A DNA stretch of 64,000 bases, taken from IMG/VR virus record IMGVR_UViG_3300011883_000001; one strand, written 5' to 3'. The stretch comes from an uncultured virus (IMG/VR IMGVR_UViG_3300011883_000001) (lineage: Duplodnaviria > Heunggongvirae > Uroviricota > Caudoviricetes > Schitoviridae). The notes under the pieces were generated by a model, which was given only the letters and a program-made list of their open reading frames with translations, ran no database searches and was not told where the DNA came from. Made by a program: the position numbers and the translations under genes. Positions 1 through 64,000 of the stretch are shown piece after piece (position 1 is the first letter of the stretch; every line of letters starts with the position of its first letter).

Positions 1-301
1 ACGATTCAAACCTACTGGTGTAGGTGTGATGCAGTTTGACCACGTTATTCAGTCAGTCAACCAGGTAGCTACAATCCATGAATTTAAGAAACTTAAATTT
101 AAGGGAGGAGGCGGTACTAATATTGAGCCAGTACTGCAGCATTTTAAAACCAAATCACAAGCTAAAGCTTTGATCGTACTGACAGATGGATACTTCCATC
201 ACAGTAAAGAAATGGACCCAAATAAACCTGTTGTATGGCTTATCTACGATAACCCAGGATGGCAACCTCCATTTGGTACAGCTATTTACTTTGACAATTA
301 A
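1..301 (+). CDS. vWA-domain protein, C-terminal part (N4 gp25-like metallopeptidase/vWA); 5' truncated by the window edge
   Basis: Frame open from position 2; MIDAS-type GGGGT...LIVLTDG...PVVW motifs. Confidence 0.8.
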   Translation, partial: RFKPTGVGVMQFDHVIQSVNQVATIHEFKKLKFKGGGGTNIEPVLQHFKTKSQAKALIVLTDGYFHHSKEMDPNKPVVWLIYDNPGWQPPFGTAIYFDN

Positions 302-303
302 TA

Positions 304-325
304 TAAGGACTCTACGGAGTCCTTA
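304..325 (+). terminator. Hairpin TAAGGACTC-TACG-GAGTCCTTA
   Basis: 9-bp perfect stem right after the vWA stop; weak U-tract. Confidence 0.55.
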
Positions 326-392
326 AACTATTTTAAATTATGAAGGAATAACTAAACAACTTCGTGAAGCTATTTATGATGATATCTATGCT

Positions 393-893
393 TTGAAATT
401 TCCAATTTTATTTAAAGATTGGGAACAACGTAAAAATGAATTCTTACTTAAAGCTTATTGGTCGCAACTGTCTAAAGAAGAGTATCAGCTGTTACATTCA
501 TTACCTGAAATGATTGTAGGAAAACCTAGCGTAGGTTATTTATATTTTTACGATAAGGTTTATGAAAATATTAGTGTAAGCCTGACTTCTTACGTTATGA
601 ATGCTAATGGTCAGCAGTATAATATGCGCGAACATAACGTAGCTAAACATATCTATCAAGAGTATATAGCACTAAGTAAAGAAAAAGAAAAACTTGATGC
701 AGAAGTTGAAAGCTTTAAAGCTCAAGTATGGTCTGTACTAAACTCAGTGACTACAGTTAATAAACTGAAAGAGTTATGGGTAGAGATTTCAGATATTGTA
801 GATCGCAATATTAATCCTAATATTTCACAATCTACTTATTTACCAGCAACTACAATTGCTCAATTAAATAAGAGTATTCCTCTACCTCAATAA
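393..893 (+). CDS. Nmad5-like (nucleotide-modification-associated) protein; start uncertain
   Basis: C-terminal LNSVTTVNKLKELW resembles the Nmad5 motif; frame is open upstream to 327 (ITKQLREAI). Confidence 0.6.
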   Translation: MKFPILFKDWEQRKNEFLLKAYWSQLSKEEYQLLHSLPEMIVGKPSVGYLYFYDKVYENISVSLTSYVMNANGQQYNMREHNVAKHIYQEYIALSKEKEKLDAEVESFKAQVWSVLNSVTTVNKLKELWVEISDIVDRNINPNISQSTYLPATTIAQLNKSIPLPQ

Positions 894-907
894 TTACTTA
901 TGCCCTT

Positions 908-932
908 AGCCTAGATTCGTCTAGGCTTTTTT
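908..932 (+). terminator. Intrinsic terminator
   Basis: AGCCTAGA-TTCG-TCTAGGCT followed by a T run. Confidence 0.8.
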
Positions 933-956
933 AATTCTAAATTCAAGGAGATCTTC

Positions 957-1301
957 ATGGGATATCGTAGTGAAATCTGCTGTAAAATACATGTAGGTGA
1001 GAAATTTCAATTTGATGCTTTATTAGAAAAACATGGCTTACTTGATTATTTTGAAATTACTGAACCTCCCCGTTCAGAGGAAGAAACTCACCCCCACCCA
1101 TACTATAAGTATCATACCCTTGGTCTAAAGTGGTACAACTCTTATCCTGACGTACAAGAAATTAACCAATTCTTCCGTGATTCAAAATATTCATTGCTTA
1201 TACGTTTAGGTGAAGATGGAGGAGATATTGAAACCATAGGTAACATAGATCCTGACGAACTATCCGTTTATGCATATACAACTAACGTAATTGATTGGTA
1301 A
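957..1301 (+). CDS. Conserved phage hypothetical protein
   Basis: AAGGAG RBS; MGYRS...LKWY...FF...IRLGEDxxD pattern common in phages. Confidence 0.8.
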   Translation: MGYRSEICCKIHVGEKFQFDALLEKHGLLDYFEITEPPRSEEETHPHPYYKYHTLGLKWYNSYPDVQEINQFFRDSKYSLLIRLGEDGGDIETIGNIDPDELSVYAYTTNVIDW

Positions 1302-1351
1302 GCAGACTCCGTCTGCTCATTACGAACTGAGATCTAAACCCAGGAATAAAC

Positions 1352-2548
1352 ATGATTCAACTAACTGATGAGCAGACTGCTGCTATCTCACAACTCATTA
1401 ACGAACTTACTAAACCAAATGCAAGATACGTTACACTTACTGGAGGTAGTGGTGTTGGTAAGACAACAGTAATCAAGGAATTTATTAATCAATGGGAATT
1501 ATTAAAACAACTTGATCCTATTACATTTAAAGCAGATAACATTCACGTAACTGCTACAACCAATAAAGCTGCTGACGTACTTCGTAAGAATCTAGGCAGA
1601 AACGTATCCACGATTCATTCATTGCTTACACTTACAGTTCAACGAGGTAAAGCAGTTCAACGTGGAATCCCTAACGTATCTGAATCAGATATTATCATTG
1701 TAGATGAAGCATCATTCATTGATGATCAGCTACTACAGTACATCCATAAAGCAAATGTACGTGTGGTATTTGTTGGTGATGAATGTCAGCTTAAACCAGT
1801 GAATGCAGATATAGCTCAAGTATTCTTGCCCAGCTTCTGTGTTCAGGTAAAACTGAGCACGGTAATGCGTCAAGCAGAAAACTCAGCTATTCAACGTCTG
1901 TCTTACGCAATGCGTGAAGCAGTAATTTCTGGTGAATATCCAGAAGCAGATGTAAATAACCGTGAGATCTTCTGGCTTGCTCCAGATGAGTTCTTACGTG
2001 CTTTTACTGATGATTGTATGCAATATCCTACAGGTCATGTCAGAGCGTTAGCATGGACAAATAACACTGCTAATAACTATAACCTGAACGCAATGCAAGC
2101 ATGTACAGGACGTACTGAAATGCAGGTAGGAGATCTAGTCACTGTCAACTCTATGGTTCAAACCAGACAAGCAAAGTTTGCTACAGACTCTGTTGTTGAG
2201 ATTACTCGTCTAGGTCAATGGGAAACAGATGCAAGAGGTGTCATATCACGGAATGTTCAATTAGATGGTTATGGTTGGTTTAGACAAGCAGAATCATTGA
2301 AAGAGCTAGATATTAGTCTGGAAGCATTACCCGATCATGAAGCTACGTACCACCGATTATCTACTTATGTAGATTTACGCTACATGTATGCATCTACCGT
2401 CAACAAGGCACAGGGAAGCACCTATGAAATCGTGTATGTTGACTTAAATGATATAGCTCAATGTAGAGACAAAGACCAGGTTATACGCATGGTTTATGTA
2501 GCTGCATCAAGAGCTAAAACCAAATTGGTATTCACAGGTGACATTTAA
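1352..2548 (+). CDS. Dda/RecD-like SF1 DNA helicase (N4 gp37-like)
   Basis: Walker A GGSGVGKT, Walker B IVDEAS, GDECQL, TVNKAQGST, YVAASRA. Confidence 0.93.
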   Translation: MIQLTDEQTAAISQLINELTKPNARYVTLTGGSGVGKTTVIKEFINQWELLKQLDPITFKADNIHVTATTNKAADVLRKNLGRNVSTIHSLLTLTVQRGKAVQRGIPNVSESDIIIVDEASFIDDQLLQYIHKANVRVVFVGDECQLKPVNADIAQVFLPSFCVQVKLSTVMRQAENSAIQRLSYAMREAVISGEYPEADVNNREIFWLAPDEFLRAFTDDCMQYPTGHVRALAWTNNTANNYNLNAMQACTGRTEMQVGDLVTVNSMVQTRQAKFATDSVVEITRLGQWETDARGVISRNVQLDGYGWFRQAESLKELDISLEALPDHEATYHRLSTYVDLRYMYASTVNKAQGSTYEIVYVDLNDIAQCRDKDQVIRMVYVAASRAKTKLVFTGDI

Positions 2549-3060
2549 TGAGAGATCAGATAACAGCTACGCAGATAGCTGAATTAACAACACGGATACT
2601 TCAGGATATAAAAGAACCTTCTAAAAAAGTGTTCTATCTTGGATACAAAGAACTCTGCAAAAAACAGGCTATGGTAACTCCAGCCAATATCATGCAATTC
2701 AAATACGCAGGCACGTTGTTCTATATTGAAGGAGATAAACCAAATCCTAGAGCACAGCCTCTACATCCTTCATTAATGGATGATTTCCTACCTATGTATC
2801 AGTTCTATGTAGTAGACATGCTTAAGCTTTTAAGCAGAGTACGTTACATGATTTCTGACCTCACTCGTATTGCAGTAACGCATGAAGACCTGTATAAGCT
2901 TCTACCTGAATCTCTATACCCTTCATTGGATAAGAGTTCTTATTGCACCTCTGCAACTCAAACCATGAGTGAGAAAGATGCTGAAGAGTTTAAGAAGAAA
3001 TATCAATCACTATTCTCCGATATCACGCTGAGAATATTTCTAGGAGTAGTTAACAATTGA
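2548..3060 (+). CDS. Hypothetical protein (position of N4 gp38)
   Basis: Coupled between helicase and polymerase, as in N4-like synteny. Confidence 0.75.
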   Translation: MRDQITATQIAELTTRILQDIKEPSKKVFYLGYKELCKKQAMVTPANIMQFKYAGTLFYIEGDKPNPRAQPLHPSLMDDFLPMYQFYVVDMLKLLSRVRYMISDLTRIAVTHEDLYKLLPESLYPSLDKSSYCTSATQTMSEKDAEEFKKKYQSLFSDITLRIFLGVVNN

Positions 3061-5651
3061 AAACTCTTAAGTTTACGGATGGTGATCCTACACCAAGGAT
3101 TGCAATTCTAATTAAAGAGTCAGCTTTCAGAGAACAAGCCATAAACCAGTACTATGTACAACCTCTCGTTGCAGCAGGTATTCCTCGTGAGAATATCGTA
3201 GCTTTCTCTTTGGAGTACTTCCAAGGCAAAGCTTCAGCTGCAATCGTAAAGGATTGGATAGCTACCTGGTTTAAAGCTATTGTAGATAGTGGAGTTACGC
3301 ACATCCTTTGTGCTGACTCTGCTTATTTCAAAGGAATTACCAAGGAATCTAAAGCAGACCCTCTACTTGGTATTGCAGTACCCAGTAAAGTACAAGACTG
3401 TCCTGAAGTAAGTATCTTTTATTCTTTGGGTTATGGAGCTTTGATTCATAATCCAAACCAAGAACATAAGATCACAAACTCTATTTATGCCATGGTATCT
3501 CACTACCAGGGTAACTATGTAGAGGTAGGTACAGATATTATTCATATGGAATCATACCCTCAGAAGATCTCCGAAATTGAGAAGGCTTTACAAGACTTAC
3601 ACCAATATCCTGAACTTGTGACAGATATAGAAACCTTCTCTTTGAATTTAAGAGATGCTGGGTTAGCCAGTATTGGTTTTGCATGGAACAAACATGAAGG
3701 TTTATCTTTCTTGTGTGACTACAGACCAATTCCTGAAGACGAAGGTTTCTATGGAACACGTAAGACAAATCTTACAGTGCGTAAGCTATTGCGTACATTC
3801 TTTGATTCCTACCAAGGCAAGATCATTGCTCACAATGCATCCTTTGACTTCAAGAATCTTATCCACTGTCTTTGGATGGAACACCCGTTAGACTGGAAAG
3901 GTATGATCCTTGGTTTAGAAACATTGACACGATGTTTTGACGATACCAAGATCATTGCGTATTTAGCTTTAAATTCATGTGCTAAACAAGAGTATGGATT
4001 GAAGAAGCTTGCTCAACCTTTTGCAGGTAACTGGGCTGAATCTGAGATCAATGATGTCAGACGTATTCAAGCTGTAGACTTGCTACGCTATAACCTTGTG
4101 GATTGTCTAAGTACTTGGTATGTGAAAGAGACTTATGAACCTCTCATGGACCAGGATAATCAGAGACAAGTCTATGAAGAGATTATGCTTCCATCTTTAA
4201 TTACGATTATTCAGATGGAATGTCATGGCGTACCTTTAGATCCTAAACGTGTAGATGAAGTAGAGCTAGAACTGCAAACCATCAAGGATGAAATCATTCA
4301 TCTTTTAGATAGCTCTATGTATGTTGTGGATGCAACAGACCGTATTCAAGAGAATGCTATGCACAAAGCAAATGCCAAACTTAAGAAGAAAGTCAGACCA
4401 CGACATGAGTTCACAGAACCTATGAACTTTGGAAGTGGAGATCAGCTTGCAGTATTGCTGTATCAATCCATGGAATTACCTATTATTGAGTTCACAGATT
4501 CAGGTGATCCTTCTACGTCTACTAAGACATTAGAGAAGCTGATTAACCATGCACGTGATGAAGACATGCGTACATGCTTACAGAAGTTGATTGAACTGTC
4601 TAAGGTATCCAAAGTACTTGATGCATTCATCCCTACAATGCAGGATGCCTGGATTAAAGCAGATGGCTATGCTTACCTACATGGTTCATTTAACCTTGGA
4701 GGAACGAAATCTGGACGCTTATCCAGTAATGGACCAAACCTGCAGAACTTACCTGCTAAAGGACCACTAGCTAAACTGATCAAGTCTTGCTTTGTTAGTC
4801 CTCAATCCAAGATCTTTTGTAGTGCAGATTTTAATGCTTTGGAGGATCGTATTAATACTATCCTGACTAACGATCCTAACAAGGTGAAGATCTACAGTGA
4901 TGGTTATGATTCCCATAGCTTCCGTACTTTCTATTACTGGGGGGATCAGATGCCAGATATTGTGGATACAGTTGAATCTATTAACAGTATTCCAGATCTG
5001 TATCCTGATCTTCGTAGTCGTAGTAAAAACCCTACCTTTGCTCTAACTTTCCTGGGTACTTGGATGACACTCATGAAGAACTGTGGATTCCCAGAGGATG
5101 AAGCTAAACGAGTTGAAGCCAATTATCATAAAATGTATGAAGCTTCAGGTAAGTGGGTAAAAGCCAAGATTGATCAAGCTGCTCAGGATGGTTATACCAC
5201 TCTAGCTTTTGGCTTGAGATTACGTACTCCTTTACTGAAGAAAACAGTAATGGGTAGTAGTCTTAAATCTAAGGAATCAGAAGCTGAAGCACGTACCATG
5301 GGTAATGCTGTATCAGGACAATCCTATGGTTTATTGAACTGTAGAGCTGCGAATGAAATGCGTGAACGTATTTATACTTCACCTTATAAATACGACATTA
5401 TGCCTATCATGCAAATCCATGATGCTCAGTACTACATCATTAAAGATGATCTTGAAGTTGTAGAATGGTTTAACCGTAACTTGACTGAATGTATGTCTTG
5501 GCAGGAGCTTCCTGAACTTAAACATGATGTGGTAAATCTCGGAGCTGAAACGGACTTACACTTCCCTTCGTGGAAGCAAGCTATCACCCTCAAAAACGAT
5601 GCATCAATAGAAGATATTATCTTAACTGTTGATAAAGAACTGACAGCCTAG
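3057..5651 (+). CDS. Family A DNA polymerase with 3'-5' exonuclease and a probable UDG-like N-terminal domain (N4 gp39-like)
   Basis: ExoI DIET, ExoII HNASFD, ExoIII YNLVD; TKSGRLSS..PNLQN; motif A ADFNALE; motif C QIHDA. Confidence 0.95.
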   Translation: MKTLKFTDGDPTPRIAILIKESAFREQAINQYYVQPLVAAGIPRENIVAFSLEYFQGKASAAIVKDWIATWFKAIVDSGVTHILCADSAYFKGITKESKADPLLGIAVPSKVQDCPEVSIFYSLGYGALIHNPNQEHKITNSIYAMVSHYQGNYVEVGTDIIHMESYPQKISEIEKALQDLHQYPELVTDIETFSLNLRDAGLASIGFAWNKHEGLSFLCDYRPIPEDEGFYGTRKTNLTVRKLLRTFFDSYQGKIIAHNASFDFKNLIHCLWMEHPLDWKGMILGLETLTRCFDDTKIIAYLALNSCAKQEYGLKKLAQPFAGNWAESEINDVRRIQAVDLLRYNLVDCLSTWYVKETYEPLMDQDNQRQVYEEIMLPSLITIIQMECHGVPLDPKRVDEVELELQTIKDEIIHLLDSSMYVVDATDRIQENAMHKANAKLKKKVRPRHEFTEPMNFGSGDQLAVLLYQSMELPIIEFTDSGDPSTSTKTLEKLINHARDEDMRTCLQKLIELSKVSKVLDAFIPTMQDAWIKADGYAYLHGSFNLGGTKSGRLSSNGPNLQNLPAKGPLAKLIKSCFVSPQSKIFCSADFNALEDRINTILTNDPNKVKIYSDGYDSHSFRTFYYWGDQMPDIVDTVESINSIPDLYPDLRSRSKNPTFALTFLGTWMTLMKNCGFPEDEAKRVEANYHKMYEASGKWVKAKIDQAAQDGYTTLAFGLRLRTPLLKKTVMGSSLKSKESEAEARTMGNAVSGQSYGLLNCRAANEMRERIYTSPYKYDIMPIMQIHDAQYYIIKDDLEVVEWFNRNLTECMSWQELPELKHDVVNLGAETDLHFPSWKQAITLKNDASIEDIILTVDKELTA

Positions 5652-5683
5652 GAATTACTCCTAGGTTCGCCTAGGAGAATTTA

Positions 5684-5995
5684 ATGGATATAGATTTAGA
5701 AACAATCGAAGCTCTTAATGAAATTATTGAAATAGATCTTAAACCTGATTCCTGTAAACCAATATTTGAAAATTTAAATATCACTCTTATCCATGCTGAG
5801 ACTAACATGTTACATGGTGATAACTGGTTTCTAACACTTAACGGTAATACTTATAACACTTCTAAGTTTCGTGGAAAAATTAAACTACCTGACTGTCTTC
5901 ATGAAGCAGTTATCAGTACTTACTACTTAACTCAGAATCTTGATTTAATAAAAGAAATACTTAAAGGTTATATAGAGAATTACCATGAGACTTGA
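5684..5995 (+). CDS. Hypothetical protein, member of a small paralogue family
   Basis: AGGAG RBS; C-terminus LPDCLHEAVISTYYLT resembles the next gene. Confidence 0.8.
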   Translation: MDIDLETIEALNEIIEIDLKPDSCKPIFENLNITLIHAETNMLHGDNWFLTLNGNTYNTSKFRGKIKLPDCLHEAVISTYYLTQNLDLIKEILKGYIENYHET

Positions 5996-6293
5996 TCTAT
6001 TACATCTTGCTAGAGACATCTGTGTTTTAGACTTCAATGCTACTCTAGCTTTACCTGTCTTTGAACGTTTACGCATACCTGCTAGTAATGTATCAAACGT
6101 TAACGGAGATACTTGCTATATCTATGATGATATGACATTCGTAAGAACAACTGGGATTAGAGACGCAGGCTCTTTAGCTGTTCCTGACGAAATTACTGAA
6201 GCAGTGATTGTAATGTATTACATCACGCGTTCTTTACCTCAAGTTAAAGATTTAATCATCAGACATCTGGAGAATAAAGATGTCCATATATAA
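5985..6293 (+). CDS. Hypothetical protein, paralogue of 5684..5995
   Basis: VPDEITEAVIVMYYIT; overlaps the upstream stop. Confidence 0.8.
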   Translation: MRLDLLHLARDICVLDFNATLALPVFERLRIPASNVSNVNGDTCYIYDDMTFVRTTGIRDAGSLAVPDEITEAVIVMYYITRSLPQVKDLIIRHLENKDVHI

Positions 6294-6573
6294 CAACACT
6301 ATTGATTGTATTTACGACCTGGACTTTCCTTGTAGCCAAGAGAATCTAGATATTCTTAATGCCTATGGCTATAACGTGACTAAACTTCCTGACATGCGTT
6401 ATAACTTTAGTTTTAACGTTAACGTTAACGTAGGAACACCAGTAATCCATGACACTCCTCTAAATAAGTACCAGAAGCCAATCAACTTAGAAGAATTCCT
6501 GAAGCTAATGATTACCTGTAATTGGGACGAAGAAGTTGCTAAAGCGTACTACGCTAATTTAGATTCTGAATAA
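6280..6573 (+). CDS. Hypothetical protein
   Basis: GGAG RBS; coupled to the upstream gene. Confidence 0.75.
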   Translation: MSIYNNTIDCIYDLDFPCSQENLDILNAYGYNVTKLPDMRYNFSFNVNVNVGTPVIHDTPLNKYQKPINLEEFLKLMITCNWDEEVAKAYYANLDSE

Positions 6574-6643
6574 ACCTCACGCATTACGTGGTATTTCAAG
6601 TATATATTCTCTAGAATGATCTTGTCCTATCAGGAGGCACAAG

Positions 6644-6952
6644 ATGGCTAGTTCAGACCAACCTGATGTGATGGTAAATGCAGTAGCGGTATTCATAGGC
6701 TGTGTTGCAGCTTATGTCACTATTGCAAATAAAGTGCTACGTAAACGTAAGAAGATCTCTAAACTATGGCTCAGTACAGAGATTGGATCATGTATTCTAG
6801 CAGCGTTCATCGGATGGGAAACATATGAGTTTGTAGCTCAATTGCTACCATTCTTAAGTAAGCAACTTTATTGTGTAATTTGTATTTATATGAGTTCACG
6901 GTTAATCATCTTACTTGAAAAGAGAACGGAGAATGCCATAACATCAATCTAA
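6644..6952 (+). CDS. Putative holin (three hydrophobic segments)
   Basis: AGGAGG RBS; 102 aa, three TM-like stretches, basic loop RKRKK, charged C-terminus; no other holin candidate near the endolysin. Confidence 0.6.
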   Translation: MASSDQPDVMVNAVAVFIGCVAAYVTIANKVLRKRKKISKLWLSTEIGSCILAAFIGWETYEFVAQLLPFLSKQLYCVICIYMSSRLIILLEKRTENAITSI

Positions 6953-6956
6953 CCCT

Positions 6957-6983
6957 AAACCCTCGTAATGAGGGTTTTCTTTT
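6957..6983 (+). terminator. Intrinsic terminator
   Basis: AAACCCTC-GTAAT-GAGGGTTT followed by TCTTTT. Confidence 0.75.
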
Positions 6984-6999
6984 AATAGGAAATTAAACC

Positions 7000-7749
7000 A
7001 TGATTGCATTAGCAGGTGCTCATCGTGTAGGTAAGACTACATTAGCTAACCTAGTATCTAAGAATACAACTTTACACCTAAAAGAATTGAACACAGGGGA
7101 TGTATTTAAAACTCTTGGTTTAGATGTTAAGAGTTCAATTGACCCTGTAGAACGTCTTATGCTGCAACAAGCTATGTTTCAAAATTATAAGAAACATATT
7201 GATGGCAGTAGCATTAGTAAATATATCTTTGATCGTAGTCCTTTAGACTATGCTGCATATACGCTTTACCATATGCGTGCTTATCCTGAATATTCAGATG
7301 CTACTAACAAAATTGTTAAAAATTTTCTTGGTTTAACAGAGAAGTTTGCTCAGATCTTCTTAGTACAACCAGGTATTCCACCATCTGATTACCCTACGTC
7401 AGCTCCTTATGATGAACAGCAAATCCAGGAGATTACTGACATTATAAAAAGCTTGTCTATGTCTCCAGATATGAAATCTCATATGACAATCATAGCTAAA
7501 GAAAATACTGGTTTATATTCACGTATGCAGGTTATCCATGATTACTTAGTGAAAACCAAAGAACCTGAAGGAGATGATCATATAGATACAATAGGTAGCA
7601 TTGTGTCTATGGGTAAGAATCCTTTTTTATCTACAGTTCACGTACCTCTTTATGAAGATAAATCATCTGCACATTTTAATTTATCATCTACGGAAGAACG
7701 TATTAAACAAGACGTTATTAATAGTTTAATTAATAAAGGTAAACAATGA
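7000..7749 (+). CDS. P-loop nucleotide kinase-like protein (AAA_28/NadR-like)
   Basis: GAHRVGKTT Walker A and DRSPLD motif typical of dNMP-kinase-like folds. Confidence 0.75.
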   Translation: MIALAGAHRVGKTTLANLVSKNTTLHLKELNTGDVFKTLGLDVKSSIDPVERLMLQQAMFQNYKKHIDGSSISKYIFDRSPLDYAAYTLYHMRAYPEYSDATNKIVKNFLGLTEKFAQIFLVQPGIPPSDYPTSAPYDEQQIQEITDIIKSLSMSPDMKSHMTIIAKENTGLYSRMQVIHDYLVKTKEPEGDDHIDTIGSIVSMGKNPFLSTVHVPLYEDKSSAHFNLSSTEERIKQDVINSLINKGKQ

Positions 7750-8102
7750 ATCCAATATATAAATCAGTACCTCTTGCTGAAATAGCAGCTATTGTTTTGC
7801 AAGAACTAGTACCTCTCAGTTATCAAACCAAGAGAACAAATCTACCTTCAGTATTTCAAGTAGAATTTATATCTGCTGCATTTAAACAGATTGAATTTAA
7901 ACTGGTATATGTAGAGCGAGAGCGTACTTTACTAGATCGTTTACTTAAACGTACTCGTTATGAGATTGCAGCTCTGCAGTCTAAAGAATTTGGTAATGTT
8001 CTGCTTTCTACCGTAGATACAACTCAAGGTATTTCAGATAAACCAAAAGGTTTAGAAGTACTACACGTGACAACTCTACAAGCAATCTATGACTATCACT
8101 AA
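7746..8102 (+). CDS. Hypothetical protein
   Basis: ATGA overlap with the kinase; AAGG RBS. Confidence 0.75.
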   Translation: MNPIYKSVPLAEIAAIVLQELVPLSYQTKRTNLPSVFQVEFISAAFKQIEFKLVYVERERTLLDRLLKRTRYEIAALQSKEFGNVLLSTVDTTQGISDKPKGLEVLHVTTLQAIYDYH

Positions 8103-8182
8103 CGCTCTCTATTGCAGCTAACGGTTAGCTAAAGCTAACCTTGCTGCACGAGAGCTTATATTTATTTTTAAAGAGAAAACAA

Positions 8183-8809
8183 ATGACTGAACTAGTCTTA
8201 GCTATTCAACGCTCACAACTTAACTTACCTTCAAATGCTAATGGTGTATTTGATGTAGATCTAAATACAGTTGATCCACATGCATATGCATTACTACCAC
8301 GACATATTGCAGATAATAAATCTGAAGAGTCTATTCAATTAGGTCGTCTATATCCTCAGATTCTTGCATACGTGCAGTTTGTAAACCAGGAAGGTAAATA
8401 CCTTACTTATGCTCGTAAAGGCAAAGAGAAGGGATTACATGGCTTACGCTCAATAGGTATTGGAGGTCATGTAAGCCATGATGATTTTGAAGATTCTCAT
8501 TCTAATTATTTAGAAGGATTACCTAACTTACTTGAAATTATTCAATATGGTTATATCCGTGAATTATTTGAAGAGACTGGTTTCCAGTCAACACCTCAAC
8601 CTTTATTTTATAAGTTGGTAGTATCTAATGCTAACCCTACTTCTGAAGTACACGTTGGTTTATTACGGACTATTCATATTAAATCACCTACTATTCTTAC
8701 ATTAGCTGATGATGAATTTTTAGATGTTCAATGGTTAACAGCTGATGAACTAAAAGCTAATATTGAACAGTATGAACCTTGGTCCCAAGAGATCATTAAA
8801 TCTTGGTAA
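8183..8809 (+). CDS. NUDIX hydrolase (MutT-family phosphoesterase type)
   Basis: SIGIGGHV ... RELFEETG NUDIX box, VHVG, YEPWS; ATG 8183 preferred over TTG 8141, which lies in a hairpin. Confidence 0.85.
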   Translation: MTELVLAIQRSQLNLPSNANGVFDVDLNTVDPHAYALLPRHIADNKSEESIQLGRLYPQILAYVQFVNQEGKYLTYARKGKEKGLHGLRSIGIGGHVSHDDFEDSHSNYLEGLPNLLEIIQYGYIRELFEETGFQSTPQPLFYKLVVSNANPTSEVHVGLLRTIHIKSPTILTLADDEFLDVQWLTADELKANIEQYEPWSQEIIKSW

Positions 8810-8810
8810 T

Positions 8811-8840
8811 AAATAAGCCCTCTAAGTGAGGGCTTATTTT
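8811..8840. terminator. Bidirectional terminator between convergent genes
   Basis: AAATAAGCCCTC-TAAGT-GAGGGCTTATTT. Confidence 0.85.
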
Positions 8841-9400
8841 TATCTGATATTTAGGTCAATACATCTTTCAGAGGGGATACTGATTAATGCTGATTTATCT
8901 AATACAGCTTTCCCATTTACATAATCAATAGCATATACAGAAACAGTAGTTGTATTCGCTACTGTGTCAAAGACAAGCTCACAACCACAAAGTAAATTAC
9001 CTAAGTCATCTCTCGGATAGATTACTTTGAATCCCTCTAAAGCATAACGACTAGCACCTGTAATGACGTACTTACCGTCAACCTTAGTCATATGGTTTAC
9101 ACTGGAAGCTAGTACAGGAAGTACACGATCATCATATAAACGTATGACGTTTCCTCCTTGAGCTAACTGCCCATTAGTATCTGTAAATAACCCAAGATTA
9201 TGCCTGGCTAATCCAGCTGATGTAGCTCCTGTTCCTCCTTTAGAAACTGGTAGAGAGTTAGGTAGTGTGGTTGTAGATGCATTCCCTGATAGGAACAGAT
9301 AAATCTCTTCTGCCATGTCTTCTGTTGCCATAGCAAAAGTACGTGCATCCATACCTCGTTTATCACCAGGAGCTAAACCCCAAACAAATTTCTGTCTCAT
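8840..9400 (-). CDS. Short tail-fibre-like protein
   Basis: LPVSKGGTGATSAGLARHNLGL fibre motif and PRDDLGN motif. Confidence 0.65.
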   Translation of the reverse strand: MRQKFVWGLAPGDKRGMDARTFAMATEDMAEEIYLFLSGNASTTTLPNSLPVSKGGTGATSAGLARHNLGLFTDTNGQLAQGGNVIRLYDDRVLPVLASSVNHMTKVDGKYVITGASRYALEGFKVIYPRDDLGNLLCGCELVFDTVANTTTVSVYAIDYVNGKAVLDKSALISIPSERCIDLNIR

Positions 9401-9672
9401 TTAGATAATCCCTCGTTATAGACAGCTATTGCCTTAAGTGTAGCATCGTGACGATTGATGCAATCAAGATGAGAGTATGTATTAGACACAAGAAGTTTAT
9501 AGACAGCTTCTCCAGTAACATCATTTAATAGTTGAGGTGCTAAGCATGGTTGGGCTAGATTCGCTGGAAGCATCAGTGAAATCTGTGATGATTTGGTTGT
9601 AGTGCTGCAACCCATCAGAGCTAAAACATACAGTGCTGAACACAGGCTCACTAACGATCTTTTCAATAACAT
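9397..9672 (-). CDS. o-spanin (Rz1-like lipoprotein)
   Basis: Signal peptide with lipobox LMGC; PANLAQPC and CxxRH; overlaps the i-spanin 3' end. Confidence 0.85.
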   Translation of the reverse strand: MLLKRSLVSLCSALYVLALMGCSTTTKSSQISLMLPANLAQPCLAPQLLNDVTGEAVYKLLVSNTYSHLDCINRHDATLKAIAVYNEGLSK

Positions 9673-9919
9673 GCGTATTCTCCTGTTTGTGTATTTCAAT
9701 TTTGGTTCGGTCTTGTTCGTAGAGCTTAGCTACTTCGTTTAAGTCTTTGGTGATGTCTACTACTACCTTGAATTCTTTGTCTTTGTCTTTGACAAGCTCT
9801 GCTTGTAAACCAAGAATGATTTCCCCTCGGTAGACTGTCAACACTGCAAAAGCAATAGTAGTAAGTAAAAACAATGGAGCTAAAAACTGAGCAAGAGATT
9901 TATATATCTTTAAGTACAT
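9521..9919 (-). CDS. i-spanin (Rz-like)
   Basis: N-terminal TM, coiled coil, C-terminal Cys; GAGG RBS before ATG 9919; follows the endolysin. Confidence 0.8.
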   Translation of the reverse strand: MYLKIYKSLAQFLAPLFLLTTIAFAVLTVYRGEIILGLQAELVKDKDKEFKVVVDITKDLNEVAKLYEQDRTKIEIHKQENTHVIEKIVSEPVFSTVCFSSDGLQHYNQIITDFTDASSESSPTMLSTSTIK

Positions 9920-9926
9920 AGATACC

Positions 9927-10463
9927 TCATGCTTCATTAGTAGAGATACGACCTGCAGGTAAGACAGGTAATTGATAACGATGATCGTGAGGAACTGATC
10001 CAGAACTTACCCAACGATAGGAAGTAACTCTCTTCGGATCAAAGTCAGCAATATTTACTTGATCTGATTGATTACCTCCAAGCACTTTTAAGTTACCTGT
10101 TTTGGTTTGACCAACTACAATACCTACATGACCTCCTCCATCACGAGTGAAAGTAACAACACATCCATAGGCAGGCTTACTTAATTTAGTACCTACATTC
10201 TCCCACTCTTTAGCTCTATAGAACTCTTTAGGGATCTTAAAACCTAAACCAGCTTCAGCAAAGACTCCTCCCATAAATGAACCACACCAGGGAGTCTCAT
10301 CATCATTAATCCAGGACTTTTTACCTATAGCTTGGAATGCTCTTGCTGTTAACGTCAGAATAGTAGAGTTGTGTTTAGAGCCTTTGACTTCTTTTAAGCC
10401 AATATACTTACGTGCAACTGCTACATGAGGTAACTCAGGACTTGATCCCATAAATCTCACCAT
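9927..10463 (-). CDS. Endolysin, TIGR02594/NlpC-P60 (CHAP-like); alternative start 10451
   Basis: DETPWCG catalytic Cys, GGGHVG, VLGGNQSD. Confidence 0.92.
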   Translation of the reverse strand: MVRFMGSSPELPHVAVARKYIGLKEVKGSKHNSTILTLTARAFQAIGKKSWINDDETPWCGSFMGGVFAEAGLGFKIPKEFYRAKEWENVGTKLSKPAYGCVVTFTRDGGGHVGIVVGQTKTGNLKVLGGNQSDQVNIADFDPKRVTSYRWVSSGSVPHDHRYQLPVLPAGRISTNEA

Positions 10464-10525
10464 ATCAATAATGTAACTATTTCGTGGTTCATTATCAGAG
10501 ATTTAATGAGAAAAGCAAATTAAAT

Positions 10526-10547
10526 AAAAAATCCTCCGAAGAGGATT
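10526..10547 (-). terminator. Intrinsic terminator
   Basis: Minus strand AATCCTC-TTCG-GAGGATT-TTTT. Confidence 0.8.
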
Positions 10548-10550
10548 AGT

Positions 10551-11108
10551 TTAGAGGACTACTGCATTAACATCGTCAACTGTAGTTGCATTGAATATAG
10601 CCTCTCTTGCTATCTTACCTCGTGCGTGTACAGATGTCACATGCTGAGCTAGAGCAACAACCAATGCTTGTATATCTTCTGGTTCAAGCCAGATAGTAGA
10701 ATTGTCAGCTAATGTCCACTCAACGGGAACACCTAATGAAGCAGCTGTAGAGATTCTGCCTTGAGCAATCTGATCAGAATCGTATACATTACCTTGAAAA
10801 ATAAAACCACCAAATTCTAGGGAATCGCGTTCTTTTTTAATAGCTACCCACTTGGCTTCTTTAACATCTTCAAGACTTCTTAAATCTTCCCACTCTTTAG
10901 TTTTAAAATTAAAACTCATGTAAGGTTCAGAAGCTGTACCATAGTATACAAATTTATTTTCTATGAAATCCCAGTAGTTGTTGTTTAAGTTATATTCTTC
11001 AGTGTCTATATAGATATCACCGTCTAAAGTATTATTATCAATTACCTCGTTATTACCTGAGATGACTTTTACAATTTGACCTTCAGCGGTTAAGAATACT
11101 CTATTCAT
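10551..11108 (-). CDS. Tail-fibre assembly/chaperone-like protein (DUF4376-like)
   Basis: KWVAIKKERD..EFGG..YDSD..WTLADN; ATG 11108 overlaps the upstream TGA. Confidence 0.8.
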   Translation of the reverse strand: MNRVFLTAEGQIVKVISGNNEVIDNNTLDGDIYIDTEEYNLNNNYWDFIENKFVYYGTASEPYMSFNFKTKEWEDLRSLEDVKEAKWVAIKKERDSLEFGGFIFQGNVYDSDQIAQGRISTAASLGVPVEWTLADNSTIWLEPEDIQALVVALAQHVTSVHARGKIAREAIFNATTVDDVNAVVL

Positions 11109-13030
11109 CTCATTGCTCCCATAGCCCATAAAGTACGATTCTTCATTTGCATACCAACATCTCCGTACCAAGATAAAGTGACTGTATGTGTTCCAGGTCC
11201 TACAGCTAAAGCTCCTGTTAAGGAGACAGAGTCAATAGAGTCATCCCCATAAGATTCAAATACAACAGTATTGTTAATCAGGAGTTTAAATTCCCAATGA
11301 CGTAATCCACCTGGAAAGTGTTGTTTGATGCTTGCAGATGCTAACAGTAAACCTCCAGCTCCCATATTTACGTTAATAGATCCTATGTTTACCCAAGCAG
11401 ATGATGAACCGATTTCATTATACCAAGACCCTACAACAGGCACAGTGACTGCGTTATTTCCAATTTTAAAAGTAGTCACTGCAAGATTATCAATTTTACC
11501 ACTAGTTACTGCCAGGTTATCTATCTTAGCAGTTGTGATCTGTGCGTCTCCTATCTTAGCTGTGGAGATAGCAGCATCTTTAATTTTTGCTGTAGTTACT
11601 GCTAAATTTTCAATCTTAGCTTCAGTGATAGCTGCATCTTTAATTTTAGCTGTATCAATAGCTGCATCAGCAATCTTAGCTGTTCCTATAGATGCATTAG
11701 CAATAAAACCAACATCTATCCATGTTCCTGCAGGGTAGTCAACACCTCCTTCTGAACCAGGAGTGTTACGTACTACAAACATCTTCTTACCTGTACCAGA
11801 AGGTGAACCCACATAAAAATAATCTGCATTCACACCAAACGCAGAAGTTACTTGACCATCTACAAGCTCAGAAATTAAACCATAACCTGCAATTACACCA
11901 TTGTTGTTTACAGAGATAACGTTGACAGCCTTAACACCATCTACTACTTGGTTTGTTAAAGACAAGTTTGTATTGGTTGTGGATATCTCTGTATTAATCG
12001 CAGCTAAAGCACTATTGTTATCTACCTTAGTTACATACGTACTTAAGATAGAAGCCATGGTGTCATCTGTACCAGATGCGATAGCTTCAAGTTTAGAAGC
12101 CAAAGAACCATAGCCATCTGTAGCTGTTGTCAGCTCTTGGTTAATGATAGAGAAGTTATCTTCAGTTGTAGATTTTAGTGCCAGAATCTTCTGGTTTAAT
12201 TCAGCGTCTGCTTCAGTACGTGCAATAACTTCTTCAGTAAGCCCATCCTCTGCTTGAAGCAAGCCAGCAATACGGCTAGTCGTTTCTACGGCTAAAGCAT
12301 TTACTTGCTGATCTAGTAAAGTATTAAAGTTAAATGTAATACGATCCTCAGCTTCACCAAGTAATCTTTGAGATTCTAAATAGTCCTGATATTGCTTGAG
12401 CTTTAATGCATTATGATCTGCAGCTAAATCAGATACAAATGTTCCGTTAGATTGGATTGCTGACTCTAGATTTTTAATAATAGGTGCTTCACCTATTTCC
12501 TGGATTACAGCTGAAACATAATCACTGGCTTTAGGTAGCTGATTTAAGATTTCTTCTTTTACCATTAAATATTCAGCTGATACTTTTGCTTCTAAAGCCA
12601 AGATTAATTTACGAAGTTCATTATCCCATTCAGCTGCTCTAGATAATATGGAATACCCAGTAAACTCAGCTTGAGTATTATCCATTGTGAACATACCATC
12701 ATCCATAGTGATATCTTGCATCATGGTTTCGTATAATTGAATACGTTCTCTTAATGCATCATAGCGTTCATCGAGGATAGTTTTATGTTCTTCAATTAAA
12801 TGTCTTAGACTGTAAATCGTATGATCAAATGCAGCTAAGTGACTATACCAACTATATTTAGTATTAATCCCATATCTATCTTTAATAATCTGTTCGAGTA
12901 ATAATTCAGTTTCAGATTTTACATATCCCTCTGGGATTTCAGCATTAAGTAATAATCCAATAGGATAAGGACTTTCCAAGGTGTTATCTGGAACCTGTAC
13001 TTCATCATTAGTTGTATTGGCTTCAGTCAT
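11105..13030 (-). CDS. Tail tip/host-specificity protein with a lambda J-like C-terminal region
   Basis: Coiled coil followed by NGVIAGYGL..SAFGVNADYF and A-x-I-x-T-A-K-I repeats. Confidence 0.75.
   Translation of the reverse strand: MTEANTTNDEVQVPDNTLESPYPIGLLLNAEIPEGYVKSETELLLEQIIKDRYGINTKYSWYSHLAAFDHTIYSLRHLIEEHKTILDERYDALRERIQLYETMMQDITMDDGMFTMDNTQAEFTGYSILSRAAEWDNELRKLILALEAKVSAEYLMVKEEILNQLPKASDYVSAVIQEIGEAPIIKNLESAIQSNGTFVSDLAADHNALKLKQYQDYLESQRLLGEAEDRITFNFNTLLDQQVNALAVETTSRIAGLLQAEDGLTEEVIARTEADAELNQKILALKSTTEDNFSIINQELTTATDGYGSLASKLEAIASGTDDTMASILSTYVTKVDNNSALAAINTEISTTNTNLSLTNQVVDGVKAVNVISVNNNGVIAGYGLISELVDGQVTSAFGVNADYFYVGSPSGTGKKMFVVRNTPGSEGGVDYPAGTWIDVGFIANASIGTAKIADAAIDTAKIKDAAITEAKIENLAVTTAKIKDAAISTAKIGDAQITTAKIDNLAVTSGKIDNLAVTTFKIGNNAVTVPVVGSWYNEIGSSSAWVNIGSINVNMGAGGLLLASASIKQHFPGGLRHWEFKLLINNTVVFESYGDDSIDSVSLTGALAVGPGTHTVTLSWYGDVGMQMKNRTLWAMGAMR
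11446..11696 (-). repeat. About 8 tandem 30-nt (10-aa) repeats, AAITTAKIxD type
   Basis: ASIGTAKIAD AAIDTAKIKD AAITEAKIEN LAVTTAKIKD AAISTAKIGD AQITTAKIDN LAVTSGKIDN LAVTTFKIGN. Confidence 0.9.
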
Positions 13031-13125
13031 TTGAAAATTCCTATGTTTTATGTCTTTACGGATTATATGTTAATTGGGCACAATGTGCCCTCATTTGGTG
13101 TCTAACCTCTAATAGGAAAATTAAT

Positions 13126-13881
13126 ATGTCACAACCCTCTGTGATCTTAGTTAATCACGCTGGTACGGATAAGCTCGTTGCAGAAGTCGCACGAGTAAGT
13201 TTTGCTAACAGTAACTTTGATCCATCTATTGAAGCCAACACTTCTGATAAAGGTTTAATCCATTACTTAGCACGTGGTTTACGTACTAAAGAATTTGATG
13301 CTTTATTAGGAAAAATTGAACAAGCCAATACACGAGAAGAAGCATTTGCTTTATACGATACGATTCGTCATATCTCTACTCATTTCACTCCATTCACACA
13401 TACCAGTGTAACGATACAATGTTCAGCTCCAGTACCTATTCGTACTCAGTTGTTTAAACATACGATTGGTTTAACTGCTAATGAAGAATCTCGTAGATAT
13501 ATTGTAGATACTCCAGAGTTATTTATTCCTGATGTATTCCGTGCAAAAGCAGAAGACGTAAAGCAAGGTTCTGCAGGTGAACATCGTAATTCACCTCTAT
13601 GGCAAGCTGAATATATTACGCACTGTCAGCGTGGTATTAAGCTTTATGAAGATATGATTGCTGATGGTATTTGTCCTGAGCAAGCACGTTTTGTTTTACC
13701 TCAAGGTGTCAAAGTGAATTGGGTATGGACAGGTAATATGTTTGCCTTTGCCAATGTATTTAATAAACGTGTTGACTCTCATGCTCAAAAAGAAGTACAA
13801 GATTTTGCGCTAGATCTACAAAAAGTAATCGAACCATTATTTCCTATTTCCTGGTCAGCATTAACACGTAAAACATACTAA
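13126..13881 (+). CDS. thyX: Flavin-dependent thymidylate synthase
   Basis: ARVS, HFTPF, QLFKH..NEESRRY, PEQARFVLP, HAQKE; AGGA RBS before ATG 13126. Confidence 0.93.
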   Translation: MSQPSVILVNHAGTDKLVAEVARVSFANSNFDPSIEANTSDKGLIHYLARGLRTKEFDALLGKIEQANTREEAFALYDTIRHISTHFTPFTHTSVTIQCSAPVPIRTQLFKHTIGLTANEESRRYIVDTPELFIPDVFRAKAEDVKQGSAGEHRNSPLWQAEYITHCQRGIKLYEDMIADGICPEQARFVLPQGVKVNWVWTGNMFAFANVFNKRVDSHAQKEVQDFALDLQKVIEPLFPISWSALTRKTY

Positions 13882-13890
13882 GGTATATAA

Positions 13891-15864
13891 ATGATCCGTC
13901 CTCAATTAAACGAACCACTAGATAAACCAATACTATCTGAACATATTGATTATGATGCTGATGCTCATATGATTGAAGCAGGTCGTGTAACAGTATTAGA
14001 CCGTTATACATTGCCTCATGAAACATCACCTCAAGATGCTTATATGCGATGTGCTGCAGCATTCTCTTCAGATGAAAACCATGCAGTACGTATGTATGGT
14101 TATATGAAGCAACATTGGTTTGGACCAGCTTCACCAGTCTTAGCTAATGCTCCTGTACGTATCAAATTCTTTGAAGACTTTGCACGTAACTTCTCACATG
14201 AAGCATATACGTCTGTATACGGTCCATTACCTATTTCTTGTTATACAGGGTATGTACCTGACTCACGTGTAGGTATTGCTGAGCATTATCAGGAGATGCT
14301 ATGGATTGCATCTAACGGAGGAGGTTATGCATCTGACTGGTCACCTCTACGTCCAGGTAACTCTACAACCTCTACAGGAGGAGTTTCTGGAGGACTAGTA
14401 CCATTCTTTCATGTTACTGATTCTCTTGTCACAGCAGCTCACCAAGGCTCAAATAGACGTGCTGTATACGGTGGTAATATCCGTTGTGATCATCCAGAAG
14501 TAATTGAGTTTATTGAATCTCGTAAGATGTCTGGTGATCCAAACAAACGTTCACGTAACGTATTCCAAGCCATCAAGGTATCAGACAAGTTCATGTATGC
14601 AGTACTGCGTAATGAAGCTTGGGATCTTGTAGACCATAAAGGTGTAGTGGTTGAAACCATTCAAGCACGTGACCTATGGGAAGCTTGCATGGAATTACCA
14701 TTTGAAACTGGTTGTCCATTCCTGGTCTTTGAAGATACCTGTAAGCGTATGCTTCCTGAAGAACAGAAAGAACTTGGTTTAGATTTCAACAACGTTAATA
14801 TCTGTACTGAAATCACACTGGCTAACAATGAAGAACGTACAGCAGTTTGCTGCTTATCTTCATATAACATGCTGAAGTATGATGAATGGAAAGATAACGA
14901 ACAGTTCATCTATGACTGTGTTGAATTCCTAGATAACGTTCTTGAATATTTCATCCAGAATGCTCTGTATTCATGTACCAAGGACTTTGCCTGGGATGAA
15001 CTACGTGAAGTGCTATCAGCTTATGTAGAAGCAGATAAGCTTGAAGAAGCCATGAAAGATATCGTAGAGAAACGTTTCATGGGTTTACGTAAAGCAGTCT
15101 TCTCAGCTAAATCAGAACGAGCTATTGGCTTAGGTTCTATGGGTTGGGATTCCTACTTTAAAACCAAGATGATTCCTTATGAATCTACAGCAGCTTTGGA
15201 CATTACCCATACTGTTACTAGCTGGGTTAAAGAAGTAGCTGTCAAAGCTTCTATCCATTTAGGTGCTACACGAGGTGCAGCTCCTGATATGTTCCGTAGT
15301 AAACGCAGAAACTCACACTTATTGGCTGATGCTCCTACAGCAACAAACAGCTTAATTTGTGGAGGTGTAACTCCATCTCGTGAACCACGATTCCAGAATA
15401 TCTACCCTCAACAATGTACTTCTGCTACTTTTCAAATGGTTGAACCAGAACTGGCTAAACTATTAGATAAGTATGGTCAGAATACTTATGAGGTACGTAA
15501 GTCTATTGAAGATGCTGAAGGCTCAGTGCAGCACTTGGATTTCCTAAGCACACTTGAGAAGAAAGTATTCCGTACAGCTTATGAAGTAGATCAACTTTGG
15601 ATTGTAGAACATGTAGCAGCAGCTCAGCAGTTTGTATGCCAGGCTATTTCTACAAACCTGTTCTTCCGTCCAGATGTTCCTCGTAAATATGTAAATGCTG
15701 TGCATTTCCAGATGTGGAAGAAAGGATGTAAATCTCGTTACTACGTACGCAGTAAAGCACTTAAAACATCTAACGCATTAGCCAAGAAAGTAGATAGTTC
15801 AATTATGACTGTAGACTATAACCGTTCTGACATCTTCCAAGTATGTCTATCTTGTGAGGGGTAA
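13891..15864 (+). CDS. nrdA: Ribonucleotide reductase class I alpha subunit, no apparent ATP cone
   Basis: PASPVLAN, ISCY, NICTEI, APTATNS, YYVR, C-terminal CLSC. Confidence 0.95.
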   Translation: MIRPQLNEPLDKPILSEHIDYDADAHMIEAGRVTVLDRYTLPHETSPQDAYMRCAAAFSSDENHAVRMYGYMKQHWFGPASPVLANAPVRIKFFEDFARNFSHEAYTSVYGPLPISCYTGYVPDSRVGIAEHYQEMLWIASNGGGYASDWSPLRPGNSTTSTGGVSGGLVPFFHVTDSLVTAAHQGSNRRAVYGGNIRCDHPEVIEFIESRKMSGDPNKRSRNVFQAIKVSDKFMYAVLRNEAWDLVDHKGVVVETIQARDLWEACMELPFETGCPFLVFEDTCKRMLPEEQKELGLDFNNVNICTEITLANNEERTAVCCLSSYNMLKYDEWKDNEQFIYDCVEFLDNVLEYFIQNALYSCTKDFAWDELREVLSAYVEADKLEEAMKDIVEKRFMGLRKAVFSAKSERAIGLGSMGWDSYFKTKMIPYESTAALDITHTVTSWVKEVAVKASIHLGATRGAAPDMFRSKRRNSHLLADAPTATNSLICGGVTPSREPRFQNIYPQQCTSATFQMVEPELAKLLDKYGQNTYEVRKSIEDAEGSVQHLDFLSTLEKKVFRTAYEVDQLWIVEHVAAAQQFVCQAISTNLFFRPDVPRKYVNAVHFQMWKKGCKSRYYVRSKALKTSNALAKKVDSSIMTVDYNRSDIFQVCLSCEG

Positions 15865-15870
15865 TCAGTA

Positions 15871-16914
15871 ATGTCTTTTAACCAACAACAGCATGACAGT
15901 TTAACCCTGACAGATAAACGAGCTTACTTCAAACCTTTTAAATATCCTGAATTGTTTGAACTAGCAGAAACACATCGTCAAATGAACTGGACCATTAATG
16001 AAGTACGTAAGATCAGTCATGATATTAATGACTGGAAGAAACTAGATCCTAAAACCAAGGCAATCTATAAATTCTTATTACTGTACTTCACTCAAGCAGA
16101 CGTAGACGTAGCAGGTTCTTATTTTGAGAACCTAGCTAAGTGGTATACCCAGCCTGAACAACGCTACTGGTTAGCACGTGTAATTGATCGTGAAGCAACC
16201 CATGTTCAATGCTATGACATGTTGCCTGAACAGTTTGGTATTGATAAGGAAGAATACTGTGACATGCTTGAGATTGACGAGATCTTTGAACAACGTCAGT
16301 TCATGACAGCAGTAGCTCCAGAAGGTAGCTTTGAAGAACGCATCTACACGTTAGTTAAACATATCTGCGGAGAAGGTATTGGTATCTACGGTATCTTCCT
16401 GATGCTTATTAATGCTCAACGCTTCGGTCAAATGATGTCATTAGGTCAAGAGGTTGTAGCTTGGTCTGCACGTGATGAAAACCAACATGTAGAAGGTTTA
16501 ACCTGGTTATTCAAGAAAGAGCTAGAAGAGAACGGCAACCAACTTACACCTGTAATGCTACGCAATATCAGACGTATGTTTGAGCTTGCTGTAGAACGAG
16601 GTATTGCACTAGCTACTCGTGCATACCAAGAAGGTGATCTACATGACCTATCTATTGAACAGATTGAAGTGTTCTTAAAGCAACTGGCGAACAGACGTTT
16701 CTCTGACCTTGGTTTAGGTGAGTCAGATCTCTTTGAAGTATCTGAAGAGATTCTTCCACAAGTAGGCTTGCTATTTGCTGGATCTTCTTTGGTGAACTTC
16801 TTTGAAGCATCAAATACCAACTACGCAGTTGGTACTCTTACTGGTGAATGGGAATACCCAGAACTAGATTTCAAAACCAACTATGATTTAGAGCAGGAGA
16901 TTCTCCGTGGCTAA
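15871..16914 (+). CDS. nrdB: Ribonucleotide reductase beta subunit
   Basis: QADVDV, EATHVQCY, EG, RDENQH diiron ligands, NFFE. Confidence 0.93.
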   Translation: MSFNQQQHDSLTLTDKRAYFKPFKYPELFELAETHRQMNWTINEVRKISHDINDWKKLDPKTKAIYKFLLLYFTQADVDVAGSYFENLAKWYTQPEQRYWLARVIDREATHVQCYDMLPEQFGIDKEEYCDMLEIDEIFEQRQFMTAVAPEGSFEERIYTLVKHICGEGIGIYGIFLMLINAQRFGQMMSLGQEVVAWSARDENQHVEGLTWLFKKELEENGNQLTPVMLRNIRRMFELAVERGIALATRAYQEGDLHDLSIEQIEVFLKQLANRRFSDLGLGESDLFEVSEEILPQVGLLFAGSSLVNFFEASNTNYAVGTLTGEWEYPELDFKTNYDLEQEILRG

Positions 16915-16940
16915 TGAAGAGTATTGGGGGTAACACTCAG

Positions 16941-16963
16941 GCAGAGCTTAGGCTCTGCTTTTT
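16941..16963 (+). terminator. Intrinsic terminator
   Basis: GCAGAGC-TTAG-GCTCTGC-TTTTT. Confidence 0.8.
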
Positions 16964-16980
16964 AATTAAGGAAATAAACT

Positions 16981-17127
16981 ATGCAATATGCATTTGAAAT
17001 TAAAACACTGGTAATGGTAGAAGCTGAATCAGAAGATGAGGCTTGGGACTTATTACCAGCAACAGCACGTGAAGCACTATGTGACTTCGATTATGAACGT
17101 AGTCCTGAAGACGATAAAGAAGAGTAA
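16981..17127 (+). CDS. Small acidic 48-aa protein, not in the ORF track
   Basis: AAGGAAATAAACT-ATG; MQYAFEIKTLVMVEAESEDEAWDLL...; fills the gap before the nuclease. Confidence 0.75.
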   Translation: MQYAFEIKTLVMVEAESEDEAWDLLPATAREALCDFDYERSPEDDKEE

Positions 17128-17130
17128 AGA

Positions 17131-18111
17131 ATGCCTCAGTATTCAAACCAAACAGAACTACCTATACCTATTGCTGTATGGCTTGCTCATGATACCTATG
17201 ACCGAGCTGAAGCAGGGTTATCAGCTACATCACTTCTTAAACCAATTAGACAGGTAATCCTTTCACAGAGAGTACCTGAAGGAGAAGGTATTGTTGATAT
17301 CAGTGGTTTAATCAAATCACGTATTGGTACAGCTATCCACGATGCCATAGAACGCTCCTGGATGCATGAGAACCTACCTCAGACATTGGCTAGTCTCAAT
17401 GTACCAGAGAAATTAATTAAGCGTGTACACGTGAATCCAGAGCAATTACCAGACGGTAAACCAAGCATTCCTATGTATCTGGAACTTAGATCTTCTAAAG
17501 AAGTTCTAGGTGTCAAAATCACAGGTAAGTTTGACTTCGTAGCTGATGGTCATCTTATGGATTTCAAAACTACAGGTACATATGCATATACATCAGGCAA
17601 TAAAGATGATGACTACATTATGCAGGGTAGTATCTATCGTTGGTTGAATCCTGAGATTGTCACGGATGAGTTTATGTCTATCTGTTTTATTTTCACAGAT
17701 TGGCAGAAGACTCGTTATCTGTCTGATCCTCGTAACTACCCAAAGTCACAAATCTTAGCTCGCCAGTTCAAGATGCATCCTGCATCTGTTGTGCAGGCAT
17801 ACGTTGAAGAACGTGTAAGACTTCTGAAGTTTTACGAAGATAAACCTGAAGCAGAACTACCTGAATGTACAGATAAAGAATTGTGGCGTAAACCAGACCA
17901 ATTCAAGTACTATAAGAACCCCCAAAAAATGACGAAAAGTACAGCTAATTTTGAGACTCTAGGTGAAGCTAATCAGCGTTATTTAGATGACGGAGCTGTA
18001 GGTGTAGTCAAGATAGTTAAAGGGGGAGTATCTGCTTGCTTGTACTGCTCTGCATATACTATGTGTACTCAAAAAGATAAATTAATTGAATCAGGTGAAT
18101 TAAAGGTATGA
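17131..18111 (+). CDS. PD-(D/E)xK Cas4-like exonuclease (N4 gp42-like)
   Basis: GTAIH, TGKFD, DFKT, QGSIY, C-terminal CLYC...C. Confidence 0.85.
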   Translation: MPQYSNQTELPIPIAVWLAHDTYDRAEAGLSATSLLKPIRQVILSQRVPEGEGIVDISGLIKSRIGTAIHDAIERSWMHENLPQTLASLNVPEKLIKRVHVNPEQLPDGKPSIPMYLELRSSKEVLGVKITGKFDFVADGHLMDFKTTGTYAYTSGNKDDDYIMQGSIYRWLNPEIVTDEFMSICFIFTDWQKTRYLSDPRNYPKSQILARQFKMHPASVVQAYVEERVRLLKFYEDKPEAELPECTDKELWRKPDQFKYYKNPQKMTKSTANFETLGEANQRYLDDGAVGVVKIVKGGVSACLYCSAYTMCTQKDKLIESGELKV

Positions 18112-20252
18112 AACCTTATGAACAAATGAAGTATCACCCAATGACGGAACAGATTGTTGACATTCTATGTGAACGATCACAAAACAAAGAGCGTATGTTC
18201 TTTCGTATTGCTTGTTCTTATTATTGGGGATTAATCACAGCGCAAATGCACAATAAGATTGTAGGCTGGGGAAGTACTCCTATCCCAGTAAACATCTATG
18301 CCATGAACCTAGCAGTATCTGGTTATGGTAAGGGTTTCTCTACAGGTCTTATTGAATCAGAAGTCATTCATAAATTTCGTCAGAACTTTATGGATAACAC
18401 GTTCCATCTTCAAGCTGAACAGAACATCAAATCAATTGCAGCGCACAAAGCACTACATAAGGGAACAACAGTAGATGACGAATTAGAACGTCTATACAAA
18501 GAGTTCAATAATGCAGGTGCCTTAATGTTCTCCTTTGATGAAGCCACATTAGCAGCTGTTAAACAGATGCGTCATAAGCTCTTATTAGGCGGAGCAGGTT
18601 CAGTTAATCTACAGGTAGACGAAGTAGGTGCTAAGCTCGTAAACCAAGAAGATGTACTAGCTGGTTTCTTAGAGCTGTACGACACAGGCAAGATGAAAGA
18701 TAAGTTGATTAAGTCTTCTGCAGACAATCAACGTGTAGAACGTATTGAAGGTCAAACTCCAGCAAATATGCTGCTCTTTGGTACACCATCTAAAGTATTA
18801 GATGGAGGACGTACACAAGAGTATCTGATGGAAATGCTAGAGATGGGTTATGCTCGCCGTTGTCACTTTGGTTATTCAACCAAGGTATCTAAAGACATGG
18901 AAACAGATGCACAAACTTTAGTACAGTTACTTACTTCTAGTAAGTCTAACCATGCACTCTCAGTAATCTCAGATCAGTTAGAACAGTTAGCTGATTTCCC
19001 TAACTTGGGTAAAGAGATTGAGATTCAACAAGATCAAGCTGTATACCTTATGGAATACAAAATTGATTGTGCTAGACGAGCTGAAACATTCAAAGACCAT
19101 GAAGCTGCTCTTAAAGCTGAAATGGAACATCGTTACTTTAAAGTACTGAAACTGGCTGGTGCTTATGCATTTCTAGATTACAGCCCTAACATTACTCAAG
19201 ATCACCTTGAGTATGCAATCCGTTTAACAGAGGATTCTGGTGAAGATTTCAAACGTCTAATGACACCAGAATACAACTATGAAAAGTTAGCAAAGTATCT
19301 GGCTGACCTTAATCAACCAGTTACCTTACCTGATCTGGAACATGACTTACCTTATTTCCGTGGCAGTAAGCAAAACAAAGATTACCTGATCGAGTATGCA
19401 ACTGCATGGGGATACAAGAATAATGTGGTATTAAAGAAAACCTTTGATAATAACATTATGTTTCTGTCTGCTGACTCTCTTGAAGAAACCAACCTAGATG
19501 AACTCATCATCAGTACATCTACGCGGTTATCTGAAGACTATGAGCCATTACGTGTTCCGTTCAAAGAACTTAACGTACTGGCAAGTAACAATCAGTATCA
19601 TTGGTGTAGTCATCATTTTAAAGGTGGTATCAGACGAGCTGAGAATGCACTACCAGCATTCAATATGTTAGTTCTGGACATTGATGGTACTCTTCCATTA
19701 ACTGTGGCTAAAGAGCTTTTAAACAAGTATCAAGCCATGTACTACACAACGAAATCACATACGGAAGAAGTAAATCGTTATCGTATTATTCTTCCTATTA
19801 ATTACGTACTTGAGCTAGATCGTGAAGATTACCGTCAGTGTATGGAAGCTGTACTGAAGACACTACCATTTGAGTGTGATCCTGCTACTGCAGATATTGC
19901 ACGTAAGTGGATGTGTAACGAAGGTGAGCTTTACGTGAACGAAGGTGAACTATTTGACATCCTTCCATTCATTCCAAACACCACACGTAATGCAGAACGT
20001 GAAGCTCAATTCCAAAGCCAAGCAGATCTAGACAATCTGGAACGTTGGGTACTGAACAATACAGGTTCAGGTAACCGTAATGATCAGATCTATAAATATG
20101 CAATGGTACTGGCAGATGCAGGTAAAGACTTGGAAGAGATTGGGAACTTGGTTCGTAATCTGAATGACAAGCTGGCTGATAAACTGACTGATGAGGAAAT
20201 CATGAGTACAGTCTTGAAGTCTGTATCTAATACAATGGCACGTAAGAAATAA
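18108..20252 (+). CDS. DNA primase (helicase-like N-terminus, AEP domain, PriCT; N4 gp43-like)
   Basis: SGYGKG, VLDIDG, TTKSH..RYR, GNRN. Confidence 0.88.
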   Translation: MKPYEQMKYHPMTEQIVDILCERSQNKERMFFRIACSYYWGLITAQMHNKIVGWGSTPIPVNIYAMNLAVSGYGKGFSTGLIESEVIHKFRQNFMDNTFHLQAEQNIKSIAAHKALHKGTTVDDELERLYKEFNNAGALMFSFDEATLAAVKQMRHKLLLGGAGSVNLQVDEVGAKLVNQEDVLAGFLELYDTGKMKDKLIKSSADNQRVERIEGQTPANMLLFGTPSKVLDGGRTQEYLMEMLEMGYARRCHFGYSTKVSKDMETDAQTLVQLLTSSKSNHALSVISDQLEQLADFPNLGKEIEIQQDQAVYLMEYKIDCARRAETFKDHEAALKAEMEHRYFKVLKLAGAYAFLDYSPNITQDHLEYAIRLTEDSGEDFKRLMTPEYNYEKLAKYLADLNQPVTLPDLEHDLPYFRGSKQNKDYLIEYATAWGYKNNVVLKKTFDNNIMFLSADSLEETNLDELIISTSTRLSEDYEPLRVPFKELNVLASNNQYHWCSHHFKGGIRRAENALPAFNMLVLDIDGTLPLTVAKELLNKYQAMYYTTKSHTEEVNRYRIILPINYVLELDREDYRQCMEAVLKTLPFECDPATADIARKWMCNEGELYVNEGELFDILPFIPNTTRNAEREAQFQSQADLDNLERWVLNNTGSGNRNDQIYKYAMVLADAGKDLEEIGNLVRNLNDKLADKLTDEEIMSTVLKSVSNTMARKK

Positions 20253-20280
20253 CAACGTTGCACGTTGTGGTGTGATCAAT

Positions 20281-20308
20281 AGAGAGTGGAAACACTCTCT
20301 TTTCCTTT
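20281..20308 (+). terminator. Hairpin/terminator
   Basis: AGAGAGTG-GAAA-CACTCTCT-TTTCCTTT. Confidence 0.7.
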
Positions 20309-20320
20309 GAAGGTAAAAAC

Positions 20321-20443
20321 ATGTTAGATAACCCAAATGATTATATGGTACTCATTGGAGGAGAATCAGGTGCAGGTAAGTCTGCTTCACTGATGAACCT
20401 TAAAGACCAACCAGGTGTACTATATTTAAATTGCGAAGCAGGT
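20321..20443 (+). CDS. Sak4-like AAA ATPase (N4 gp44-like), exon 1
   Basis: 41 codons MLDNPNDYMVLIGGESGAGKSASL...YLNCEAG containing Walker A; in-frame TAA follows immediately. Confidence 0.9.
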
Positions 20444-21406
20444 TAATTTTAGCCTGATGCTCCAGTGATGGAGACATGAGAATCTATTGAAATGCTGGAA
20501 AGCCCTTAGAGCCTACATATAACCATAAGGTGATGAACAAGCTGTAGGATTGGGTAATCAGCAGGTAAGACACTAAAGGAATCACAAACAACTTCCATAT
20601 TTATAAATGGTAGTATAAACTGAACCAGAGTTAAGATTAAGGAATGTATATGCAAGACTACATTGAAGACACTGAATCAGGTATCTACCGTATTACTCAT
20701 GATGGACGTGTATTCACACAATCCAAGCTTAAAATAGCAATCGTAGGTAAAGGTATGGAATTTACGGGACAGTTTAAAGAAATCTTAAAACCAGAAAGAG
20801 AATTAAAGTATGCATTAAATAATAGAGGTTATTACTCTGTTGGTATACGAAGAAAGACTCATATGGTTCATAGATTAGTAGCGCAAGCCTTTATACCTAA
20901 TCCTGATAATAAACCGTTTGTGAATCACAAAGACGGTAATAAACTAAACAATCATGTTGATAACTTAGAATGGTGTACATGTGCGGAGAACAACGCACAT
21001 GCTCGTGAAACTGGCTTACATGTACAAGCCAAAGGTTATACACCAAACTATCAATCAGCAGCAACTAAAGCTAAATCGTTAGCAAATCTGAAAGATAAAT
21101 CTGCATTAACAGATGATCAGGTCAGGTATGTTCGATCAGTATTTAAACCAAGAGATAAAGAGTTCAGTGCTACAGCATTGGCTAAACAATTTGGTATAAG
21201 TACAGCAGCTATGTGTAAGATTGTTTCAGGTCAGACTTACCAAGATGTAGTGTAAACCTCAACGACTATCCGAAAGGAGTAGGGGTAAGTACCCCGAAGT
21301 GGTAGACCCTGGATTACCAGGTGAAGATATAGTCTGATCTTACGTGAAAGCGTAAGCAGCTTGGATAAAGCGGGGAGAGACTAACGACCTCTCCTGAACA
21401 TAAATG
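20444..21406 (+). mobile_element. Group I self-splicing intron (IA2-like), 963 nt, with an HNH ORF in P6
   Basis: P1 CAGGU/GCCUG with U-G at the 5' splice site; P AATGCTGGAA (20491), Q AATCAGCAGG (20556), R CTCAACGACTA (21258), S AAGATATAGTCT (21324); P7.1 and P7.2 hairpins; terminal G 21406. Confidence 0.93.
20644..21255 (+). CDS. Intron-encoded HNH homing endonuclease (start possibly 20650)
   Basis: VHRLVAQAF..VNHKDGNKLNNHVDNLEW..N..H; C-terminal HTH-like segment. Confidence 0.92.
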   Translation: MYMQDYIEDTESGIYRITHDGRVFTQSKLKIAIVGKGMEFTGQFKEILKPERELKYALNNRGYYSVGIRRKTHMVHRLVAQAFIPNPDNKPFVNHKDGNKLNNHVDNLEWCTCAENNAHARETGLHVQAKGYTPNYQSAATKAKSLANLKDKSALTDDQVRYVRSVFKPRDKEFSATALAKQFGISTAAMCKIVSGQTYQDVV

Positions 21407-22021
21407 AAGAGATTACCTTTCAAACATAAGTTTGAAGCTGTCACGATTACAGACCCAAACCAAATCTATGAAGCATTCATGTATGCTGACTCAGATGACG
21501 GTAAACATATCCATACAGTTGTTATTGATACTGCATCATTCTTAATGGATATGTATGAATCCAATATCGTACTTAAAGCTCCAGACACACGTACAGCTTG
21601 GGGAGGATATGCTCAGTACTGGAAGAACTTAATGCAACAGTATGTAGCAGGTACTACCAAGAACGTTATCATCCTAACCCATATTGCTGAATACCTAGAT
21701 GAAGATACAGGTACTAAACGTATCCAAGCTCCTGTTAAAGGTGCTTTATCTCGTACAGGTATTGAAGCATTCTTCTCTGTTGTAGTGAACGCTAAGAAGG
21801 TTCCAGTAGCTACTCTGGAGAAAACTCCAAACGAATATCTACATATTACAGATGAAGATCGTGCTCAAGGCTTCAAGCATGTATTCCAAACCAAGGTTAC
21901 AGCGAAGACTACAGCAGAACGTATCCGAGGACCGTTAGGTATGTTCGGACAAGATGAAGTCTACATTGATAATGATGTACAACAACTTCTTGATATTCTG
22001 CATAAATACTATGAAGATTAA
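21407..22021 (+). CDS. Sak4-like AAA ATPase, exon 2 (spliced product 245 aa)
   Basis: KRLPF continues ...NCEAG; Walker B VVIDT; ILTH; GIEAFFS. Confidence 0.9.
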   Translation, partial: KRLPFKHKFEAVTITDPNQIYEAFMYADSDDGKHIHTVVIDTASFLMDMYESNIVLKAPDTRTAWGGYAQYWKNLMQQYVAGTTKNVIILTHIAEYLDEDTGTKRIQAPVKGALSRTGIEAFFSVVVNAKKVPVATLEKTPNEYLHITDEDRAQGFKHVFQTKVTAKTTAERIRGPLGMFGQDEVYIDNDVQQLLDILHKYYED

Positions 22022-22045
22022 GCTTTAATTTAATCTGATGGTTTT

Positions 22046-22582
22046 ATGAAAAGAAATCGTAAAGACTTTACTTGGGCAGAACTAAATGAACTGCTCAAGT
22101 ACAATCCAACAACAGGACAGTTAATTTGGAAGACGAATAAACACTCCAAGTCTATTGTTCCTGGTACTGAAGCAGGATGCATAAATAAAGCAAATGGTTA
22201 TAGAACTATTAGCTTATTTGGCTTATCCTACCCAGCTCACCACATTGCTTGGTTTATGTATCATAAGGATTGGGCAACTCACCAATTAGATCATATAAAC
22301 CAAGTACGTAGTGATAATAGAATCTCTAACTTACGTGAAGTATCCATTGCTGAGAATGCAAGAAATAGATCTCGTAGGGTAGGTACAACAACTGGTGAAC
22401 ACGGCATATGGTTTGATCGTAGACGTTACAAGTATGTAGCTGAGATCACTATGAACGGTAAACGTGTTTACCTAAAACGGTTTGACGATATTGATGAAGC
22501 AGTTGCTTCTAGAGAAGCCAAACTTAAAGAGCTAGGATTCCATGATAACCATGGATCTATTAAACAAAACACAGGAAATTAA
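22046..22582 (+). CDS. Free-standing HNH endonuclease with an AP2-like C-terminal domain
   Basis: YNPTTG, AHHIAW, LDHINQVRSDNRISNLR; KYVAEI..GKRVYL..F. Confidence 0.9.
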   Translation: MKRNRKDFTWAELNELLKYNPTTGQLIWKTNKHSKSIVPGTEAGCINKANGYRTISLFGLSYPAHHIAWFMYHKDWATHQLDHINQVRSDNRISNLREVSIAENARNRSRRVGTTTGEHGIWFDRRRYKYVAEITMNGKRVYLKRFDDIDEAVASREAKLKELGFHDNHGSIKQNTGN

Positions 22583-22586
22583 TCAA

Positions 22587-23285
22587 ATGTCATTATTCGG
22601 TAAAGGTTATTCAGACAAAGCTCAGAAACCAACAGACTTTCAAAAACGTACTTTAGATACTGATGTGTATCCAGGTATTATTAAGATGGCTTTCGTTGGT
22701 CAGTCTGCAGGTGGAGCTGCTAACGTTACCTTAGAAGTTAAACTTGATAATGGTAAAACATATAAAGAAACTATCTACGTAACTAATCGTCAAGGCTCTA
22801 ACACATACGAAAAAGATGGAAAGGAATTCTACTTACCTGGTTTCTTAACTGTAAACCAAATTGCATTATTTGCTACAGGTAAAGATCTGTTTGAACTTGA
22901 AGAAGATCTGGAAACTCGTACAGTGAAGATCTACGACTTCCAAGCAGGTAAAGAAGTAGCTCAAGATGTACAAGCTATTATTCCTCTGATTGATCAACCA
23001 GTTCTCATTGCTATTGAAGAATACGAAGATGTGAAGAAAACTAAACAAGGTAATGAGTACGTAGCTACTGGTGAAATTGCTATTCGTAACCAAATTCAGA
23101 AAGTCTACCATCCTGAAACACGTCAGACTTATGTAGAAGCGTCTGAAGAGAAAGAAGCTACTCAGCTTGATTCTTGGTTAGCAGACAACAAAGGTAAGGT
23201 ACGTAAACTGAAATCAGCTACTGAGTCAGCAAATACCAATACAGTAACTAAACCTACTTCATCTGGTTTATTTGGTAAGAAGTAA
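22587..23285 (+). CDS. Single-stranded DNA-binding protein/late activator (N4 gp45-like)
   Basis: YLPGF, VKIYDF motifs, C-terminal GLFG; synteny after gp44. Confidence 0.85.
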   Translation: MSLFGKGYSDKAQKPTDFQKRTLDTDVYPGIIKMAFVGQSAGGAANVTLEVKLDNGKTYKETIYVTNRQGSNTYEKDGKEFYLPGFLTVNQIALFATGKDLFELEEDLETRTVKIYDFQAGKEVAQDVQAIIPLIDQPVLIAIEEYEDVKKTKQGNEYVATGEIAIRNQIQKVYHPETRQTYVEASEEKEATQLDSWLADNKGKVRKLKSATESANTNTVTKPTSSGLFGKK

Positions 23286-23301
23286 TTCTTGCATCTAGAA
23301 C

Positions 23302-23329
23302 AAGGGACTTATATAGTCCCTTTTCTTTT
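23302..23329 (+). terminator. Intrinsic terminator
   Basis: AAGGGACT-TATAT-AGTCCCTT-TTCTTTT. Confidence 0.8.
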
Positions 23330-23351
23330 CACTCAATTTAGAGCATAGATC

Positions 23352-23657
23352 ATGACTGAGCAAAACCAAGATTTAAACCAAGAAACATTAACTAAAATCA
23401 CTGATGTACAAGAGATGGGAAATGTTGTAACTACCTGGCATTACAATGTGCTAAGCCAAATTGCTCATGTATTACAGATGCCAGAGGATGCTGGTATTGA
23501 TATCCCTACAGGTGAGGTAGATGAGAACGATGAACCAGTTTACATTGACGGTAATGAAGATCATAAAACTGGGTTCCTTGTTGGTATGCAATATGCATTA
23601 GAACTGTTAAGTACTTTCCCTATTAAAGGACAGCCAGTAGAAGATGAGCAACAATGA
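23352..23657 (+). CDS. N4 gp46-like protein
   Basis: WH...H..MPE...GFxxG...FP pattern; synteny. Confidence 0.7.
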   Translation: MTEQNQDLNQETLTKITDVQEMGNVVTTWHYNVLSQIAHVLQMPEDAGIDIPTGEVDENDEPVYIDGNEDHKTGFLVGMQYALELLSTFPIKGQPVEDEQQ

Positions 23658-23862
23658 TCAAATTGCTCAAGTTACTCTTGAGCATATTCGAACACTTGAA
23701 ACAGATCTGAAGCAAGGTATGTATTCAGGACTTTATCGTGACTTCTCTCTGGCTTCTTTAGAAGAGCTTCAAGAATTACGTTATGGTTTAACTACTTATA
23801 TTGATAAACTTGAACAATCATTTAAACGTTCTGGTTTTAATATCAATGGGAAATCATCTTAA
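23644..23862 (+). CDS. Hypothetical protein
   Basis: Overlapping ORF coupled within the operon. Confidence 0.65.
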   Translation: MSNNDQIAQVTLEHIRTLETDLKQGMYSGLYRDFSLASLEELQELRYGLTTYIDKLEQSFKRSGFNINGKSS

Positions 23863-24382
23863 AGTAGTTGGCTTAGATCCTTCATTCAGACATTGGGGTG
23901 TAGCTTTAGGCTACATCTCAAAAGATACAGGTCAGTTGACCATTGACCAGCTTCATACCATTACTACCCAACCATATACAAAATCTAAACTAAGTAAATC
24001 TTCATGGGATATTTCACAAGCAGCTATTCTATATGAAGAGGTTAACAGACTTGTAGATGGCGCAGACATCATTTGTATTGAAGTTCCTTATGGAAGTCAA
24101 GATGCAAAGTCTGCATTGGGTAGAGGTATCTGCTTAGCAATCTTATCCACACTCAAAGCTAAGCATACAGTTTATGTAACTCCACAAGCGAGCAAGAAGA
24201 TACTTGGTGATAGTAAGGCAACTAAAGCTGATTCTGTTCGTTGGGCATCAGAGAGACATCCTGAAGCTCCGTGGAAGTTACATAATAAAAAACTAAGTGT
24301 GGAAGCAAACAACCACTGTTCTGATGCAGTTGTAGCTATATACGCTGCAGCAGAGCAAGTGGACTTTTCTAAATTTATTTAA
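23846..24382 (+). CDS. RuvC-like Holliday junction resolvase
   Basis: VVGLDPS, CIEVP, HCSDA acidic triad. Confidence 0.85.
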   Translation: MGNHLKVVGLDPSFRHWGVALGYISKDTGQLTIDQLHTITTQPYTKSKLSKSSWDISQAAILYEEVNRLVDGADIICIEVPYGSQDAKSALGRGICLAILSTLKAKHTVYVTPQASKKILGDSKATKADSVRWASERHPEAPWKLHNKKLSVEANNHCSDAVVAIYAAAEQVDFSKFI

Positions 24383-24393
24383 GGATAAGCATC

Positions 24394-24846
24394 ATGCAAA
24401 TCAAAACACAACTAGAAATTAAACTATCTCAAGATGACATTAACCAAGCTATCGTACGTCATCTAGCTCAGCACGGTTATAACATGACCCCTGAAGAAAT
24501 GGATGGTATCAAGTATGTGAATACTCGTTCTGAAGGGATTACTGCAAACTTAACAGTAAGTAATGAGCAGGATACTGCTGTAGATACTGATGTAAAAAAG
24601 TCTGTAAAGACCCAGGAAGAACCTGAACCTGAACCAGAATATACTGATCCAGTAGATCCTGCAGAAGATGAAGTTATTGAAGCTAATTCTGTAGAAGATG
24701 TAATGCCATCTATTGATGAGATTGCAGCTACTCAAACTAGCTCAGTACTTGATGAAGTCATTGAAGGTGATGCATCTAATGAAGAAGAAGCAGCAGCTCC
24801 AGTGAAAGAACGTAAGTCATTATTTGCAGGAGCTAAACGCTTCTAA
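24394..24846 (+). CDS. Acidic hypothetical protein
   Basis: AAGGA RBS; C-terminal KSLF. Confidence 0.8.
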   Translation: MQIKTQLEIKLSQDDINQAIVRHLAQHGYNMTPEEMDGIKYVNTRSEGITANLTVSNEQDTAVDTDVKKSVKTQEEPEPEPEYTDPVDPAEDEVIEANSVEDVMPSIDEIAATQTSSVLDEVIEGDASNEEEAAAPVKERKSLFAGAKRF

Positions 24847-25028
24847 TGAACGACTGGTTAACAGTAGTCAAAGGAATAGCCGTTATAGCTTTAGCTGTAG
24901 CGGCTTTCTTCGTAATTAAAGCAGCTATAGTAATCCTGGCTGTAATACTTGCAGTAGTAGTAGCTATATGGATTGTATGGCTAATATGTAAATCAACAGA
25001 GGAAGAGGATGATGATCAATCTACGTGA
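24846..25028 (+). CDS. Small membrane protein
   Basis: Long hydrophobic stretch, acidic tail; TAATG coupling. Confidence 0.7.
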   Translation: MNDWLTVVKGIAVIALAVAAFFVIKAAIVILAVILAVVVAIWIVWLICKSTEEEDDDQST

Positions 25029-25215
25029 TGCACTAGCCTTAATGAAACGTGGAGACACCAAAGACCTGTTCCACAATAATGTACTTATTCAGATTGTCTT
25101 TGATTATTCAGGAACATTTGCTATTGATGTATGTGATCCTGAAACCAAAGATAAGATTACACATTACAGCTCTAAATCCCTTAAAGAGTGTGTAGCTTTC
25201 CTAGAACGTTTTTAA
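25009..25215 (+). CDS. Hypothetical protein
   Basis: GAGG RBS; ends before a terminator. Confidence 0.7.
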   Translation: MMINLRDALALMKRGDTKDLFHNNVLIQIVFDYSGTFAIDVCDPETKDKITHYSSKSLKECVAFLERF

Positions 25216-25246
25216 AAAAGAAACCCCCCATTTAGGAGGGTTTTTT
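25214..25246. terminator. Bidirectional terminator at the middle/late junction
   Basis: A-run, AAACCCCCC..GGAGGGTTT, T-run. Confidence 0.7.
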
Positions 25247-25259
25247 AATTCTAGCTTAT

Positions 25260-25691
25260 TTAAACAGTATCTTCTTCCAAGGTATAGGATTTAATGATAG
25301 GAGCAACATGTGGGTTATGTTTACGAATTTGATCTAGATATAAACCATTTTTATCAAACACTTCAGCTACTAACTCTTGAGTCTCATTCATTTTATTAAT
25401 GAGCATCTGATAATGTTCAATCTGCTCAGTAGTTAAAAACTTACCTTGAGTAAGTGTTTCTTTCATATGGTTTACAGAGAATACTGGAATATAAATTTCT
25501 AACCCAGATGCTTCAATAATTTCTGTATGGAATTCTCCTTCTGCAAAAGCATCATCTTTTACACAACCAAAGTAATGTTCTTTAAGAACATAAGGCTGTA
25601 AACCAGTAACACTACTTAAGTGAGCTACAGAGAATAAGATTACGTTTTCATGGTTGCGTTTAAATGACCAACCATTCAGAATATCAATCAT
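25260..25691 (-). CDS. Hypothetical protein in its own transcription unit
   Basis: AAGG RBS; flanked by terminators; own promoter. Confidence 0.75.
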   Translation of the reverse strand: MIDILNGWSFKRNHENVILFSVAHLSSVTGLQPYVLKEHYFGCVKDDAFAEGEFHTEIIEASGLEIYIPVFSVNHMKETLTQGKFLTTEQIEHYQMLINKMNETQELVAEVFDKNGLYLDQIRKHNPHVAPIIKSYTLEEDTV

Positions 25692-25723
25692 GGGAATGAC
25701 CTTGTTAAGTTTGTGGTGAATTT

Positions 25724-25755
25724 AATATAAGGTTTTAATTTTACTTAGTAAAATT
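25724..25755 (-). promoter_or_regulatory. Sigma70-like promoter TTTACT-17-TATATT overlapped by a perfect inverted repeat
   Basis: -35 at 25752-25747, -10 at 25729-25724; AATTTTACT-T-AGTAAAATT at 25737-25755. Confidence 0.6.
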
Positions 25756-25769
25756 GCTAATTCCGATAC

Positions 25770-25804
25770 AAAATAAGAATCCCCTCATGTAGAGGGGATT
25801 TTTT
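25770..25804. terminator. Terminator downstream of the vRNAP gene (bidirectional shape)
   Basis: AAGAATCCCCTC-ATGTA-GAGGGGATTTTT. Confidence 0.8.
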
Positions 25805-25818
25805 ATTCTTGGGCTTAC

Positions 25819-28800
25819 TTAGAGCACAGATCCTAGTAACTGTACTGGGATTGGTTCACCAAGAGCATCAGGAAGAATCAGAGCACCATCACGTAAAGGG
25901 AATCCCATCTGATTCCATACAATAGGATCAATACCAAATGGGATATCTGTACCATGATGCATCACCAGAGCTTGTAGTAATGCACGTGCAGGTTTACGCT
26001 CTAACAATCTGAATAGTGCTTTCTGAATACGAAGATTATATTTCGTAAACATCACAATACCCATATCGTTAAGATACTGCATACCTTTACTTGTAGGCAT
26101 ATCATAGTTAATGAAGTTATCACTAGCCATCTTGATTGCCTTATCATGGCTTAGCTTATCCTTCGCTGTATTGGTGTAGTACTTGTACATTACATACTTA
26201 GCAGTGAAGTCTGATAGTTGTGTAGTGTTGTTCAAGAACTCATACAACGGAGTATTAGGAGAAACCATCATATACTCTGCAGTTCTGCGTAATGGTTTAG
26301 GAATCTTGTTTAACTGTTTCTCAAACTTACGTTCCAGAGCAGATTTGAAACCATAGTCATCATCAGCATTCATAGCTACATCATCTACAATGCTTGGTAG
26401 CATCCCTTCATTGATGAACTCAGATAGAGGGTTACGAGCAATAGATTGTTCTAGTCGCAGTACCTCTTGTTCCAATTCAGCTTTATTACCTACACCTGTA
26501 TACAGCATTTGACGTTTAGCTGTCAGCAATGCAGAATCCTTACGGTGTTGTAAACCAGCACGAACAGCAACAATAGAATCCTTCATGATATCTGTCAGTG
26601 AAGCACCATGAGCCTGTAACAAGAATGTATTAGACAAGATATTCATTACCAGCGTACGAACATTACGAATAACGATTATGTTCTTTGATACTGCTACAGC
26701 TTCCTGCATACCACGTTCAAAACGAGAACCATAAGTACGAGCATTGGACTGGAACAATATTTTAAACACTGTGGTGTACAGTTTCTCGTACAAGTTCTGA
26801 TCTGAACGTTCTTTATCAAATCCTTGCATCACAGAATACTTCTGGAAACCAAAGACAGGTAACAGTACATCTTTAGGAACATACAACTTACGTTCACCCA
26901 TCTGAGACTGAATATAATCACGAGTCTCTTTAGGGAGTAAGTCCCACATCTTACGTAGCTCAGGATCACTAGACTTATGACTTACCTCTAAATACTTACG
27001 AGGATTCTTGTCATGGTTTGTATTGTATTCCTGGACCAGAGCATCTACGACTAGCTTGTTTGTTTCAGGTACAGTCATCTTGTTGAAGTTAGTAGCAGAG
27101 TACAAACCAATTAGTTCAGAGAAGTCATTATTACGTTGTAGTAATACATCACGAGAAGCTCCAGACATCTCATAAGAGAAACCAGAGATATTACCTTCCA
27201 GATCATACTGAGGGATTAATGCAGAAGCCTCAGCATCTTTGAAAGGATCGTAAGCAGTATCCTTATAAGCAGATTGTTTAGTTTGAATACTTGGCAGGAT
27301 TTGCTGAACTGCTACTTTTACTGGAGTACCTTTAGGATTCTTACTTACCAGTTCTAATGCACCAGATACTAGTCTGGTTTGACCTGCATCTTCAGATAAG
27401 AACATACGTACTGTTTGTCCTTGAACCAAGGTATTAGGTTCTAGAGATTTCACTTCACGGAAATACTGATTCTTCAGTTTAAGAGCTTCTTCCTCAGTAG
27501 TAGCAAACTTGATCTCATGATGTGGATTAGTAATCTCAGGTACAAAACCTTTGGTTACTGAAAGAGGATTCTCTTTGAATAACTCATCACGTGCTTCAGA
27601 AGCTAGACCTGCATGGAACTTCAGTAAAGTATCAATACCGTTGATATCTCCTGATACTTCCTCAGCCATTACTTCCTTGATCAACTCTTTCTCTTTAGCA
27701 GGTGTGTATTGGATTGCATACAAAGAAACCAATTGATCTACAAGTTCAACTACCTGGGTATTTACCTTGTCTTGAGGGATCTTATGCTTTGTTCCTGCGT
27801 GCATAGCAATCAAGGTAGCATTCTTAGCTAGGTCATTATTCTTAGCACCTAAACCAGTTATCATATAACGAGCTAGATCTTCACTACGTCCGATTAGGAC
27901 ATGAGCATTTACATCCAAACCTTTCAATTGAGTTTCAATTGTTTTGATTTTAGCTCGTAAGAATGTAGGGGTGTTATAAGCATTCTGGATTTCTTGTACA
28001 GACATGAAACCAAGAAGACTCTGTACATCTGCTTTCATTACATAACTCAAAGCTTCTTTTTGTGGACGAGTTAAATCCTTACCTCCATTCTTGAAAGTAC
28101 TCAAAATATTCTTAATGGTTTGCTCTTTAAGCTGTTCTTTGGTTTGAGACTGTAGCTTCACATGACGCATCAGCTTTTCAATCACATCCTTGAACGGAGA
28201 ATTCTCTGCAATCTCATTAACCAGTTCACCCCAGAAACCAAGCTTACCTGTACGAGACATGAATAACTCTTTACCGTTATCCAGACGGTTCATTAAGTTA
28301 CCTCGTGCAGCTTCAGCTGTGATATCTGCAGCAAGACCTACATATGCATTCTTACTATCACTAAGTTTAGAGTCATCAATTTTCTCAGCTAGTTTATTAC
28401 GACCTGCTTTGATCTTCTCATCAACATAGTTATCAGCTTTAGCTAACTGTTCTTCAATCTTATTGGTAATGAAGTTACGGTGTTTGAGATCTACCTTCGC
28501 TAGATTCTTCACAACAGATTGAGTACGTTCACCTAGCTTCTGATTAGCCTTAGCACCAACAAACATTAAACCAATGTTCTCAAGAGCCTGGTTAATGAAC
28601 TGAACAAGCTGTTCATACATATTGTTTGGTTTAGACTGGTCCTTCTCAGGACGTACATTCACTGTATTGAATACAGATTCATTACCTAGAACCATACTAG
28701 TAAAACGAGCCAGATGATCACCATTGGCTGTAATCTTAAACAGGTAATTCCATTTAGCTTGAGCTGCTTGCTGTTCCTGTGGAGTAGCTGTAGACCAGTC

Positions 28801-31800
28801 ACCCTCATGGAATGCTTGAGGTTTAATCTGACTTCGTGCTTGTGTGAATGTCTTGTTTAACTCTGCATAGCTTAGAGATAAGTTACGATCATCATTAGCT
28901 CCTTGAGTAGCTGCATACAATAACTCAGTCACATAACGCTCACGCTCAGAGAAACTGAAACCATGAAGTACAGCTTCATCTGTGGTTGTGGTTTGATTAT
29001 GTGCAATAGCATCTGCCCATACAGATTCAGGATCTGAACTTAAACCAATAGAACTAAGTAAAGCATTATCCATACGATCTAAGATAGGTAGTGCAAACGA
29101 GTTCAAAACAGACTGTAAGTTAGAGTCAAAGTTAGTACCTGTACCATTGAGGTTCTGAAGAATCTCATTGGCATTCATACGTTTTACTTTGTCTGTAGCA
29201 TGTTTACGTGGAGCACCTAGTTCAGTACTAGCAGGTTGAATTAAACCAGCATAATCAGCAGTACTGTCATAGTTCTTAGTTAAAGCAACAGTATGAATCA
29301 TCAGAGCTTCTAAACCAGTGACTTCACCTTTAGCTAATTTAGCTGATGGCTTACCAAAGAAATTATTGAACAGGTTAGCTATGCTTTGCAGGAATGCTCC
29401 TAATCCCCAGGTACGTTTAGCTTTTACATGCATCTGGTTTATCAGACGAGCTACTTCTGGTTCAGAGAACACAGTAGCAATGAACTCATCTAAGCTAGAT
29501 ACAGCATATGCATTATCACCCTCTAACTTACCTTGATTAGATAGGAACTTCTTAAACTGACTACGTAAAGCTTCTAGTTCTTGAACTGCAGCTTTAGACT
29601 TAGGATTCTGTAAAGCAGTATGTGTAGCAGCATGTAGTAATTCATGAAGCACAATAGCAGGATCAAACTTACCATCTTGAGGAAGCAAGTAGATTACTGG
29701 CTTACCATTTTCATTTGTATTGATCCATCCATAACGACCTTTACGGAATTGCTCAATAGCTTTAGGAGAACTTGCATTTGCAATCTTAATTTCAAGTTGA
29801 TCAGGTAAAGCTTTCTTTACCAGGTTAAACATCTGACCTGAAAGTAGAGTACCTAAGTTACCTGAACTACGAGCTTGGTTTGTATCGTAAGCTAACGCAG
29901 AGAATAGAATGTTTTTATTTACTTCACCTTCTACATTGTTCAAGTAGAAATCTGCAGTATGCATATCTACATTAGACTGGATACGTTCCTGTACTTGTTT
30001 CTCAATTGGTTTAGATTCTTCAGCTACTCCTTGAGCTTCTAAACCAAGTACCTTATCTACAAGAGCAGCTTGTCCAAGTAATTCAGAAATCTTCTCTTTG
30101 CGTTGAGTCTCCAGTTGAGCAATACGATCAGTAATCTGTTTGTAATCACCTTCGGTAAACTGATACTCACCACCTTCAATACCATACTGGTTAAGGTACT
30201 TATAATCAGATAGAGAAATAAGTTTATTAATATCACGGTCATAAGCACTATTAAGTAACTTAAGAACCACATCGGAGAATGAAGCATTAACACCTAGTTT
30301 CTCTGCTAAACCATCAAGAGATTTAGTGAGAGTTTCTTTATTAGATTCAGTTAAGTTCTCGTCAATAGCGTAACGTTGAAGAGGCTTTAACGCACCTAAA
30401 GCAAAGTTCACGTTTAAGTCTGTATTAACCAAACTGTCTAGAGTTACTTGGTTTAATGATTTACCTAATTCACGTCCTTGACCCATCTTGGCATTCAATG
30501 CGTCATGGATGTTCATGGTTGCAAACTTACCTAGGTTAGCATGTGCAATATAAGCATCCTGAGAGTGAATAGCCATTGGTGTATTACGTACACCTGGAGC
30601 TTCAATTCCAACAGACTTTGTACCTTGTTCAATATGTGAAGTAGCTGATTCTTTAGGAGCAGCATTATTCACTGTACCATTAGGATTCAGATTACGAGTC
30701 TGTGTCTTACGAGAACCGAAGATATATAAGTCATTCATGTTATGAGGATCTTTATTCAGTCGTTTAAATGACTTGAACATTGGAATAGCAGACTCTTCAG
30801 TATTACTACTCTTAAGACCCATAGCTGTAGGGTAGCTAGGCATAACAGGACGTAACTCAATATGTAGCTGATCTAGCTGTTGTTTACTAATTCCTTCAAC
30901 AGATTTGTCTTCTACATCTTCTAAAGCTACTTGGATAGCATCCTCGTAGATTGGATTAAACAACTCATAACCAAAGTTAGCCAAAGCTGTTTTTTCATCA
31001 CGAGCTTGAACATACTCTGGATAAGCTTGAACAGTGAACTCATCTACAATAGTTTTAAGTGTTGACTGTAGACCAGTTAAAAAAGCTTTCTCCTGTTCGT
31101 AAGTAAATACTAGATCTTTAGGATTTGTCTCTAGACTTACTAGATCACCTTTGAAACCAGAGAGTTTAAGCAGACGGTTTAAGGATTGGATAACTGTCTT
31201 ATGTTCTACAGAGTTTGGTTCTACTTTTTCAAGCAAACCAATTACAGAATCTAAAACATCTCCTGCTACACCTTGAGCTGTAGATCGTCCACCTGCAGCA
31301 AAGTTAATTACTGTGGTTAAAGTCTTAGCACCTTTACGTTCACTAAACTTAGGGTGAAGAATCTTTAATTCAGTAACAACTGCTTTAATTTTCTCAGCAT
31401 CCTTACGTTCAGTATTTTTTGCTACATCAGTGAGAACTCGATCTAGAATCTTGGCATTGTGCTCATACATATCATCAGCCCCAGTATCTTTGTGCTGAGG
31501 AACAGTAGTGATACCGTCTGATTCTTTGTATAAACCACCAGCACCAGCAAGAGCAGGATTCAATGTATTCAACATTACCTGGGTTAAGAATGGACCGTTG
31601 GTTACACCATCAATCTCAATAGAAATATCAGAAGTAAACTTGGTTTCACCTGCTTGAAATGCATCACGGAATCTAGTCATATTTACTAGAGCTTTCAATG
31701 ACATTGCATTCATACCCATCTTGTCTACAGTATCAGCAATACGCTGTACATCCTTCTCTGTGAAGTCCTTACCATTTAGAACCTTAGACATAGAAGCCAA

Positions 31801-34800
31801 TACAGGTACACCATCACCTTTCAACATCCATTCAAGATACTGAGGAGCATAGTTTAAGATCTGTGTTTTATCAGCAGTTGTCTTAACGTTACCTGGCTCT
31901 AGATCCTCACTGTTTAACGCTACAGCTTGAATAAACTCACCTAGCTGAGTTACACCATTCTCGTTGATAAACAAGCTAGTATCACCATTTATAGCTGCTA
32001 CGATGGATGCTTTATCAATAGATACATCAACGATATGTTCTTTCAGGGAAACCATACCACGATGTAGCTTAGAAGCTACTGGGTTAACTGCGTTTACCAT
32101 ACCTGAACGTTGCTGTACCCATACCTCCTGTTGAAGATAGAAGTCACGAGCTAAACCATGTTTAGTAGTATTCAATAGATCTACTGCTTCTTCGTAAGCA
32201 CGGATATCACGATCAATAGCCTGGTTATTAGATTCAATACCTTCACGCTTCATAGCCTGTTTAGCTAAGAGAGCATCTCCAGTAACCTTGCCATACATAC
32301 GACCTAACAGTTCAGGGTAAGCTTGCAAAGCTGTATGTACTGAATGCATTCCAGTACTCACATTCCATTTTAACTGATGAGCATGTTCTAGAGCTTTCAC
32401 CTGAAACTCTGGTACTTGTGTACCTACAGCATCAATCGTTTTTTGAGTAACCAACTCTTTAGGTTTATTAATCTGGATTGGAGTATTCCACTGAGGTAAA
32501 CCAAAGACCTTACTGATTACACTCTTTGATCCACGTACAGCAGATAAAACCTTAGCTGAATTCTTGATAGGTTCAAACTTATTGTTGGTAGGGAGTTTCA
32601 CGAAAGTAAGACGTTTAGGAATCTCACGTGAACCTTCGTAGTCAATCTCAGCTTGTTCATTCGCAGCTACAATTGCCTGTGTGTATGATTCAATTAAGTT
32701 AGTACCTAAGACTACTTCTTGTAGATATTCATCACGAATGAGCATGTGTGTAGCAATATGACCTAGAGCTACAGCCAGTTTCTCTTTACGGGAAGCAGCT
32801 ACATCAGATGCAAACTGATAACCTAGAACTTGTACAGCTTTAGTACCCATAGACTGTGCAGCGTTGTTCTTGTATGTACCTACATCTTTCATACCATTGT
32901 AGACATGGGTAGGAATCTTGAAGGCATCAGTAAAGAACAGTTTCTTAGCTACATCTTCTTTAGAGGATAGCGTTGAACCATTCTCTGTAATCCAAGAGAA
33001 AGCAGATACAGTAATAGCATCCATCACATGAGGATCTAAGTAACCTACTTCATGCTTACCTTGTGTCTTGGTTTCAGTTACCAAGTATTTAGCAAAGTTC
33101 TTAAAGTCAGGAACAGATTCAGCATATCCATTCAATAGAACACCTGTATTCTGTTTACCAAATAAGAAGAACATTCGTGCTAATTCTTTAACTGCTTCAA
33201 CTTGTTGAGGTTCTAGTTCAGTACCTAACTTGTCAGCTGCTTCTTTAAGAAGTACTGCTTCAATCTCAGGAAGCTTCTTACCAGCAAACTCAGTGGTATA
33301 AGCGATACGGCGTGTACCTACAATAGTAGGTTTCACAGTAACAGCATCTTTAACCAAATTACGTTCAGCTAATGGCTTCTCACGTTCAATCTTACGCTGT
33401 GCTTCAAGCTCAGCATTAATTTCACTAATCTCACCAAAGGTAGAATCATATTCTTTGGTTGTATCCATATCACTGAATAGATCACTCAGTTCCTGATCTG
33501 TAATCTCTAAATCAGATGTTGAATATTCAAGATCATTTACAACCTCTTCTACTTTAGGTTCCGGAGAAGCTTCAATAACTTCTGTCTTGGTTTGCTGTGT
33601 ACGAGGTTGTTGCAGCTCAGCTACGGTATCTGAGATTTCAAGGATACGATCAAACATAGTTTGAGCTTCACCCGTTAAACCAAAGAACTTAGAGAACAAT
33701 CCTTTTAGTTTGTCATAGACAGTCGTATTACCTATAGAGATTTGCTTGAGCTGTTTGATTACTGGTTTCTCAGTTAAACCAACAGTGAAGATCTCAGCTG
33801 CGTTATCAACCATGTAGCTTAGACGTTCACGTACATGAGGATCTATATCAGCATTTGCAAGAAGGAAGTTCTTAATATCTTCTTGGATAGCTAAGATCTC
33901 TGCCTTGATTGGTACATATTTATCTTCTGGTTCATCTACCATTACTTTAGTACTGATAACGTGTCCTGAAGCCATATGACCAATTTCATGCAGCAAGATA
34001 TCTTCTGCAGTAACACCAGGATATTGTTCAACTAGTTTTTCTAAGTTGGAAACTACAATTGTATTCTTACCATAGAATGCACGTGCATCTACTGAAGCTA
34101 CATTTTTAGCTAGGTCTTTATCCTTTAACTTAGATGCATCATTGGTAAAAATGATCTTAGTACTTGGATTATATTCCAAGAAAATCTCAGCAAGTTTTTT
34201 ATAGCCTTGGGATGGAGCATTACTAAATAACTTATCTAAAACAGCTTTAGCTGTATAAACGGTTTCTGGTTTGAATCCATAGATAGAATCAGACTGTTGG
34301 GATTCTTTATTCCAAATACCATTACCATTATTTTCAACATAACCTTTACTTGTAAGATATGTAGCTACTTCACGTTCACCAATATTAAAAGTACGATTAC
34401 GATCAGATACCTTATCAGTAATTAAAGTTGCACCTGCAGAAATAGCTTTATCAATTTCAGCGAAGTCAGGTTTAACACGTCCAGCACGATTACCATTTAC
34501 ACTGATAAATACAACATCATCTTTTGAATAATCACCTGTATTAGCTTTACTTCTAAAGTCTTTAGCATACTGTTCTGTAGATGATCCTTTAGATCCTTTA
34601 CCAATAAACTTAGTAGCTTTATCTGCTTTAATTTGATCTTTAGCTAAGTAAGCTGATTTACCAGAAAGAATTATTTTTGTTTCTTCTTTCTTGTGTTGTG
34701 ATGGTTGATTTCCTGATTTAGCTTCCACGTTGGTACTTGAGTCTTTGGTAGATTTAGACTGAGTAGTTTTAGCTGCAGGCTTGGAAACAGTTTGAACAGT

Positions 34801-37509
34801 AGTTTTTGAATCATCTAGACCTTCCCATATATTTTCATCTGGATTAACTGGAGTATTCTTTGGAGTTTGTTTAGCTTTGCTTTGAACTTGTTGACGTTGC
34901 TGAGTCTGACCTTGCTCTGCTTGTTCTTGAGCAGTCTTCAGATCATTCTGAGGATTCAAGGAATCCATGGCTTGTTGCATACGATCAGCTGTAGGTTGGA
35001 TATCAGCACGATCTGTCTGAGCTAGAATGGTATCTACAGTAGCTTTTACTTTAGCAATCAGTTTAGCTTCCTGTTGGATAGCAGCTACAATATTAGTAGA
35101 GTCATTCTTCTGACCTGGAGCATAAGTAACATCTAAAGCAGCATTCTTGGTTTTAGCTTTACCTGTTAATGGTTCACCTTCATTGATTACCCACTTACCT
35201 TGCTCATTACGAATAACCTGTACAGTACCTCCAATAGATGTAGCCATCTCATAAGCTTGCTGTACTGCTTCAGCTTTTAAACCATGTGAATTGGCAAAGC
35301 GTGTAATGCCACGTAGAGCTAAACGTTGAGCATTAGTATCACCACGGACTACTGCATCACCAGCATCGTCTATATAGCTCATAACAGCTTTAGATTGGGC
35401 AGAACCATCAAGGATATCTTTAGATACCTTATCAATGGTTTGACTTAAATCATATTCCTGACGAGCTTCTGTGAGCGCACGAAGTACTTCTTTATCAGCA
35501 GATGAATAAGTAGTTGCGTTAGCTGCAGCTGTAAGTTCTTCAGTAGAGAATGTAGAAGGAGCAGATAAGATAGTAGAAGGGATAGCTGTAGGATTAACAT
35601 CAGAGGTATCTTTTAATACCTTGGATTTAGCCAGAGCATCTTTAGCAGCATTAAGATGTTTGTCATCATCTTCATACTTCTTACGAATAGCTGCTTCATC
35701 CATACTAGACATTAGTTGATCACGTGCAGTATAGACAGCATTCAGACGATCCAGTTCTACTTGATTTTCCTGGATAGCAGCTTGATCTCCTGCTTGGGTT
35801 GCAGCAGCTAATTCAGATTCAACCTGGGCTTTGTATTCATCATACTCAGTCTGATTGTCTAGAAGATCTACAACAAGCTCCATGGTTTCTTGAGAAGCAG
35901 AAAGCTTATCAACCATCTCTTGATAATTTACTTTGATCTCTTCGATCTTCGCTTGTGCTTGTTCAGGTTCTTTAATCTCTTCTACAGCTTTAGCAGCTTC
36001 CTGTGTCATACGTACAGTAGCAGCTTCAGCATTGAACTTAGGAGATTCAGGATTAGCTAATTCCTGTGTAGAAGTATTCTTGTCTAATTCTGGATTAGTC
36101 TTGATTGCTTCTTCAGTAGCTTTAGAAATAGCTTTAGCTTTAGCTTGTAAACCAGTACCTACAACTGCTTGACCTACTGCAGCTGGACCACCTAATGCAC
36201 CACCAATAGCGGCACCCATTACAGCAGCTTCACCCATACCTTGAGCATCAAGTGTAGGATCTAAGCTACCCCATTTAGATTCAATCTGTTGTTGGATTGC
36301 TTCTGTACCACCTTCAACTGCAGCTATTCCTGCAAGTCTAGAGAATGCCATACGTGCAGCAGATTTCTCTGCAGCTGTACCAACCTTGCTTGCTAAGCCA
36401 AGTGACTTACCTACACCTGCTCCTTTGATAGCTCCTTTAGCTACTACAGCTTCTGCATAGTTAGCAGCTGTGTATGCAGCAGTCATTCCTAGGATTCCTA
36501 GAGACTCTCCAGCAGTAGGTGTTCGTAATTCACGATCAGTAAATTGATCATGAGATTGGTTTTGAATACGTGCAGCATCAATAGCCAATGCAGGAGCAAT
36601 AGTATATGGATTGATATATGGAGCCATTGCAGCTGTTTCTTCAATCAGATAAGCAGGATTAGCTGCTAAACCTTTAGCCGTATCTTTAGCTGAATTCAAG
36701 AATGCTTTACCTTGGTTCTTAGCCCAAGTTAAATAATCACCTTGATCATAGGCATCCTGAGCATCACGTACTAACTTTTGGTTTTCTTTATCTGAAGTAC
36801 CATTCCAAGCTTTGTGACCTTGGTAAGCTTTCTCTGCAGAATGATCATACCAGTTACGTGCATTGAGATAACCAGCCTCTCCTTTCTGACGATTACCTGC
36901 CAGATATTCACCAAATCCTGCTACATGATCAGACCAGTTAAGACGTTGCTTTGCATATGTCTCTGAACCATCTTCATTGTAGAGAAGTTTATATTCATCT
37001 TGGCTTAGCTGATTGTCTTGTAAACGTTTACCTAAGAATGTCATACGCTCTTGCACATCACGCATATCCAGGTATTTACCTGAGTTCAGTGCAGCTTGAG
37101 GATTAGTACGTAATTGGTCTAGCTCTTGTTGATATTCAGCATTTCTCTTTTGATCTTGTAATTTAATGAATGCAGTTTGTGCAGCATCATCTACACCTTG
37201 ACGGTTAAGTGCAGCAACACCAGCTACAGTAGAACCTACAGCTTGTTCAGCTAATTCACCAAACGCTCCTGCAATTCTACGAGGTACGTTAACAGCTGCT
37301 TCAGTAAAACCATTCTCATTGAATTGAGCTGAGTAACGGTTATGTAAGTCAGTAGCTCCACTGTAATCATTTTGATATTGGTAGTTAGGTTGTCCTGTAG
37401 CTTTGGTGTAGTTGGATTGACCGTATGGAGTTACCGTTGTCTTTTGCTGTAGATTATTAGCAATCCGAGCAAAGGCATTAGCAACTTCATTATCTTTGTA
37501 TCCTGCCAT
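25819..37509 (-). CDS. Virion-encapsidated RNA polymerase (N4 gp50-like), 3896 aa
   Basis: Size; no Cys seen on reading; motif A EIDGVTNG, motif B RKGAK, motif C NIHDA; C-terminal DFTAKY..FINYD. Confidence 0.96.
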   Translation of the reverse strand: MAGYKDNEVANAFARIANNLQQKTTVTPYGQSNYTKATGQPNYQYQNDYSGATDLHNRYSAQFNENGFTEAAVNVPRRIAGAFGELAEQAVGSTVAGVAALNRQGVDDAAQTAFIKLQDQKRNAEYQQELDQLRTNPQAALNSGKYLDMRDVQERMTFLGKRLQDNQLSQDEYKLLYNEDGSETYAKQRLNWSDHVAGFGEYLAGNRQKGEAGYLNARNWYDHSAEKAYQGHKAWNGTSDKENQKLVRDAQDAYDQGDYLTWAKNQGKAFLNSAKDTAKGLAANPAYLIEETAAMAPYINPYTIAPALAIDAARIQNQSHDQFTDRELRTPTAGESLGILGMTAAYTAANYAEAVVAKGAIKGAGVGKSLGLASKVGTAAEKSAARMAFSRLAGIAAVEGGTEAIQQQIESKWGSLDPTLDAQGMGEAAVMGAAIGGALGGPAAVGQAVVGTGLQAKAKAISKATEEAIKTNPELDKNTSTQELANPESPKFNAEAATVRMTQEAAKAVEEIKEPEQAQAKIEEIKVNYQEMVDKLSASQETMELVVDLLDNQTEYDEYKAQVESELAAATQAGDQAAIQENQVELDRLNAVYTARDQLMSSMDEAAIRKKYEDDDKHLNAAKDALAKSKVLKDTSDVNPTAIPSTILSAPSTFSTEELTAAANATTYSSADKEVLRALTEARQEYDLSQTIDKVSKDILDGSAQSKAVMSYIDDAGDAVVRGDTNAQRLALRGITRFANSHGLKAEAVQQAYEMATSIGGTVQVIRNEQGKWVINEGEPLTGKAKTKNAALDVTYAPGQKNDSTNIVAAIQQEAKLIAKVKATVDTILAQTDRADIQPTADRMQQAMDSLNPQNDLKTAQEQAEQGQTQQRQQVQSKAKQTPKNTPVNPDENIWEGLDDSKTTVQTVSKPAAKTTQSKSTKDSSTNVEAKSGNQPSQHKKEETKIILSGKSAYLAKDQIKADKATKFIGKGSKGSSTEQYAKDFRSKANTGDYSKDDVVFISVNGNRAGRVKPDFAEIDKAISAGATLITDKVSDRNRTFNIGEREVATYLTSKGYVENNGNGIWNKESQQSDSIYGFKPETVYTAKAVLDKLFSNAPSQGYKKLAEIFLEYNPSTKIIFTNDASKLKDKDLAKNVASVDARAFYGKNTIVVSNLEKLVEQYPGVTAEDILLHEIGHMASGHVISTKVMVDEPEDKYVPIKAEILAIQEDIKNFLLANADIDPHVRERLSYMVDNAAEIFTVGLTEKPVIKQLKQISIGNTTVYDKLKGLFSKFFGLTGEAQTMFDRILEISDTVAELQQPRTQQTKTEVIEASPEPKVEEVVNDLEYSTSDLEITDQELSDLFSDMDTTKEYDSTFGEISEINAELEAQRKIEREKPLAERNLVKDAVTVKPTIVGTRRIAYTTEFAGKKLPEIEAVLLKEAADKLGTELEPQQVEAVKELARMFFLFGKQNTGVLLNGYAESVPDFKNFAKYLVTETKTQGKHEVGYLDPHVMDAITVSAFSWITENGSTLSSKEDVAKKLFFTDAFKIPTHVYNGMKDVGTYKNNAAQSMGTKAVQVLGYQFASDVAASRKEKLAVALGHIATHMLIRDEYLQEVVLGTNLIESYTQAIVAANEQAEIDYEGSREIPKRLTFVKLPTNNKFEPIKNSAKVLSAVRGSKSVISKVFGLPQWNTPIQINKPKELVTQKTIDAVGTQVPEFQVKALEHAHQLKWNVSTGMHSVHTALQAYPELLGRMYGKVTGDALLAKQAMKREGIESNNQAIDRDIRAYEEAVDLLNTTKHGLARDFYLQQEVWVQQRSGMVNAVNPVASKLHRGMVSLKEHIVDVSIDKASIVAAINGDTSLFINENGVTQLGEFIQAVALNSEDLEPGNVKTTADKTQILNYAPQYLEWMLKGDGVPVLASMSKVLNGKDFTEKDVQRIADTVDKMGMNAMSLKALVNMTRFRDAFQAGETKFTSDISIEIDGVTNGPFLTQVMLNTLNPALAGAGGLYKESDGITTVPQHKDTGADDMYEHNAKILDRVLTDVAKNTERKDAEKIKAVVTELKILHPKFSERKGAKTLTTVINFAAGGRSTAQGVAGDVLDSVIGLLEKVEPNSVEHKTVIQSLNRLLKLSGFKGDLVSLETNPKDLVFTYEQEKAFLTGLQSTLKTIVDEFTVQAYPEYVQARDEKTALANFGYELFNPIYEDAIQVALEDVEDKSVEGISKQQLDQLHIELRPVMPSYPTAMGLKSSNTEESAIPMFKSFKRLNKDPHNMNDLYIFGSRKTQTRNLNPNGTVNNAAPKESATSHIEQGTKSVGIEAPGVRNTPMAIHSQDAYIAHANLGKFATMNIHDALNAKMGQGRELGKSLNQVTLDSLVNTDLNVNFALGALKPLQRYAIDENLTESNKETLTKSLDGLAEKLGVNASFSDVVLKLLNSAYDRDINKLISLSDYKYLNQYGIEGGEYQFTEGDYKQITDRIAQLETQRKEKISELLGQAALVDKVLGLEAQGVAEESKPIEKQVQERIQSNVDMHTADFYLNNVEGEVNKNILFSALAYDTNQARSSGNLGTLLSGQMFNLVKKALPDQLEIKIANASSPKAIEQFRKGRYGWINTNENGKPVIYLLPQDGKFDPAIVLHELLHAATHTALQNPKSKAAVQELEALRSQFKKFLSNQGKLEGDNAYAVSSLDEFIATVFSEPEVARLINQMHVKAKRTWGLGAFLQSIANLFNNFFGKPSAKLAKGEVTGLEALMIHTVALTKNYDSTADYAGLIQPASTELGAPRKHATDKVKRMNANEILQNLNGTGTNFDSNLQSVLNSFALPILDRMDNALLSSIGLSSDPESVWADAIAHNQTTTTDEAVLHGFSFSERERYVTELLYAATQGANDDRNLSLSYAELNKTFTQARSQIKPQAFHEGDWSTATPQEQQAAQAKWNYLFKITANGDHLARFTSMVLGNESVFNTVNVRPEKDQSKPNNMYEQLVQFINQALENIGLMFVGAKANQKLGERTQSVVKNLAKVDLKHRNFITNKIEEQLAKADNYVDEKIKAGRNKLAEKIDDSKLSDSKNAYVGLAADITAEAARGNLMNRLDNGKELFMSRTGKLGFWGELVNEIAENSPFKDVIEKLMRHVKLQSQTKEQLKEQTIKNILSTFKNGGKDLTRPQKEALSYVMKADVQSLLGFMSVQEIQNAYNTPTFLRAKIKTIETQLKGLDVNAHVLIGRSEDLARYMITGLGAKNNDLAKNATLIAMHAGTKHKIPQDKVNTQVVELVDQLVSLYAIQYTPAKEKELIKEVMAEEVSGDINGIDTLLKFHAGLASEARDELFKENPLSVTKGFVPEITNPHHEIKFATTEEEALKLKNQYFREVKSLEPNTLVQGQTVRMFLSEDAGQTRLVSGALELVSKNPKGTPVKVAVQQILPSIQTKQSAYKDTAYDPFKDAEASALIPQYDLEGNISGFSYEMSGASRDVLLQRNNDFSELIGLYSATNFNKMTVPETNKLVVDALVQEYNTNHDKNPRKYLEVSHKSSDPELRKMWDLLPKETRDYIQSQMGERKLYVPKDVLLPVFGFQKYSVMQGFDKERSDQNLYEKLYTTVFKILFQSNARTYGSRFERGMQEAVAVSKNIIVIRNVRTLVMNILSNTFLLQAHGASLTDIMKDSIVAVRAGLQHRKDSALLTAKRQMLYTGVGNKAELEQEVLRLEQSIARNPLSEFINEGMLPSIVDDVAMNADDDYGFKSALERKFEKQLNKIPKPLRRTAEYMMVSPNTPLYEFLNNTTQLSDFTAKYVMYKYYTNTAKDKLSHDKAIKMASDNFINYDMPTSKGMQYLNDMGIVMFTKYNLRIQKALFRLLERKPARALLQALVMHHGTDIPFGIDPIVWNQMGFPLRDGALILPDALGEPIPVQLLGSVL

Positions 37510-37526
37510 ATGGTTTACCTTTAAAT

Positions 37527-37552
37527 AAAATAAGCACGTAATATATACGTGC
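37527..37552 (-). terminator. Hairpin/terminator upstream of the vRNAP gene
   Basis: GCACGTA-TATAT-TACGTGC-TTATTTT on the minus strand. Confidence 0.55.
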
Positions 37553-37591
37553 CTATCCTAGCAGAAGTAAACTTACAGCTAAACTAATGGT

Positions 37592-39709
37592 TTAGGATTT
37601 CAAACCATAGAATTTAGATTGAGCTTTCTTTTGTTTCTCTTCTTCCTCTTTTTTACGTTGAGCAGCGAACTTACGAAGTTGCATATCATTAAATTGTTTA
37701 TCCAACTTAGCTTTCTCTGCTTTAGCTTTTTGAGCACGTAATTTCTCTTGAGCTTCTTTAGCAGATTCTTGTTGCTTCTTCTGGTTAGCAATAACTTTAG
37801 CAGCTTGTAGTCTAGCCTCTTGAATTAATTGCCTATCCTGTTTGGGATTTAAACCATTAGGAATAACATCAGATTTTCCTCCTTTCTTGACGAAGTAATC
37901 TACTACTTCTTGCTTAGTTGGTTTAGCTACTTGCTTAACAGTTTCAGCTACTTTTTTAGGTTCAGCATTTACTACTGGTTTACTCGTAGTTGTTTTAGCT
38001 GCAACCTTCTGGACCTGCTTAGCTGCTTTAGATTCTTTAGGTGCATAGTAGTTATCGTAATGTTCTCTATCCAAAAGCTTAATAGCATTAGCACGAGAGA
38101 TTTCACCACCTGCAGCTCTGAACTCTTGCTGTAGTTGTTGCACAGCAGCATTCAAAGGATGATTAGCAGAATCATCATGCTTACGTTGTTTAGCTACCTG
38201 ATCAGATTCATTCTTAAGAAGAATACTAATCTGCTTAGCTAGATTACCATTACCACTACCATTGATGTTTTCATAACCCTTAGCACTTTGCATCCAGTCA
38301 TTAGCTGCACCATAAACTTTCTGTAATGAAACCAAGTCTAGATTGTTAGATAGAGGATTCTTCTTGATCTGGTCAATCACATCCCGACTGTCAGCAGTAA
38401 ACCAGTTACGTTCAGCTTTAGGATCAATCTGGTTAAAACGAGCAGGATCTAAAGGTTGATCTTTCTTCTGACGTTCCATATTCCACTTCAGTTTATTATC
38501 TTCATAACTAGCTAAAGTTTTCTGATAGGAAGCCATAGGAAGAGTAATACCTGTAGCTGCTGAGCCTCCACCTCCAACAGATGCAGCATAACGGTTTACT
38601 TTAGATACATAGCCTTTGGTTTCATCAGGCATACGTGATAACCAGTCCTTACCTCCTTTAGCAATAGCTTTTTGTACTTTACCTGCTCCTGCATTATAAG
38701 CAGCAGTTGCTTGATCATCTGTAAAACTATGGTATTTCTGAATACGGTTACGGTATTCATTAGCCCAAGCAATCTGTTCTTCTGCAGAAGTAGTTTCCAG
38801 ATTAATTGGTTTCATTCCATAGCCAGGTTGAGCAGCAGTCTTAGGCATGATCTGAGCAATACCCAATGCACCTGCAGGAGAACGCGTAAGTGAACCATCT
38901 GCTTTACGATGAGTAAAGTTAGACTCAGCTTTTAATTGTCCCTGGAAGATTGGAGATAGTTGAGCAGCATACTGAGCAATCTTATTCCCACCTCCAGTAG
39001 TTACAACATTACCATTAGCATCAATGGATTGAGTAACAGGAGTTTCCCCTGCTGCATAATCTTTAGCTGCATTTATCTGTGCTTGGGTAGTCTGTAAATT
39101 AAACTGACGTTCATCAAGGTTTTGTCTTAAATTGAACTGACGCTGATTTTCGTTGAAGTTTTGATTCCATTGATTATTGGTAGTATCAAACTTGGTTTTA
39201 TCCCAAGCATACTCACCAAACTGATTAACTATACCTGTAAGGTCAGCGTGAGGATTGGCTTGCATCTCTTGAGCTAATCCAGCTAACTGTTCATCAGTTG
39301 CACCTCTTGATTTAGCAAATGCATATGCAGCTTGGTTCTTAGCTGCAATAGCATTGAAATTAGCCTGCTTTTCATCAAAGTTCATTTGGTTGGTTTGACG
39401 TTGAAGCAAGGTATCAGGACGCATATCTATAGCATCACGTACCTTGTTCATGTCGTAACCTGAACCATACTTCTGTTGTAGAGCAGCAATTTGTTGTTGA
39501 GCTAAACCAAGTTGTTCTTGGTTTTGTGCTCCGTTCAAGATAGTAAGCATCTCATTAGTATTACGATCTTTAAGATCTCCGTAATAACCTTTGAAAGCTT
39601 CTTGGATTCCTCCAAGACCAGCTTGTGTTTGTTGGTTGGCACGAGCAATTGCATCCAGATAGTTTGACGTATCTGCAGGAGCAACGTTCTGCCATTGAAG
39701 TTTAGCCAT
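37592..39709 (-). CDS. Ejection protein with a lytic transglycosylase (SLT) domain (gp51 position)
   Basis: AES..SPAGALGIAQIMPKTA..AAYNAG..ETKGYV. Confidence 0.88.
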   Translation of the reverse strand: MAKLQWQNVAPADTSNYLDAIARANQQTQAGLGGIQEAFKGYYGDLKDRNTNEMLTILNGAQNQEQLGLAQQQIAALQQKYGSGYDMNKVRDAIDMRPDTLLQRQTNQMNFDEKQANFNAIAAKNQAAYAFAKSRGATDEQLAGLAQEMQANPHADLTGIVNQFGEYAWDKTKFDTTNNQWNQNFNENQRQFNLRQNLDERQFNLQTTQAQINAAKDYAAGETPVTQSIDANGNVVTTGGGNKIAQYAAQLSPIFQGQLKAESNFTHRKADGSLTRSPAGALGIAQIMPKTAAQPGYGMKPINLETTSAEEQIAWANEYRNRIQKYHSFTDDQATAAYNAGAGKVQKAIAKGGKDWLSRMPDETKGYVSKVNRYAASVGGGGSAATGITLPMASYQKTLASYEDNKLKWNMERQKKDQPLDPARFNQIDPKAERNWFTADSRDVIDQIKKNPLSNNLDLVSLQKVYGAANDWMQSAKGYENINGSGNGNLAKQISILLKNESDQVAKQRKHDDSANHPLNAAVQQLQQEFRAAGGEISRANAIKLLDREHYDNYYAPKESKAAKQVQKVAAKTTTSKPVVNAEPKKVAETVKQVAKPTKQEVVDYFVKKGGKSDVIPNGLNPKQDRQLIQEARLQAAKVIANQKKQQESAKEAQEKLRAQKAKAEKAKLDKQFNDMQLRKFAAQRKKEEEEKQKKAQSKFYGLKS

Positions 39710-39719
39710 GTACTAATCC

Positions 39720-40193
39720 TTATTTAAGACGGTTACGTTGCATGTATGATTGGGTAGATTCAGCCAATGGGTTAGCTGCAGCACGAGCATTCTGACGATC
39801 TTCTAGCTGAGTGTTATAAGAAGCTACCTGGTTTGCGTAGTTCTTATTCCATTGTGCAATAGAAGTCTTCATTTGCTGTTTAGCTAACTTATTTTGCTGC
39901 ATACCATTGAATGCTCCCCACAGTCCTGCAGCTGCTTGTAAACCACCCATAATAGTTGAACCATTACGTGATAAGAAACCAGCATTAGGATTTACATTAA
40001 GATTGATGTTTGAATCCAATCCTTGTTGGAAACCATAAGACTGAGCTGCAGCATTTCCTAGGATACCTGTAGAGAAATCAAGAGTTGGATTAGTACTTGG
40101 TTGTACCCAACTTGCTTGTGTGTAAGCCATGTTTGGATTAGAAGGGATTGCTGAACCAAACAAGCTTTGGTATTGGTTAATGTAATCAGACAT
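39720..40193 (-). CDS. Virion/ejection protein (N4 gp52-like)
   Basis: YNTQLEDRQNAR motif; synteny. Confidence 0.8.
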   Translation of the reverse strand: MSDYINQYQSLFGSAIPSNPNMAYTQASWVQPSTNPTLDFSTGILGNAAAQSYGFQQGLDSNINLNVNPNAGFLSRNGSTIMGGLQAAAGLWGAFNGMQQNKLAKQQMKTSIAQWNKNYANQVASYNTQLEDRQNARAAANPLAESTQSYMQRNRLK

Positions 40194-42531
40194 TTTTAAA
40201 TTGCTCCAGTTGTTGCAATAGTTGATGTAATGTAGGTAAGCGTAGATTTGAATCTACAAAGTTCTCCTGTACATTAAAAACTAGTGTACCAGGATTACCT
40301 AAGTGTATAGCTCTGTTGAAGTAATCTTCTGCATCCTCACCTAAGCGTATATCAAGTGTATTAGGGACTTCAAAGATAAATGTGTCTGCTGTTCCAAATC
40401 TGTGTAAACCAAGTTCCTCAGCTCGTTGATCTAGAGCTTTCTCTTTCTCACTTAGTTTTAACATATGATTTTGGTAGGCTTTCATCATTACTTGGAATTG
40501 GTGTTGTAATCCTTGATTAGCCATTGAGAAAGCAGGGTTTACAATAGTCAGGACTTTACTTGCCGTAACTGCAGCTTTACCTGTTTTAGTTAATACATTG
40601 TAACCACCCCAAGCAATAGCAATTACAGCAACAATAGCTGCAATAAAAGAAATAGTATTACCATCTAAACCAAGATTAATTAATAACTTGAAAGCCAGGT
40701 TAATAGCTATATTGATAGCTACGTTGACCACAATAGCAAAGGCAGCAACAGCTACCCATCCATATGCAGCTACACCTGCAGGAGGGAAGAAGAAAGTAAT
40801 CACAGCTCCAATAATAAACATAGCTACTTTAAAGATGCCTTTCTGATACCACTTTTCTTTAACCTTCTGTACAGTATTAATAATGATATGCATAGACTTA
40901 GCATATAACCTTTCTAGCTTTACTCCTTGTAAATCGTGCTTTAAAGAAAGATCTAAAGGTACGAGTAAATCCTCACTATCGTAAGACTGTTTCATAACTT
41001 TACCGTCAAAATTACAATAGCTGCTCATATTAACTACTGCTACTTCTGAATAAGTAGTTGCTGTTAATTGTTTAAAATATTTATGGACACCTCTGGTATA
41101 TTCAGCAGTATAGTGACCTACTTCAGTTTTTACTCCTTGACGGGTAGTTAAATGAATACCGTCAAAAGTTAAACCATAAACTGTCCAAGCATCCCCTAAC
41201 CTGATATCAGTACCTGATTTATAAAATAAACCTGGCTCAATGCTTTGAGTTAAGCCTTTACGATTACCTAACGCTAATGACAAATTGTTCTTGAGGATTG
41301 CAGAACCTTGAATAGTTTTATCAGGAAGTTTTCTATATTGTTCAGCAAAGAATGCATACAAGTACTGAGTATTTACTGGATCTTTATCATTTGCTGCAAC
41401 ACCAAAATTAAGGAAGATTTCTTTAACATATTTAAGGTTAGACATATTCTCATGTAAGGTATCAATCCAGTTAATCCAATCAAAACCAAGTTTCTTACAT
41501 AGTTTGCTTAAAGACTTATAAGCATTAGTTGAAGAGTCATAAGCTTCATATACCTTACGTCCCCACAAACGAGCATATACACGAGGTAGGTATTGACCTT
41601 GAACATCCTCAGACCTGAAGATACGTTCTAAATAGTTATTAGTTTGAGATCCTCGTTTATAACTTAGATAGTGTGTAGTGTTGTAAGCTTGATAACGTAT
41701 CATTAGATAAGTAGCATCTAATCCATCATCTCCAGTACCTAGAGCAATAGCGTTAGGATCAAACTCTTCTTCAATCTCTCCTAGTAGTATTTCAGGATCA
41801 ATGCTAGAACTGATGTAGTTTAGATATCCCATCTTGACTGTGTAGGTTTGCTTATTTCCTGCAGTGTCTTTATAGGTAAAAATAAAATTAGCATATGGAT
41901 CTACATCATCTGGGATAGTACCTATAGGAGTAAATGGTCTAGTTTCTTTTGAACGAAAAGGAGTAGGTCTAGATCTAGGTGAGATTCCGTAGAGATTTAC
42001 TTGTACAGGATCAGTAATCTCTAACGTATAGTTGCTAAGGTATAATTGAATATCTTCTAAGTAGACTGCAAATCCTTTCTCATTAGATTGGTTTACTGCT
42101 TCATTGGTTTCTGGATTATACCCATAGAAATCTTCTAGACATTGCCAAGCCATATGTAAAAAATTGATCTCACCAAAGATACTATAATCTACGGTTACGT
42201 TAGTTCCTAACCACTGTTCCAATGCATTCTTAGTTTTAGCTTTTAAATCAGAATCCTCATAAAAAGTCTGACTACTCCATGTACCTCCCAAATCATAATC
42301 AGATCGTTGGGATAACTTATACGCACTTTTAAGTTTAGGGATCACAGAGTTAGCTGTAGCTTCTGCTATATAGTCAGGTAAGGTTTTAGATGTGATTTTA
42401 GTACTGCCACTATCTGTAGAGGAGATATAAGAATATACAGCCATATGAGATGCTGGTTTAATCTCACTGTCTTCAATCATCCTACTAGCAGAACTATTAC
42501 GAAGTCTCTTTGTACCCATTAATTTCTCCAA
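40186..42531 (-). CDS. Virion structural protein (N4 gp53-like)
   Basis: KWYQKGIFK followed by hydrophobic segments; synteny. Confidence 0.8.
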   Translation of the reverse strand: MEKLMGTKRLRNSSASRMIEDSEIKPASHMAVYSYISSTDSGSTKITSKTLPDYIAEATANSVIPKLKSAYKLSQRSDYDLGGTWSSQTFYEDSDLKAKTKNALEQWLGTNVTVDYSIFGEINFLHMAWQCLEDFYGYNPETNEAVNQSNEKGFAVYLEDIQLYLSNYTLEITDPVQVNLYGISPRSRPTPFRSKETRPFTPIGTIPDDVDPYANFIFTYKDTAGNKQTYTVKMGYLNYISSSIDPEILLGEIEEEFDPNAIALGTGDDGLDATYLMIRYQAYNTTHYLSYKRGSQTNNYLERIFRSEDVQGQYLPRVYARLWGRKVYEAYDSSTNAYKSLSKLCKKLGFDWINWIDTLHENMSNLKYVKEIFLNFGVAANDKDPVNTQYLYAFFAEQYRKLPDKTIQGSAILKNNLSLALGNRKGLTQSIEPGLFYKSGTDIRLGDAWTVYGLTFDGIHLTTRQGVKTEVGHYTAEYTRGVHKYFKQLTATTYSEVAVVNMSSYCNFDGKVMKQSYDSEDLLVPLDLSLKHDLQGVKLERLYAKSMHIIINTVQKVKEKWYQKGIFKVAMFIIGAVITFFFPPAGVAAYGWVAVAAFAIVVNVAINIAINLAFKLLINLGLDGNTISFIAAIVAVIAIAWGGYNVLTKTGKAAVTASKVLTIVNPAFSMANQGLQHQFQVMMKAYQNHMLKLSEKEKALDQRAEELGLHRFGTADTFIFEVPNTLDIRLGEDAEDYFNRAIHLGNPGTLVFNVQENFVDSNLRLPTLHQLLQQLEQFKNV

Positions 42532-42532
42532 T

Positions 42533-42556
42533 AAAAAAGGGAGCTTACTGCTCCCT
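42533..42556 (-). terminator. Intrinsic terminator
   Basis: AGGGAGC-AGTAA-GCTCCCT-TTTTT on the minus strand. Confidence 0.8.
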
Positions 42557-42572
42557 AGTTTACACTTAATGA

Positions 42573-43679
42573 TTAAGTATTAACGCCAATACCAGCTAGA
42601 AGTTTAGTCATTGCTCTACCAATGGTTGTGTCATCTAACTTATTAATTACTGTAGCTTGCTCACCGTCATCAGTATTACGGCGTACGTTCCAAGTATCTA
42701 CAAGGATCTTAGCTGCTTTCTGTTCAGCATCACGAAGATAACCATCTGCTTGAGCATTCAGTACAGAGATGTTTGCTCCAAGTACAGAACCTGGAGATGC
42801 TGTAGCTTGAGTCTGAGCATTCTCAGTTAATACTTTAGCTGCGTATAACTGTGCTTGAGCTTTAGCTGCATCAATCTCTGCAAGCTTAACTTCGATCTCT
42901 TTCTCACGTACTTGAAGTTCAGCTTCAGCTAATAAGATCTGTTTATCTTGAAGAGCTAACTGAGAAGTTTTAAGTTCCAGTTCTTTCTCTAAGATATCTG
43001 ATTGACGAGTCATCTGAGCAATCTCAGCTTGGATCTTATCAATCTGGAATGGAATGATCTTATTCTCTTCAGTGATTTTATCAATCTGTGCTGTAGCAAG
43101 AGCAATGTCTTTATCTAAACGAGTAGTTTCTAATTGAAGGTTAGCTACCTCTACAGGAAGCTTATTCTCAGTTTCATAGATTACTTGGTTTTTCTGAGCT
43201 TCAGTTAATAGAACCTGAACTTCAGCATGTTTCGTTTGATTCTTAAGGAGTTTAATTTCTACAGGGATTTTAGCTAGATTAGCATCTGCTGCTTTAACCT
43301 GGATCTCTGTAAGCTCTGTATCCGCTTGTGCACCAGCAATTTGTGCACTACGTAGTTGAGCATCCTTAATTGCAATCTCTACTTGAGCATCAATTAGAGC
43401 ACCTTGTTTAGTAAGATTCTCTAGCTCAATACCTTGAGCTTTGGCTTTAAGAAGATAATCCACAGATACACCTAGAATGGTTTGCATACCACCTAGATAT
43501 ACCTGTGCATACTCTGGACCACGAATACGTTGCTTATCAAACTCTTGCTTAATATGAGCATTGAATGACTTCATGAGAACATCGAATACACCTGTACCTT
43601 CAATAGTTCCAGAAGTCAGTTCACTGACGTTCAATGGTTCTTCTAGCTGTGCTAGTTTGATTTCAATGTTCTCACTCAT
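42573..43679 (-). CDS. Virion structural protein (N4 gp54-like)
   Basis: GTGVFDVLM..RIRGPEYAQVYLG; RDAEQKAAKILVDTW. Confidence 0.85.
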   Translation of the reverse strand: MSENIEIKLAQLEEPLNVSELTSGTIEGTGVFDVLMKSFNAHIKQEFDKQRIRGPEYAQVYLGGMQTILGVSVDYLLKAKAQGIELENLTKQGALIDAQVEIAIKDAQLRSAQIAGAQADTELTEIQVKAADANLAKIPVEIKLLKNQTKHAEVQVLLTEAQKNQVIYETENKLPVEVANLQLETTRLDKDIALATAQIDKITEENKIIPFQIDKIQAEIAQMTRQSDILEKELELKTSQLALQDKQILLAEAELQVREKEIEVKLAEIDAAKAQAQLYAAKVLTENAQTQATASPGSVLGANISVLNAQADGYLRDAEQKAAKILVDTWNVRRNTDDGEQATVINKLDDTTIGRAMTKLLAGIGVNT

Positions 43680-43682
43680 TCA

Positions 43683-44234
43683 TTATTCCTCAGCTAACGC
43701 ACCAGTTCGAGCTTGTTGGTCAGCTAGTTCTTTCAACTCTTCTGGAGTTAATGGATCTAGGATAGAGACAGCATATGCTTGTACCAATCGAGCTGTAGTA
43801 ACCTGAACACCTTGAGCATTCTTCTTGTTAGTGAACTGTTGGAACTTCTTCTCTTTAATTGAGTTCAGCAGAATTTGCTCTACATGCCATTCACGACCAA
43901 ATGGAATTGTACGTGTAATTGTACCTACCAAATCATTAGATACAGAGAAGACATCACAATCCAGATTAGAAGCTTTAGTCGCATCAATAGGTGTTAAGAT
44001 AATACGAATAAGTTTTGTAGCTTCTAGATATTTACGAGTAGTTTCGTCAGCTTCTTCTTCATCTACTTCTGCTTCAACAGCTGCAGCTTCTAACTTTTCA
44101 TTGATCTTAGATTTAAGTGTAGTTGCTGAGATGTTCTTAGAGTATGTGATACCCATACGATCAGCTTGAGCTTTAAGTAGCGTTAGTTCGTCACGTTCTT
44201 GAACTTGAGTTTCTTCTTGGATTAAATCTGTCAT
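43683..44234 (-). CDS. N4 gp55-like protein
   Basis: ELTLLKAQADRMGI..LDPLTPEELKELA..Q. Confidence 0.82.
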   Translation of the reverse strand: MTDLIQEETQVQERDELTLLKAQADRMGITYSKNISATTLKSKINEKLEAAAVEAEVDEEEADETTRKYLEATKLIRIILTPIDATKASNLDCDVFSVSNDLVGTITRTIPFGREWHVEQILLNSIKEKKFQQFTNKKNAQGVQVTTARLVQAYAVSILDPLTPEELKELADQQARTGALAEE

Positions 44235-44257
44235 GTGTTTACCTTTTGAATATGTGA

Positions 44258-44286
44258 ATAAGAAGAGGGGAGTTTCTCACTCCCCT
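44258..44286 (-). terminator. Terminator after the major capsid gene
   Basis: AGGGGAGT-GAGAA-ACTCCCCT-CTTCTT on the minus strand. Confidence 0.7.
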
Positions 44287-44296
44287 AGGTAACTAA

Positions 44297-45472
44297 TTAA
44301 AGTTTACCTGCAGTCTTGATTACTGCTAGACGTTCAGGACGGATTACCATAAAGCCATACCACCATTGGATAGACATGAAACCAGTCTTACCGTATGGAT
44401 CGTAGTTAGCTGAGGCTGTCTCAGCACCTGGTTTCTTATGGATGATCTTGAACTTCACAGACTTAGCATCTGATTGGAAACCAATAGTAGTGAATGATTC
44501 AGAACCAACTACCAACAGTGGGAATACATCTACCTTACCACCTGTAGCGTGTACACCATCAGCAATTGTACCTGCAGCTCCTGCACCTTCCCATGCCATC
44601 ATCTCTGGGTTGATAATGATACGGAATTCATCAACAGAACCAATCTCACCTTTCAGTGGAGTAGTACCAGCAGCATATTGCTGTACTGGGATGAATGCGG
44701 GATTACCAAAGAAGTCAGTCATCTTACGGAAAGTGTTCTTCATCTTAGGACCAGCATAAAGCAAACGAGCAGCTGGAATTACACGAGTATCTACATTGGT
44801 AGTACCAACGTTGATCTTGGTGTCTTTAGGACAACGGTTGTTATCCAGAGTAGTAGCTAAGTTCACAAGACCTGCATAACTAATTACAGCATCTTTATCA
44901 ATTGTAGCTGTAGATACAGCAGAACCCGCATATTGAGTTACACCAGCGTTGTTAATCAAATCTACTTGCAGAAGATCTTCAGTAATCTTGTTTGCACCAA
45001 TCAATGATTCACGGTTGATGTGAGTCATTAGTTCAGCATCAGTATCGAAGTTCACAGAATCTTCAGTGTATTCAGAGAAGAAACCGTAATTCTGGAATGT
45101 GCCTTCAATAGTCTTACGTGTATAACCTACACGGTTCACACGACCACCATTCTCAGCAAGAGTAGGGAACTTACCTACAATCTTACCTACGTCACGGCTA
45201 GAACCGTATAAGTTACCATCTGCAATGGTTACACCATCTGCATCAATACCTTGGTCATTGACGTTACGATCATCCAGTAAAGGTACATATACGTAACGTA
45301 CGATACGCTTACCAAAATGCATTGGCATATCAGTAGTAGAAGCCAGTGGTGTGAAATACTGTTCTTTAGCTACTTCTGTAATTGCCTTACGAGCATAGAA
45401 GAAGTCTTGAAGTTGTGTACCAATTGTAGATGGGTTAGCTACATCGTTACCTTGGTTATAAGCTTGTGCCAT
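44297..45472 (-). CDS. Major capsid protein (N4 gp56-like)
   Basis: PLLDDRNVNDQGIDA, GNLYGSS, ENGGRVNRVG, DPYG..GFMSI.WWYG. Confidence 0.96.
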   Translation of the reverse strand: MAQAYNQGNDVANPSTIGTQLQDFFYARKAITEVAKEQYFTPLASTTDMPMHFGKRIVRYVYVPLLDDRNVNDQGIDADGVTIADGNLYGSSRDVGKIVGKFPTLAENGGRVNRVGYTRKTIEGTFQNYGFFSEYTEDSVNFDTDAELMTHINRESLIGANKITEDLLQVDLINNAGVTQYAGSAVSTATIDKDAVISYAGLVNLATTLDNNRCPKDTKINVGTTNVDTRVIPAARLLYAGPKMKNTFRKMTDFFGNPAFIPVQQYAAGTTPLKGEIGSVDEFRIIINPEMMAWEGAGAAGTIADGVHATGGKVDVFPLLVVGSESFTTIGFQSDAKSVKFKIIHKKPGAETASANYDPYGKTGFMSIQWWYGFMVIRPERLAVIKTAGKL

Positions 45473-45483
45473 GTCAATTTACC

Positions 45484-46692
45484 TTATTGAGTTAAGAATT
45501 TAGGATCAATCTTTGCAAACTCTTCTTCACTCATGTTCCAAATATCATGAGGAGTTAAGCTTGGTTTACTTACCCCTGCTTTCTGAGTACTTGGTGCAGC
45601 AGCAGCTTGTCTTGCAGGATTAGGAGCACGTTGTGGAGATTGAACAGGTACTGGTACAGGAATAGGTTGTTGTACTTGGTTTACTACAGGAGTAGGTTGT
45701 TGAGTGTGAGCTGGCTCTGCCCCACCAAACATTGCCGTACCAATAGCATCATATGCTTGAAGGTTAGTCATACCTTGTAAACGACCTAATGCACGTTCTT
45801 GTTCAACACGTGACCATACTTGCTGGAACAAGCCTTTCTCTGCTTGATCAACTAACGTAGCTAACAACTCTGGATTGTTATAAACGTATTCTTGATCTTG
45901 CACTTGAGATGAACTAACGAAGCTAATAACGTCTTGGAATTTAGGACGAGAAGACAATGCTTCAGTTACTTCGTTAAATGCATACTCTGAATCAGACATC
46001 GTTGCAGGAGTAGGAGCATAGTTAGATACTCGGTCTTCATCTACAGAATACAGATCAATATCTGCATCCTTGACTAAACGAGCAATAGCTTCTGGTTTAC
46101 GTTGATGAATATCAATGAGTAATCCAAGAGCTTCTTGGTCAATACCATTGGCTTCAAGAGCTTTAACCATTTTAAGAGCTGGCTTAAGTGTTGCCATCTT
46201 AACGTTATAGTCAATGCCTTTCTGCATTAGAGAAACAACATCTTTAGGATCTGTAACCTGGAACTCTTTACCACTAGCATTGAACTTAGCAGTGACTTGT
46301 TGGTAGAAGTCTACTTCTGGAGTTGTACTTGTTGGTTGAGGTTCTTGCTTCTCTACAGCTGATTGAGCTTCACCCTCTACAGAAACACCTGCCTGGGAGA
46401 CTTCGCTATGCTCAGCTCCCACTTGGGTTTCTTCGAGGTTTTGCTCAACAGCTGGAGTTGGTTGAGATTCTGGTGCTTGGTTATTCTCTACTACTTCAGG
46501 TTGAGTGACTTGGTTTTCTTGAAGTGCTTGAGTACCTGGAACTTCATTGCTGTTAGAGTTTGTCAGCATGTCAGAAGTTAGTTCACTAGGTCCAGAACTC
46601 TGTGGTAGGAGATTAGGATCTAGCTGGTTGAACTCTTCTTCAGACATGTTTTGCAATTGCTCAACAGTTAAAGATTGATAATCAATTGTCAT
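45484..46692 (-). CDS. N4 gp57-like protein (scaffold/tape-measure-like)
   Basis: FNASGKEFQV..LMQKGIDY..KM; MSEEEF at both ends. Confidence 0.85.
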   Translation of the reverse strand: MTIDYQSLTVEQLQNMSEEEFNQLDPNLLPQSSGPSELTSDMLTNSNSNEVPGTQALQENQVTQPEVVENNQAPESQPTPAVEQNLEETQVGAEHSEVSQAGVSVEGEAQSAVEKQEPQPTSTTPEVDFYQQVTAKFNASGKEFQVTDPKDVVSLMQKGIDYNVKMATLKPALKMVKALEANGIDQEALGLLIDIHQRKPEAIARLVKDADIDLYSVDEDRVSNYAPTPATMSDSEYAFNEVTEALSSRPKFQDVISFVSSSQVQDQEYVYNNPELLATLVDQAEKGLFQQVWSRVEQERALGRLQGMTNLQAYDAIGTAMFGGAEPAHTQQPTPVVNQVQQPIPVPVPVQSPQRAPNPARQAAAAPSTQKAGVSKPSLTPHDIWNMSEEEFAKIDPKFLTQ

Positions 46693-46703
46693 GGATTTTC
46701 CTG

Positions 46704-47021
46704 TTAATGATTTCGTTGTAACTCAGCTTCTGCTAAGCGCATATCTATTGAGTCAGAATCTACCTGTAACTTACTTAAAAATCTAGCAAAAGTAGCAATA
46801 GAATTAAGTTTATATTCAAGTGATTCTTTAAATTCTTCAGATGCGGTTGTATCAGCTTTAGAATGAACCAAGGATACTGCATAAGAATTCAGGTAATGAT
46901 CTTTAAAAACTTTGATAAAGTCAGGGTTGATCATGAGACGTTTATAGCACTCAAGCAACTCTTTCTCTTTCCTCAGTTCTCTGATTTCATCATTTAACTT
47001 TCGTTCTTCTGCAATATCCAT
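46704..47021 (-). CDS. N4 gp58-like protein
   Basis: RLMINPDFIKVF..YL; synteny. Confidence 0.75.
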   Translation of the reverse strand: MDIAEERKLNDEIRELRKEKELLECYKRLMINPDFIKVFKDHYLNSYAVSLVHSKADTTASEEFKESLEYKLNSIATFARFLSKLQVDSDSIDMRLAEAELQRNH

Positions 47022-47032
47022 AATTCAGTTAC

Positions 47033-49240
47033 TTACTGTGAGTTAGCTTGTTTTGAAGCAACGTTAGCTTTTAATGATTCCTTAGTCAAGTCTGTTTGAT
47101 TCTTAAGTAGACTTTGATTTAAAGAAGATTGCTGTTTCAACTGTTCCTTCTGCATTTCTGCTTGATGTTTCACACGTTGCAGCTCTAACTGTTCTTCGTG
47201 CTCAATACCATCTGCTTTCTTGTAGAAGTCCAGATTATTCTTGTCTGTAGTAGATTGCATGTTTGCTGCACGAGCTTCTTCAACACCAACCTTCGCACTT
47301 TGAACACCAGCTTTAGCATATGCTTCTTGAGCTTGTGCGTTTAACAGTTCAGCTTGTGCTTGCTTAACAGCAACATCAGCTTGAGCCATAGCTTGTTGGA
47401 TTGGATCAGGTTGTGGTTCAAAGTTCTCTACTGCACGAGCAAGATCAGGAATCTTATACAGACGAGCAATCTTAGCTAAGAGCATCTGAGTGATAGACGT
47501 ATCCAAAGTATTACCAATGGTTTGAGTCATCATGCTAAGAATCTGAGCTTTCTGCGAATCTTCTTCTGGTGTAGAGATATTGATACGTAGGTCAAAGTCA
47601 CCTCGTAAATCATCTCGTCTAATAGGAACGAATTGATCATTGGTAACACGTACCACTTCCTCTTCTTCAAGGAACTGAGCATTCATAGAAATAAACTTAC
47701 GAGCTACCTCTACTAAACCATTACCAATACGTCTAACGATACCCATCTCTCGTTTACTAGCTGCATCCATAGCTCCTCTAACAGCTTCTGCTGTTTGACC
47801 CATGTTTACACCTGATACACCAGACTGTGCGAATGCACGTACACCAGTGAGTGATTCAGCATCTGTATTCACCAGGTTTAATAAGAATGGAACTGTTTCT
47901 GGGATTTGAGGGAACGACTGAGTAAAGACGGTATTACGAATATCTCCTGAGCTTGGGTTGAATTCAAAATCTTGACCATTTCTAAATTTGTTAAAGTTAA
48001 CAGAGTCCAAAGCACCTTTAGCAAAACCAGTTTGACCAACAGCATTCTTAGCAACTAAGTCAATTACAGCTCTGAGTACAGCACCTTGGATACTTTGGTT
48101 ATCCTTCAATAACTCTGCATCTGGTTCCCCGTAGAGTGAATCCTTGATAGGCATAAAAGGAATAAAGACAAAAGGAAATTTCTTGTCTGGGTATGGATTT
48201 TCCTCTAAACGAATTACGGTATCGTTAAGCCAGGTACACACAATAGGGCGAGCAATGCCAGTGCCATCAATATCATAATATCCCCAATATTCGTAGCAGT
48301 AGATCTTTTGTCTGGCTTCGTCTTGGAATTTGAAGTTGCTGGACTCTGAGGTACGTTGATAGTCTGAGACTGTTGTTGAGTTGACTGATGCGCTTTGTAC
48401 ATTGACGTTCTCCAAGTTCTTATATCGTCCATCTCTCTTCAGGTCAGACATGGAAGTTTCAAACTTATAGATGATGAAGTTGGCTTTGTTAATATCACCG
48501 TTACAAGTAGGATCTACATAAACATCATCAAAATGACAGACTTCTACTGTAGGATGATTCCTGATTACTTTGACAGATTCCTGTTCTTCAGTACCATCTT
48601 GGTACACACGAATAGGTTGTCCTTGTTCTTGACTGTACTGGATACTTAATTTTAAGTCTTCTGGTAATGTTTCAAACAGATCAGGATCTTGTTGTAACTG
48701 AGCCATGATCTCTTGGAGTTTTGGTTCTATAGATGGATCTACTACAGCAAGGTATTTAGGTACTTGCTCTTTAACTTTCTCTTCAACCACAGTCCAACCA
48801 GTACGTAGAATAGCTGTACCCTCATCTACTAGAGCACGAACCATAGTATCTACAAACTTAATCTTATCAATCTTAGTATCAAACTGATTATTTAAAATGA
48901 GTTCATTTTGTTGAGCAGGTTTAACATCTTCCCAGGTCACAGGGTTAATACTGAATAAATCTGAAGATGCTAAAACTACTTCACTAAGGGATGAATATCT
49001 CCACTCATTTTGTTTACGGATTAAACGTGGAGCAATAGAACTTTTATTTGGAATGGCTTGAGGTTTATATTTACCCGTCAATTTAAGAGCATCTAACCAG
49101 TCAGTTATTTTACTGACTTGTCCTTTGTGATATTCCTCTGATGCTTGTAAATCAGCCTTGAGATTTAAGACTGTAGGTTCATTTTTCCAGTTAGTTAGTT
49201 TCTCAGAACTAGCTAATGGAATCTCTTGATTAGTATCCAT
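47033..49240 (-). CDS. Portal protein (N4 gp59-like)
   Basis: LTNWKNEPT, PRLIRKQNEWRY, YEYWG, ASKRE. Confidence 0.95.
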   Translation of the reverse strand: MDTNQEIPLASSEKLTNWKNEPTVLNLKADLQASEEYHKGQVSKITDWLDALKLTGKYKPQAIPNKSSIAPRLIRKQNEWRYSSLSEVVLASSDLFSINPVTWEDVKPAQQNELILNNQFDTKIDKIKFVDTMVRALVDEGTAILRTGWTVVEEKVKEQVPKYLAVVDPSIEPKLQEIMAQLQQDPDLFETLPEDLKLSIQYSQEQGQPIRVYQDGTEEQESVKVIRNHPTVEVCHFDDVYVDPTCNGDINKANFIIYKFETSMSDLKRDGRYKNLENVNVQSASVNSTTVSDYQRTSESSNFKFQDEARQKIYCYEYWGYYDIDGTGIARPIVCTWLNDTVIRLEENPYPDKKFPFVFIPFMPIKDSLYGEPDAELLKDNQSIQGAVLRAVIDLVAKNAVGQTGFAKGALDSVNFNKFRNGQDFEFNPSSGDIRNTVFTQSFPQIPETVPFLLNLVNTDAESLTGVRAFAQSGVSGVNMGQTAEAVRGAMDAASKREMGIVRRIGNGLVEVARKFISMNAQFLEEEEVVRVTNDQFVPIRRDDLRGDFDLRINISTPEEDSQKAQILSMMTQTIGNTLDTSITQMLLAKIARLYKIPDLARAVENFEPQPDPIQQAMAQADVAVKQAQAELLNAQAQEAYAKAGVQSAKVGVEEARAANMQSTTDKNNLDFYKKADGIEHEEQLELQRVKHQAEMQKEQLKQQSSLNQSLLKNQTDLTKESLKANVASKQANSQ

Positions 49241-49270
49241 AAAGCAACCTTTAGCGTTAGACTGCTTTGG

Positions 49271-49276
49271 ATTATA
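49271..49276 (-). promoter_or_regulatory. -10 box (TATAAT) of a probable late promoter for the portal operon
   Basis: TATAAT about 30 nt upstream of the portal ATG; weak -35. Confidence 0.5.
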
Positions 49277-49277
49277 G

Positions 49278-49306
49278 TTTACTTATTAATAAATAAGCTA
49301 TATAGT
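49278..49306 (+). promoter_or_regulatory. Sigma70-like promoter TTTACT-17-TATAGT
   Basis: Exact 17-nt spacer; faces a + strand terminator about 70 nt downstream. Confidence 0.55.
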
Positions 49307-49312
49307 TTCCTT

Positions 49313-49377
49313 GCGTGATTAGTTCCTTCTTTGATAAACCCTCTACAAGTTTTCCGTGCTTATAGAGGGTTCTTTTT
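49313..49377 (+). ncRNA. Candidate ~65-nt small RNA with an anti-SD seed
   Basis: Promoter upstream; 5' GCGUGAUUAGUUCCUU; 3' hairpin AACCCTCTA..TAGAGGGTT-CTTTTT; no ORF. Confidence 0.5.
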
Positions 49378-49379
49378 AT

Positions 49380-50126
49380 TTAGACCCAACCTCCTCGTTG
49401 AAAATTAGATTGAGCAATACTGGTTTTATTTCCTGCCAGGTTTTCTTTTAACTGTCTGCATTCTTCATTAAATTTACTGGACCAGTTATTACCTTCATGG
49501 AACATACTTCGTCCAATTGATTCTGCACCTGCAGGGTTATACATTTTTGAAGCTACAAAATAACAAAGAGCATTCAAGTAAGTATTAGGTAAACGTACTT
49601 CAGTAGTTATTGCTGCATTCATAGAAACAGGAATAGCATCTGCTTTATAGACTATTTCATATATACCTTCTTCAGGTATAAATCCGAATAATAACTCATC
49701 AGAAGAAGGAGTAGATATAAGGCTAGGAGCAGTTGATACGTGTACATTATGGTAGACATCCCGAATGGTATTTTGTGTAGGAGATTCACCGTTTAAAGTA
49801 CGAACCGTACCATCAGGTAATTTAATACGAAGTAGTTCTAAAATATCTCCTTTAAATGGATTATCTGAATCCAGGATATAACCATTAGGGTTCTTACTCT
49901 GAGCGTTGTCACAAGTTAGAAAATAACGTTGAATATCTGAAGTCACATTTAATTTCAGAGTGTCTTCACGAATAACAAAGAGTTCATATAATTTAGATAA
50001 ACCAAGATTAATAAGTCTATTAATTCGTGGTTTAACTTCATTCCTCAATGACCCTTCATCATCTACCAGATCATAAGTGAATATCTCACTGGCAACTAAT
50101 GCTTCATAGATTTTGGATAGTTTCAT
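49380..50126 (-). CDS. Head-tail adaptor/virion protein (N4 gp67-like)
   Basis: INLGL..LY..F; LP..YLNALCYFVAS; C-terminal NF.RGGWV. Confidence 0.82.
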   Translation of the reverse strand: MKLSKIYEALVASEIFTYDLVDDEGSLRNEVKPRINRLINLGLSKLYELFVIREDTLKLNVTSDIQRYFLTCDNAQSKNPNGYILDSDNPFKGDILELLRIKLPDGTVRTLNGESPTQNTIRDVYHNVHVSTAPSLISTPSSDELLFGFIPEEGIYEIVYKADAIPVSMNAAITTEVRLPNTYLNALCYFVASKMYNPAGAESIGRSMFHEGNNWSSKFNEECRQLKENLAGNKTSIAQSNFQRGGWV

Positions 50127-50133
50127 TTAATAC

Positions 50134-51750
50134 CTATACAATGTAATTGGAGATAACAGATGTATTCGTTGAACTAGAGCTTGCTTCCCAGATATTAGAC
50201 TGAACGTTATATTCCATGGTTTGTGTTGACGATGGGTATATCAATCTCATATTTGCCAGCATTGAAATAGTGTCAATGAAATCATCATGTTTAGATTTTA
50301 AACCACTTGCTGAAGCAAGTCTTAATTCCTCCATACATTCAATCATAGGAGCTTCTTCTTGGAGTTCTTCAGGGAAGAACATATTACCTGCACTAAACCA
50401 AGGAACAACGACATAGAAGCGTTGTAGCTTATCTATGCTTGGTCTAATACCAGGTCTATTGGTATTTCCTGCTGAAGCAAAGTTAAAGTAAATTCTACGT
50501 CTTTGCTGTTCTTTTCTAAGCCAAGGAATAAAACCTTCTTGCTGACCTGTTACTTCAATCCCTACAGAAAGAGGGTTATATCTCTGACATAAGGTGAAGA
50601 GATCTTCTACATTACGATCCATAGTTTGTCGTTTACAAATACCATCTACGTAATAGATATATCCTGCATGGTTTACTGCCCATACGGAAATCACAGAGAA
50701 ATCTCCTGATTTCTTATCTGTAGTAGCAAAGTCAGTTGTCACGTAGAAATTGTATGAACCCATATCTTTCATTAGGTCTTTACGAGAATACCAGTTGATA
50801 TCTGCAATACTAATCAGACGATCTTCATCGCTCATAATTCGTAGCATCAATTCTTGGTTAAAACCTTGCAGCATACCTGCAGACTTAGCTTCCTCATATT
50901 TACGCTTAACGAAGTCATAAGTGAAACGATCTTCCCACGCACCTCTAAACTCTTCACGTGTACACGGAAATCGTTCACATACTGGATAACAGTTGACTGC
51001 CCATGCACCACTTTCCACTGCTTCATATAAGGGATCTCCAGCATTGAAGGGAGTACCTGACCAGATAATCTTGGATTTAGTTGGATGCATTGCATGGTCA
51101 ATAGCTTTATAGACTGTGTCTTTGATTGCATTGATACAGGTCTGAGAACGTGCATCTTCATCTGAAACCAAGTCATCTAGGATAGCTAATTGTGGGCGTT
51201 TACCCATCTCCTTCACACCACGTACACCCGTTTGTGCACCATAACCTTTTACAATAAATTGCTTACCTGAAGCATTCTTAAACTCCCAACGAATGTCTGT
51301 GAATTTCCAGTGAGGAATCATCTTAGTTAAGAAAGATGAGTTTTCAATACGGAACTGTAAGTTCTTCCGCATGTTCTTCACACCATTCTCAATGGAGTCT
51401 GATACATAGATAGCCAGATCTACTTGACCAAAGTTAGGTAATTCACCAAAGACAGCTAAGAATAAAATAAGATACTCACCTAACACAGTAGTTTTAGCTG
51501 CACCACGAAAAACCATGTTAGCAATCTTAGGAACATCAGCTCTGGCAATCTGGTCCAACATCTTAAGATGTAGTACAGGTGTAATGTTTTCTTCGCCTTC
51601 TGCTCCATTGACTAGCTTAATAAAGTTTACAAATGCATAAGCAAACTCACTAGGTTTGTAGTAAGCATCATCTCCATAACTAACCTGGTTTAACCATTTG
51701 TCTACTGACTGTTTAATTAAACCAAGAGAATTCAATTCACTCTGGATCAT
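50134..51750 (-). CDS. terL: Terminase large subunit
   Basis: [31 protein letters not shown]. Confidence 0.95.
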
Positions 51751-52024
51751 TGACTACCTCGTACGTTGCTTCAAAGATATCTGGCTTACATGGGTAGAAT
51801 TCACCCTGCACACCTTTAATGATGTAATCATTTTCAGAGATAGCCATAACACCCTCTAATGTTTTTATCTCACCACCAATAACATCTCCACCATACTGTG
51901 ACCACAGTTCAACATTTTTAGCTTTCCGAATAAACTGTGGCGTTCCTCCTTTGTAGCTCTCTTTTGTGAATTGCCATGCATCAATTACCACTGGTTTCTT
52001 TCTATATTTATTCGTCATGTTCAA
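51737..52024 (-). CDS. Conserved phage hypothetical protein (YRKKPVVI...[11 protein letters not shown] family)
   Basis: Characteristic motif; lies between the terminase subunits. Confidence 0.8.
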
Positions 52025-52694
52025 TAACCTCTTTAGCTATGATACGAGATGCAGCAACTTCTTTGGCATTTGATAAACCAAGTTCTACAGATTGTTTTTG
52101 GGTTGCAGCAAGAGCAAATACCTGTTCCTTAAGATCACGAATATAGTCTGTTTCTTGCATACCAATATTCAAATTGATCTGTTTATTTTCAGGTTGTTTG
52201 AGGTGAGTCAATAACGAGTTAGCAGCATCACTTTGAACTTTCTCTGATGCAGCATTATTCATAAGCCAGAATTGTTTATTAATTGCAGCCTGGAACTTAT
52301 CCTGATTAAGAATATGGGTAGGAATAACAGCTTGCTCATAAACCAAATTAACAAGCTTGTTATTGTTGTATCCAGCTACATGAGCACTAATATCTTTAGG
52401 GGATTTACCTAGCTTAAGCCATCCTTGTACTTTATCTGGAAATACCTTGGCATATGCATCCATATTGGTATGTCCCATAACTTTATAAGAAACATACATT
52501 ACAGCTTCTAGATAACTACTAAGTTTAAATTTACCTTCACTTAAAACACGATTATAAGAAATCATGTTATCTCTGAATGCTTCTCTAAAATCAGGATCAG
52601 TGAGTACTTTATTAATATCATCTACAACCTGATCATTAATACTCTTGTGAACTGTTGGTGGTAATGCTTCTTTAAGTTCTTGCTTAGTAATCAT
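52008..52694 (-). CDS. terS: Terminase small subunit (N4 gp69-like)
   Basis: [36 protein letters not shown] before ATG 52694. Confidence 0.8.
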
Positions 52695-52769
52695 AAATCC
52701 TACTATTTGAGTTACTATACGATACAGCAGGTTATACATTGTTTTGCTTATTTAATAAAGGAGTACCTA

Positions 52770-53033
52770 ATGGCTACCACAATACCCATTATGGCTGAAA
52801 GAGGTGTATGGCTTAAACCAGCCTATATTTATGAGTTTATTGGGAAGGGTAATTTATATTCCTATCAGACCATAGGTAAAGGTAATTTAATTCTTGAAGT
52901 TTCTAATGATCGTAAGAATTGGATTACACTATTAACAGTTGAAGGTGAAGAATCAGTTGTATTAGAACATTCATGGAGATATCAGCGAGTAACTAATACT
53001 ACTGATTTAACCATTATTTTAAACAGGAATTAA
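52770..53033 (+). CDS. Small beta-rich protein, paralogue of 53282..53542
   Basis: AAGGAG RBS; VSNDRKNW. Confidence 0.75.
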   Translation: MATTIPIMAERGVWLKPAYIYEFIGKGNLYSYQTIGKGNLILEVSNDRKNWITLLTVEGEESVVLEHSWRYQRVTNTTDLTIILNRN

Positions 53034-53034
53034 T

Positions 53035-53289
53035 ATGATCACAGTCAATCCAGCAGCTGTATTACAAGTACCTTCAGAATGTTTACCTGAAGAAGTAATA
53101 CCTCAAGTTATGAGTACAGAGTTATCAAACCAAAAGCATCATTTAAATATGCATGGTAAGAAGTTAGGTAGGGAAGTTTATCTCACAGATTTAATGTGCT
53201 TTGCTAAAGCACTAGGAGAACTGCCTACAGATTCTTGGGTTATTTTAAGTGCTGTTAATTCTATTAATCCAGGAGATGTAGATGAGTAA
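53035..53289 (+). CDS. Hypothetical protein
   Basis: AGGA RBS; within the operon. Confidence 0.7.
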   Translation: MITVNPAAVLQVPSECLPEEVIPQVMSTELSNQKHHLNMHGKKLGREVYLTDLMCFAKALGELPTDSWVILSAVNSINPGDVDE

Positions 53290-53542
53290 TGTTATTCCTG
53301 TTTTAGCTAATAAATTAGTTCACTTAAAAGAAGGTCTAATTTATACCTGCGTAGGTAAAGAATATGTCTTTACTTATCAATCATCAGGTGTAGGTAGATC
53401 TACTGTATTTGTATCTAATGACCGTAAAAATTGGGTGTGGTTAGTTACTTTGATTAATGATGATAGTGCTGTATGTATGCATACATGGGAATACCAGAAG
53501 CTTGTTGGTAATGATCTCAGCGTAACAATGAACCGAGGATAA
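53282..53542 (+). CDS. Small beta-rich protein, paralogue of 52770..53033
   Basis: AGGAG RBS; VSNDRKNW. Confidence 0.75.
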   Translation: MSNVIPVLANKLVHLKEGLIYTCVGKEYVFTYQSSGVGRSTVFVSNDRKNWVWLVTLINDDSAVCMHTWEYQKLVGNDLSVTMNRG

Positions 53543-53543
53543 T

Positions 53544-56500
53544 ATGCCTTTAATAAATAAAGATGCAATTCTAGAACCATTTGACTTTGATAAAGTGGAC
53601 TTCACTTTATTACCTAAAGCAACCTTACAGTCACCTGGTATTATCCTGGTTGGTGAAGGTTTGTCTGTAACACCTGAAGGTATTCTTTCAAAGACTCATT
53701 ACAACCTTGAGGACTTAAAAGATAAACCATTAGCTCGTACAAATTTAGAGGTATTCTCCAAAGAAGAAACCAATACTGCACTTCAAAATCTTAAAGAATA
53801 CACAGATCAAGAAAATGCTGCTTTAAATGCTGCAACTTCAGCTGCTATTGCATCCTTATCTGATTCTACAGATGCTGCTGTACTTGCAGCTAAAAACCAT
53901 ACTGATAGTTCAATCAGTAGTTTAACAGACTACACCAACACAGAGATTCTTAATTTAAAGCAGTATACTGATGATGGGATTGAAGCTCTTCGTGTTAGTT
54001 CCAGTACTGCTACTGAAGCTTTACGTACTGAAATTCAAAATGATTTAGTAGAGTTACAGTCAACTATTGAAGATGAATTTGTTGAAGTACGTTCAGAAGT
54101 TGCAGCTTCTTTTACAGCTTCAGATCAGAATCTTCAACAAACAGCTACACAGTTACTTGCTGACTATGAAATCAAGATAGCAGCTCACAGCAGTCTTACG
54201 GATAATCCTCATGCAGTTACTAAAGCTCAAGTTGGTTTAGGTGAAGCAGATAATACCTCTGATATTGCTAAACCAGTAAGTACAGCACAGCAAGCAGCTT
54301 TAGCTCTTAAACTAGATAAAACAGCAAATGCTGCGAGTGCTACTAAACTACAAACTTCTCGCACAATCTCGTTAACAGGAGGTGTTACAGGTAGTGTTAA
54401 TTTTGATGGTAGTGCTAATGTTTCTATAGCTACTACAATTACAGGTTTAGGTGTTGCTAATGGTATTGCTACATTAGACTCTAGTGGGCAAGTACCTTCT
54501 ACTCAATTACCCTCATATGTAGACGATGTATTAGAGTACGTGAATGTTGCAGCATTCCCGACTCCAGGTGAATCAGGCAAAATCTATGTAGAAACCACAG
54601 GGAATACTACCTATCGTTGGAGTGGTTCAGGGTACACTAAAATTACGTCTGGAGAAGTATCATCTGTTGCAGGTAAAACAGGTGTTGTTACTCTAACTAA
54701 AACGGATGTTGGCTTACCTAATGTAGATAATACTGCTGACTCTGCTAAGAATGTAGCATCTGCTGCTAAGTTAACAACTGCACGTATACTTACAGTAGGG
54801 CGTACAGGTAAAACCTTTGATGGTTCAGCTAATGTTGCATGGACTGCAACAGAGGTACTACCAACTGCTACATCAGGACAGTTCCTTAAATTTGATGGAA
54901 CTAACTGGATTGCTGGAGCAGACAACAACACAACGTACAGTACGATGCTTCAAGACGAAGCTACTACAGGTACAGCAACACAAGACAGACTGATCAGTGC
55001 CAGTGTCTTAAAGAGTGCTATTCAGTATCATTCACCTATCCCTCCTACCTTCACAGGAACAGCTACAGCAGGTTTAGTACCTCCACGTGTAGGCTCAGTA
55101 TCAATTAAGTACTTACGTGAAGATGGTACATGGCAGGTTCCTACAAACACTACCTACCTACCTATGACAGTGTCAGAGTATACGGCAGGCAGTAGTAACC
55201 TTAGTAGGCTTATTTCAGCTAATGTCTTAAAGGATGCTGTACTGCTTCATGGTAAAGCACTTGAGAGCATTCAGGGCAATGCAGCCACAGCAAGCAAGCT
55301 GCAAAATCCAATCAAGATTAATGGTAAGGACTTCGACGGTTCAGAAGACTTTGACATTATCACTGGTTCATCGGCGTTTATTGGTTCCGTGTCCTGGTTT
55401 AATGGCAACCCTATGCGCTTACCTGATGGGTATGCGCAAGGTAACGGGCAAATCTATAATCGTGCTGATTATCCCTTCATGTGGGAAGCTATCGAACGAG
55501 GTCAGTTTGAAGCTATCGACGATGCAACATGGTTAGCTGATCCGAGCCAACGCGCTAAATATTCATTAGGAGATGGCTCTACTACGTTCCGTATGCCTGA
55601 TTTAAATGGTGTTCAGCCTGATTCTTTAAATGCGCCTTTCCTACGTGGTAAAGGTGCATTTGCGGTAGGTACAGTGTTAGGGGATGCGATTCGTGACATA
55701 ACCGCCAGGGTTATTACTGTCCCACACACTATGCATGTAGGTAAGATCAACCATGATTGGACGGCTTATGATGCTGCCAGTATAAATTGGGCAGACACTT
55801 CAGGTAACAACTTAAAATTAGAAGAAAACAATGGCCTCTCTGCCAAAACTTTTCAGACAAACTTTAGAGCATCAAACGTAGTCCCTACCGCCACTGAAAA
55901 CCGTCCTATTTCCGCCGTAGGTATGTGGATTATCAAGGTACGCGGAGACACTGTAGCTTCACCAGAAAGCCAGCCAGCGACACTGATGCACAATGAATTT
56001 CACGGCAATCAGATCATCCATGGTGACATGATCGTTACTGGTGAAGTGCGTTTTGGGGAAGCTAGCAAAGTAGAGGTAAATTTACCTATTGGTTTTGTTG
56101 AATGGTACAACGGCCCACGTACTCATATCAGGATTGGTACACTTCCATCTGACGGTCAGCTACTAAAGCGTGCGGATTACCCTGCACTTTGGGCTGAGAT
56201 TGAACGTGGTGCATTTGCATCTGTCTCCGAAACAGACTGGTGGGCTACTCCACATAATCGAGGTTCATATTCATTAGGTGATGGGTCCACAACATTCCGA
56301 ATGCCTGATCTTAACGGTGTGCAGGAAGGTTCATTTAAACGTAATTTCTTGCGTGGTGCAGATATAGATGCACTTGTAGGTAAAATGCGTGGTGATGCTA
56401 TCCGCGACATTCAAGGCGGCTTTACTGCTTCTGTTCCTGCTGGTCATGGAAATTACCGTACAGGTGCTTTTTCTGGATCATGGGGGTTGTCCACATCAAG

Positions 56501-57071
56501 CACCTCTGATCCAGCTGTTTACGAATTCCAAGCAGCGGTGCAGGGCGGTAAATACATAGAAGGATCGAGATACGGCTATTACTTTAGAGCTTCTGATGTA
56601 GTACCTACAGCAGAAGAAGTACGTCCAGTCAATGCGATGGGTGTGTGGGTTATTCGTGTAAGTGGTGGCGTACCGAATAACACTACTGGCACAGCAGCAG
56701 GGATAGATACCAACACATTTAACGGTCATCAAACCATGAATGCTGGTGCGTCTATTAATGGCGGGTTGACAGTTGATGGTAAAGAAGTTGTACGTAAGAG
56801 TGCAATTACAGCTGTATTAAGTGCTAGCGGTACACGTCAAAAAGGAGTTGTTTACTATAACGGCCCAAACTTACGAATAGTAATGCTTTATGTGGGGCAA
56901 GGTAGTAATAGTGGTGATACTGGTATTAAGGTAAATGATGTTTTTACAGCAGGAGCTAATATGCCGAACGCGCACTATTCATTGACGGCCCTTATTCCAC
57001 CTAATACCGCATATTCTTTTACAGGGCCGGCATCGGCTACCTATTGGGCATGGACGGAGACAGATATATGA
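53544..57071 (+). CDS. Long tail fibre with two tail-collar-like modules
   Basis: NPHAVTKAQVGL, NAASATKL repeats, 2x GDGSTTFRMPDLNG..GDAIRDI. Confidence 0.9.
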   Translation: MPLINKDAILEPFDFDKVDFTLLPKATLQSPGIILVGEGLSVTPEGILSKTHYNLEDLKDKPLARTNLEVFSKEETNTALQNLKEYTDQENAALNAATSAAIASLSDSTDAAVLAAKNHTDSSISSLTDYTNTEILNLKQYTDDGIEALRVSSSTATEALRTEIQNDLVELQSTIEDEFVEVRSEVAASFTASDQNLQQTATQLLADYEIKIAAHSSLTDNPHAVTKAQVGLGEADNTSDIAKPVSTAQQAALALKLDKTANAASATKLQTSRTISLTGGVTGSVNFDGSANVSIATTITGLGVANGIATLDSSGQVPSTQLPSYVDDVLEYVNVAAFPTPGESGKIYVETTGNTTYRWSGSGYTKITSGEVSSVAGKTGVVTLTKTDVGLPNVDNTADSAKNVASAAKLTTARILTVGRTGKTFDGSANVAWTATEVLPTATSGQFLKFDGTNWIAGADNNTTYSTMLQDEATTGTATQDRLISASVLKSAIQYHSPIPPTFTGTATAGLVPPRVGSVSIKYLREDGTWQVPTNTTYLPMTVSEYTAGSSNLSRLISANVLKDAVLLHGKALESIQGNAATASKLQNPIKINGKDFDGSEDFDIITGSSAFIGSVSWFNGNPMRLPDGYAQGNGQIYNRADYPFMWEAIERGQFEAIDDATWLADPSQRAKYSLGDGSTTFRMPDLNGVQPDSLNAPFLRGKGAFAVGTVLGDAIRDITARVITVPHTMHVGKINHDWTAYDAASINWADTSGNNLKLEENNGLSAKTFQTNFRASNVVPTATENRPISAVGMWIIKVRGDTVASPESQPATLMHNEFHGNQIIHGDMIVTGEVRFGEASKVEVNLPIGFVEWYNGPRTHIRIGTLPSDGQLLKRADYPALWAEIERGAFASVSETDWWATPHNRGSYSLGDGSTTFRMPDLNGVQEGSFKRNFLRGADIDALVGKMRGDAIRDIQGGFTASVPAGHGNYRTGAFSGSWGLSTSSTSDPAVYEFQAAVQGGKYIEGSRYGYYFRASDVVPTAEEVRPVNAMGVWVIRVSGGVPNNTTGTAAGIDTNTFNGHQTMNAGASINGGLTVDGKEVVRKSAITAVLSASGTRQKGVVYYNGPNLRIVMLYVGQGSNSGDTGIKVNDVFTAGANMPNAHYSLTALIPPNTAYSFTGPASATYWAWTETDI

Positions 57072-57532
57072 AATACTTTAAAGATAGTAATGACAGCATT
57101 CACGGTATCGACGAAGGGCAAGAGCAACATATCAAAGATGATATGATTGAACTTACAAAAGATGAGGTTGACCGCATCTTAAATCCTCAAGATTACCTTA
57201 CTGACGAAGAAAAGCTGGAACTTGAAACTAAGTCCTTACCGGCACTGTCAGCAAAAGACTTTAGACACATGCTTGATCGTGCCGGATTGCGTGATGATAT
57301 TGAATTACTCATTACGCAAATTGAAGACCCAGCTATTAAACGTGCAATCCAGAATGAGTATGAATATGCTCAATTCTTTGAACGTACTAATCCAACAGTA
57401 CTTTATATGATTAACCTCCTTGGTTTAGATCCTACACAAGTAAACCAAGAATGGAGTACTCCAATCTCTTTAGATTTTGTACTTCCTACTAACCCAATAG
57501 AGGAAGAGGTACCTAATACTTCAGGAGAATAA
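57068..57532 (+). CDS. Tail-fibre assembly chaperone-like protein
   Basis: MKYFKD start with ATGA overlap; EYEYAQFFER. Confidence 0.75.
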   Translation: MKYFKDSNDSIHGIDEGQEQHIKDDMIELTKDEVDRILNPQDYLTDEEKLELETKSLPALSAKDFRHMLDRAGLRDDIELLITQIEDPAIKRAIQNEYEYAQFFERTNPTVLYMINLLGLDPTQVNQEWSTPISLDFVLPTNPIEEEVPNTSGE

Positions 57533-57549
57533 ACCAAGATAAAAAGAAG

Positions 57550-57575
57550 AGAGGACTGCTAAAGTCCTCTTTTTT
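57550..57575 (+). terminator. Intrinsic terminator
   Basis: AGAGGACT-GCTAA-AGTCCTCT-TTTTT. Confidence 0.85.
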
Positions 57576-57821
57576 ATTATGAATAGTATGTACTTAGATT
57601 GGTCTTAACTTTTTTGAAATTTTAAAAAATTAGTATGAGAGCACTAGGAGATATGGATTATTAGTATGAAGAGTAAACAGTTGAAAACTTTTTCAGATTT
57701 TTTAATTTTAGGTATCAGAGCAGGGGTTACTAATATTACCTCCCCTACCCAGTAACCTACCCCCCTCTATTCAATCCTGGAAAAGGATTCTTACCCATAC
57801 CATGTTCAATCAAATTTCTCC

Positions 57822-57837
57822 TGCTTCGCAATTGTGG
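57822..57837 (+). promoter_or_regulatory. vRNAP hairpin promoter P1
   Basis: TGCTTCGCA-N5-GG; template strand forms a GC-GAA-GC mini-hairpin. Confidence 0.8.
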
Positions 57838-57882
57838 ACTAGTCATCCCAATTAATTAATTAATCCTATAGGAGTTACGACT

Positions 57883-58185
57883 ATGAAATTTGTTAAGAAA
57901 GCTGGTACTGCAGTTGGTTCTATTCTTGATACAACTACCGAAGCTGTAGAGATCTTACATGATGGTGTACTTGCTGTTCGTGAGTTCTCTCGTGAATGGA
58001 AAGATGATGCTCGTGTAGCTGTATTCATTGGTAAGTCAGAGAAACTCAAAGAACAAGGTGAAGCACTTGAAGCTTTAGGTTATACCATCTTACCTGAACA
58101 TGTTGTAGTGAATGATCGTGGTTATCCTGAATTAGATCTTACTGCAATCATGAAGTCTAAACCTGTTCAAGAAGTAAGTAAGTAA
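57883..58185 (+). CDS. First early gene, hypothetical
   Basis: AGGAG RBS; downstream of P1. Confidence 0.8.
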   Translation: MKFVKKAGTAVGSILDTTTEAVEILHDGVLAVREFSREWKDDARVAVFIGKSEKLKEQGEALEALGYTILPEHVVVNDRGYPELDLTAIMKSKPVQEVSK

Positions 58186-58196
58186 GTAATCCAAAT

Positions 58197-58238
58197 GAGT
58201 ACATGACTTAGGTTGTGTACTCTTATTCTTATTCTTTT
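58197..58238 (+). terminator. Terminator after the first early gene
   Basis: GAGTACATGAC-TTAG-GTTGTGTACTC followed by TTATTCTTATTCTTTT. Confidence 0.7.
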
Positions 58239-58468
58239 ACACATCTAACACATCTAACACATTACACATAACCTAAACAGTATGTGCGCTAAACAGTGTC
58301 AAACTTTCTATCAAATCTATTTTTGCTGTGAATACAGATATTACTCTTAACTTAATACTACTTACTTAATTATATAAATAGTAATTGTCAGAATAGCTAT
58401 ATAGGGAATGGTATTAGTATTTATTTATCTATAACTATGTATCTAGTTATTACGTAGTTAGTTATTTA

Positions 58469-58524
58469 NNNNNNNNNNNNNNNNNNNNNNNNNNNNNNNN
58501 NNNNNNNNNNNNNNNNNNNNNNNN
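58469..58524. other. Assembly gap (56 N)
   Basis: Run of N in an AT-rich non-coding region. Confidence 0.99.
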
Positions 58525-58572
58525 CTGAATTTTATCGTGAAAGTTCAATCTGTCAAGACTTAATTGCATGAG

Positions 58573-58588
58573 TGCTTCGCAATAGTGG
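58573..58588 (+). promoter_or_regulatory. vRNAP hairpin promoter P2
   Basis: TGCTTCGCA-ATAGT-GG. Confidence 0.8.
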
Positions 58589-58617
58589 TTATTACTTTAA
58601 TTACAGGGATTACTCTT

Positions 58618-58854
58618 ATGATCTTTACTCACTCTTATATGTCTTATCGTTACTTCACTATGTGGCATTCAAACCAACCTGTGAATACTGATGGTACTCA
58701 GACAACTATCATCACTACTATCAAGTGTGACAACTGTGGTCATCTAGAAATCAATATGCATCAATCACCTATTGCATTAGTCCATGGTCAATTGATTATT
58801 CAACATGATGACGTATGTGCTGATTGTGCTGAACTATATGAGATATTGAATTAA
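58618..58854 (+). CDS. Early protein with two CxxC motifs (possible Zn-binding)
   Basis: CDNC and CADC; start placed downstream of P2 (58618 or 58639). Confidence 0.65.
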   Translation: MIFTHSYMSYRYFTMWHSNQPVNTDGTQTTIITTIKCDNCGHLEINMHQSPIALVHGQLIIQHDDVCADCAELYEILN

Positions 58855-58900
58855 TACATGTTCTCTATCTCTCCTCTAATACTTATTAAGGAATAAACCT

Positions 58901-59071
58901 ATGTCTCCTATTGAAAAACGATTAAGAGTTGTTATCTCCACAATGGGGGACAACACTATCATGATGCTTAAAGAAGGTTTAATTACCCTCAAGGATCTTG
59001 GTCTACCTTCAGAGCATAAAGCTCTATTAGATCAATTAATTAAACAAGAAATAGAGTTAAGAAACGTATGA
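58901..59071 (+). CDS. 56-aa early protein, not in the ORF track
   Basis: AAGGAATAAACCT-ATG; MSPIEKRLRVV... Confidence 0.75.
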   Translation: MSPIEKRLRVVISTMGDNTIMMLKEGLITLKDLGLPSEHKALLDQLIKQEIELRNV

Positions 59072-59190
59072 TCTTACTTGCTATTATTCCTCTTACTGCT
59101 ATCACTTGCTACGGTGTATATCATCGTAGCATTGGTATACTTATATTCTTATTCACTATTGCTGTGGGGTTAAAATTATGTGGTTATTAA
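59068..59190 (+). CDS. 40-aa hydrophobic protein
   Basis: ATGA coupling; MILLAIIPLTAITCYGVYHRSIGILIFLFTIAVGLKLCGY. Confidence 0.6.
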   Translation: MILLAIIPLTAITCYGVYHRSIGILIFLFTIAVGLKLCGY

Positions 59191-59321
59191 TACTGATTAT
59201 TACTTGTCTGTTTGCTGGCGTAGCTCTTATGATCTATGCCTTTGAAACCAAGAGACATTGGTTAGTAGCATCACTTGTTATGTGCTTACTTACCTTGTCT
59301 TATCTGTACCCAGAAATCTAA
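59178..59321 (+). CDS. 47-aa hydrophobic protein
   Basis: GGGG RBS; MWLLILIITCLFAGVALMIYAF... Confidence 0.6.
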   Translation: MWLLILIITCLFAGVALMIYAFETKRHWLVASLVMCLLTLSYLYPEI

Positions 59322-59329
59322 TATCATTT

Positions 59330-59352
59330 GAGGACGCTATGCGTCCTCTTTT
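59330..59352 (+). terminator. Intrinsic terminator
   Basis: GAGGACGC-TAT-GCGTCCTC-TTTT. Confidence 0.75.
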
Positions 59353-59379
59353 GACTTTTAAATTATTACGGATTAAACC

Positions 59380-59646
59380 ATGATCCTTGCAATAGAATAT
59401 TCCCAAGAAGCTGTAGATAAGCTACGCACACTAGGATTTACACGTTCATCTGGTTACTCCATACCTGAAGATGAAGTAGTTAGCATTCACTTCTCAGATC
59501 AGGCTAAAAAGTATGTATTCCTTGATACTCCATCAGGATTACCTTACGTCAACCTAAACTGTTTAGAAGCAGTTCTATTACTTTCTCCTAGCTATGAATC
59601 AACTAAAGAATTTTTACCTATTCTTGAGGAATTAAACCAATGTTAA
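59380..59646 (+). CDS. Early hypothetical protein (paralogue family)
   Basis: SQEAVDKLRTLGF. Confidence 0.75.
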   Translation: MILAIEYSQEAVDKLRTLGFTRSSGYSIPEDEVVSIHFSDQAKKYVFLDTPSGLPYVNLNCLEAVLLLSPSYESTKEFLPILEELNQC

Positions 59647-59900
59647 TTAAAACCAAAGATACAGCTGCTATTCGTAAGCTGCTTGAGAAACATGGATACA
59701 CAGAAGCAAATAACTATACAAATGAGACTTCTGTTTATATTGTAGTTGCTACTCTTGCTAGAACTTTTAATAAAAGAATAGATGATTTTGACATCTATAT
59801 GAACTCAACCAGCTTACGTAAAGCTCTTAGTGTTCAATCACTTGCACCTACATCAGATATAGGCGAAGAACTTATTCGGAGTACTTTTAGTAGTAATTAA
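59640..59900 (+). CDS. Early hypothetical protein (paralogue family)
   Basis: GAGGA RBS; IRKLLEKHGY. Confidence 0.75.
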   Translation: MLIKTKDTAAIRKLLEKHGYTEANNYTNETSVYIVVATLARTFNKRIDDFDIYMNSTSLRKALSVQSLAPTSDIGEELIRSTFSSN

Positions 59901-59963
59901 TATATACCTAATTACTCTTAAATGACTCTACAACCTTTAAAAATTTAGTTAAGGAACTATCCA

Positions 59964-60251
59964 ATGCCAATTGACCTATCCATTAAACCAAAGCAAATAG
60001 AAGACAATACTGATTTGTCTGATATGGAAATCTTTGGTCATATTACACGTATGTTAGGTGAGGACCTTATGGTGTCCTTATCTGATGATACCAAGGGTTA
60101 TTTGCTCTTACATGCGCGTGAAACTTATAAAGATATCTATACCTATGTAGAGTGGTTTACCAATGCTACAGGACAAGTGCCAACTAATGACGCACTAAAG
60201 ATTATCATTGATTCCATACTGCTTGAACGAGTACAAGCAACTAAACCATAA
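59964..60251 (+). CDS. Early hypothetical protein
   Basis: AAGGAA RBS. Confidence 0.78.
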   Translation: MPIDLSIKPKQIEDNTDLSDMEIFGHITRMLGEDLMVSLSDDTKGYLLLHARETYKDIYTYVEWFTNATGQVPTNDALKIIIDSILLERVQATKP

Positions 60252-60292
60252 GAAAGCTGTTATAGCTCTTTTTCATTGGGATACCCTAAAGA

Positions 60293-60556
60293 ATGAAGCT
60301 TTTAAGAAATTTGCTTATTACACCTAATACTCCAGAAGTAATTACTCAATTAGAAACTCTAGGTTTTACTCAATATAGCAATGAAACGCATACTTTTAAG
60401 TATGTCACTATCACTGACCCTCGTAAGATTACAGGAGCTTCCAATATTTCAAAAATGCGTAAGGTAATTCCTAATGACAAATTCATCCATATGATCACAT
60501 TGCTTCAATTAAATGATGATCCGCACTATCGTCGTATGATTATGGGAATGTATTGA
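60293..60556 (+). CDS. Early hypothetical protein (paralogue family)
   Basis: NTPEVITQLETLGF. Confidence 0.75.
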   Translation: MKLLRNLLITPNTPEVITQLETLGFTQYSNETHTFKYVTITDPRKITGASNISKMRKVIPNDKFIHMITLLQLNDDPHYRRMIMGMY

Positions 60557-60621
60557 AGTCTCTGTTCTTAAATCAACTACCATCAAGTGATTGCAGTCCT
60601 ATTAGAATTGTTCTCTCGGTC

Positions 60622-60637
60622 TGCTTCGCAGTAACGG
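60622..60637 (+). promoter_or_regulatory. vRNAP hairpin promoter P3
   Basis: CTGCTTCGCAG-TAAC-GG. Confidence 0.8.
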
Positions 60638-60678
60638 CAATCATGCCATCAATTAAATTAATTTAAGGAATAAATCCC

Positions 60679-60981
60679 ATGGCTTTTAATAAACCAAATA
60701 CTGCTGCTGCTAAATCAACTGCTACTGAAGCTCGTGAAGCTCGTACTACTATCGCTTATGTGAATCTTGGGATTCCTTTAGAAGATGGCAGTACTGCAAA
60801 GGTTGCAGGTGATCTAACCATCCGTTTATATGCTGAAGACGAAACTCATGCTGAATTCGTTCAAGCTATCCGTGAAGGTCACATTGCAGAAGATGAAGCA
60901 GGTGAATACATTATGGTTCGTGTATCTCTTGCACGTGATCCTTCTCAACCACGTCCAGGTATCAAATGGAATCGTGACTAA
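60679..60981 (+). CDS. ssDNA-binding RNAPII cofactor (Drc/N4 gp2-like)
   Basis: Flexible N-terminus then AYVNLGIPLEDG, resembling my recollection of the LUZ7 Drc core; first gene after P3. Confidence 0.6.
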   Translation: MAFNKPNTAAAKSTATEAREARTTIAYVNLGIPLEDGSTAKVAGDLTIRLYAEDETHAEFVQAIREGHIAEDEAGEYIMVRVSLARDPSQPRPGIKWNRD

Positions 60982-60988
60982 TAATATC

Positions 60989-61023
60989 TCCTCTAACCCT
61001 AACGGGTTAGGGGATTTATTTTT
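60989..61023 (+). terminator. Intrinsic terminator
   Basis: TCCTCTAACCC-TAAC-GGGTTAGGGGA-TTTATTTTT. Confidence 0.75.
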
Positions 61024-61055
61024 AAATTCATTATTAATTCTTGATAGGAAACAGT

Positions 61056-61352
61056 ATGGATATTCAAGATATGTTTTACGTAGTTAATACTCCTGAAGTA
61101 GTAGAGTTATTACTTTCTACAGGTTATCAACCTTTTTCTCCTGAATCCTTAAAACGTAAATATTTATGTGTTAATGATATTCTTATCTTAGGTAATACTG
61201 ATTACGATATAGTTAAAGCATCTCCAGAGCTTAACTATATACAATTAAAACAAATACTAAGTATGAAGATATTATTATCTGATTCTGATTGGCTTCAATT
61301 TCTCAGAGACTTTACTAAAGATTTACCTAGAGCAGAGGATATAAATGAGTAA
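61056..61352 (+). CDS. Early hypothetical protein (paralogue family)
   Basis: AGGA RBS; NTPEVVELLLSTGY. Confidence 0.75.
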   Translation: MDIQDMFYVVNTPEVVELLLSTGYQPFSPESLKRKYLCVNDILILGNTDYDIVKASPELNYIQLKQILSMKILLSDSDWLQFLRDFTKDLPRAEDINE

Positions 61353-61482
61353 TGCATTAATAGCTTTCTGTGTGATTTATATGTTTTCTATCCCATTAAC
61401 TCAACAGAATAAACGTAAATACCAACTAATTACGTTAATCACTTTAATCCCTATTTACGGGATAACAAGCATAGGATTTTAA
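61345..61482 (+). CDS. 45-aa hydrophobic protein, not in the ORF track
   Basis: GAGGA RBS; fills the gap exactly. Confidence 0.6.
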   Translation: MSNALIAFCVIYMFSIPLTQQNKRKYQLITLITLIPIYGITSIGF

Positions 61483-61485
61483 ACC

Positions 61486-61830
61486 ATGGAATATACTAAT
61501 GATTTTTATAGATTAGAATCTTCTCAAATAATATTTAATTATAAACCTGAAACAGTAAAGTATATTGAATCACTGGGTATAACTATAGATTCAGCAGTAT
61601 ATACTAGATCTAATTTAGCATACGTATATATAGAAAATCCTTTAACATTATGTGTAGATACAGACCCTATAATACACGAGATAGTTATACCTGATCATTT
61701 AGTAAAACAATATCTATCATTGTACGTTCTAGGTTTAAACATACCTGACATTATTAAATGTCTTCCTGACGTCTGGGATTATCAAGAACATATTGACTGT
61801 TCTGGACGTGACAATCCGTTCATCAAGTGA
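61486..61830 (+). CDS. Early hypothetical protein (paralogue family)
   Basis: KPETVKYIESLGI..IPDHLVKQYLSLY. Confidence 0.75.
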   Translation: MEYTNDFYRLESSQIIFNYKPETVKYIESLGITIDSAVYTRSNLAYVYIENPLTLCVDTDPIIHEIVIPDHLVKQYLSLYVLGLNIPDIIKCLPDVWDYQEHIDCSGRDNPFIK

Positions 61831-61860
61831 TCCCAATCCTGTTGTTCTGTTTCTCTCGTT

Positions 61861-61876
61861 TGCTTCGCATTTGTGG
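61861..61876 (+). promoter_or_regulatory. vRNAP hairpin promoter P4
   Basis: TGCTTCGCA-TTTGT-GG. Confidence 0.8.
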
Positions 61877-61909
61877 CATTCGCCTCTTATCTAAACCAAA
61901 GGATAAACC

Positions 61910-62173
61910 ATGAAACGTAAATCTGTAGATCCTACTGTAGCTATGTATTTCAAATTTATTAAAGATAATCATAAACGTATGTTTATTGATGGTTCTAATT
62001 ATAAGTGGTTAGTTGAATCTTCTGAAACTGACTACAAGAACATGTTGGATATTATTGACATCATTGTTCAAATGCCTTCAACTAATAAAGATTTAGTTGA
62101 ACGTTACCGTCAGGTAGCAGAGTTTATGTTAAATGAGATGTTATATGCATTTAAGGAACGTGAAAATGAGTGA
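61910..62173 (+). CDS. Early hypothetical protein
   Basis: AAGGA RBS after P4. Confidence 0.78.
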   Translation: MKRKSVDPTVAMYFKFIKDNHKRMFIDGSNYKWLVESSETDYKNMLDIIDIIVQMPSTNKDLVERYRQVAEFMLNEMLYAFKERENE

Positions 62174-62549
62174 AGCTCAGGCTACAGTTAGTAAGATACT
62201 AAAGAATGTTTCTATAGGATCTTCCCTTACTTATAAAGATAAGTCTTCAACAGTCATTTATGATTATCAAATATCTAAAGACGATAAGCTTATTTATAAG
62301 ATTATAGCTACTTATTTTAATGCAGAAGTTAAGTTTAAAAACCGTTGTGTTATTTATAAGAGACTACCTGAATTAACTGAAGATCCTTTACTAGCTACTT
62401 ATATCTTAGCTTTATATTTACAAGCTAAAACTGAACAGAATAGTACTGATGAAACCAAGATGAGTTTAACTACTAAATTTATTATTGGGTTTACTTTATT
62501 AGCTCTTACTTATCTCAATACAATTGCAGTATCTAATGCAATTTCTTAA
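62166..62549 (+). CDS. Hypothetical protein with a C-terminal TM segment
   Basis: AAGGAA RBS; PELTEDPLL; hydrophobic tail. Confidence 0.72.
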   Translation: MSEAQATVSKILKNVSIGSSLTYKDKSSTVIYDYQISKDDKLIYKIIATYFNAEVKFKNRCVIYKRLPELTEDPLLATYILALYLQAKTEQNSTDETKMSLTTKFIIGFTLLALTYLNTIAVSNAIS

Positions 62550-62560
62550 TGGAATTAATT

Positions 62561-62983
62561 ATGCGTATCATTGATAAATTACAAGCAGCTATTGAATTAG
62601 CTCAAGGCTATCGTAAAGAGATTGTTGACTTTGAATCTCTTAAAGATAAAACAGTATTGGAAGTTTATTCTACTGAAGACGTCATTGAGATTCTTACTGA
62701 TGATGGTTTGTATTACCTGGAACATATTCAGGATTGTTGTGAACAAGTCTACGTAGAATCCATTGTAGGTGATCTACAATCCCTTGTAGGTCAAACAATT
62801 CTATTAGCTGAAGAATCTACAAATTCAGAAGGAGAACCTTCAAATGAATGGCAAGATTCATTTACCTGGACATTCTATAAATTAGCTACCATTAAAGGAT
62901 ATGTAGATATTCGTTGGTATGGTACGTCTAATGGTTATTACTCTGAATCAGTGACATGTAGGAAACTTACAGTAGGGCGTTAA
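62561..62983 (+). CDS. Conserved phage protein (HxQDCCE...NGYYS family); alternative start 62549
   Basis: HIQDCCEQVY, WTFYKL.TIKG..IRWYG.SNGYYSE. Confidence 0.8.
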   Translation: MRIIDKLQAAIELAQGYRKEIVDFESLKDKTVLEVYSTEDVIEILTDDGLYYLEHIQDCCEQVYVESIVGDLQSLVGQTILLAEESTNSEGEPSNEWQDSFTWTFYKLATIKGYVDIRWYGTSNGYYSESVTCRKLTVGR

Positions 62984-62984
62984 T

Positions 62985-63368
62985 ATGCAACCTTTGTATG
63001 AAACTGCACTAGACAGGATCAAAGACATAAACATGGATGCTGAATTAGAACCTAGATCTCATTTCACTTATTTCAGTGGTACTACTAAGGTAAGACATCA
63101 AACTGTATTCTGGGCATATGACAATCTAGATTTAGCTATATGTATTACTTTTCATTTACCACAAATAAAAGAAGGCATCTCTAAGAGGTTTCTCTTACCT
63201 CTTGAGGAATTACCTACTGATCCCTTGGCTATTACATTAGTATTAGCTACTTGGGTAGAGTTGGAAGAAAAAACTAAACGTAGAGAGTTAAACCAATTAA
63301 CTCTACGTATTCTCCTGGCTCCTCTAATTATCTTCATCACTGTAGCTCTCGCTGCTTACTTCGCTTAA
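62985..63368 (+). CDS. Hypothetical protein with a C-terminal TM segment, paralogue of 62166..62549
   Basis: EELPTDPLA; hydrophobic tail. Confidence 0.72.
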   Translation: MQPLYETALDRIKDINMDAELEPRSHFTYFSGTTKVRHQTVFWAYDNLDLAICITFHLPQIKEGISKRFLLPLEELPTDPLAITLVLATWVELEEKTKRRELNQLTLRILLAPLIIFITVALAAYFA

Positions 63369-63390
63369 TTAAATCTTAAAGGAATAAACC

Positions 63391-64000
63391 ATGTATAAAT
63401 CTCCTGCAGAAATGCAAGAAGAGATCGAACTCTCTTTATCTCGTAAACGTATCAAGGAGGTAGTCCTTGAAGAACTGACTTCTGATATGGACATGTTAGA
63501 TAAGATTATTGAAGGTATTGAATACCTTGATGCATGGACCAAGACAGAATCTACCTACGAATCCAAACAAATGCGTAAAGATCATATTGCATCCATGGAT
63601 TTACAAGAGATTGTAGAAACTATCTATGTCACTATCCTTGCTCAGAAAGCTCCTAGTACCTTGAATAACCTTGCATGTCAGTTAGCAGGTATCCTTCAGT
63701 TTGAAGAGAACTATCAAGGTATTACAGCTATTGCTGAGTGTATTGCAGTGCTTTGCCATACCAACGTGTATGACTTAAATAAGCCTCATAAGTACAGTTC
63801 TATCCTTGTAGTACCTAACTTCACTCTCTCAGATGAAACCAAGGAATTCATTGAGAATGCTCAGTATTTACCTCCTATGAAAGTATTACCTAAGTTCTTG
63901 ATCCATAACCGTAGTAGTGGGTACAAGACGATTAAAGGTGATTCCCTGATTCTAGGAGGTAAACATAACCATCATACTGAAGATATCTGTCTGGATGTCT
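63391..64000 (+). CDS. RNA polymerase II subunit 1 (N4 gp15-like); 3' truncated by the window edge
   Basis: AAGGAATAAACC-ATG; open to the window end; QYLPPM..P...NRSSGY...DSLILG..NHH..DICLD. Confidence 0.88.
   Translation, partial: MYKSPAEMQEEIELSLSRKRIKEVVLEELTSDMDMLDKIIEGIEYLDAWTKTESTYESKQMRKDHIASMDLQEIVETIYVTILAQKAPSTLNNLACQLAGILQFEENYQGITAIAECIAVLCHTNVYDLNKPHKYSSILVVPNFTLSDETKEFIENAQYLPPMKVLPKFLIHNRSSGYKTIKGDSLILGGKHNHHTEDICLDV

Follow-up and report, generated by a model that had tools for sequence, protein, structure and literature searches.

In an uncultivated N4-like phage, the gene for a Sak4-like RecA-fold ATPase of the N4 gp44 type is, with high probability, split by a mobile group I intron that follows codon 41. 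The insert, 963 nt on the plus strand (20444..21406), starts with UAA, ends with AAAUG, and contains an intact HNH endonuclease ORF. An earlier note on this DNA, made from the sequence alone, had proposed a group I intron with an HNH gene splitting the ATPase gene, and three lines of comparative evidence bear this out, namely, an allele that lacks exactly the insert, homologous introns at the same site that pass the Rfam threshold, and covariation of the ribozyme helices.

The split gene and its genomic setting

The window, that is, the whole stretch of 64,000 nucleotides analysed here, covers most of an N4-like (Schitoviridae-type) phage genome. It contains a minus-strand ORF of 3,896 aa (25819-37509), as well as genes for a family A DNA polymerase, ribonucleotide reductase, ThyX, an SU10-type portal, and a primase-like protein. 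A megablast search of the segment 20250-22100 against deposited phages returned 0 matches. None of the phage's cultured relatives is close, the best of them, Acinetobacter phage XC38, sharing 58% protein identity in exon 2.

Downstream of the primase-like gene (PriCT_1; 18108-20252), the ORF finder reports three plus-strand pieces, a 41-aa ORF with a Walker A motif (20321-20446), a 203-aa HNH ORF (20644-21255), and a 205-aa ORF (21404-22021); the contig encoding the 205-aa product comprises 75,311 bases. The 41-aa and 205-aa pieces are opposite ends of a single AAA_24 / PHROG 124 'Sak4-like' protein, matching profile positions 2-33 and 54-170, respectively. A further, free-standing HNH gene lies just downstream of the split gene (22046-22582), and the gene order primase-like, Sak4-like, HNH is the same as in XC38; in this synteny check, the place of SSB was taken from the XC38 annotation, the window ORF at 22542-23285 having no Pfam family.

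Exon 1 (20321..20443, plus strand) consists of 41 codons, includes the Walker A motif GESGAGKS, and ends in NCEAG on T20443. It aligns with the N-termini of uninterrupted homologues and matches PHROG 124 (E 9.1e-8); being a fragment, it remains below the Pfam AAA_24 cut-off (18.9 bits). Exon 2 (21407..22021, plus strand; 204 codons and the stop) begins with KRLPF and exceeds that cut-off (30.3 bits against 27), with an E of 2.2e-28 to PHROG 124. Together with synteny, the domain score places the gene in the AAA_24 / Sak4-like ATPase family, for which a role in ssDNA annealing is predicted. Because a PDB search with the uninterrupted homologue P0002 returned nothing significant (best, parvalbumin at 0.019; RadA at 0.27), we do not claim the glutamate of NCEAG as the catalytic one.

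When 20443 is joined to 21407, the reading frame is kept and a product of 245 aa is obtained, with NCEAG running into KRLPF as the earlier note had it. This computed product aligns gap-free with uninterrupted XC38 gp24, with its homologue in Acinetobacter phage At2, and with gp073 of Erwinia phage S6, and the sequence LYLNCEAGK(K/R)LPF is continuous over the junction in the uninterrupted homologues. The intron-less homologues, which the earlier note had named as a check, are indeed single genes. The closest IMG/VR relatives, at 66% identity, are uninterrupted, and the first 100 residues of an uninterrupted homologue are found in one place in 442 of 443 matching deposited phage records, the remaining record covering less than 80% of the query in one place. 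All 60 displayed rows of this N-terminal search are single pieces; the exon 2 query detected a homologue in 469 deposited phage records, 26 of which are missing from the N-terminal set.

Architecture of the intron

A TAA stop codon (20444-20446) directly follows exon 1, and the last base of the intron, G21406, is the G of the ATG at 21404 that the ORF finder took as the start of the 205-aa ORF, again as the earlier note had observed. All parts of the ribozyme lie on the plus strand. The 5' half (20439..20566, counted with the last five exon bases) contains P1, P2, the 5' strand of P3, P4, P5, P5a, and the 5' strand of P6. P1 is formed by CAGGU (20439-43) and GCCUG (20452-56) and includes a U-G wobble, with U20443 opposite G20452, so that the 5' splice site follows a U paired with a G, as is the case in group I introns. 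P2 (20460-64/20469-73) is capped by a GUGA loop; the further helices are P3 (20483-89/21300-06), P4 (20493-98/20558-63), P5 (20502-05/20552-55), P5a (20512-17/20543-48), and P6 (20564-66/21256-58), the last of only 3 bp.

The 3' half (21256..21406) consists of the 3' strand of P6, P7 (21264-68/21330-34), P7.1 (21269-71/21276-78, with a GAAA loop), P7.2 (21282-86/21291-95), the 3' strand of P3, P8 (21308-12/21317-21), P7', P9 (21339-45/21350-56, also with a GAAA loop), P9.1 (21359-62/21368-71), P9.2 (21374-79/21389-94), and the terminal G21406. The insert thus has the group I core from P3 to P9 with its P, Q, R, and S elements and with covariation, and a terminal G after which ligation restores the 245-aa frame. 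The end of exon 1 and P1, the four conserved elements, and P7.1, P7.2, P8, and P9 are all where the earlier note had put them. In addition, AAGA may form a weak candidate P10, spotted by eye, with UUUU at 20447-50.

The P6 loop (20567..21255) holds the entire HNH ORF, whose TAA stop codon (21253-55) abuts the 3' strand of P6. In phage introns of the IA2-like subgroup, the segment from P7 to the 3' strand of P3 contains two additional hairpins, P7.1 and P7.2. Both are present and conserved in the window intron, P7.2 with compensatory changes, and the intron is of the phage IA type (IA2-like) by this definition of the subgroup.

An intron-less allele and introns at the same site

Public sequencing data contain the empty counterpart of the split gene. 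There are 16 public runs listed for the window sequence, none of which is recorded as RNA, and contigs of three of the DNA runs (X1, X3, and X4), each from a different study, join 20443 to 21411 with four letters between. These contigs represent an allele that is 97-99% identical to the window, lacks exactly 20444-21406, and is in frame. In the X1 contig, 2,407 bases long, 9 of 641 positions in one flank and 35 of 1056 in the other deviate from the window. Among the four bridging letters, two differ from those at 21407-21410 of the window, both changes being synonymous, with K R retained; the nearest other listed differences in the empty allele are about 40 bases off on each side. In a contig of X3, 14 other letters replace the stretch between 20571 and 21252. 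The element is therefore present and absent at one exact site among close relatives, which is the polymorphism by which a homing intron is recognized.

The same contrast recurs in other lineages, as exemplified by the protein clusters P0005 (intron-plus) and P0007 (intron-less), and by a survey of the junction in IMG/VR. The 82 loci surveyed are those of the top 80 of 555 relatives and two more; the gene is contiguous in 75 and one codon shorter in two others, for a total of 77 uninterrupted loci, and five loci carry inserts. Three of these inserts, in L007 (301 nt), L039 (359 nt), and L054 (986 nt), are located exactly at the window site, at the identical insertion point GGU | AAG, each with a T at position -1 and a terminal G. 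They share with the window intron a homologous core with the same helices, at 68-78% nucleotide identity, although their host genes are only 50-60% identical to that of the window. Unlike the window intron, those of L007 and L039 have no ORF, and the P6 strands in these ORF-less homologues enclose just a short hairpin, whereas L054 carries, in the same P6 loop, an HNH gene whose product is 74.5% identical to that of the window. Our literature search found no printed description of these three introns.

The remaining two loci, L035 and L038, contain a related intron 3 nt upstream of the window site, with the same core motifs, without P2, and with a guide sequence rewritten to pair with the new exon bases. 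Traces of the intron are also visible in the protein databases: P0005 (203 aa, with 68 member sequences) and P0070 (211 aa), both within the top 120 database proteins, contain exon 2 only and start precisely at the junction, and the N-terminus of P0070 reads through the end of a related intron.

Covariation and covariance model scores

In the alignment of the four same-site introns, 52 pairs from P3, P4, P5, P5a, P6, P7, P7.1, P7.2, P9, and P9.2 give 208 cells, only 2 of which are unpaired, and compensatory changes are seen in P3, P5a, P6, P7.2, P9, and P9.2. The window's own row is paired at all 67 listed positions. P1, P2, and P8 were misaligned by MAFFT and were assessed as hairpins in each intron; each folds as a hairpin in all four, P2 being GNRA-capped throughout. 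The guide sequence tracks exon position -4, the pair there being A-U, A-U, G-C, and C-G in the four introns.

For the 3' halves, five introns could be compared over 34 pairs: the paired fraction of the cells is 95.8% and falls to 37.0-50.6% on sliding the partners, 19 of the 34 pairs have changed on both sides, and none of 500 shuffles reached any of the observed covariation measures. Because the structure was derived from the window sequence, the comparison with slid partners is biased towards it; neither the magnitude of the effect nor the occurrence of two-sided changes depends on that.

The group I covariance model, which the earlier note had suggested as a check, matches both halves of the intron, although at scores below the gathering score of RF00028, which is 50 bits. 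The two matches are partial and separate: the 3' core (21174-21356) scores 29.2 bits with an E of 3e-5 when 1.2 kb is searched and 27 bits with an E of 0.0076 when the whole window is, and the P4-P6 part (20493-20595) scores 12.8 bits (E 2.7). A default Rfam scan of the whole window at the gathering threshold accordingly gives 0 matches. We attribute the low score to the 612-nt ORF inside P6, which splits the match, and hence do not take it as evidence against the intron; the ORF-less introns at the same site are above the threshold, with 81.8 bits for L007 and 94.8 bits for L039. Any residual doubt about the intron is removed by the comparative evidence, that is, the empty allele, the same-site introns, and the covariation. 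A permissive Rfam scan of the window detected no second intron besides that at 20444-21406, and the polymerase, ribonucleotide reductase, ThyX, and helicase ORFs of the window appear uninterrupted.

The intron-encoded endonuclease

The ORF in the P6 loop encodes a putative homing endonuclease of the I-HmuI-like HNH type (20650..21255, plus strand; about 201 aa). The ATG at 20650 is most likely the start, rather than the ATG at 20644 chosen by the ORF finder, given that it is preceded by AAGGA 6 nt upstream and corresponds to the ORF starts of L054 and L035. The ORF is intact and matches Pfam HNH_3 (36.6 bits, cut-off 24.8), PHROG 59 (E 3.3e-46), and, over residues 42-119, the structure of I-HmuI (PDB 1u3e; E 2.6e-8). 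The catalytic H...N...N residues align with those of 1u3e, the pattern HKDGNK..NN....N being kept, so that both the score and the catalytic His and Asn residues assign the protein to the HNH_3 family.

The window endonuclease is 74.5% identical to that of L054 and 73.6% identical to that of L035, and the three proteins are mutually 68-75% identical, whereas the window host gene shows only 50.6% and 52.3% identity to those of L054 and L035, respectively. The endonucleases are thus more alike than the genes in which they reside, which fits lateral spread of the element.

Proposed splicing and homing, and alternative explanations

The element is a well-formed mobile group I intron and is probably active. 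Under this reading, the ATPase gene would be transcribed through the intron as one RNA, in which the intron would fold into the usual P1-P9 core, with P7.1 and P7.2 as in phage introns of the IA type. The guide sequence would pair with the last five bases of exon 1, placing U20443 opposite G20452; an external guanosine would attack after U20443, and the freed exon 1 would then attack after G21406, joining GGU to AAG in one 245-aa frame. Unspliced RNA would yield only a 41-aa peptide because UAA immediately follows the 5' splice site. In a mixed infection, the HNH product is expected to nick or cut intron-less alleles near the site, and repair of the cut allele would copy the intron in.

Anatomy by itself is no proof of splicing, as the N4-like phages themselves illustrate. 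In G7C-like N4 phages, according to a preprint, RT-PCR showed that one intron is spliced and one intron-like insert is not, the latter being located in the DNA polymerase gene, which is expressed as two polypeptides (10.1101/542787). By this precedent, the window insert could be a group I intron by descent that splices poorly or has lost splicing, with the ATPase made in two pieces or lost, and the in-frame ATG at 21404, at the very end of the intron, could be seen as a start for the second piece. We consider this quite unlikely. All core helices are intact, the window being paired at 67 of 67 listed positions, and neither the U-G pair of the 5' splice site nor the terminal G has been lost. 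By eye, no Shine-Dalgarno-like run is found within 20 nt upstream of the ATG at 21404, the gene is conserved in one piece elsewhere, and a 41-aa peptide with the Walker A motif plus a 205-aa remainder would be an unlikely working enzyme.

That the three ORFs are simply two natural genes flanking a free-standing HNH gene, with the RNA structure arising by chance, has next to no probability. Free-standing HNH genes are common in N4-like phages (PMC3670811), and the window has one just downstream, at 22046-22582. However, chance structure would not account for two-sided changes in 19 of 34 pairs, with no shuffle among 500 scoring as high, or for ORF-less inserts at the same site that pass Rfam, and two natural genes are at odds with a near-identical allele lacking exactly the 963 nt and with continuity of the gene in 77 of 82 loci and 442 of 443 deposited records. 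We therefore reject this explanation on the strength of the empty allele, the Rfam-passing homologues, and the covariation. An intein or another in-frame protein insertion would likewise interrupt a conserved ATPase motif, which is all that speaks for it, and is ruled out by the reading frames: the TAA at 20444-46 comes right after exon 1, and the HNH ORF starts about 200 nt downstream with its own ribosome-binding site.

A mobile group I intron thus remains our preferred explanation. As an extension of it, the NCE(A/S)GK motif of gp44-type ATPases might be a hot spot within which one lineage of intron plus HNH gene retargeted itself. This idea is prompted by the intron 3 nt upstream in L035 and L038 and by the two synonymous changes abutting the empty site, which could be either a co-conversion scar or a target variant that escapes the endonuclease; we put it forward tentatively, as rather improbable.

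Relation to known phage introns

The earlier note, aware of no intron in a gene of the N4 gp44/Sak4-like kind, had suggested that the insertion site might be new. The gene, however, is already an annotated intron host: in Escherichia phage vB_EcoP_PhAPEC7 (KF562340.1), GenBank gives a joined CDS for the homologue of N4 gp44 and describes an ORF there as 'encoded in putative intron', and vB_EcoP_PW8 (PQ362703.1) has the same layout. PhAPEC7 resembles the window in the host gene family, in belonging to the Schitoviridae, and in having an insert, of about 790 nt, with group I R and S motifs and an endonuclease ORF. Its insert, however, is placed some 63 codons farther downstream, after the residue aligned to window residue ~104-105, and the site occupied in the window is unbroken in PhAPEC7; the match to the window intron is limited to two short core motifs, of 27 and 15 nt, and the intron ORF has no significant blastp match to the window HNH protein. 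With the site, the core, and the ORF all different, we rejected the identification of the PhAPEC7 intron with the element described here. The claim for the site stands in part: it is uninterrupted in 442 of 443 deposited records but occupied in 3 of the 82 uncultivated loci. Hence the host gene is already known for introns, the codon 41/42 site is new among deposited phages only and is recurrent in viral metagenome contigs, and the element is of an ordinary kind. Our literature search found no published paper on an intron in the Sak4-like gene of Schitoviridae.

The group I introns in the td, nrdB, and sunY genes of phage T4 belong to subgroup IA2. Like the window intron, they reside in DNA-metabolism genes, have P7.1 and P7.2, loop out an endonuclease ORF from a peripheral helix, and have a stop codon soon after the 5' splice site; the host genes and the phage family are different. 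The DNA polymerase intron of Bacillus phage SPO1 encodes I-HmuI (1u3e), which the window ORF matches with HKDGNK...N conserved, although overall similarity is low and both the intron and the host gene differ; nicking by the window protein is predicted by this match.

The best deposited nucleotide matches come from Felixounavirus-type phages (for example, Escherichia phage JH2); these are about 76% identical to the window intron in the 3' core and around the HNH motif, cover only 17-21% of it, and lie in a different host gene. In JohannRWettstein, the match falls on features annotated as the large subunit of an anaerobic nucleotide reductase and as a putative homing endonuclease. Among N4-like phages, Vibrio phage pVa5 has a group I intron with an HNH gene in td (PMC5746245), and Vibrio phages JA1 and VchO139-I are suspected to have such introns in their homologues of gp24, DNA polymerase, and gp43 (PMC3670811). 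These are likened to the window intron by description, and their host genes are other than the one split here.

Implications

In practical terms, where gene callers see a fragment of 41 aa, an HNH gene, and an AAA_24 protein of 205 aa, the annotation should be a joined 245-aa CDS with an intron feature; protein clusters such as P0005, with its 68 member sequences, need to be corrected in the same way. Knowledge of group I introns themselves is unchanged by the finding. For the N4-like phages, it adds a second, possibly third, insertion site in the gp44/Sak4-like gene. The intron-plus, intron-less, and ORF-less forms that occur naturally at this site could serve homing and co-conversion experiments, and, should the hot spot be real, these alleles would be a natural system for studying how introns and endonucleases shift sites and how phages escape from homing.

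Introns at and near the insertion site

The Sak4-like ATPase genes of two other viral contigs, L035 and L038, contain an identical 986-nt group I intron (L035:2012-2997) that is related to the intron of the window (20444-21406) and is inserted 3 nt upstream of the site used there, between exons encoding NCEN|NKK. The P4, R and S motifs of this intron are the same as those in the window, P9 is capped by GAAA, P2 is missing, and the encoded HNH protein is 73.6% identical to that of the window's intron. The guide sequence, GUUCUC, pairs with the correspondingly shifted exon bases, GAGAAU, and the predicted splice product matches the NCENN|KK sequence encoded by six intron-less loci.

A more compact relative is represented by a contig from the public DNA run X3, in which position 20571 is joined to position 21252 with 14 other letters in between, at a lower identity. 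This contig contains a related intron core in which a short hairpin in the P6 loop replaces the HNH gene.

For the HNH gene of the window's intron, the ORF finder selected ATG 20644 as the start (window 20644-20652). ATG 20650 fits better, because it is preceded, 6 nt upstream, by AAGGA, and because the homologous ORFs of L035 and of L054, a locus with an insert at exactly the window's site, start at the matching position.

Same-site introns also left a mark on the protein databases. Public protein clusters include "proteins" of the Sak4-like family that consist of exon 2 only, namely, P0005, with 68 member sequences, and P0070, whose N-terminus is a read-through of the 3' end of an intron. 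Both are gene-calling artefacts that originate from introns at this site.

In the intron-less allele found in three public DNA runs (X1, X3 and X4), AAAC takes the place of the window's AAGA at 21407-21410, that is, two differences, both synonymous, within the 4 bases adjoining the empty site. The next-nearest differences, among those listed for the X1 contig, are at 20401 and 21445. The two changes could be a co-conversion scar, an adaptation of P10 or a variant of the target.

Genomic neighborhood

Directly 3' of the Sak4-like gene lies a free-standing HNH endonuclease gene (22046-22582; HNH_3, 42.4 bits; a weak AP2 match; PHROG 99) that overlaps with the ORF downstream of it (22542-23285). 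HNH genes occupy the equivalent position in two Acinetobacter phages, XC38 (gp23) and At2, and the protein encoded in the window weakly matches the ORF of the putative intron of Escherichia phage PW8 (28% identity over 71 aa, E 1.8e-5). On the other side, the interval that separates exon 1 from the primase-like gene contains a GC-poor hairpin (AGAGAGUG / CACUCUCU; 20281-20307) whose 8-bp stem is capped by GAAA. Together with the U-rich run that follows it, this hairpin looks like a terminator as read from the sequence.

Elsewhere in the window, a minus-strand ORF of 3,896 aa (25819-37509), for which a Pfam search yielded no match at E 1e-5, is, judging by size and place, presumably the virion RNA polymerase that N4-like phages typically encode. 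The ORF at 393-893, adjoining the helicase and DNA polymerase genes, contains a domain (E 3.3e-13) of the Nmad5 family ("nucleotide modification associated domain 5"), a possible sign that bases in the DNA of this phage are modified.

Follow-up and report, generated by a model that had tools for sequence, protein, structure and literature searches.

A short transcription unit that contains no ORF and runs against its neighbouring genes is probably real in the gap between the gp67-like gene and the portal gene of an N4-like (Schitoviridae) phage. The DNA analyzed is a single stretch of 64,000 nucleotides, referred to here as the window. The unit is composed of a sigma70-type promoter, a short 5' region, and an intrinsic terminator, all on the + strand, and the chance that it functions in the window is put at a little over one half. 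Action in cis by this conserved ORF-less unit, rather than in trans as an RNA against Shine-Dalgarno (SD) sequences, is favoured over all alternatives, although the confidence placed in it falls somewhat short of even.

Gene setting and elements of the gap

The window contains a 3896-aa ORF (25819-37509), which is the size of a virion RNA polymerase. Its portal matches 510 phage records by tblastn, including N4-like portals, with the best matches in Acinetobacter phages At2, nACB1, and XC38 at 60-62% identity. The features of the junction are listed in Table 1. An earlier note, made from the letters of the window, had placed an opposite-strand unit without an ORF among - strand late genes. Both neighbours of the gap are indeed - strand late genes, and no + strand ORF fits inside 49313-49377. 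A small peptide was considered and rejected; the sole frame within the unit begins at GTG 49315, is 16 codons long, lacks an SD sequence, and by eye has no counterpart in the relatives. Rfam returned 0 matches for the whole window at gathering scores. In E-value mode over 49150-49480, the best Rfam match was RAGATH-7, with 17.7 bits against a threshold of 111.8.

Table 1. Features of the gp67-like/portal gene junction, in window coordinates.
Feature	Position	Strand	Remarks
Portal gene	47033-49240	-	phrog_1216, E 1e-225; downstream of the gap
Intergenic gap	49241-49379		139 bp; between the gp67-like gene and the portal gene, both - strand late genes
TATAAT	49272-49277	-	likely -10 of a portal late promoter that has no -35; back-to-back with the + strand -35
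-35-like hexamer TTTACT	49278-49283	+	TTGACT or TTGACA at the same position in relatives (10 of 10 gaps)
Palindrome TATTAATA	49284-49291	none	inside the spacer; common to the nearest lineage
-10-like hexamer TATAGT	49301-49306	+	17 bp after the -35; TAATAT, TATTAT, or TACTAT in relatives, spacing 17
Predicted single-stranded 5' part GCGUGAUUAGUUCCUUCUUUGAUA	49313-49336	+	unpaired in the centroid fold; start near 49313 predicted from the -10
Terminator hairpin	49337-49371	+	9+4 pairs with one C.A mismatch; then CUUUUUAUUU
U-tract CUUUUUAUUU	49372-49381	+	abuts the stop codon of the - strand gene 49380-50126
gp67-like virion structural gene	49380-50126	-	phrog_2125, E 5e-39; stop codon adjoins the + strand terminator
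Large terminase	50134-51750	-	precedes the gp67-like gene

The hexamers TTTACT and TATAGT are present where the earlier note had put them. Measured against a sigma70-type promoter (hexamers near TTGACA and TATAAT, 16-18 bp apart), TTTACT-17-TATAGT matches 9 of 12 positions, and the promoters at the same place in the relatives match 9-10 of 12. Taken alone, this score is ordinary. A 7-kb scan contains 16 such sites against 22.8 expected in shuffles, and shuffling the gap gives an equal match in 14% of cases. At 48570-48597 on the + strand, antisense inside the portal gene, lies a stronger promoter-like site, TTGACA-16-TACCAT (10 of 12); a transcript from this site would also end at the 49377 terminator.

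The hairpin followed by a U-tract that ends near 49377 is likewise present as described. It has the form of an intrinsic (Rho-independent) terminator on the + strand, with a stem-loop of about -16 kcal/mol and the U-tract immediately after it. The + strand fold has a z of -2.5, and 4 of 200 shuffles fold equally well. A simple terminator scan missed this hairpin, as its loop limit of 3-8 nt is unsuited to a stem interrupted by a mismatch. On the - strand, the same sequence forms 14 continuous pairs including one G.U, with a z of -4.6. The - strand version is the more stable of the two (-19.5 versus -16.3 kcal/mol; G.U versus C.A mismatch), which hints at selection on the late-strand RNA. The tail after the stem on that strand is UUUAUCAAAG, which is weaker than the tails of the window's other - strand terminators. 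The late-strand terminators at 37530-37560, 42540-42560, and 10520-10545 have clear - strand U-tracts, unlike the hairpin at 49356.

To the right of the late block, a 1175-aa tail-fibre-like gene (53544-57071, + strand; phrog_6921 and others) is followed by a strong + strand terminator at 57545-57575. Because of this gene, the + strand genes on that side of the window are not all early.

Conservation of the probable unit and of the likely portal promoter

The order of gp67-like gene, gap of 124-151 bp, and portal gene is common to three lineages. Lineage 1 is the window. Lineage 2 is metagenomic (L004-L010, L012, L013, and L017) and holds the nearest relatives found in IMG/VR and metagenomes, with a portal 75% and a gp67-like protein 46% identical at the amino acid level. 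Lineage 3 is the Acinetobacter clade, which includes At2, nACB1, XC38, and three IMG/VR contigs. No close relative was found among genome contigs, and the phage collection contained only a 147-nt coding match at 77% identity. A contig 97.6% identical to the window is present in a public DNA run, so closer relatives exist outside the searched collections. This contig has 22 differences over 48900-49800, which are small numbers, and its sole difference within the gap is 49309 C>A, between the -10 and the predicted start. A contig from a second run has 4 differences in 48900-49365 and 0 in the gap. The public sequencing runs found to contain the stretch include no RNA run.

Ten related gaps were scored (L012, L007, L009, L010, L014, L015, L016, L018/XC38, L001/At2, and L002/nACB1), and these are related to one another and not independent samples. 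Hexamers and U-tracts were compared across lineages by script and by eye; a MAFFT alignment of the unit across lineages was not good enough to count covariation. Conservation in relatives was a check that the earlier note had proposed, and for the promoter and the terminator it holds. The best antisense promoter in all 10 gaps is TTGAC(T/A)-17-TA(A/T/C)TAT, 37-46 nt from the portal ATG, and the U-tract on the antisense side is present in all 10 and in the window. Across six representatives, the 12 hexamer positions are 0.81 identical and the 17 spacer positions 0.34. The hexamers and their spacing are kept while the spacer is randomised, which is the pattern expected from selection on a sigma70 promoter. 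It is this conservation in relatives that places the antisense promoter above chance. The window promoter is the most degenerate of the set, with a hexamer identity to the relatives of 0.58-0.75.

The hairpin is located directly after the gp67-like stop codon in every relative, and its stems show compensatory changes. The tail on the gene strand differs by lineage, being UAGUUACG in the nearest lineage and UUUUUGUUU in the Acinetobacter clade. A gene-strand U-tract is found only in the six Acinetobacter-clade gaps, where the element looks like a bidirectional terminator.

The gap could also be read as making no functional + strand RNA at all. It would then consist of a bidirectional terminator of the terminase-gp67 operon and a portal late promoter, the hexamers would be by-products of symmetry, and any transcript would be noise. 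This reading is judged somewhat unlikely. It agrees with the classic gene-strand terminator found here in At2, nACB1, XC38, and three IMG/VR relatives, with the stronger - strand hairpin of the window, and with a promoter score that is ordinary for the gap in a region where promoter-like sites are no commoner than in shuffles. Symmetry-derived bidirectional promoters are, in addition, ubiquitous in bacteria according to the available text of two papers (PMC12825309, PMC10268837). Noise, however, would not preserve the hexamers and an exact 17-bp spacing while the spacers randomise, and the nearest lineage, whose UAGUUACG contains no gene-strand U-tract, nevertheless keeps the hairpin and the antisense U-tract.

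The earlier note had described the unit as divergent from the portal promoter, and this description stands, as the - strand TATAAT (49277..49272) is conserved in the nearest lineage. The - strand block ACTATAATCCAA, which includes TATAAT, is common to the window and L012, L007, and L009, while the L010 copy has one base different, upstream of TATAAT. The block is kept although the gp67-like protein is only 46% identical in that lineage. The two predicted start sites of the window are back-to-back and about 48 bp apart, and relative to the portal promoter the antisense -10 occupies about -41..-36. The Acinetobacter clade has a gene-strand ATGACA-18-GATAAT, the -10 of which overlaps the antisense -10 in a bidirectional-promoter layout. 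Given this shared AT-rich hexamer and the position at about -41..-36, conservation of the hexamers could instead serve the gene-strand promoter, which is a point against the unit. The palindrome TATTAATA is shifted by 1 nt relative to the neighbouring hexamers in the nearest lineage. A repeated late-promoter element was considered and rejected, TATTAATA and ACTATAAT being absent from the window's other late gaps.

CsrA binds GGA motifs, some of them in hairpin loops. The earlier note offered, as an alternative, a CsrA/RsmA-binding element on the - strand RNA with three ANGGA motifs, one in the hairpin loop. The three motifs exist (CACGGA in the loop, plus GAAGGAAC and CAAGGAAAC), and the nearest lineage also has a GGA in its loop (CUCGGAAAG or CUAGGAAAG). 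By eye, the Acinetobacter clade has no loop GGA and the other two motifs are unconserved in the nearest lineage, which leaves the loop GGA as the only shared motif, and in the nearest lineage only. This weak alternative is considered extremely unlikely.

The 5' region and its possible targets

The earlier note had read the RNA as a late-expressed translational repressor acting through its 5' end. The pairings that it quoted do exist. At the early gene 62561, GGAATTAATTATGC (62551-62564) forms 14 consecutive pairs with the 5' end, 3 of them G-U, and the pairing with AAGGAACTA (59952-59960) at gene 59964 is literally correct. To place these pairings, the segment 49313-49337 was used as a query in a duplex scan against 68 translation starts of the window, each from -25 to +15. 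The best duplex is the 62561 site at -19.2 kcal/mol, an energy that 13% of 300 dinucleotide shuffles and 10.7% of 300 natural 25-mers from the window also attain. The comparison with shuffled controls that had been proposed thus places the matches at the named SD and AUG sites at chance level, and repression through them is not upheld. At -10 kcal/mol or lower, 32 of the 68 starts are bound against a mean of 20.6, and this count is reached by 2% of shuffles and 5% of natural 25-mers. The raised count is attributed to the generic complementarity of UCCUU to AAGGA ribosome binding sites in a phage of 38% G+C. The description of the RNA as late-expressed has no basis. No late activator is required where a promoter has a -35 element.

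Conservation of the 5' region follows a different pattern from that of the signals around it. The region differs between the three lineages and is not conserved in the manner of a trans-sRNA seed. In the nearest lineage, the promoter and the hairpin are almost invariant, whereas variation within the gap peaks in the approximately 22 nt that separate the hairpin from the -10. Conservation of the 5' region is seen only within the Acinetobacter clade. The proposed targets are no better conserved. Of 5 related genomes searched, 1 contains a homologue of the 62549/62561 gene, and the 4 Acinetobacter-clade genomes searched lack it. The start of the homologue in the nearest relative, paired with the antisense RNA of that phage, reaches only -5.1 kcal/mol and is not complementary. 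A search of 50,697 phage records yielded no homologue of gene 59964. The true start of the ORF listed from 62549 is probably ATG 62561. The homologue in the nearest relative begins with the same ATGCGTAT; the relatives of this gene are mostly in Bacillus SPO1-like phages.

The Acinetobacter clade contains a 17-nucleotide sequence, GGAATGACAACCAATCA on the gene strand, that is invariant in six phages whose DNA is only 64-80% identical (L001:2352-2500, L002:2353-2500, L003/L018, and L014-L016). It is the only invariant run of at least 12 nucleotides in 1074 aligned columns, 900 of which are coding. It follows closely after the terminator, would occupy about +5..+25 of the antisense RNA, and contains the gene-strand -35-like ATGACA. 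With up to 3 mismatches allowed, each of 4 genomes searched carries a single copy of the sequence. Exact matches number 43 in 596 billion bases of prokaryote genomes, against about 70 calculated for chance, and 0 of the 43 are in Acinetobacter. In viral contigs, 4 of 6 matches are known relatives, and the other 2 are next to tRNA genes in an unrelated phage. Of this block, the window retains only fragments (GGAAC...AATCAC). An sRNA seed, the -35 region of a bidirectional promoter, and a protein site are the candidates for its role. Because the constraint on the 5' region is opposite in the nearest lineage and in the Acinetobacter clade, no seed is common to the whole group.

Small RNAs of the Hfq type combine an unpaired 5' region with a terminator hairpin that is preceded by a U-rich stretch and followed by a poly-U tail. 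The predicted RNA has this layout, which suits a trans-acting sRNA whose 5' end pairs with the SD and start regions of phage or host mRNAs and represses their translation. The existence of the quoted pairings, the 32 of 68 starts bound at -10 kcal/mol or lower, and an invariant GGAATGACAACCAATCA within the 5' part of the predicted RNA in the Acinetobacter clade all agree with such a role. Nevertheless it is regarded as improbable, given a best duplex that shuffles and natural 25-mers equal, a 5' region that is unconserved between lineages and hypervariable in the nearest, a first target that does not pair in the nearest relative and is missing from four related genomes, and a second target without homologues in the phage records. 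GGAATGACAACCAATCA is also single-copy, and its prokaryote matches are at chance level with none in Acinetobacter. A broader proposal, of a family of regulatory RNAs of about 55-65 nt in one N4-like subclade, would combine a host-type promoter and terminator with a lineage-specific seed (GGAATGACAACCAATCA in the Acinetobacter clade) and would set the timing of the late phase through host or phage mRNAs; it is rated as unlikely. What remains of the earlier reading overall is an independent unit divergent from the portal promoter, and what does not remain is anti-SD repression, for which the pairing is at chance level.

Proposed role in cis and comparison with known systems

The favoured role in cis comprises three effects that can be predicted from the arrangement of the signals. 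RNA synthesis would start near 49313 from TTTACT-17-TATAGT and end about 65 nt later at the intrinsic terminator that touches the gp67-like stop codon. The first effect would be competition between the antisense and portal promoters, lasting until the late activator tips the balance to the portal promoter. Since the + strand -35 abuts the - strand -10, the two promoters are interdigitated and would be mutually exclusive, with one polymerase bound at a time. Such exclusion, in which one polymerase binding event precludes the other, is described for interdigitated bacterial promoters in the available text of PMC12825309. Second, the terminator would stop antisense transcription and any + strand read-through before the late genes; because it touches the stop codon of the gp67-like gene, antisense transcription would be halted before the coding sequence. 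Third, any late mRNA that extends past the weak - strand terminator would pair with the RNA in perfect complementarity, and the duplex could direct RNase III cutting, as with lambda OOP. In the nearest lineage, a variable 5' part between an invariant promoter and hairpin fits a cis role that needs no particular RNA sequence.

The same junction carries a gene in much of the family. Eighty N4-like loci were taken, and 12 were dropped because they had too little upstream DNA, leaving 68. In 40 of these 68 other loci, the long ORF closest to the portal on its upstream side is divergent. The sampled loci include L020-L091 and L092:29027-29449. Near-duplicates were left out of the Pfam set, which consisted of 36 of 46 divergent ORFs; 24 of the 36 are dUTPase, 3 holin, 1 HNH, and 8 nothing or other. 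In phage LUZ7, ORF83 (dUTPase) is located on the + strand between the portal gp82 and gp84. Because a divergent gene, usually dUTPase, is present in most N4-like loci sampled, the junction normally carries a + strand unit, and in the window's subclade this unit appears to be reduced to a promoter, about 40 nt, and a terminator.

A relic is one way to account for such a reduction. The promoter and terminator would have belonged to a deleted divergent gene (dUTPase in most N4-like phages) and would no longer be needed. The prevalence of dUTPase at the junction (24 of 36 divergent ORFs, with a divergent ORF in 40 of 68 loci) is consistent with this, as is the lack of a dUTPase homologue in the window by tblastn, where the best E is 1.4. 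Several dUTPase-bearing relatives also have an antisense TACAAT, a -10-like motif, just beyond the portal start, although no homology to the dUTPase promoters could be demonstrated. Decay comparable to that of the spacers would be expected of a useless relic, but the hexamers, their spacing, and the antisense U-tract persist where the gp67-like proteins are 46% identical, and the relic is considered quite improbable.

The cis role would resemble lambda OOP in its layout. Lambda OOP promotes the RNase III-dependent decay of cII mRNA, according to the available text of PMC12197685. The window RNA would be similar in being short and non-coding, in having a sigma70 promoter and an intrinsic terminator of its own, and in running against neighbouring genes, and the layout of the window fits complementarity to the end region of a convergent mRNA. 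Unlike that of OOP, its overlap would be confined to the intercistronic hairpin plus no more than 2 nt of the stop codon, outside coding sequence, and depends on read-through of the weak - strand terminator. The window phage also differs in being virulent and N4-like.

DicF is a phage RNA that acts against a ribosome binding site. P22 sar and the c4 RNA of P1 and P7 are anti-RBS phage RNAs as well (PMC12197685, available text). The pairing of a small phage RNA with a ribosome binding site, as in sar, c4, and DicF, is the mechanism that the earlier note had proposed; unlike in those RNAs, the pairing in the window is not above chance and is not conserved.

The regulation of N4-like phages has mostly been viewed through three RNA polymerases. 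A conserved promoter-terminator unit without an ORF, set against the portal late promoter, is a compact and testable case of another kind. If the proposal is true, the timing or insulation of late genes in a virulent phage may rely on the binding of host polymerase or on a short antisense RNA, and the usual dUTPase slot may be reducible to its control signals. For annotation, the lesson is that targeting should not be concluded from an anti-SD match in AT-rich phage DNA.

Transcriptomes are so far the source of the small RNAs and antisense units in this family (LUZ7, and LIT1 as cited there), and these come without a mechanism in the available text of PMC9163698. The same text describes long-read transcriptomics of LUZ7. 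In these data, late promoters are sigma70-like, the opposite strand accounts for about 20% of late start sites, and middle transcripts run antisense through late cassettes. Small non-coding RNAs are made late in infection by N4-like phages (PMC9163698, available text). In the available text of the literature on sRNAs in Schitoviridae and on Acinetobacter N4-like transcriptomes, nothing was found on the gp67-portal gap. The LUZ7 unit with ORF83 resembles that of the window as a + strand unit at the same gp67-like/portal junction, but it encodes a protein, and the U-tract of the LUZ7 hairpin is on the late strand. The LUZ7 sRNA1-3 map to a different locus, between orf69 and orf70 (PMC9163698, available text).

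The window differs from bacterial bidirectional promoters in that its predicted start sites lie about 48 bp apart and share no -10; only the Acinetobacter clade shares a -10. The available text of PMC9163698 also describes four bidirectional terminator regions in LUZ7, in which a hairpin between an A-tract and a T-tract ends transcription both ways. The window terminator differs in that it is good in one direction only. Elsewhere in the window, hairpins flanked by A- and T-tracts at 8810-8839, 25040-25080, and 25740-25790 have the look of bidirectional terminators; two are located between convergent genes and one after the vRNAP gene.
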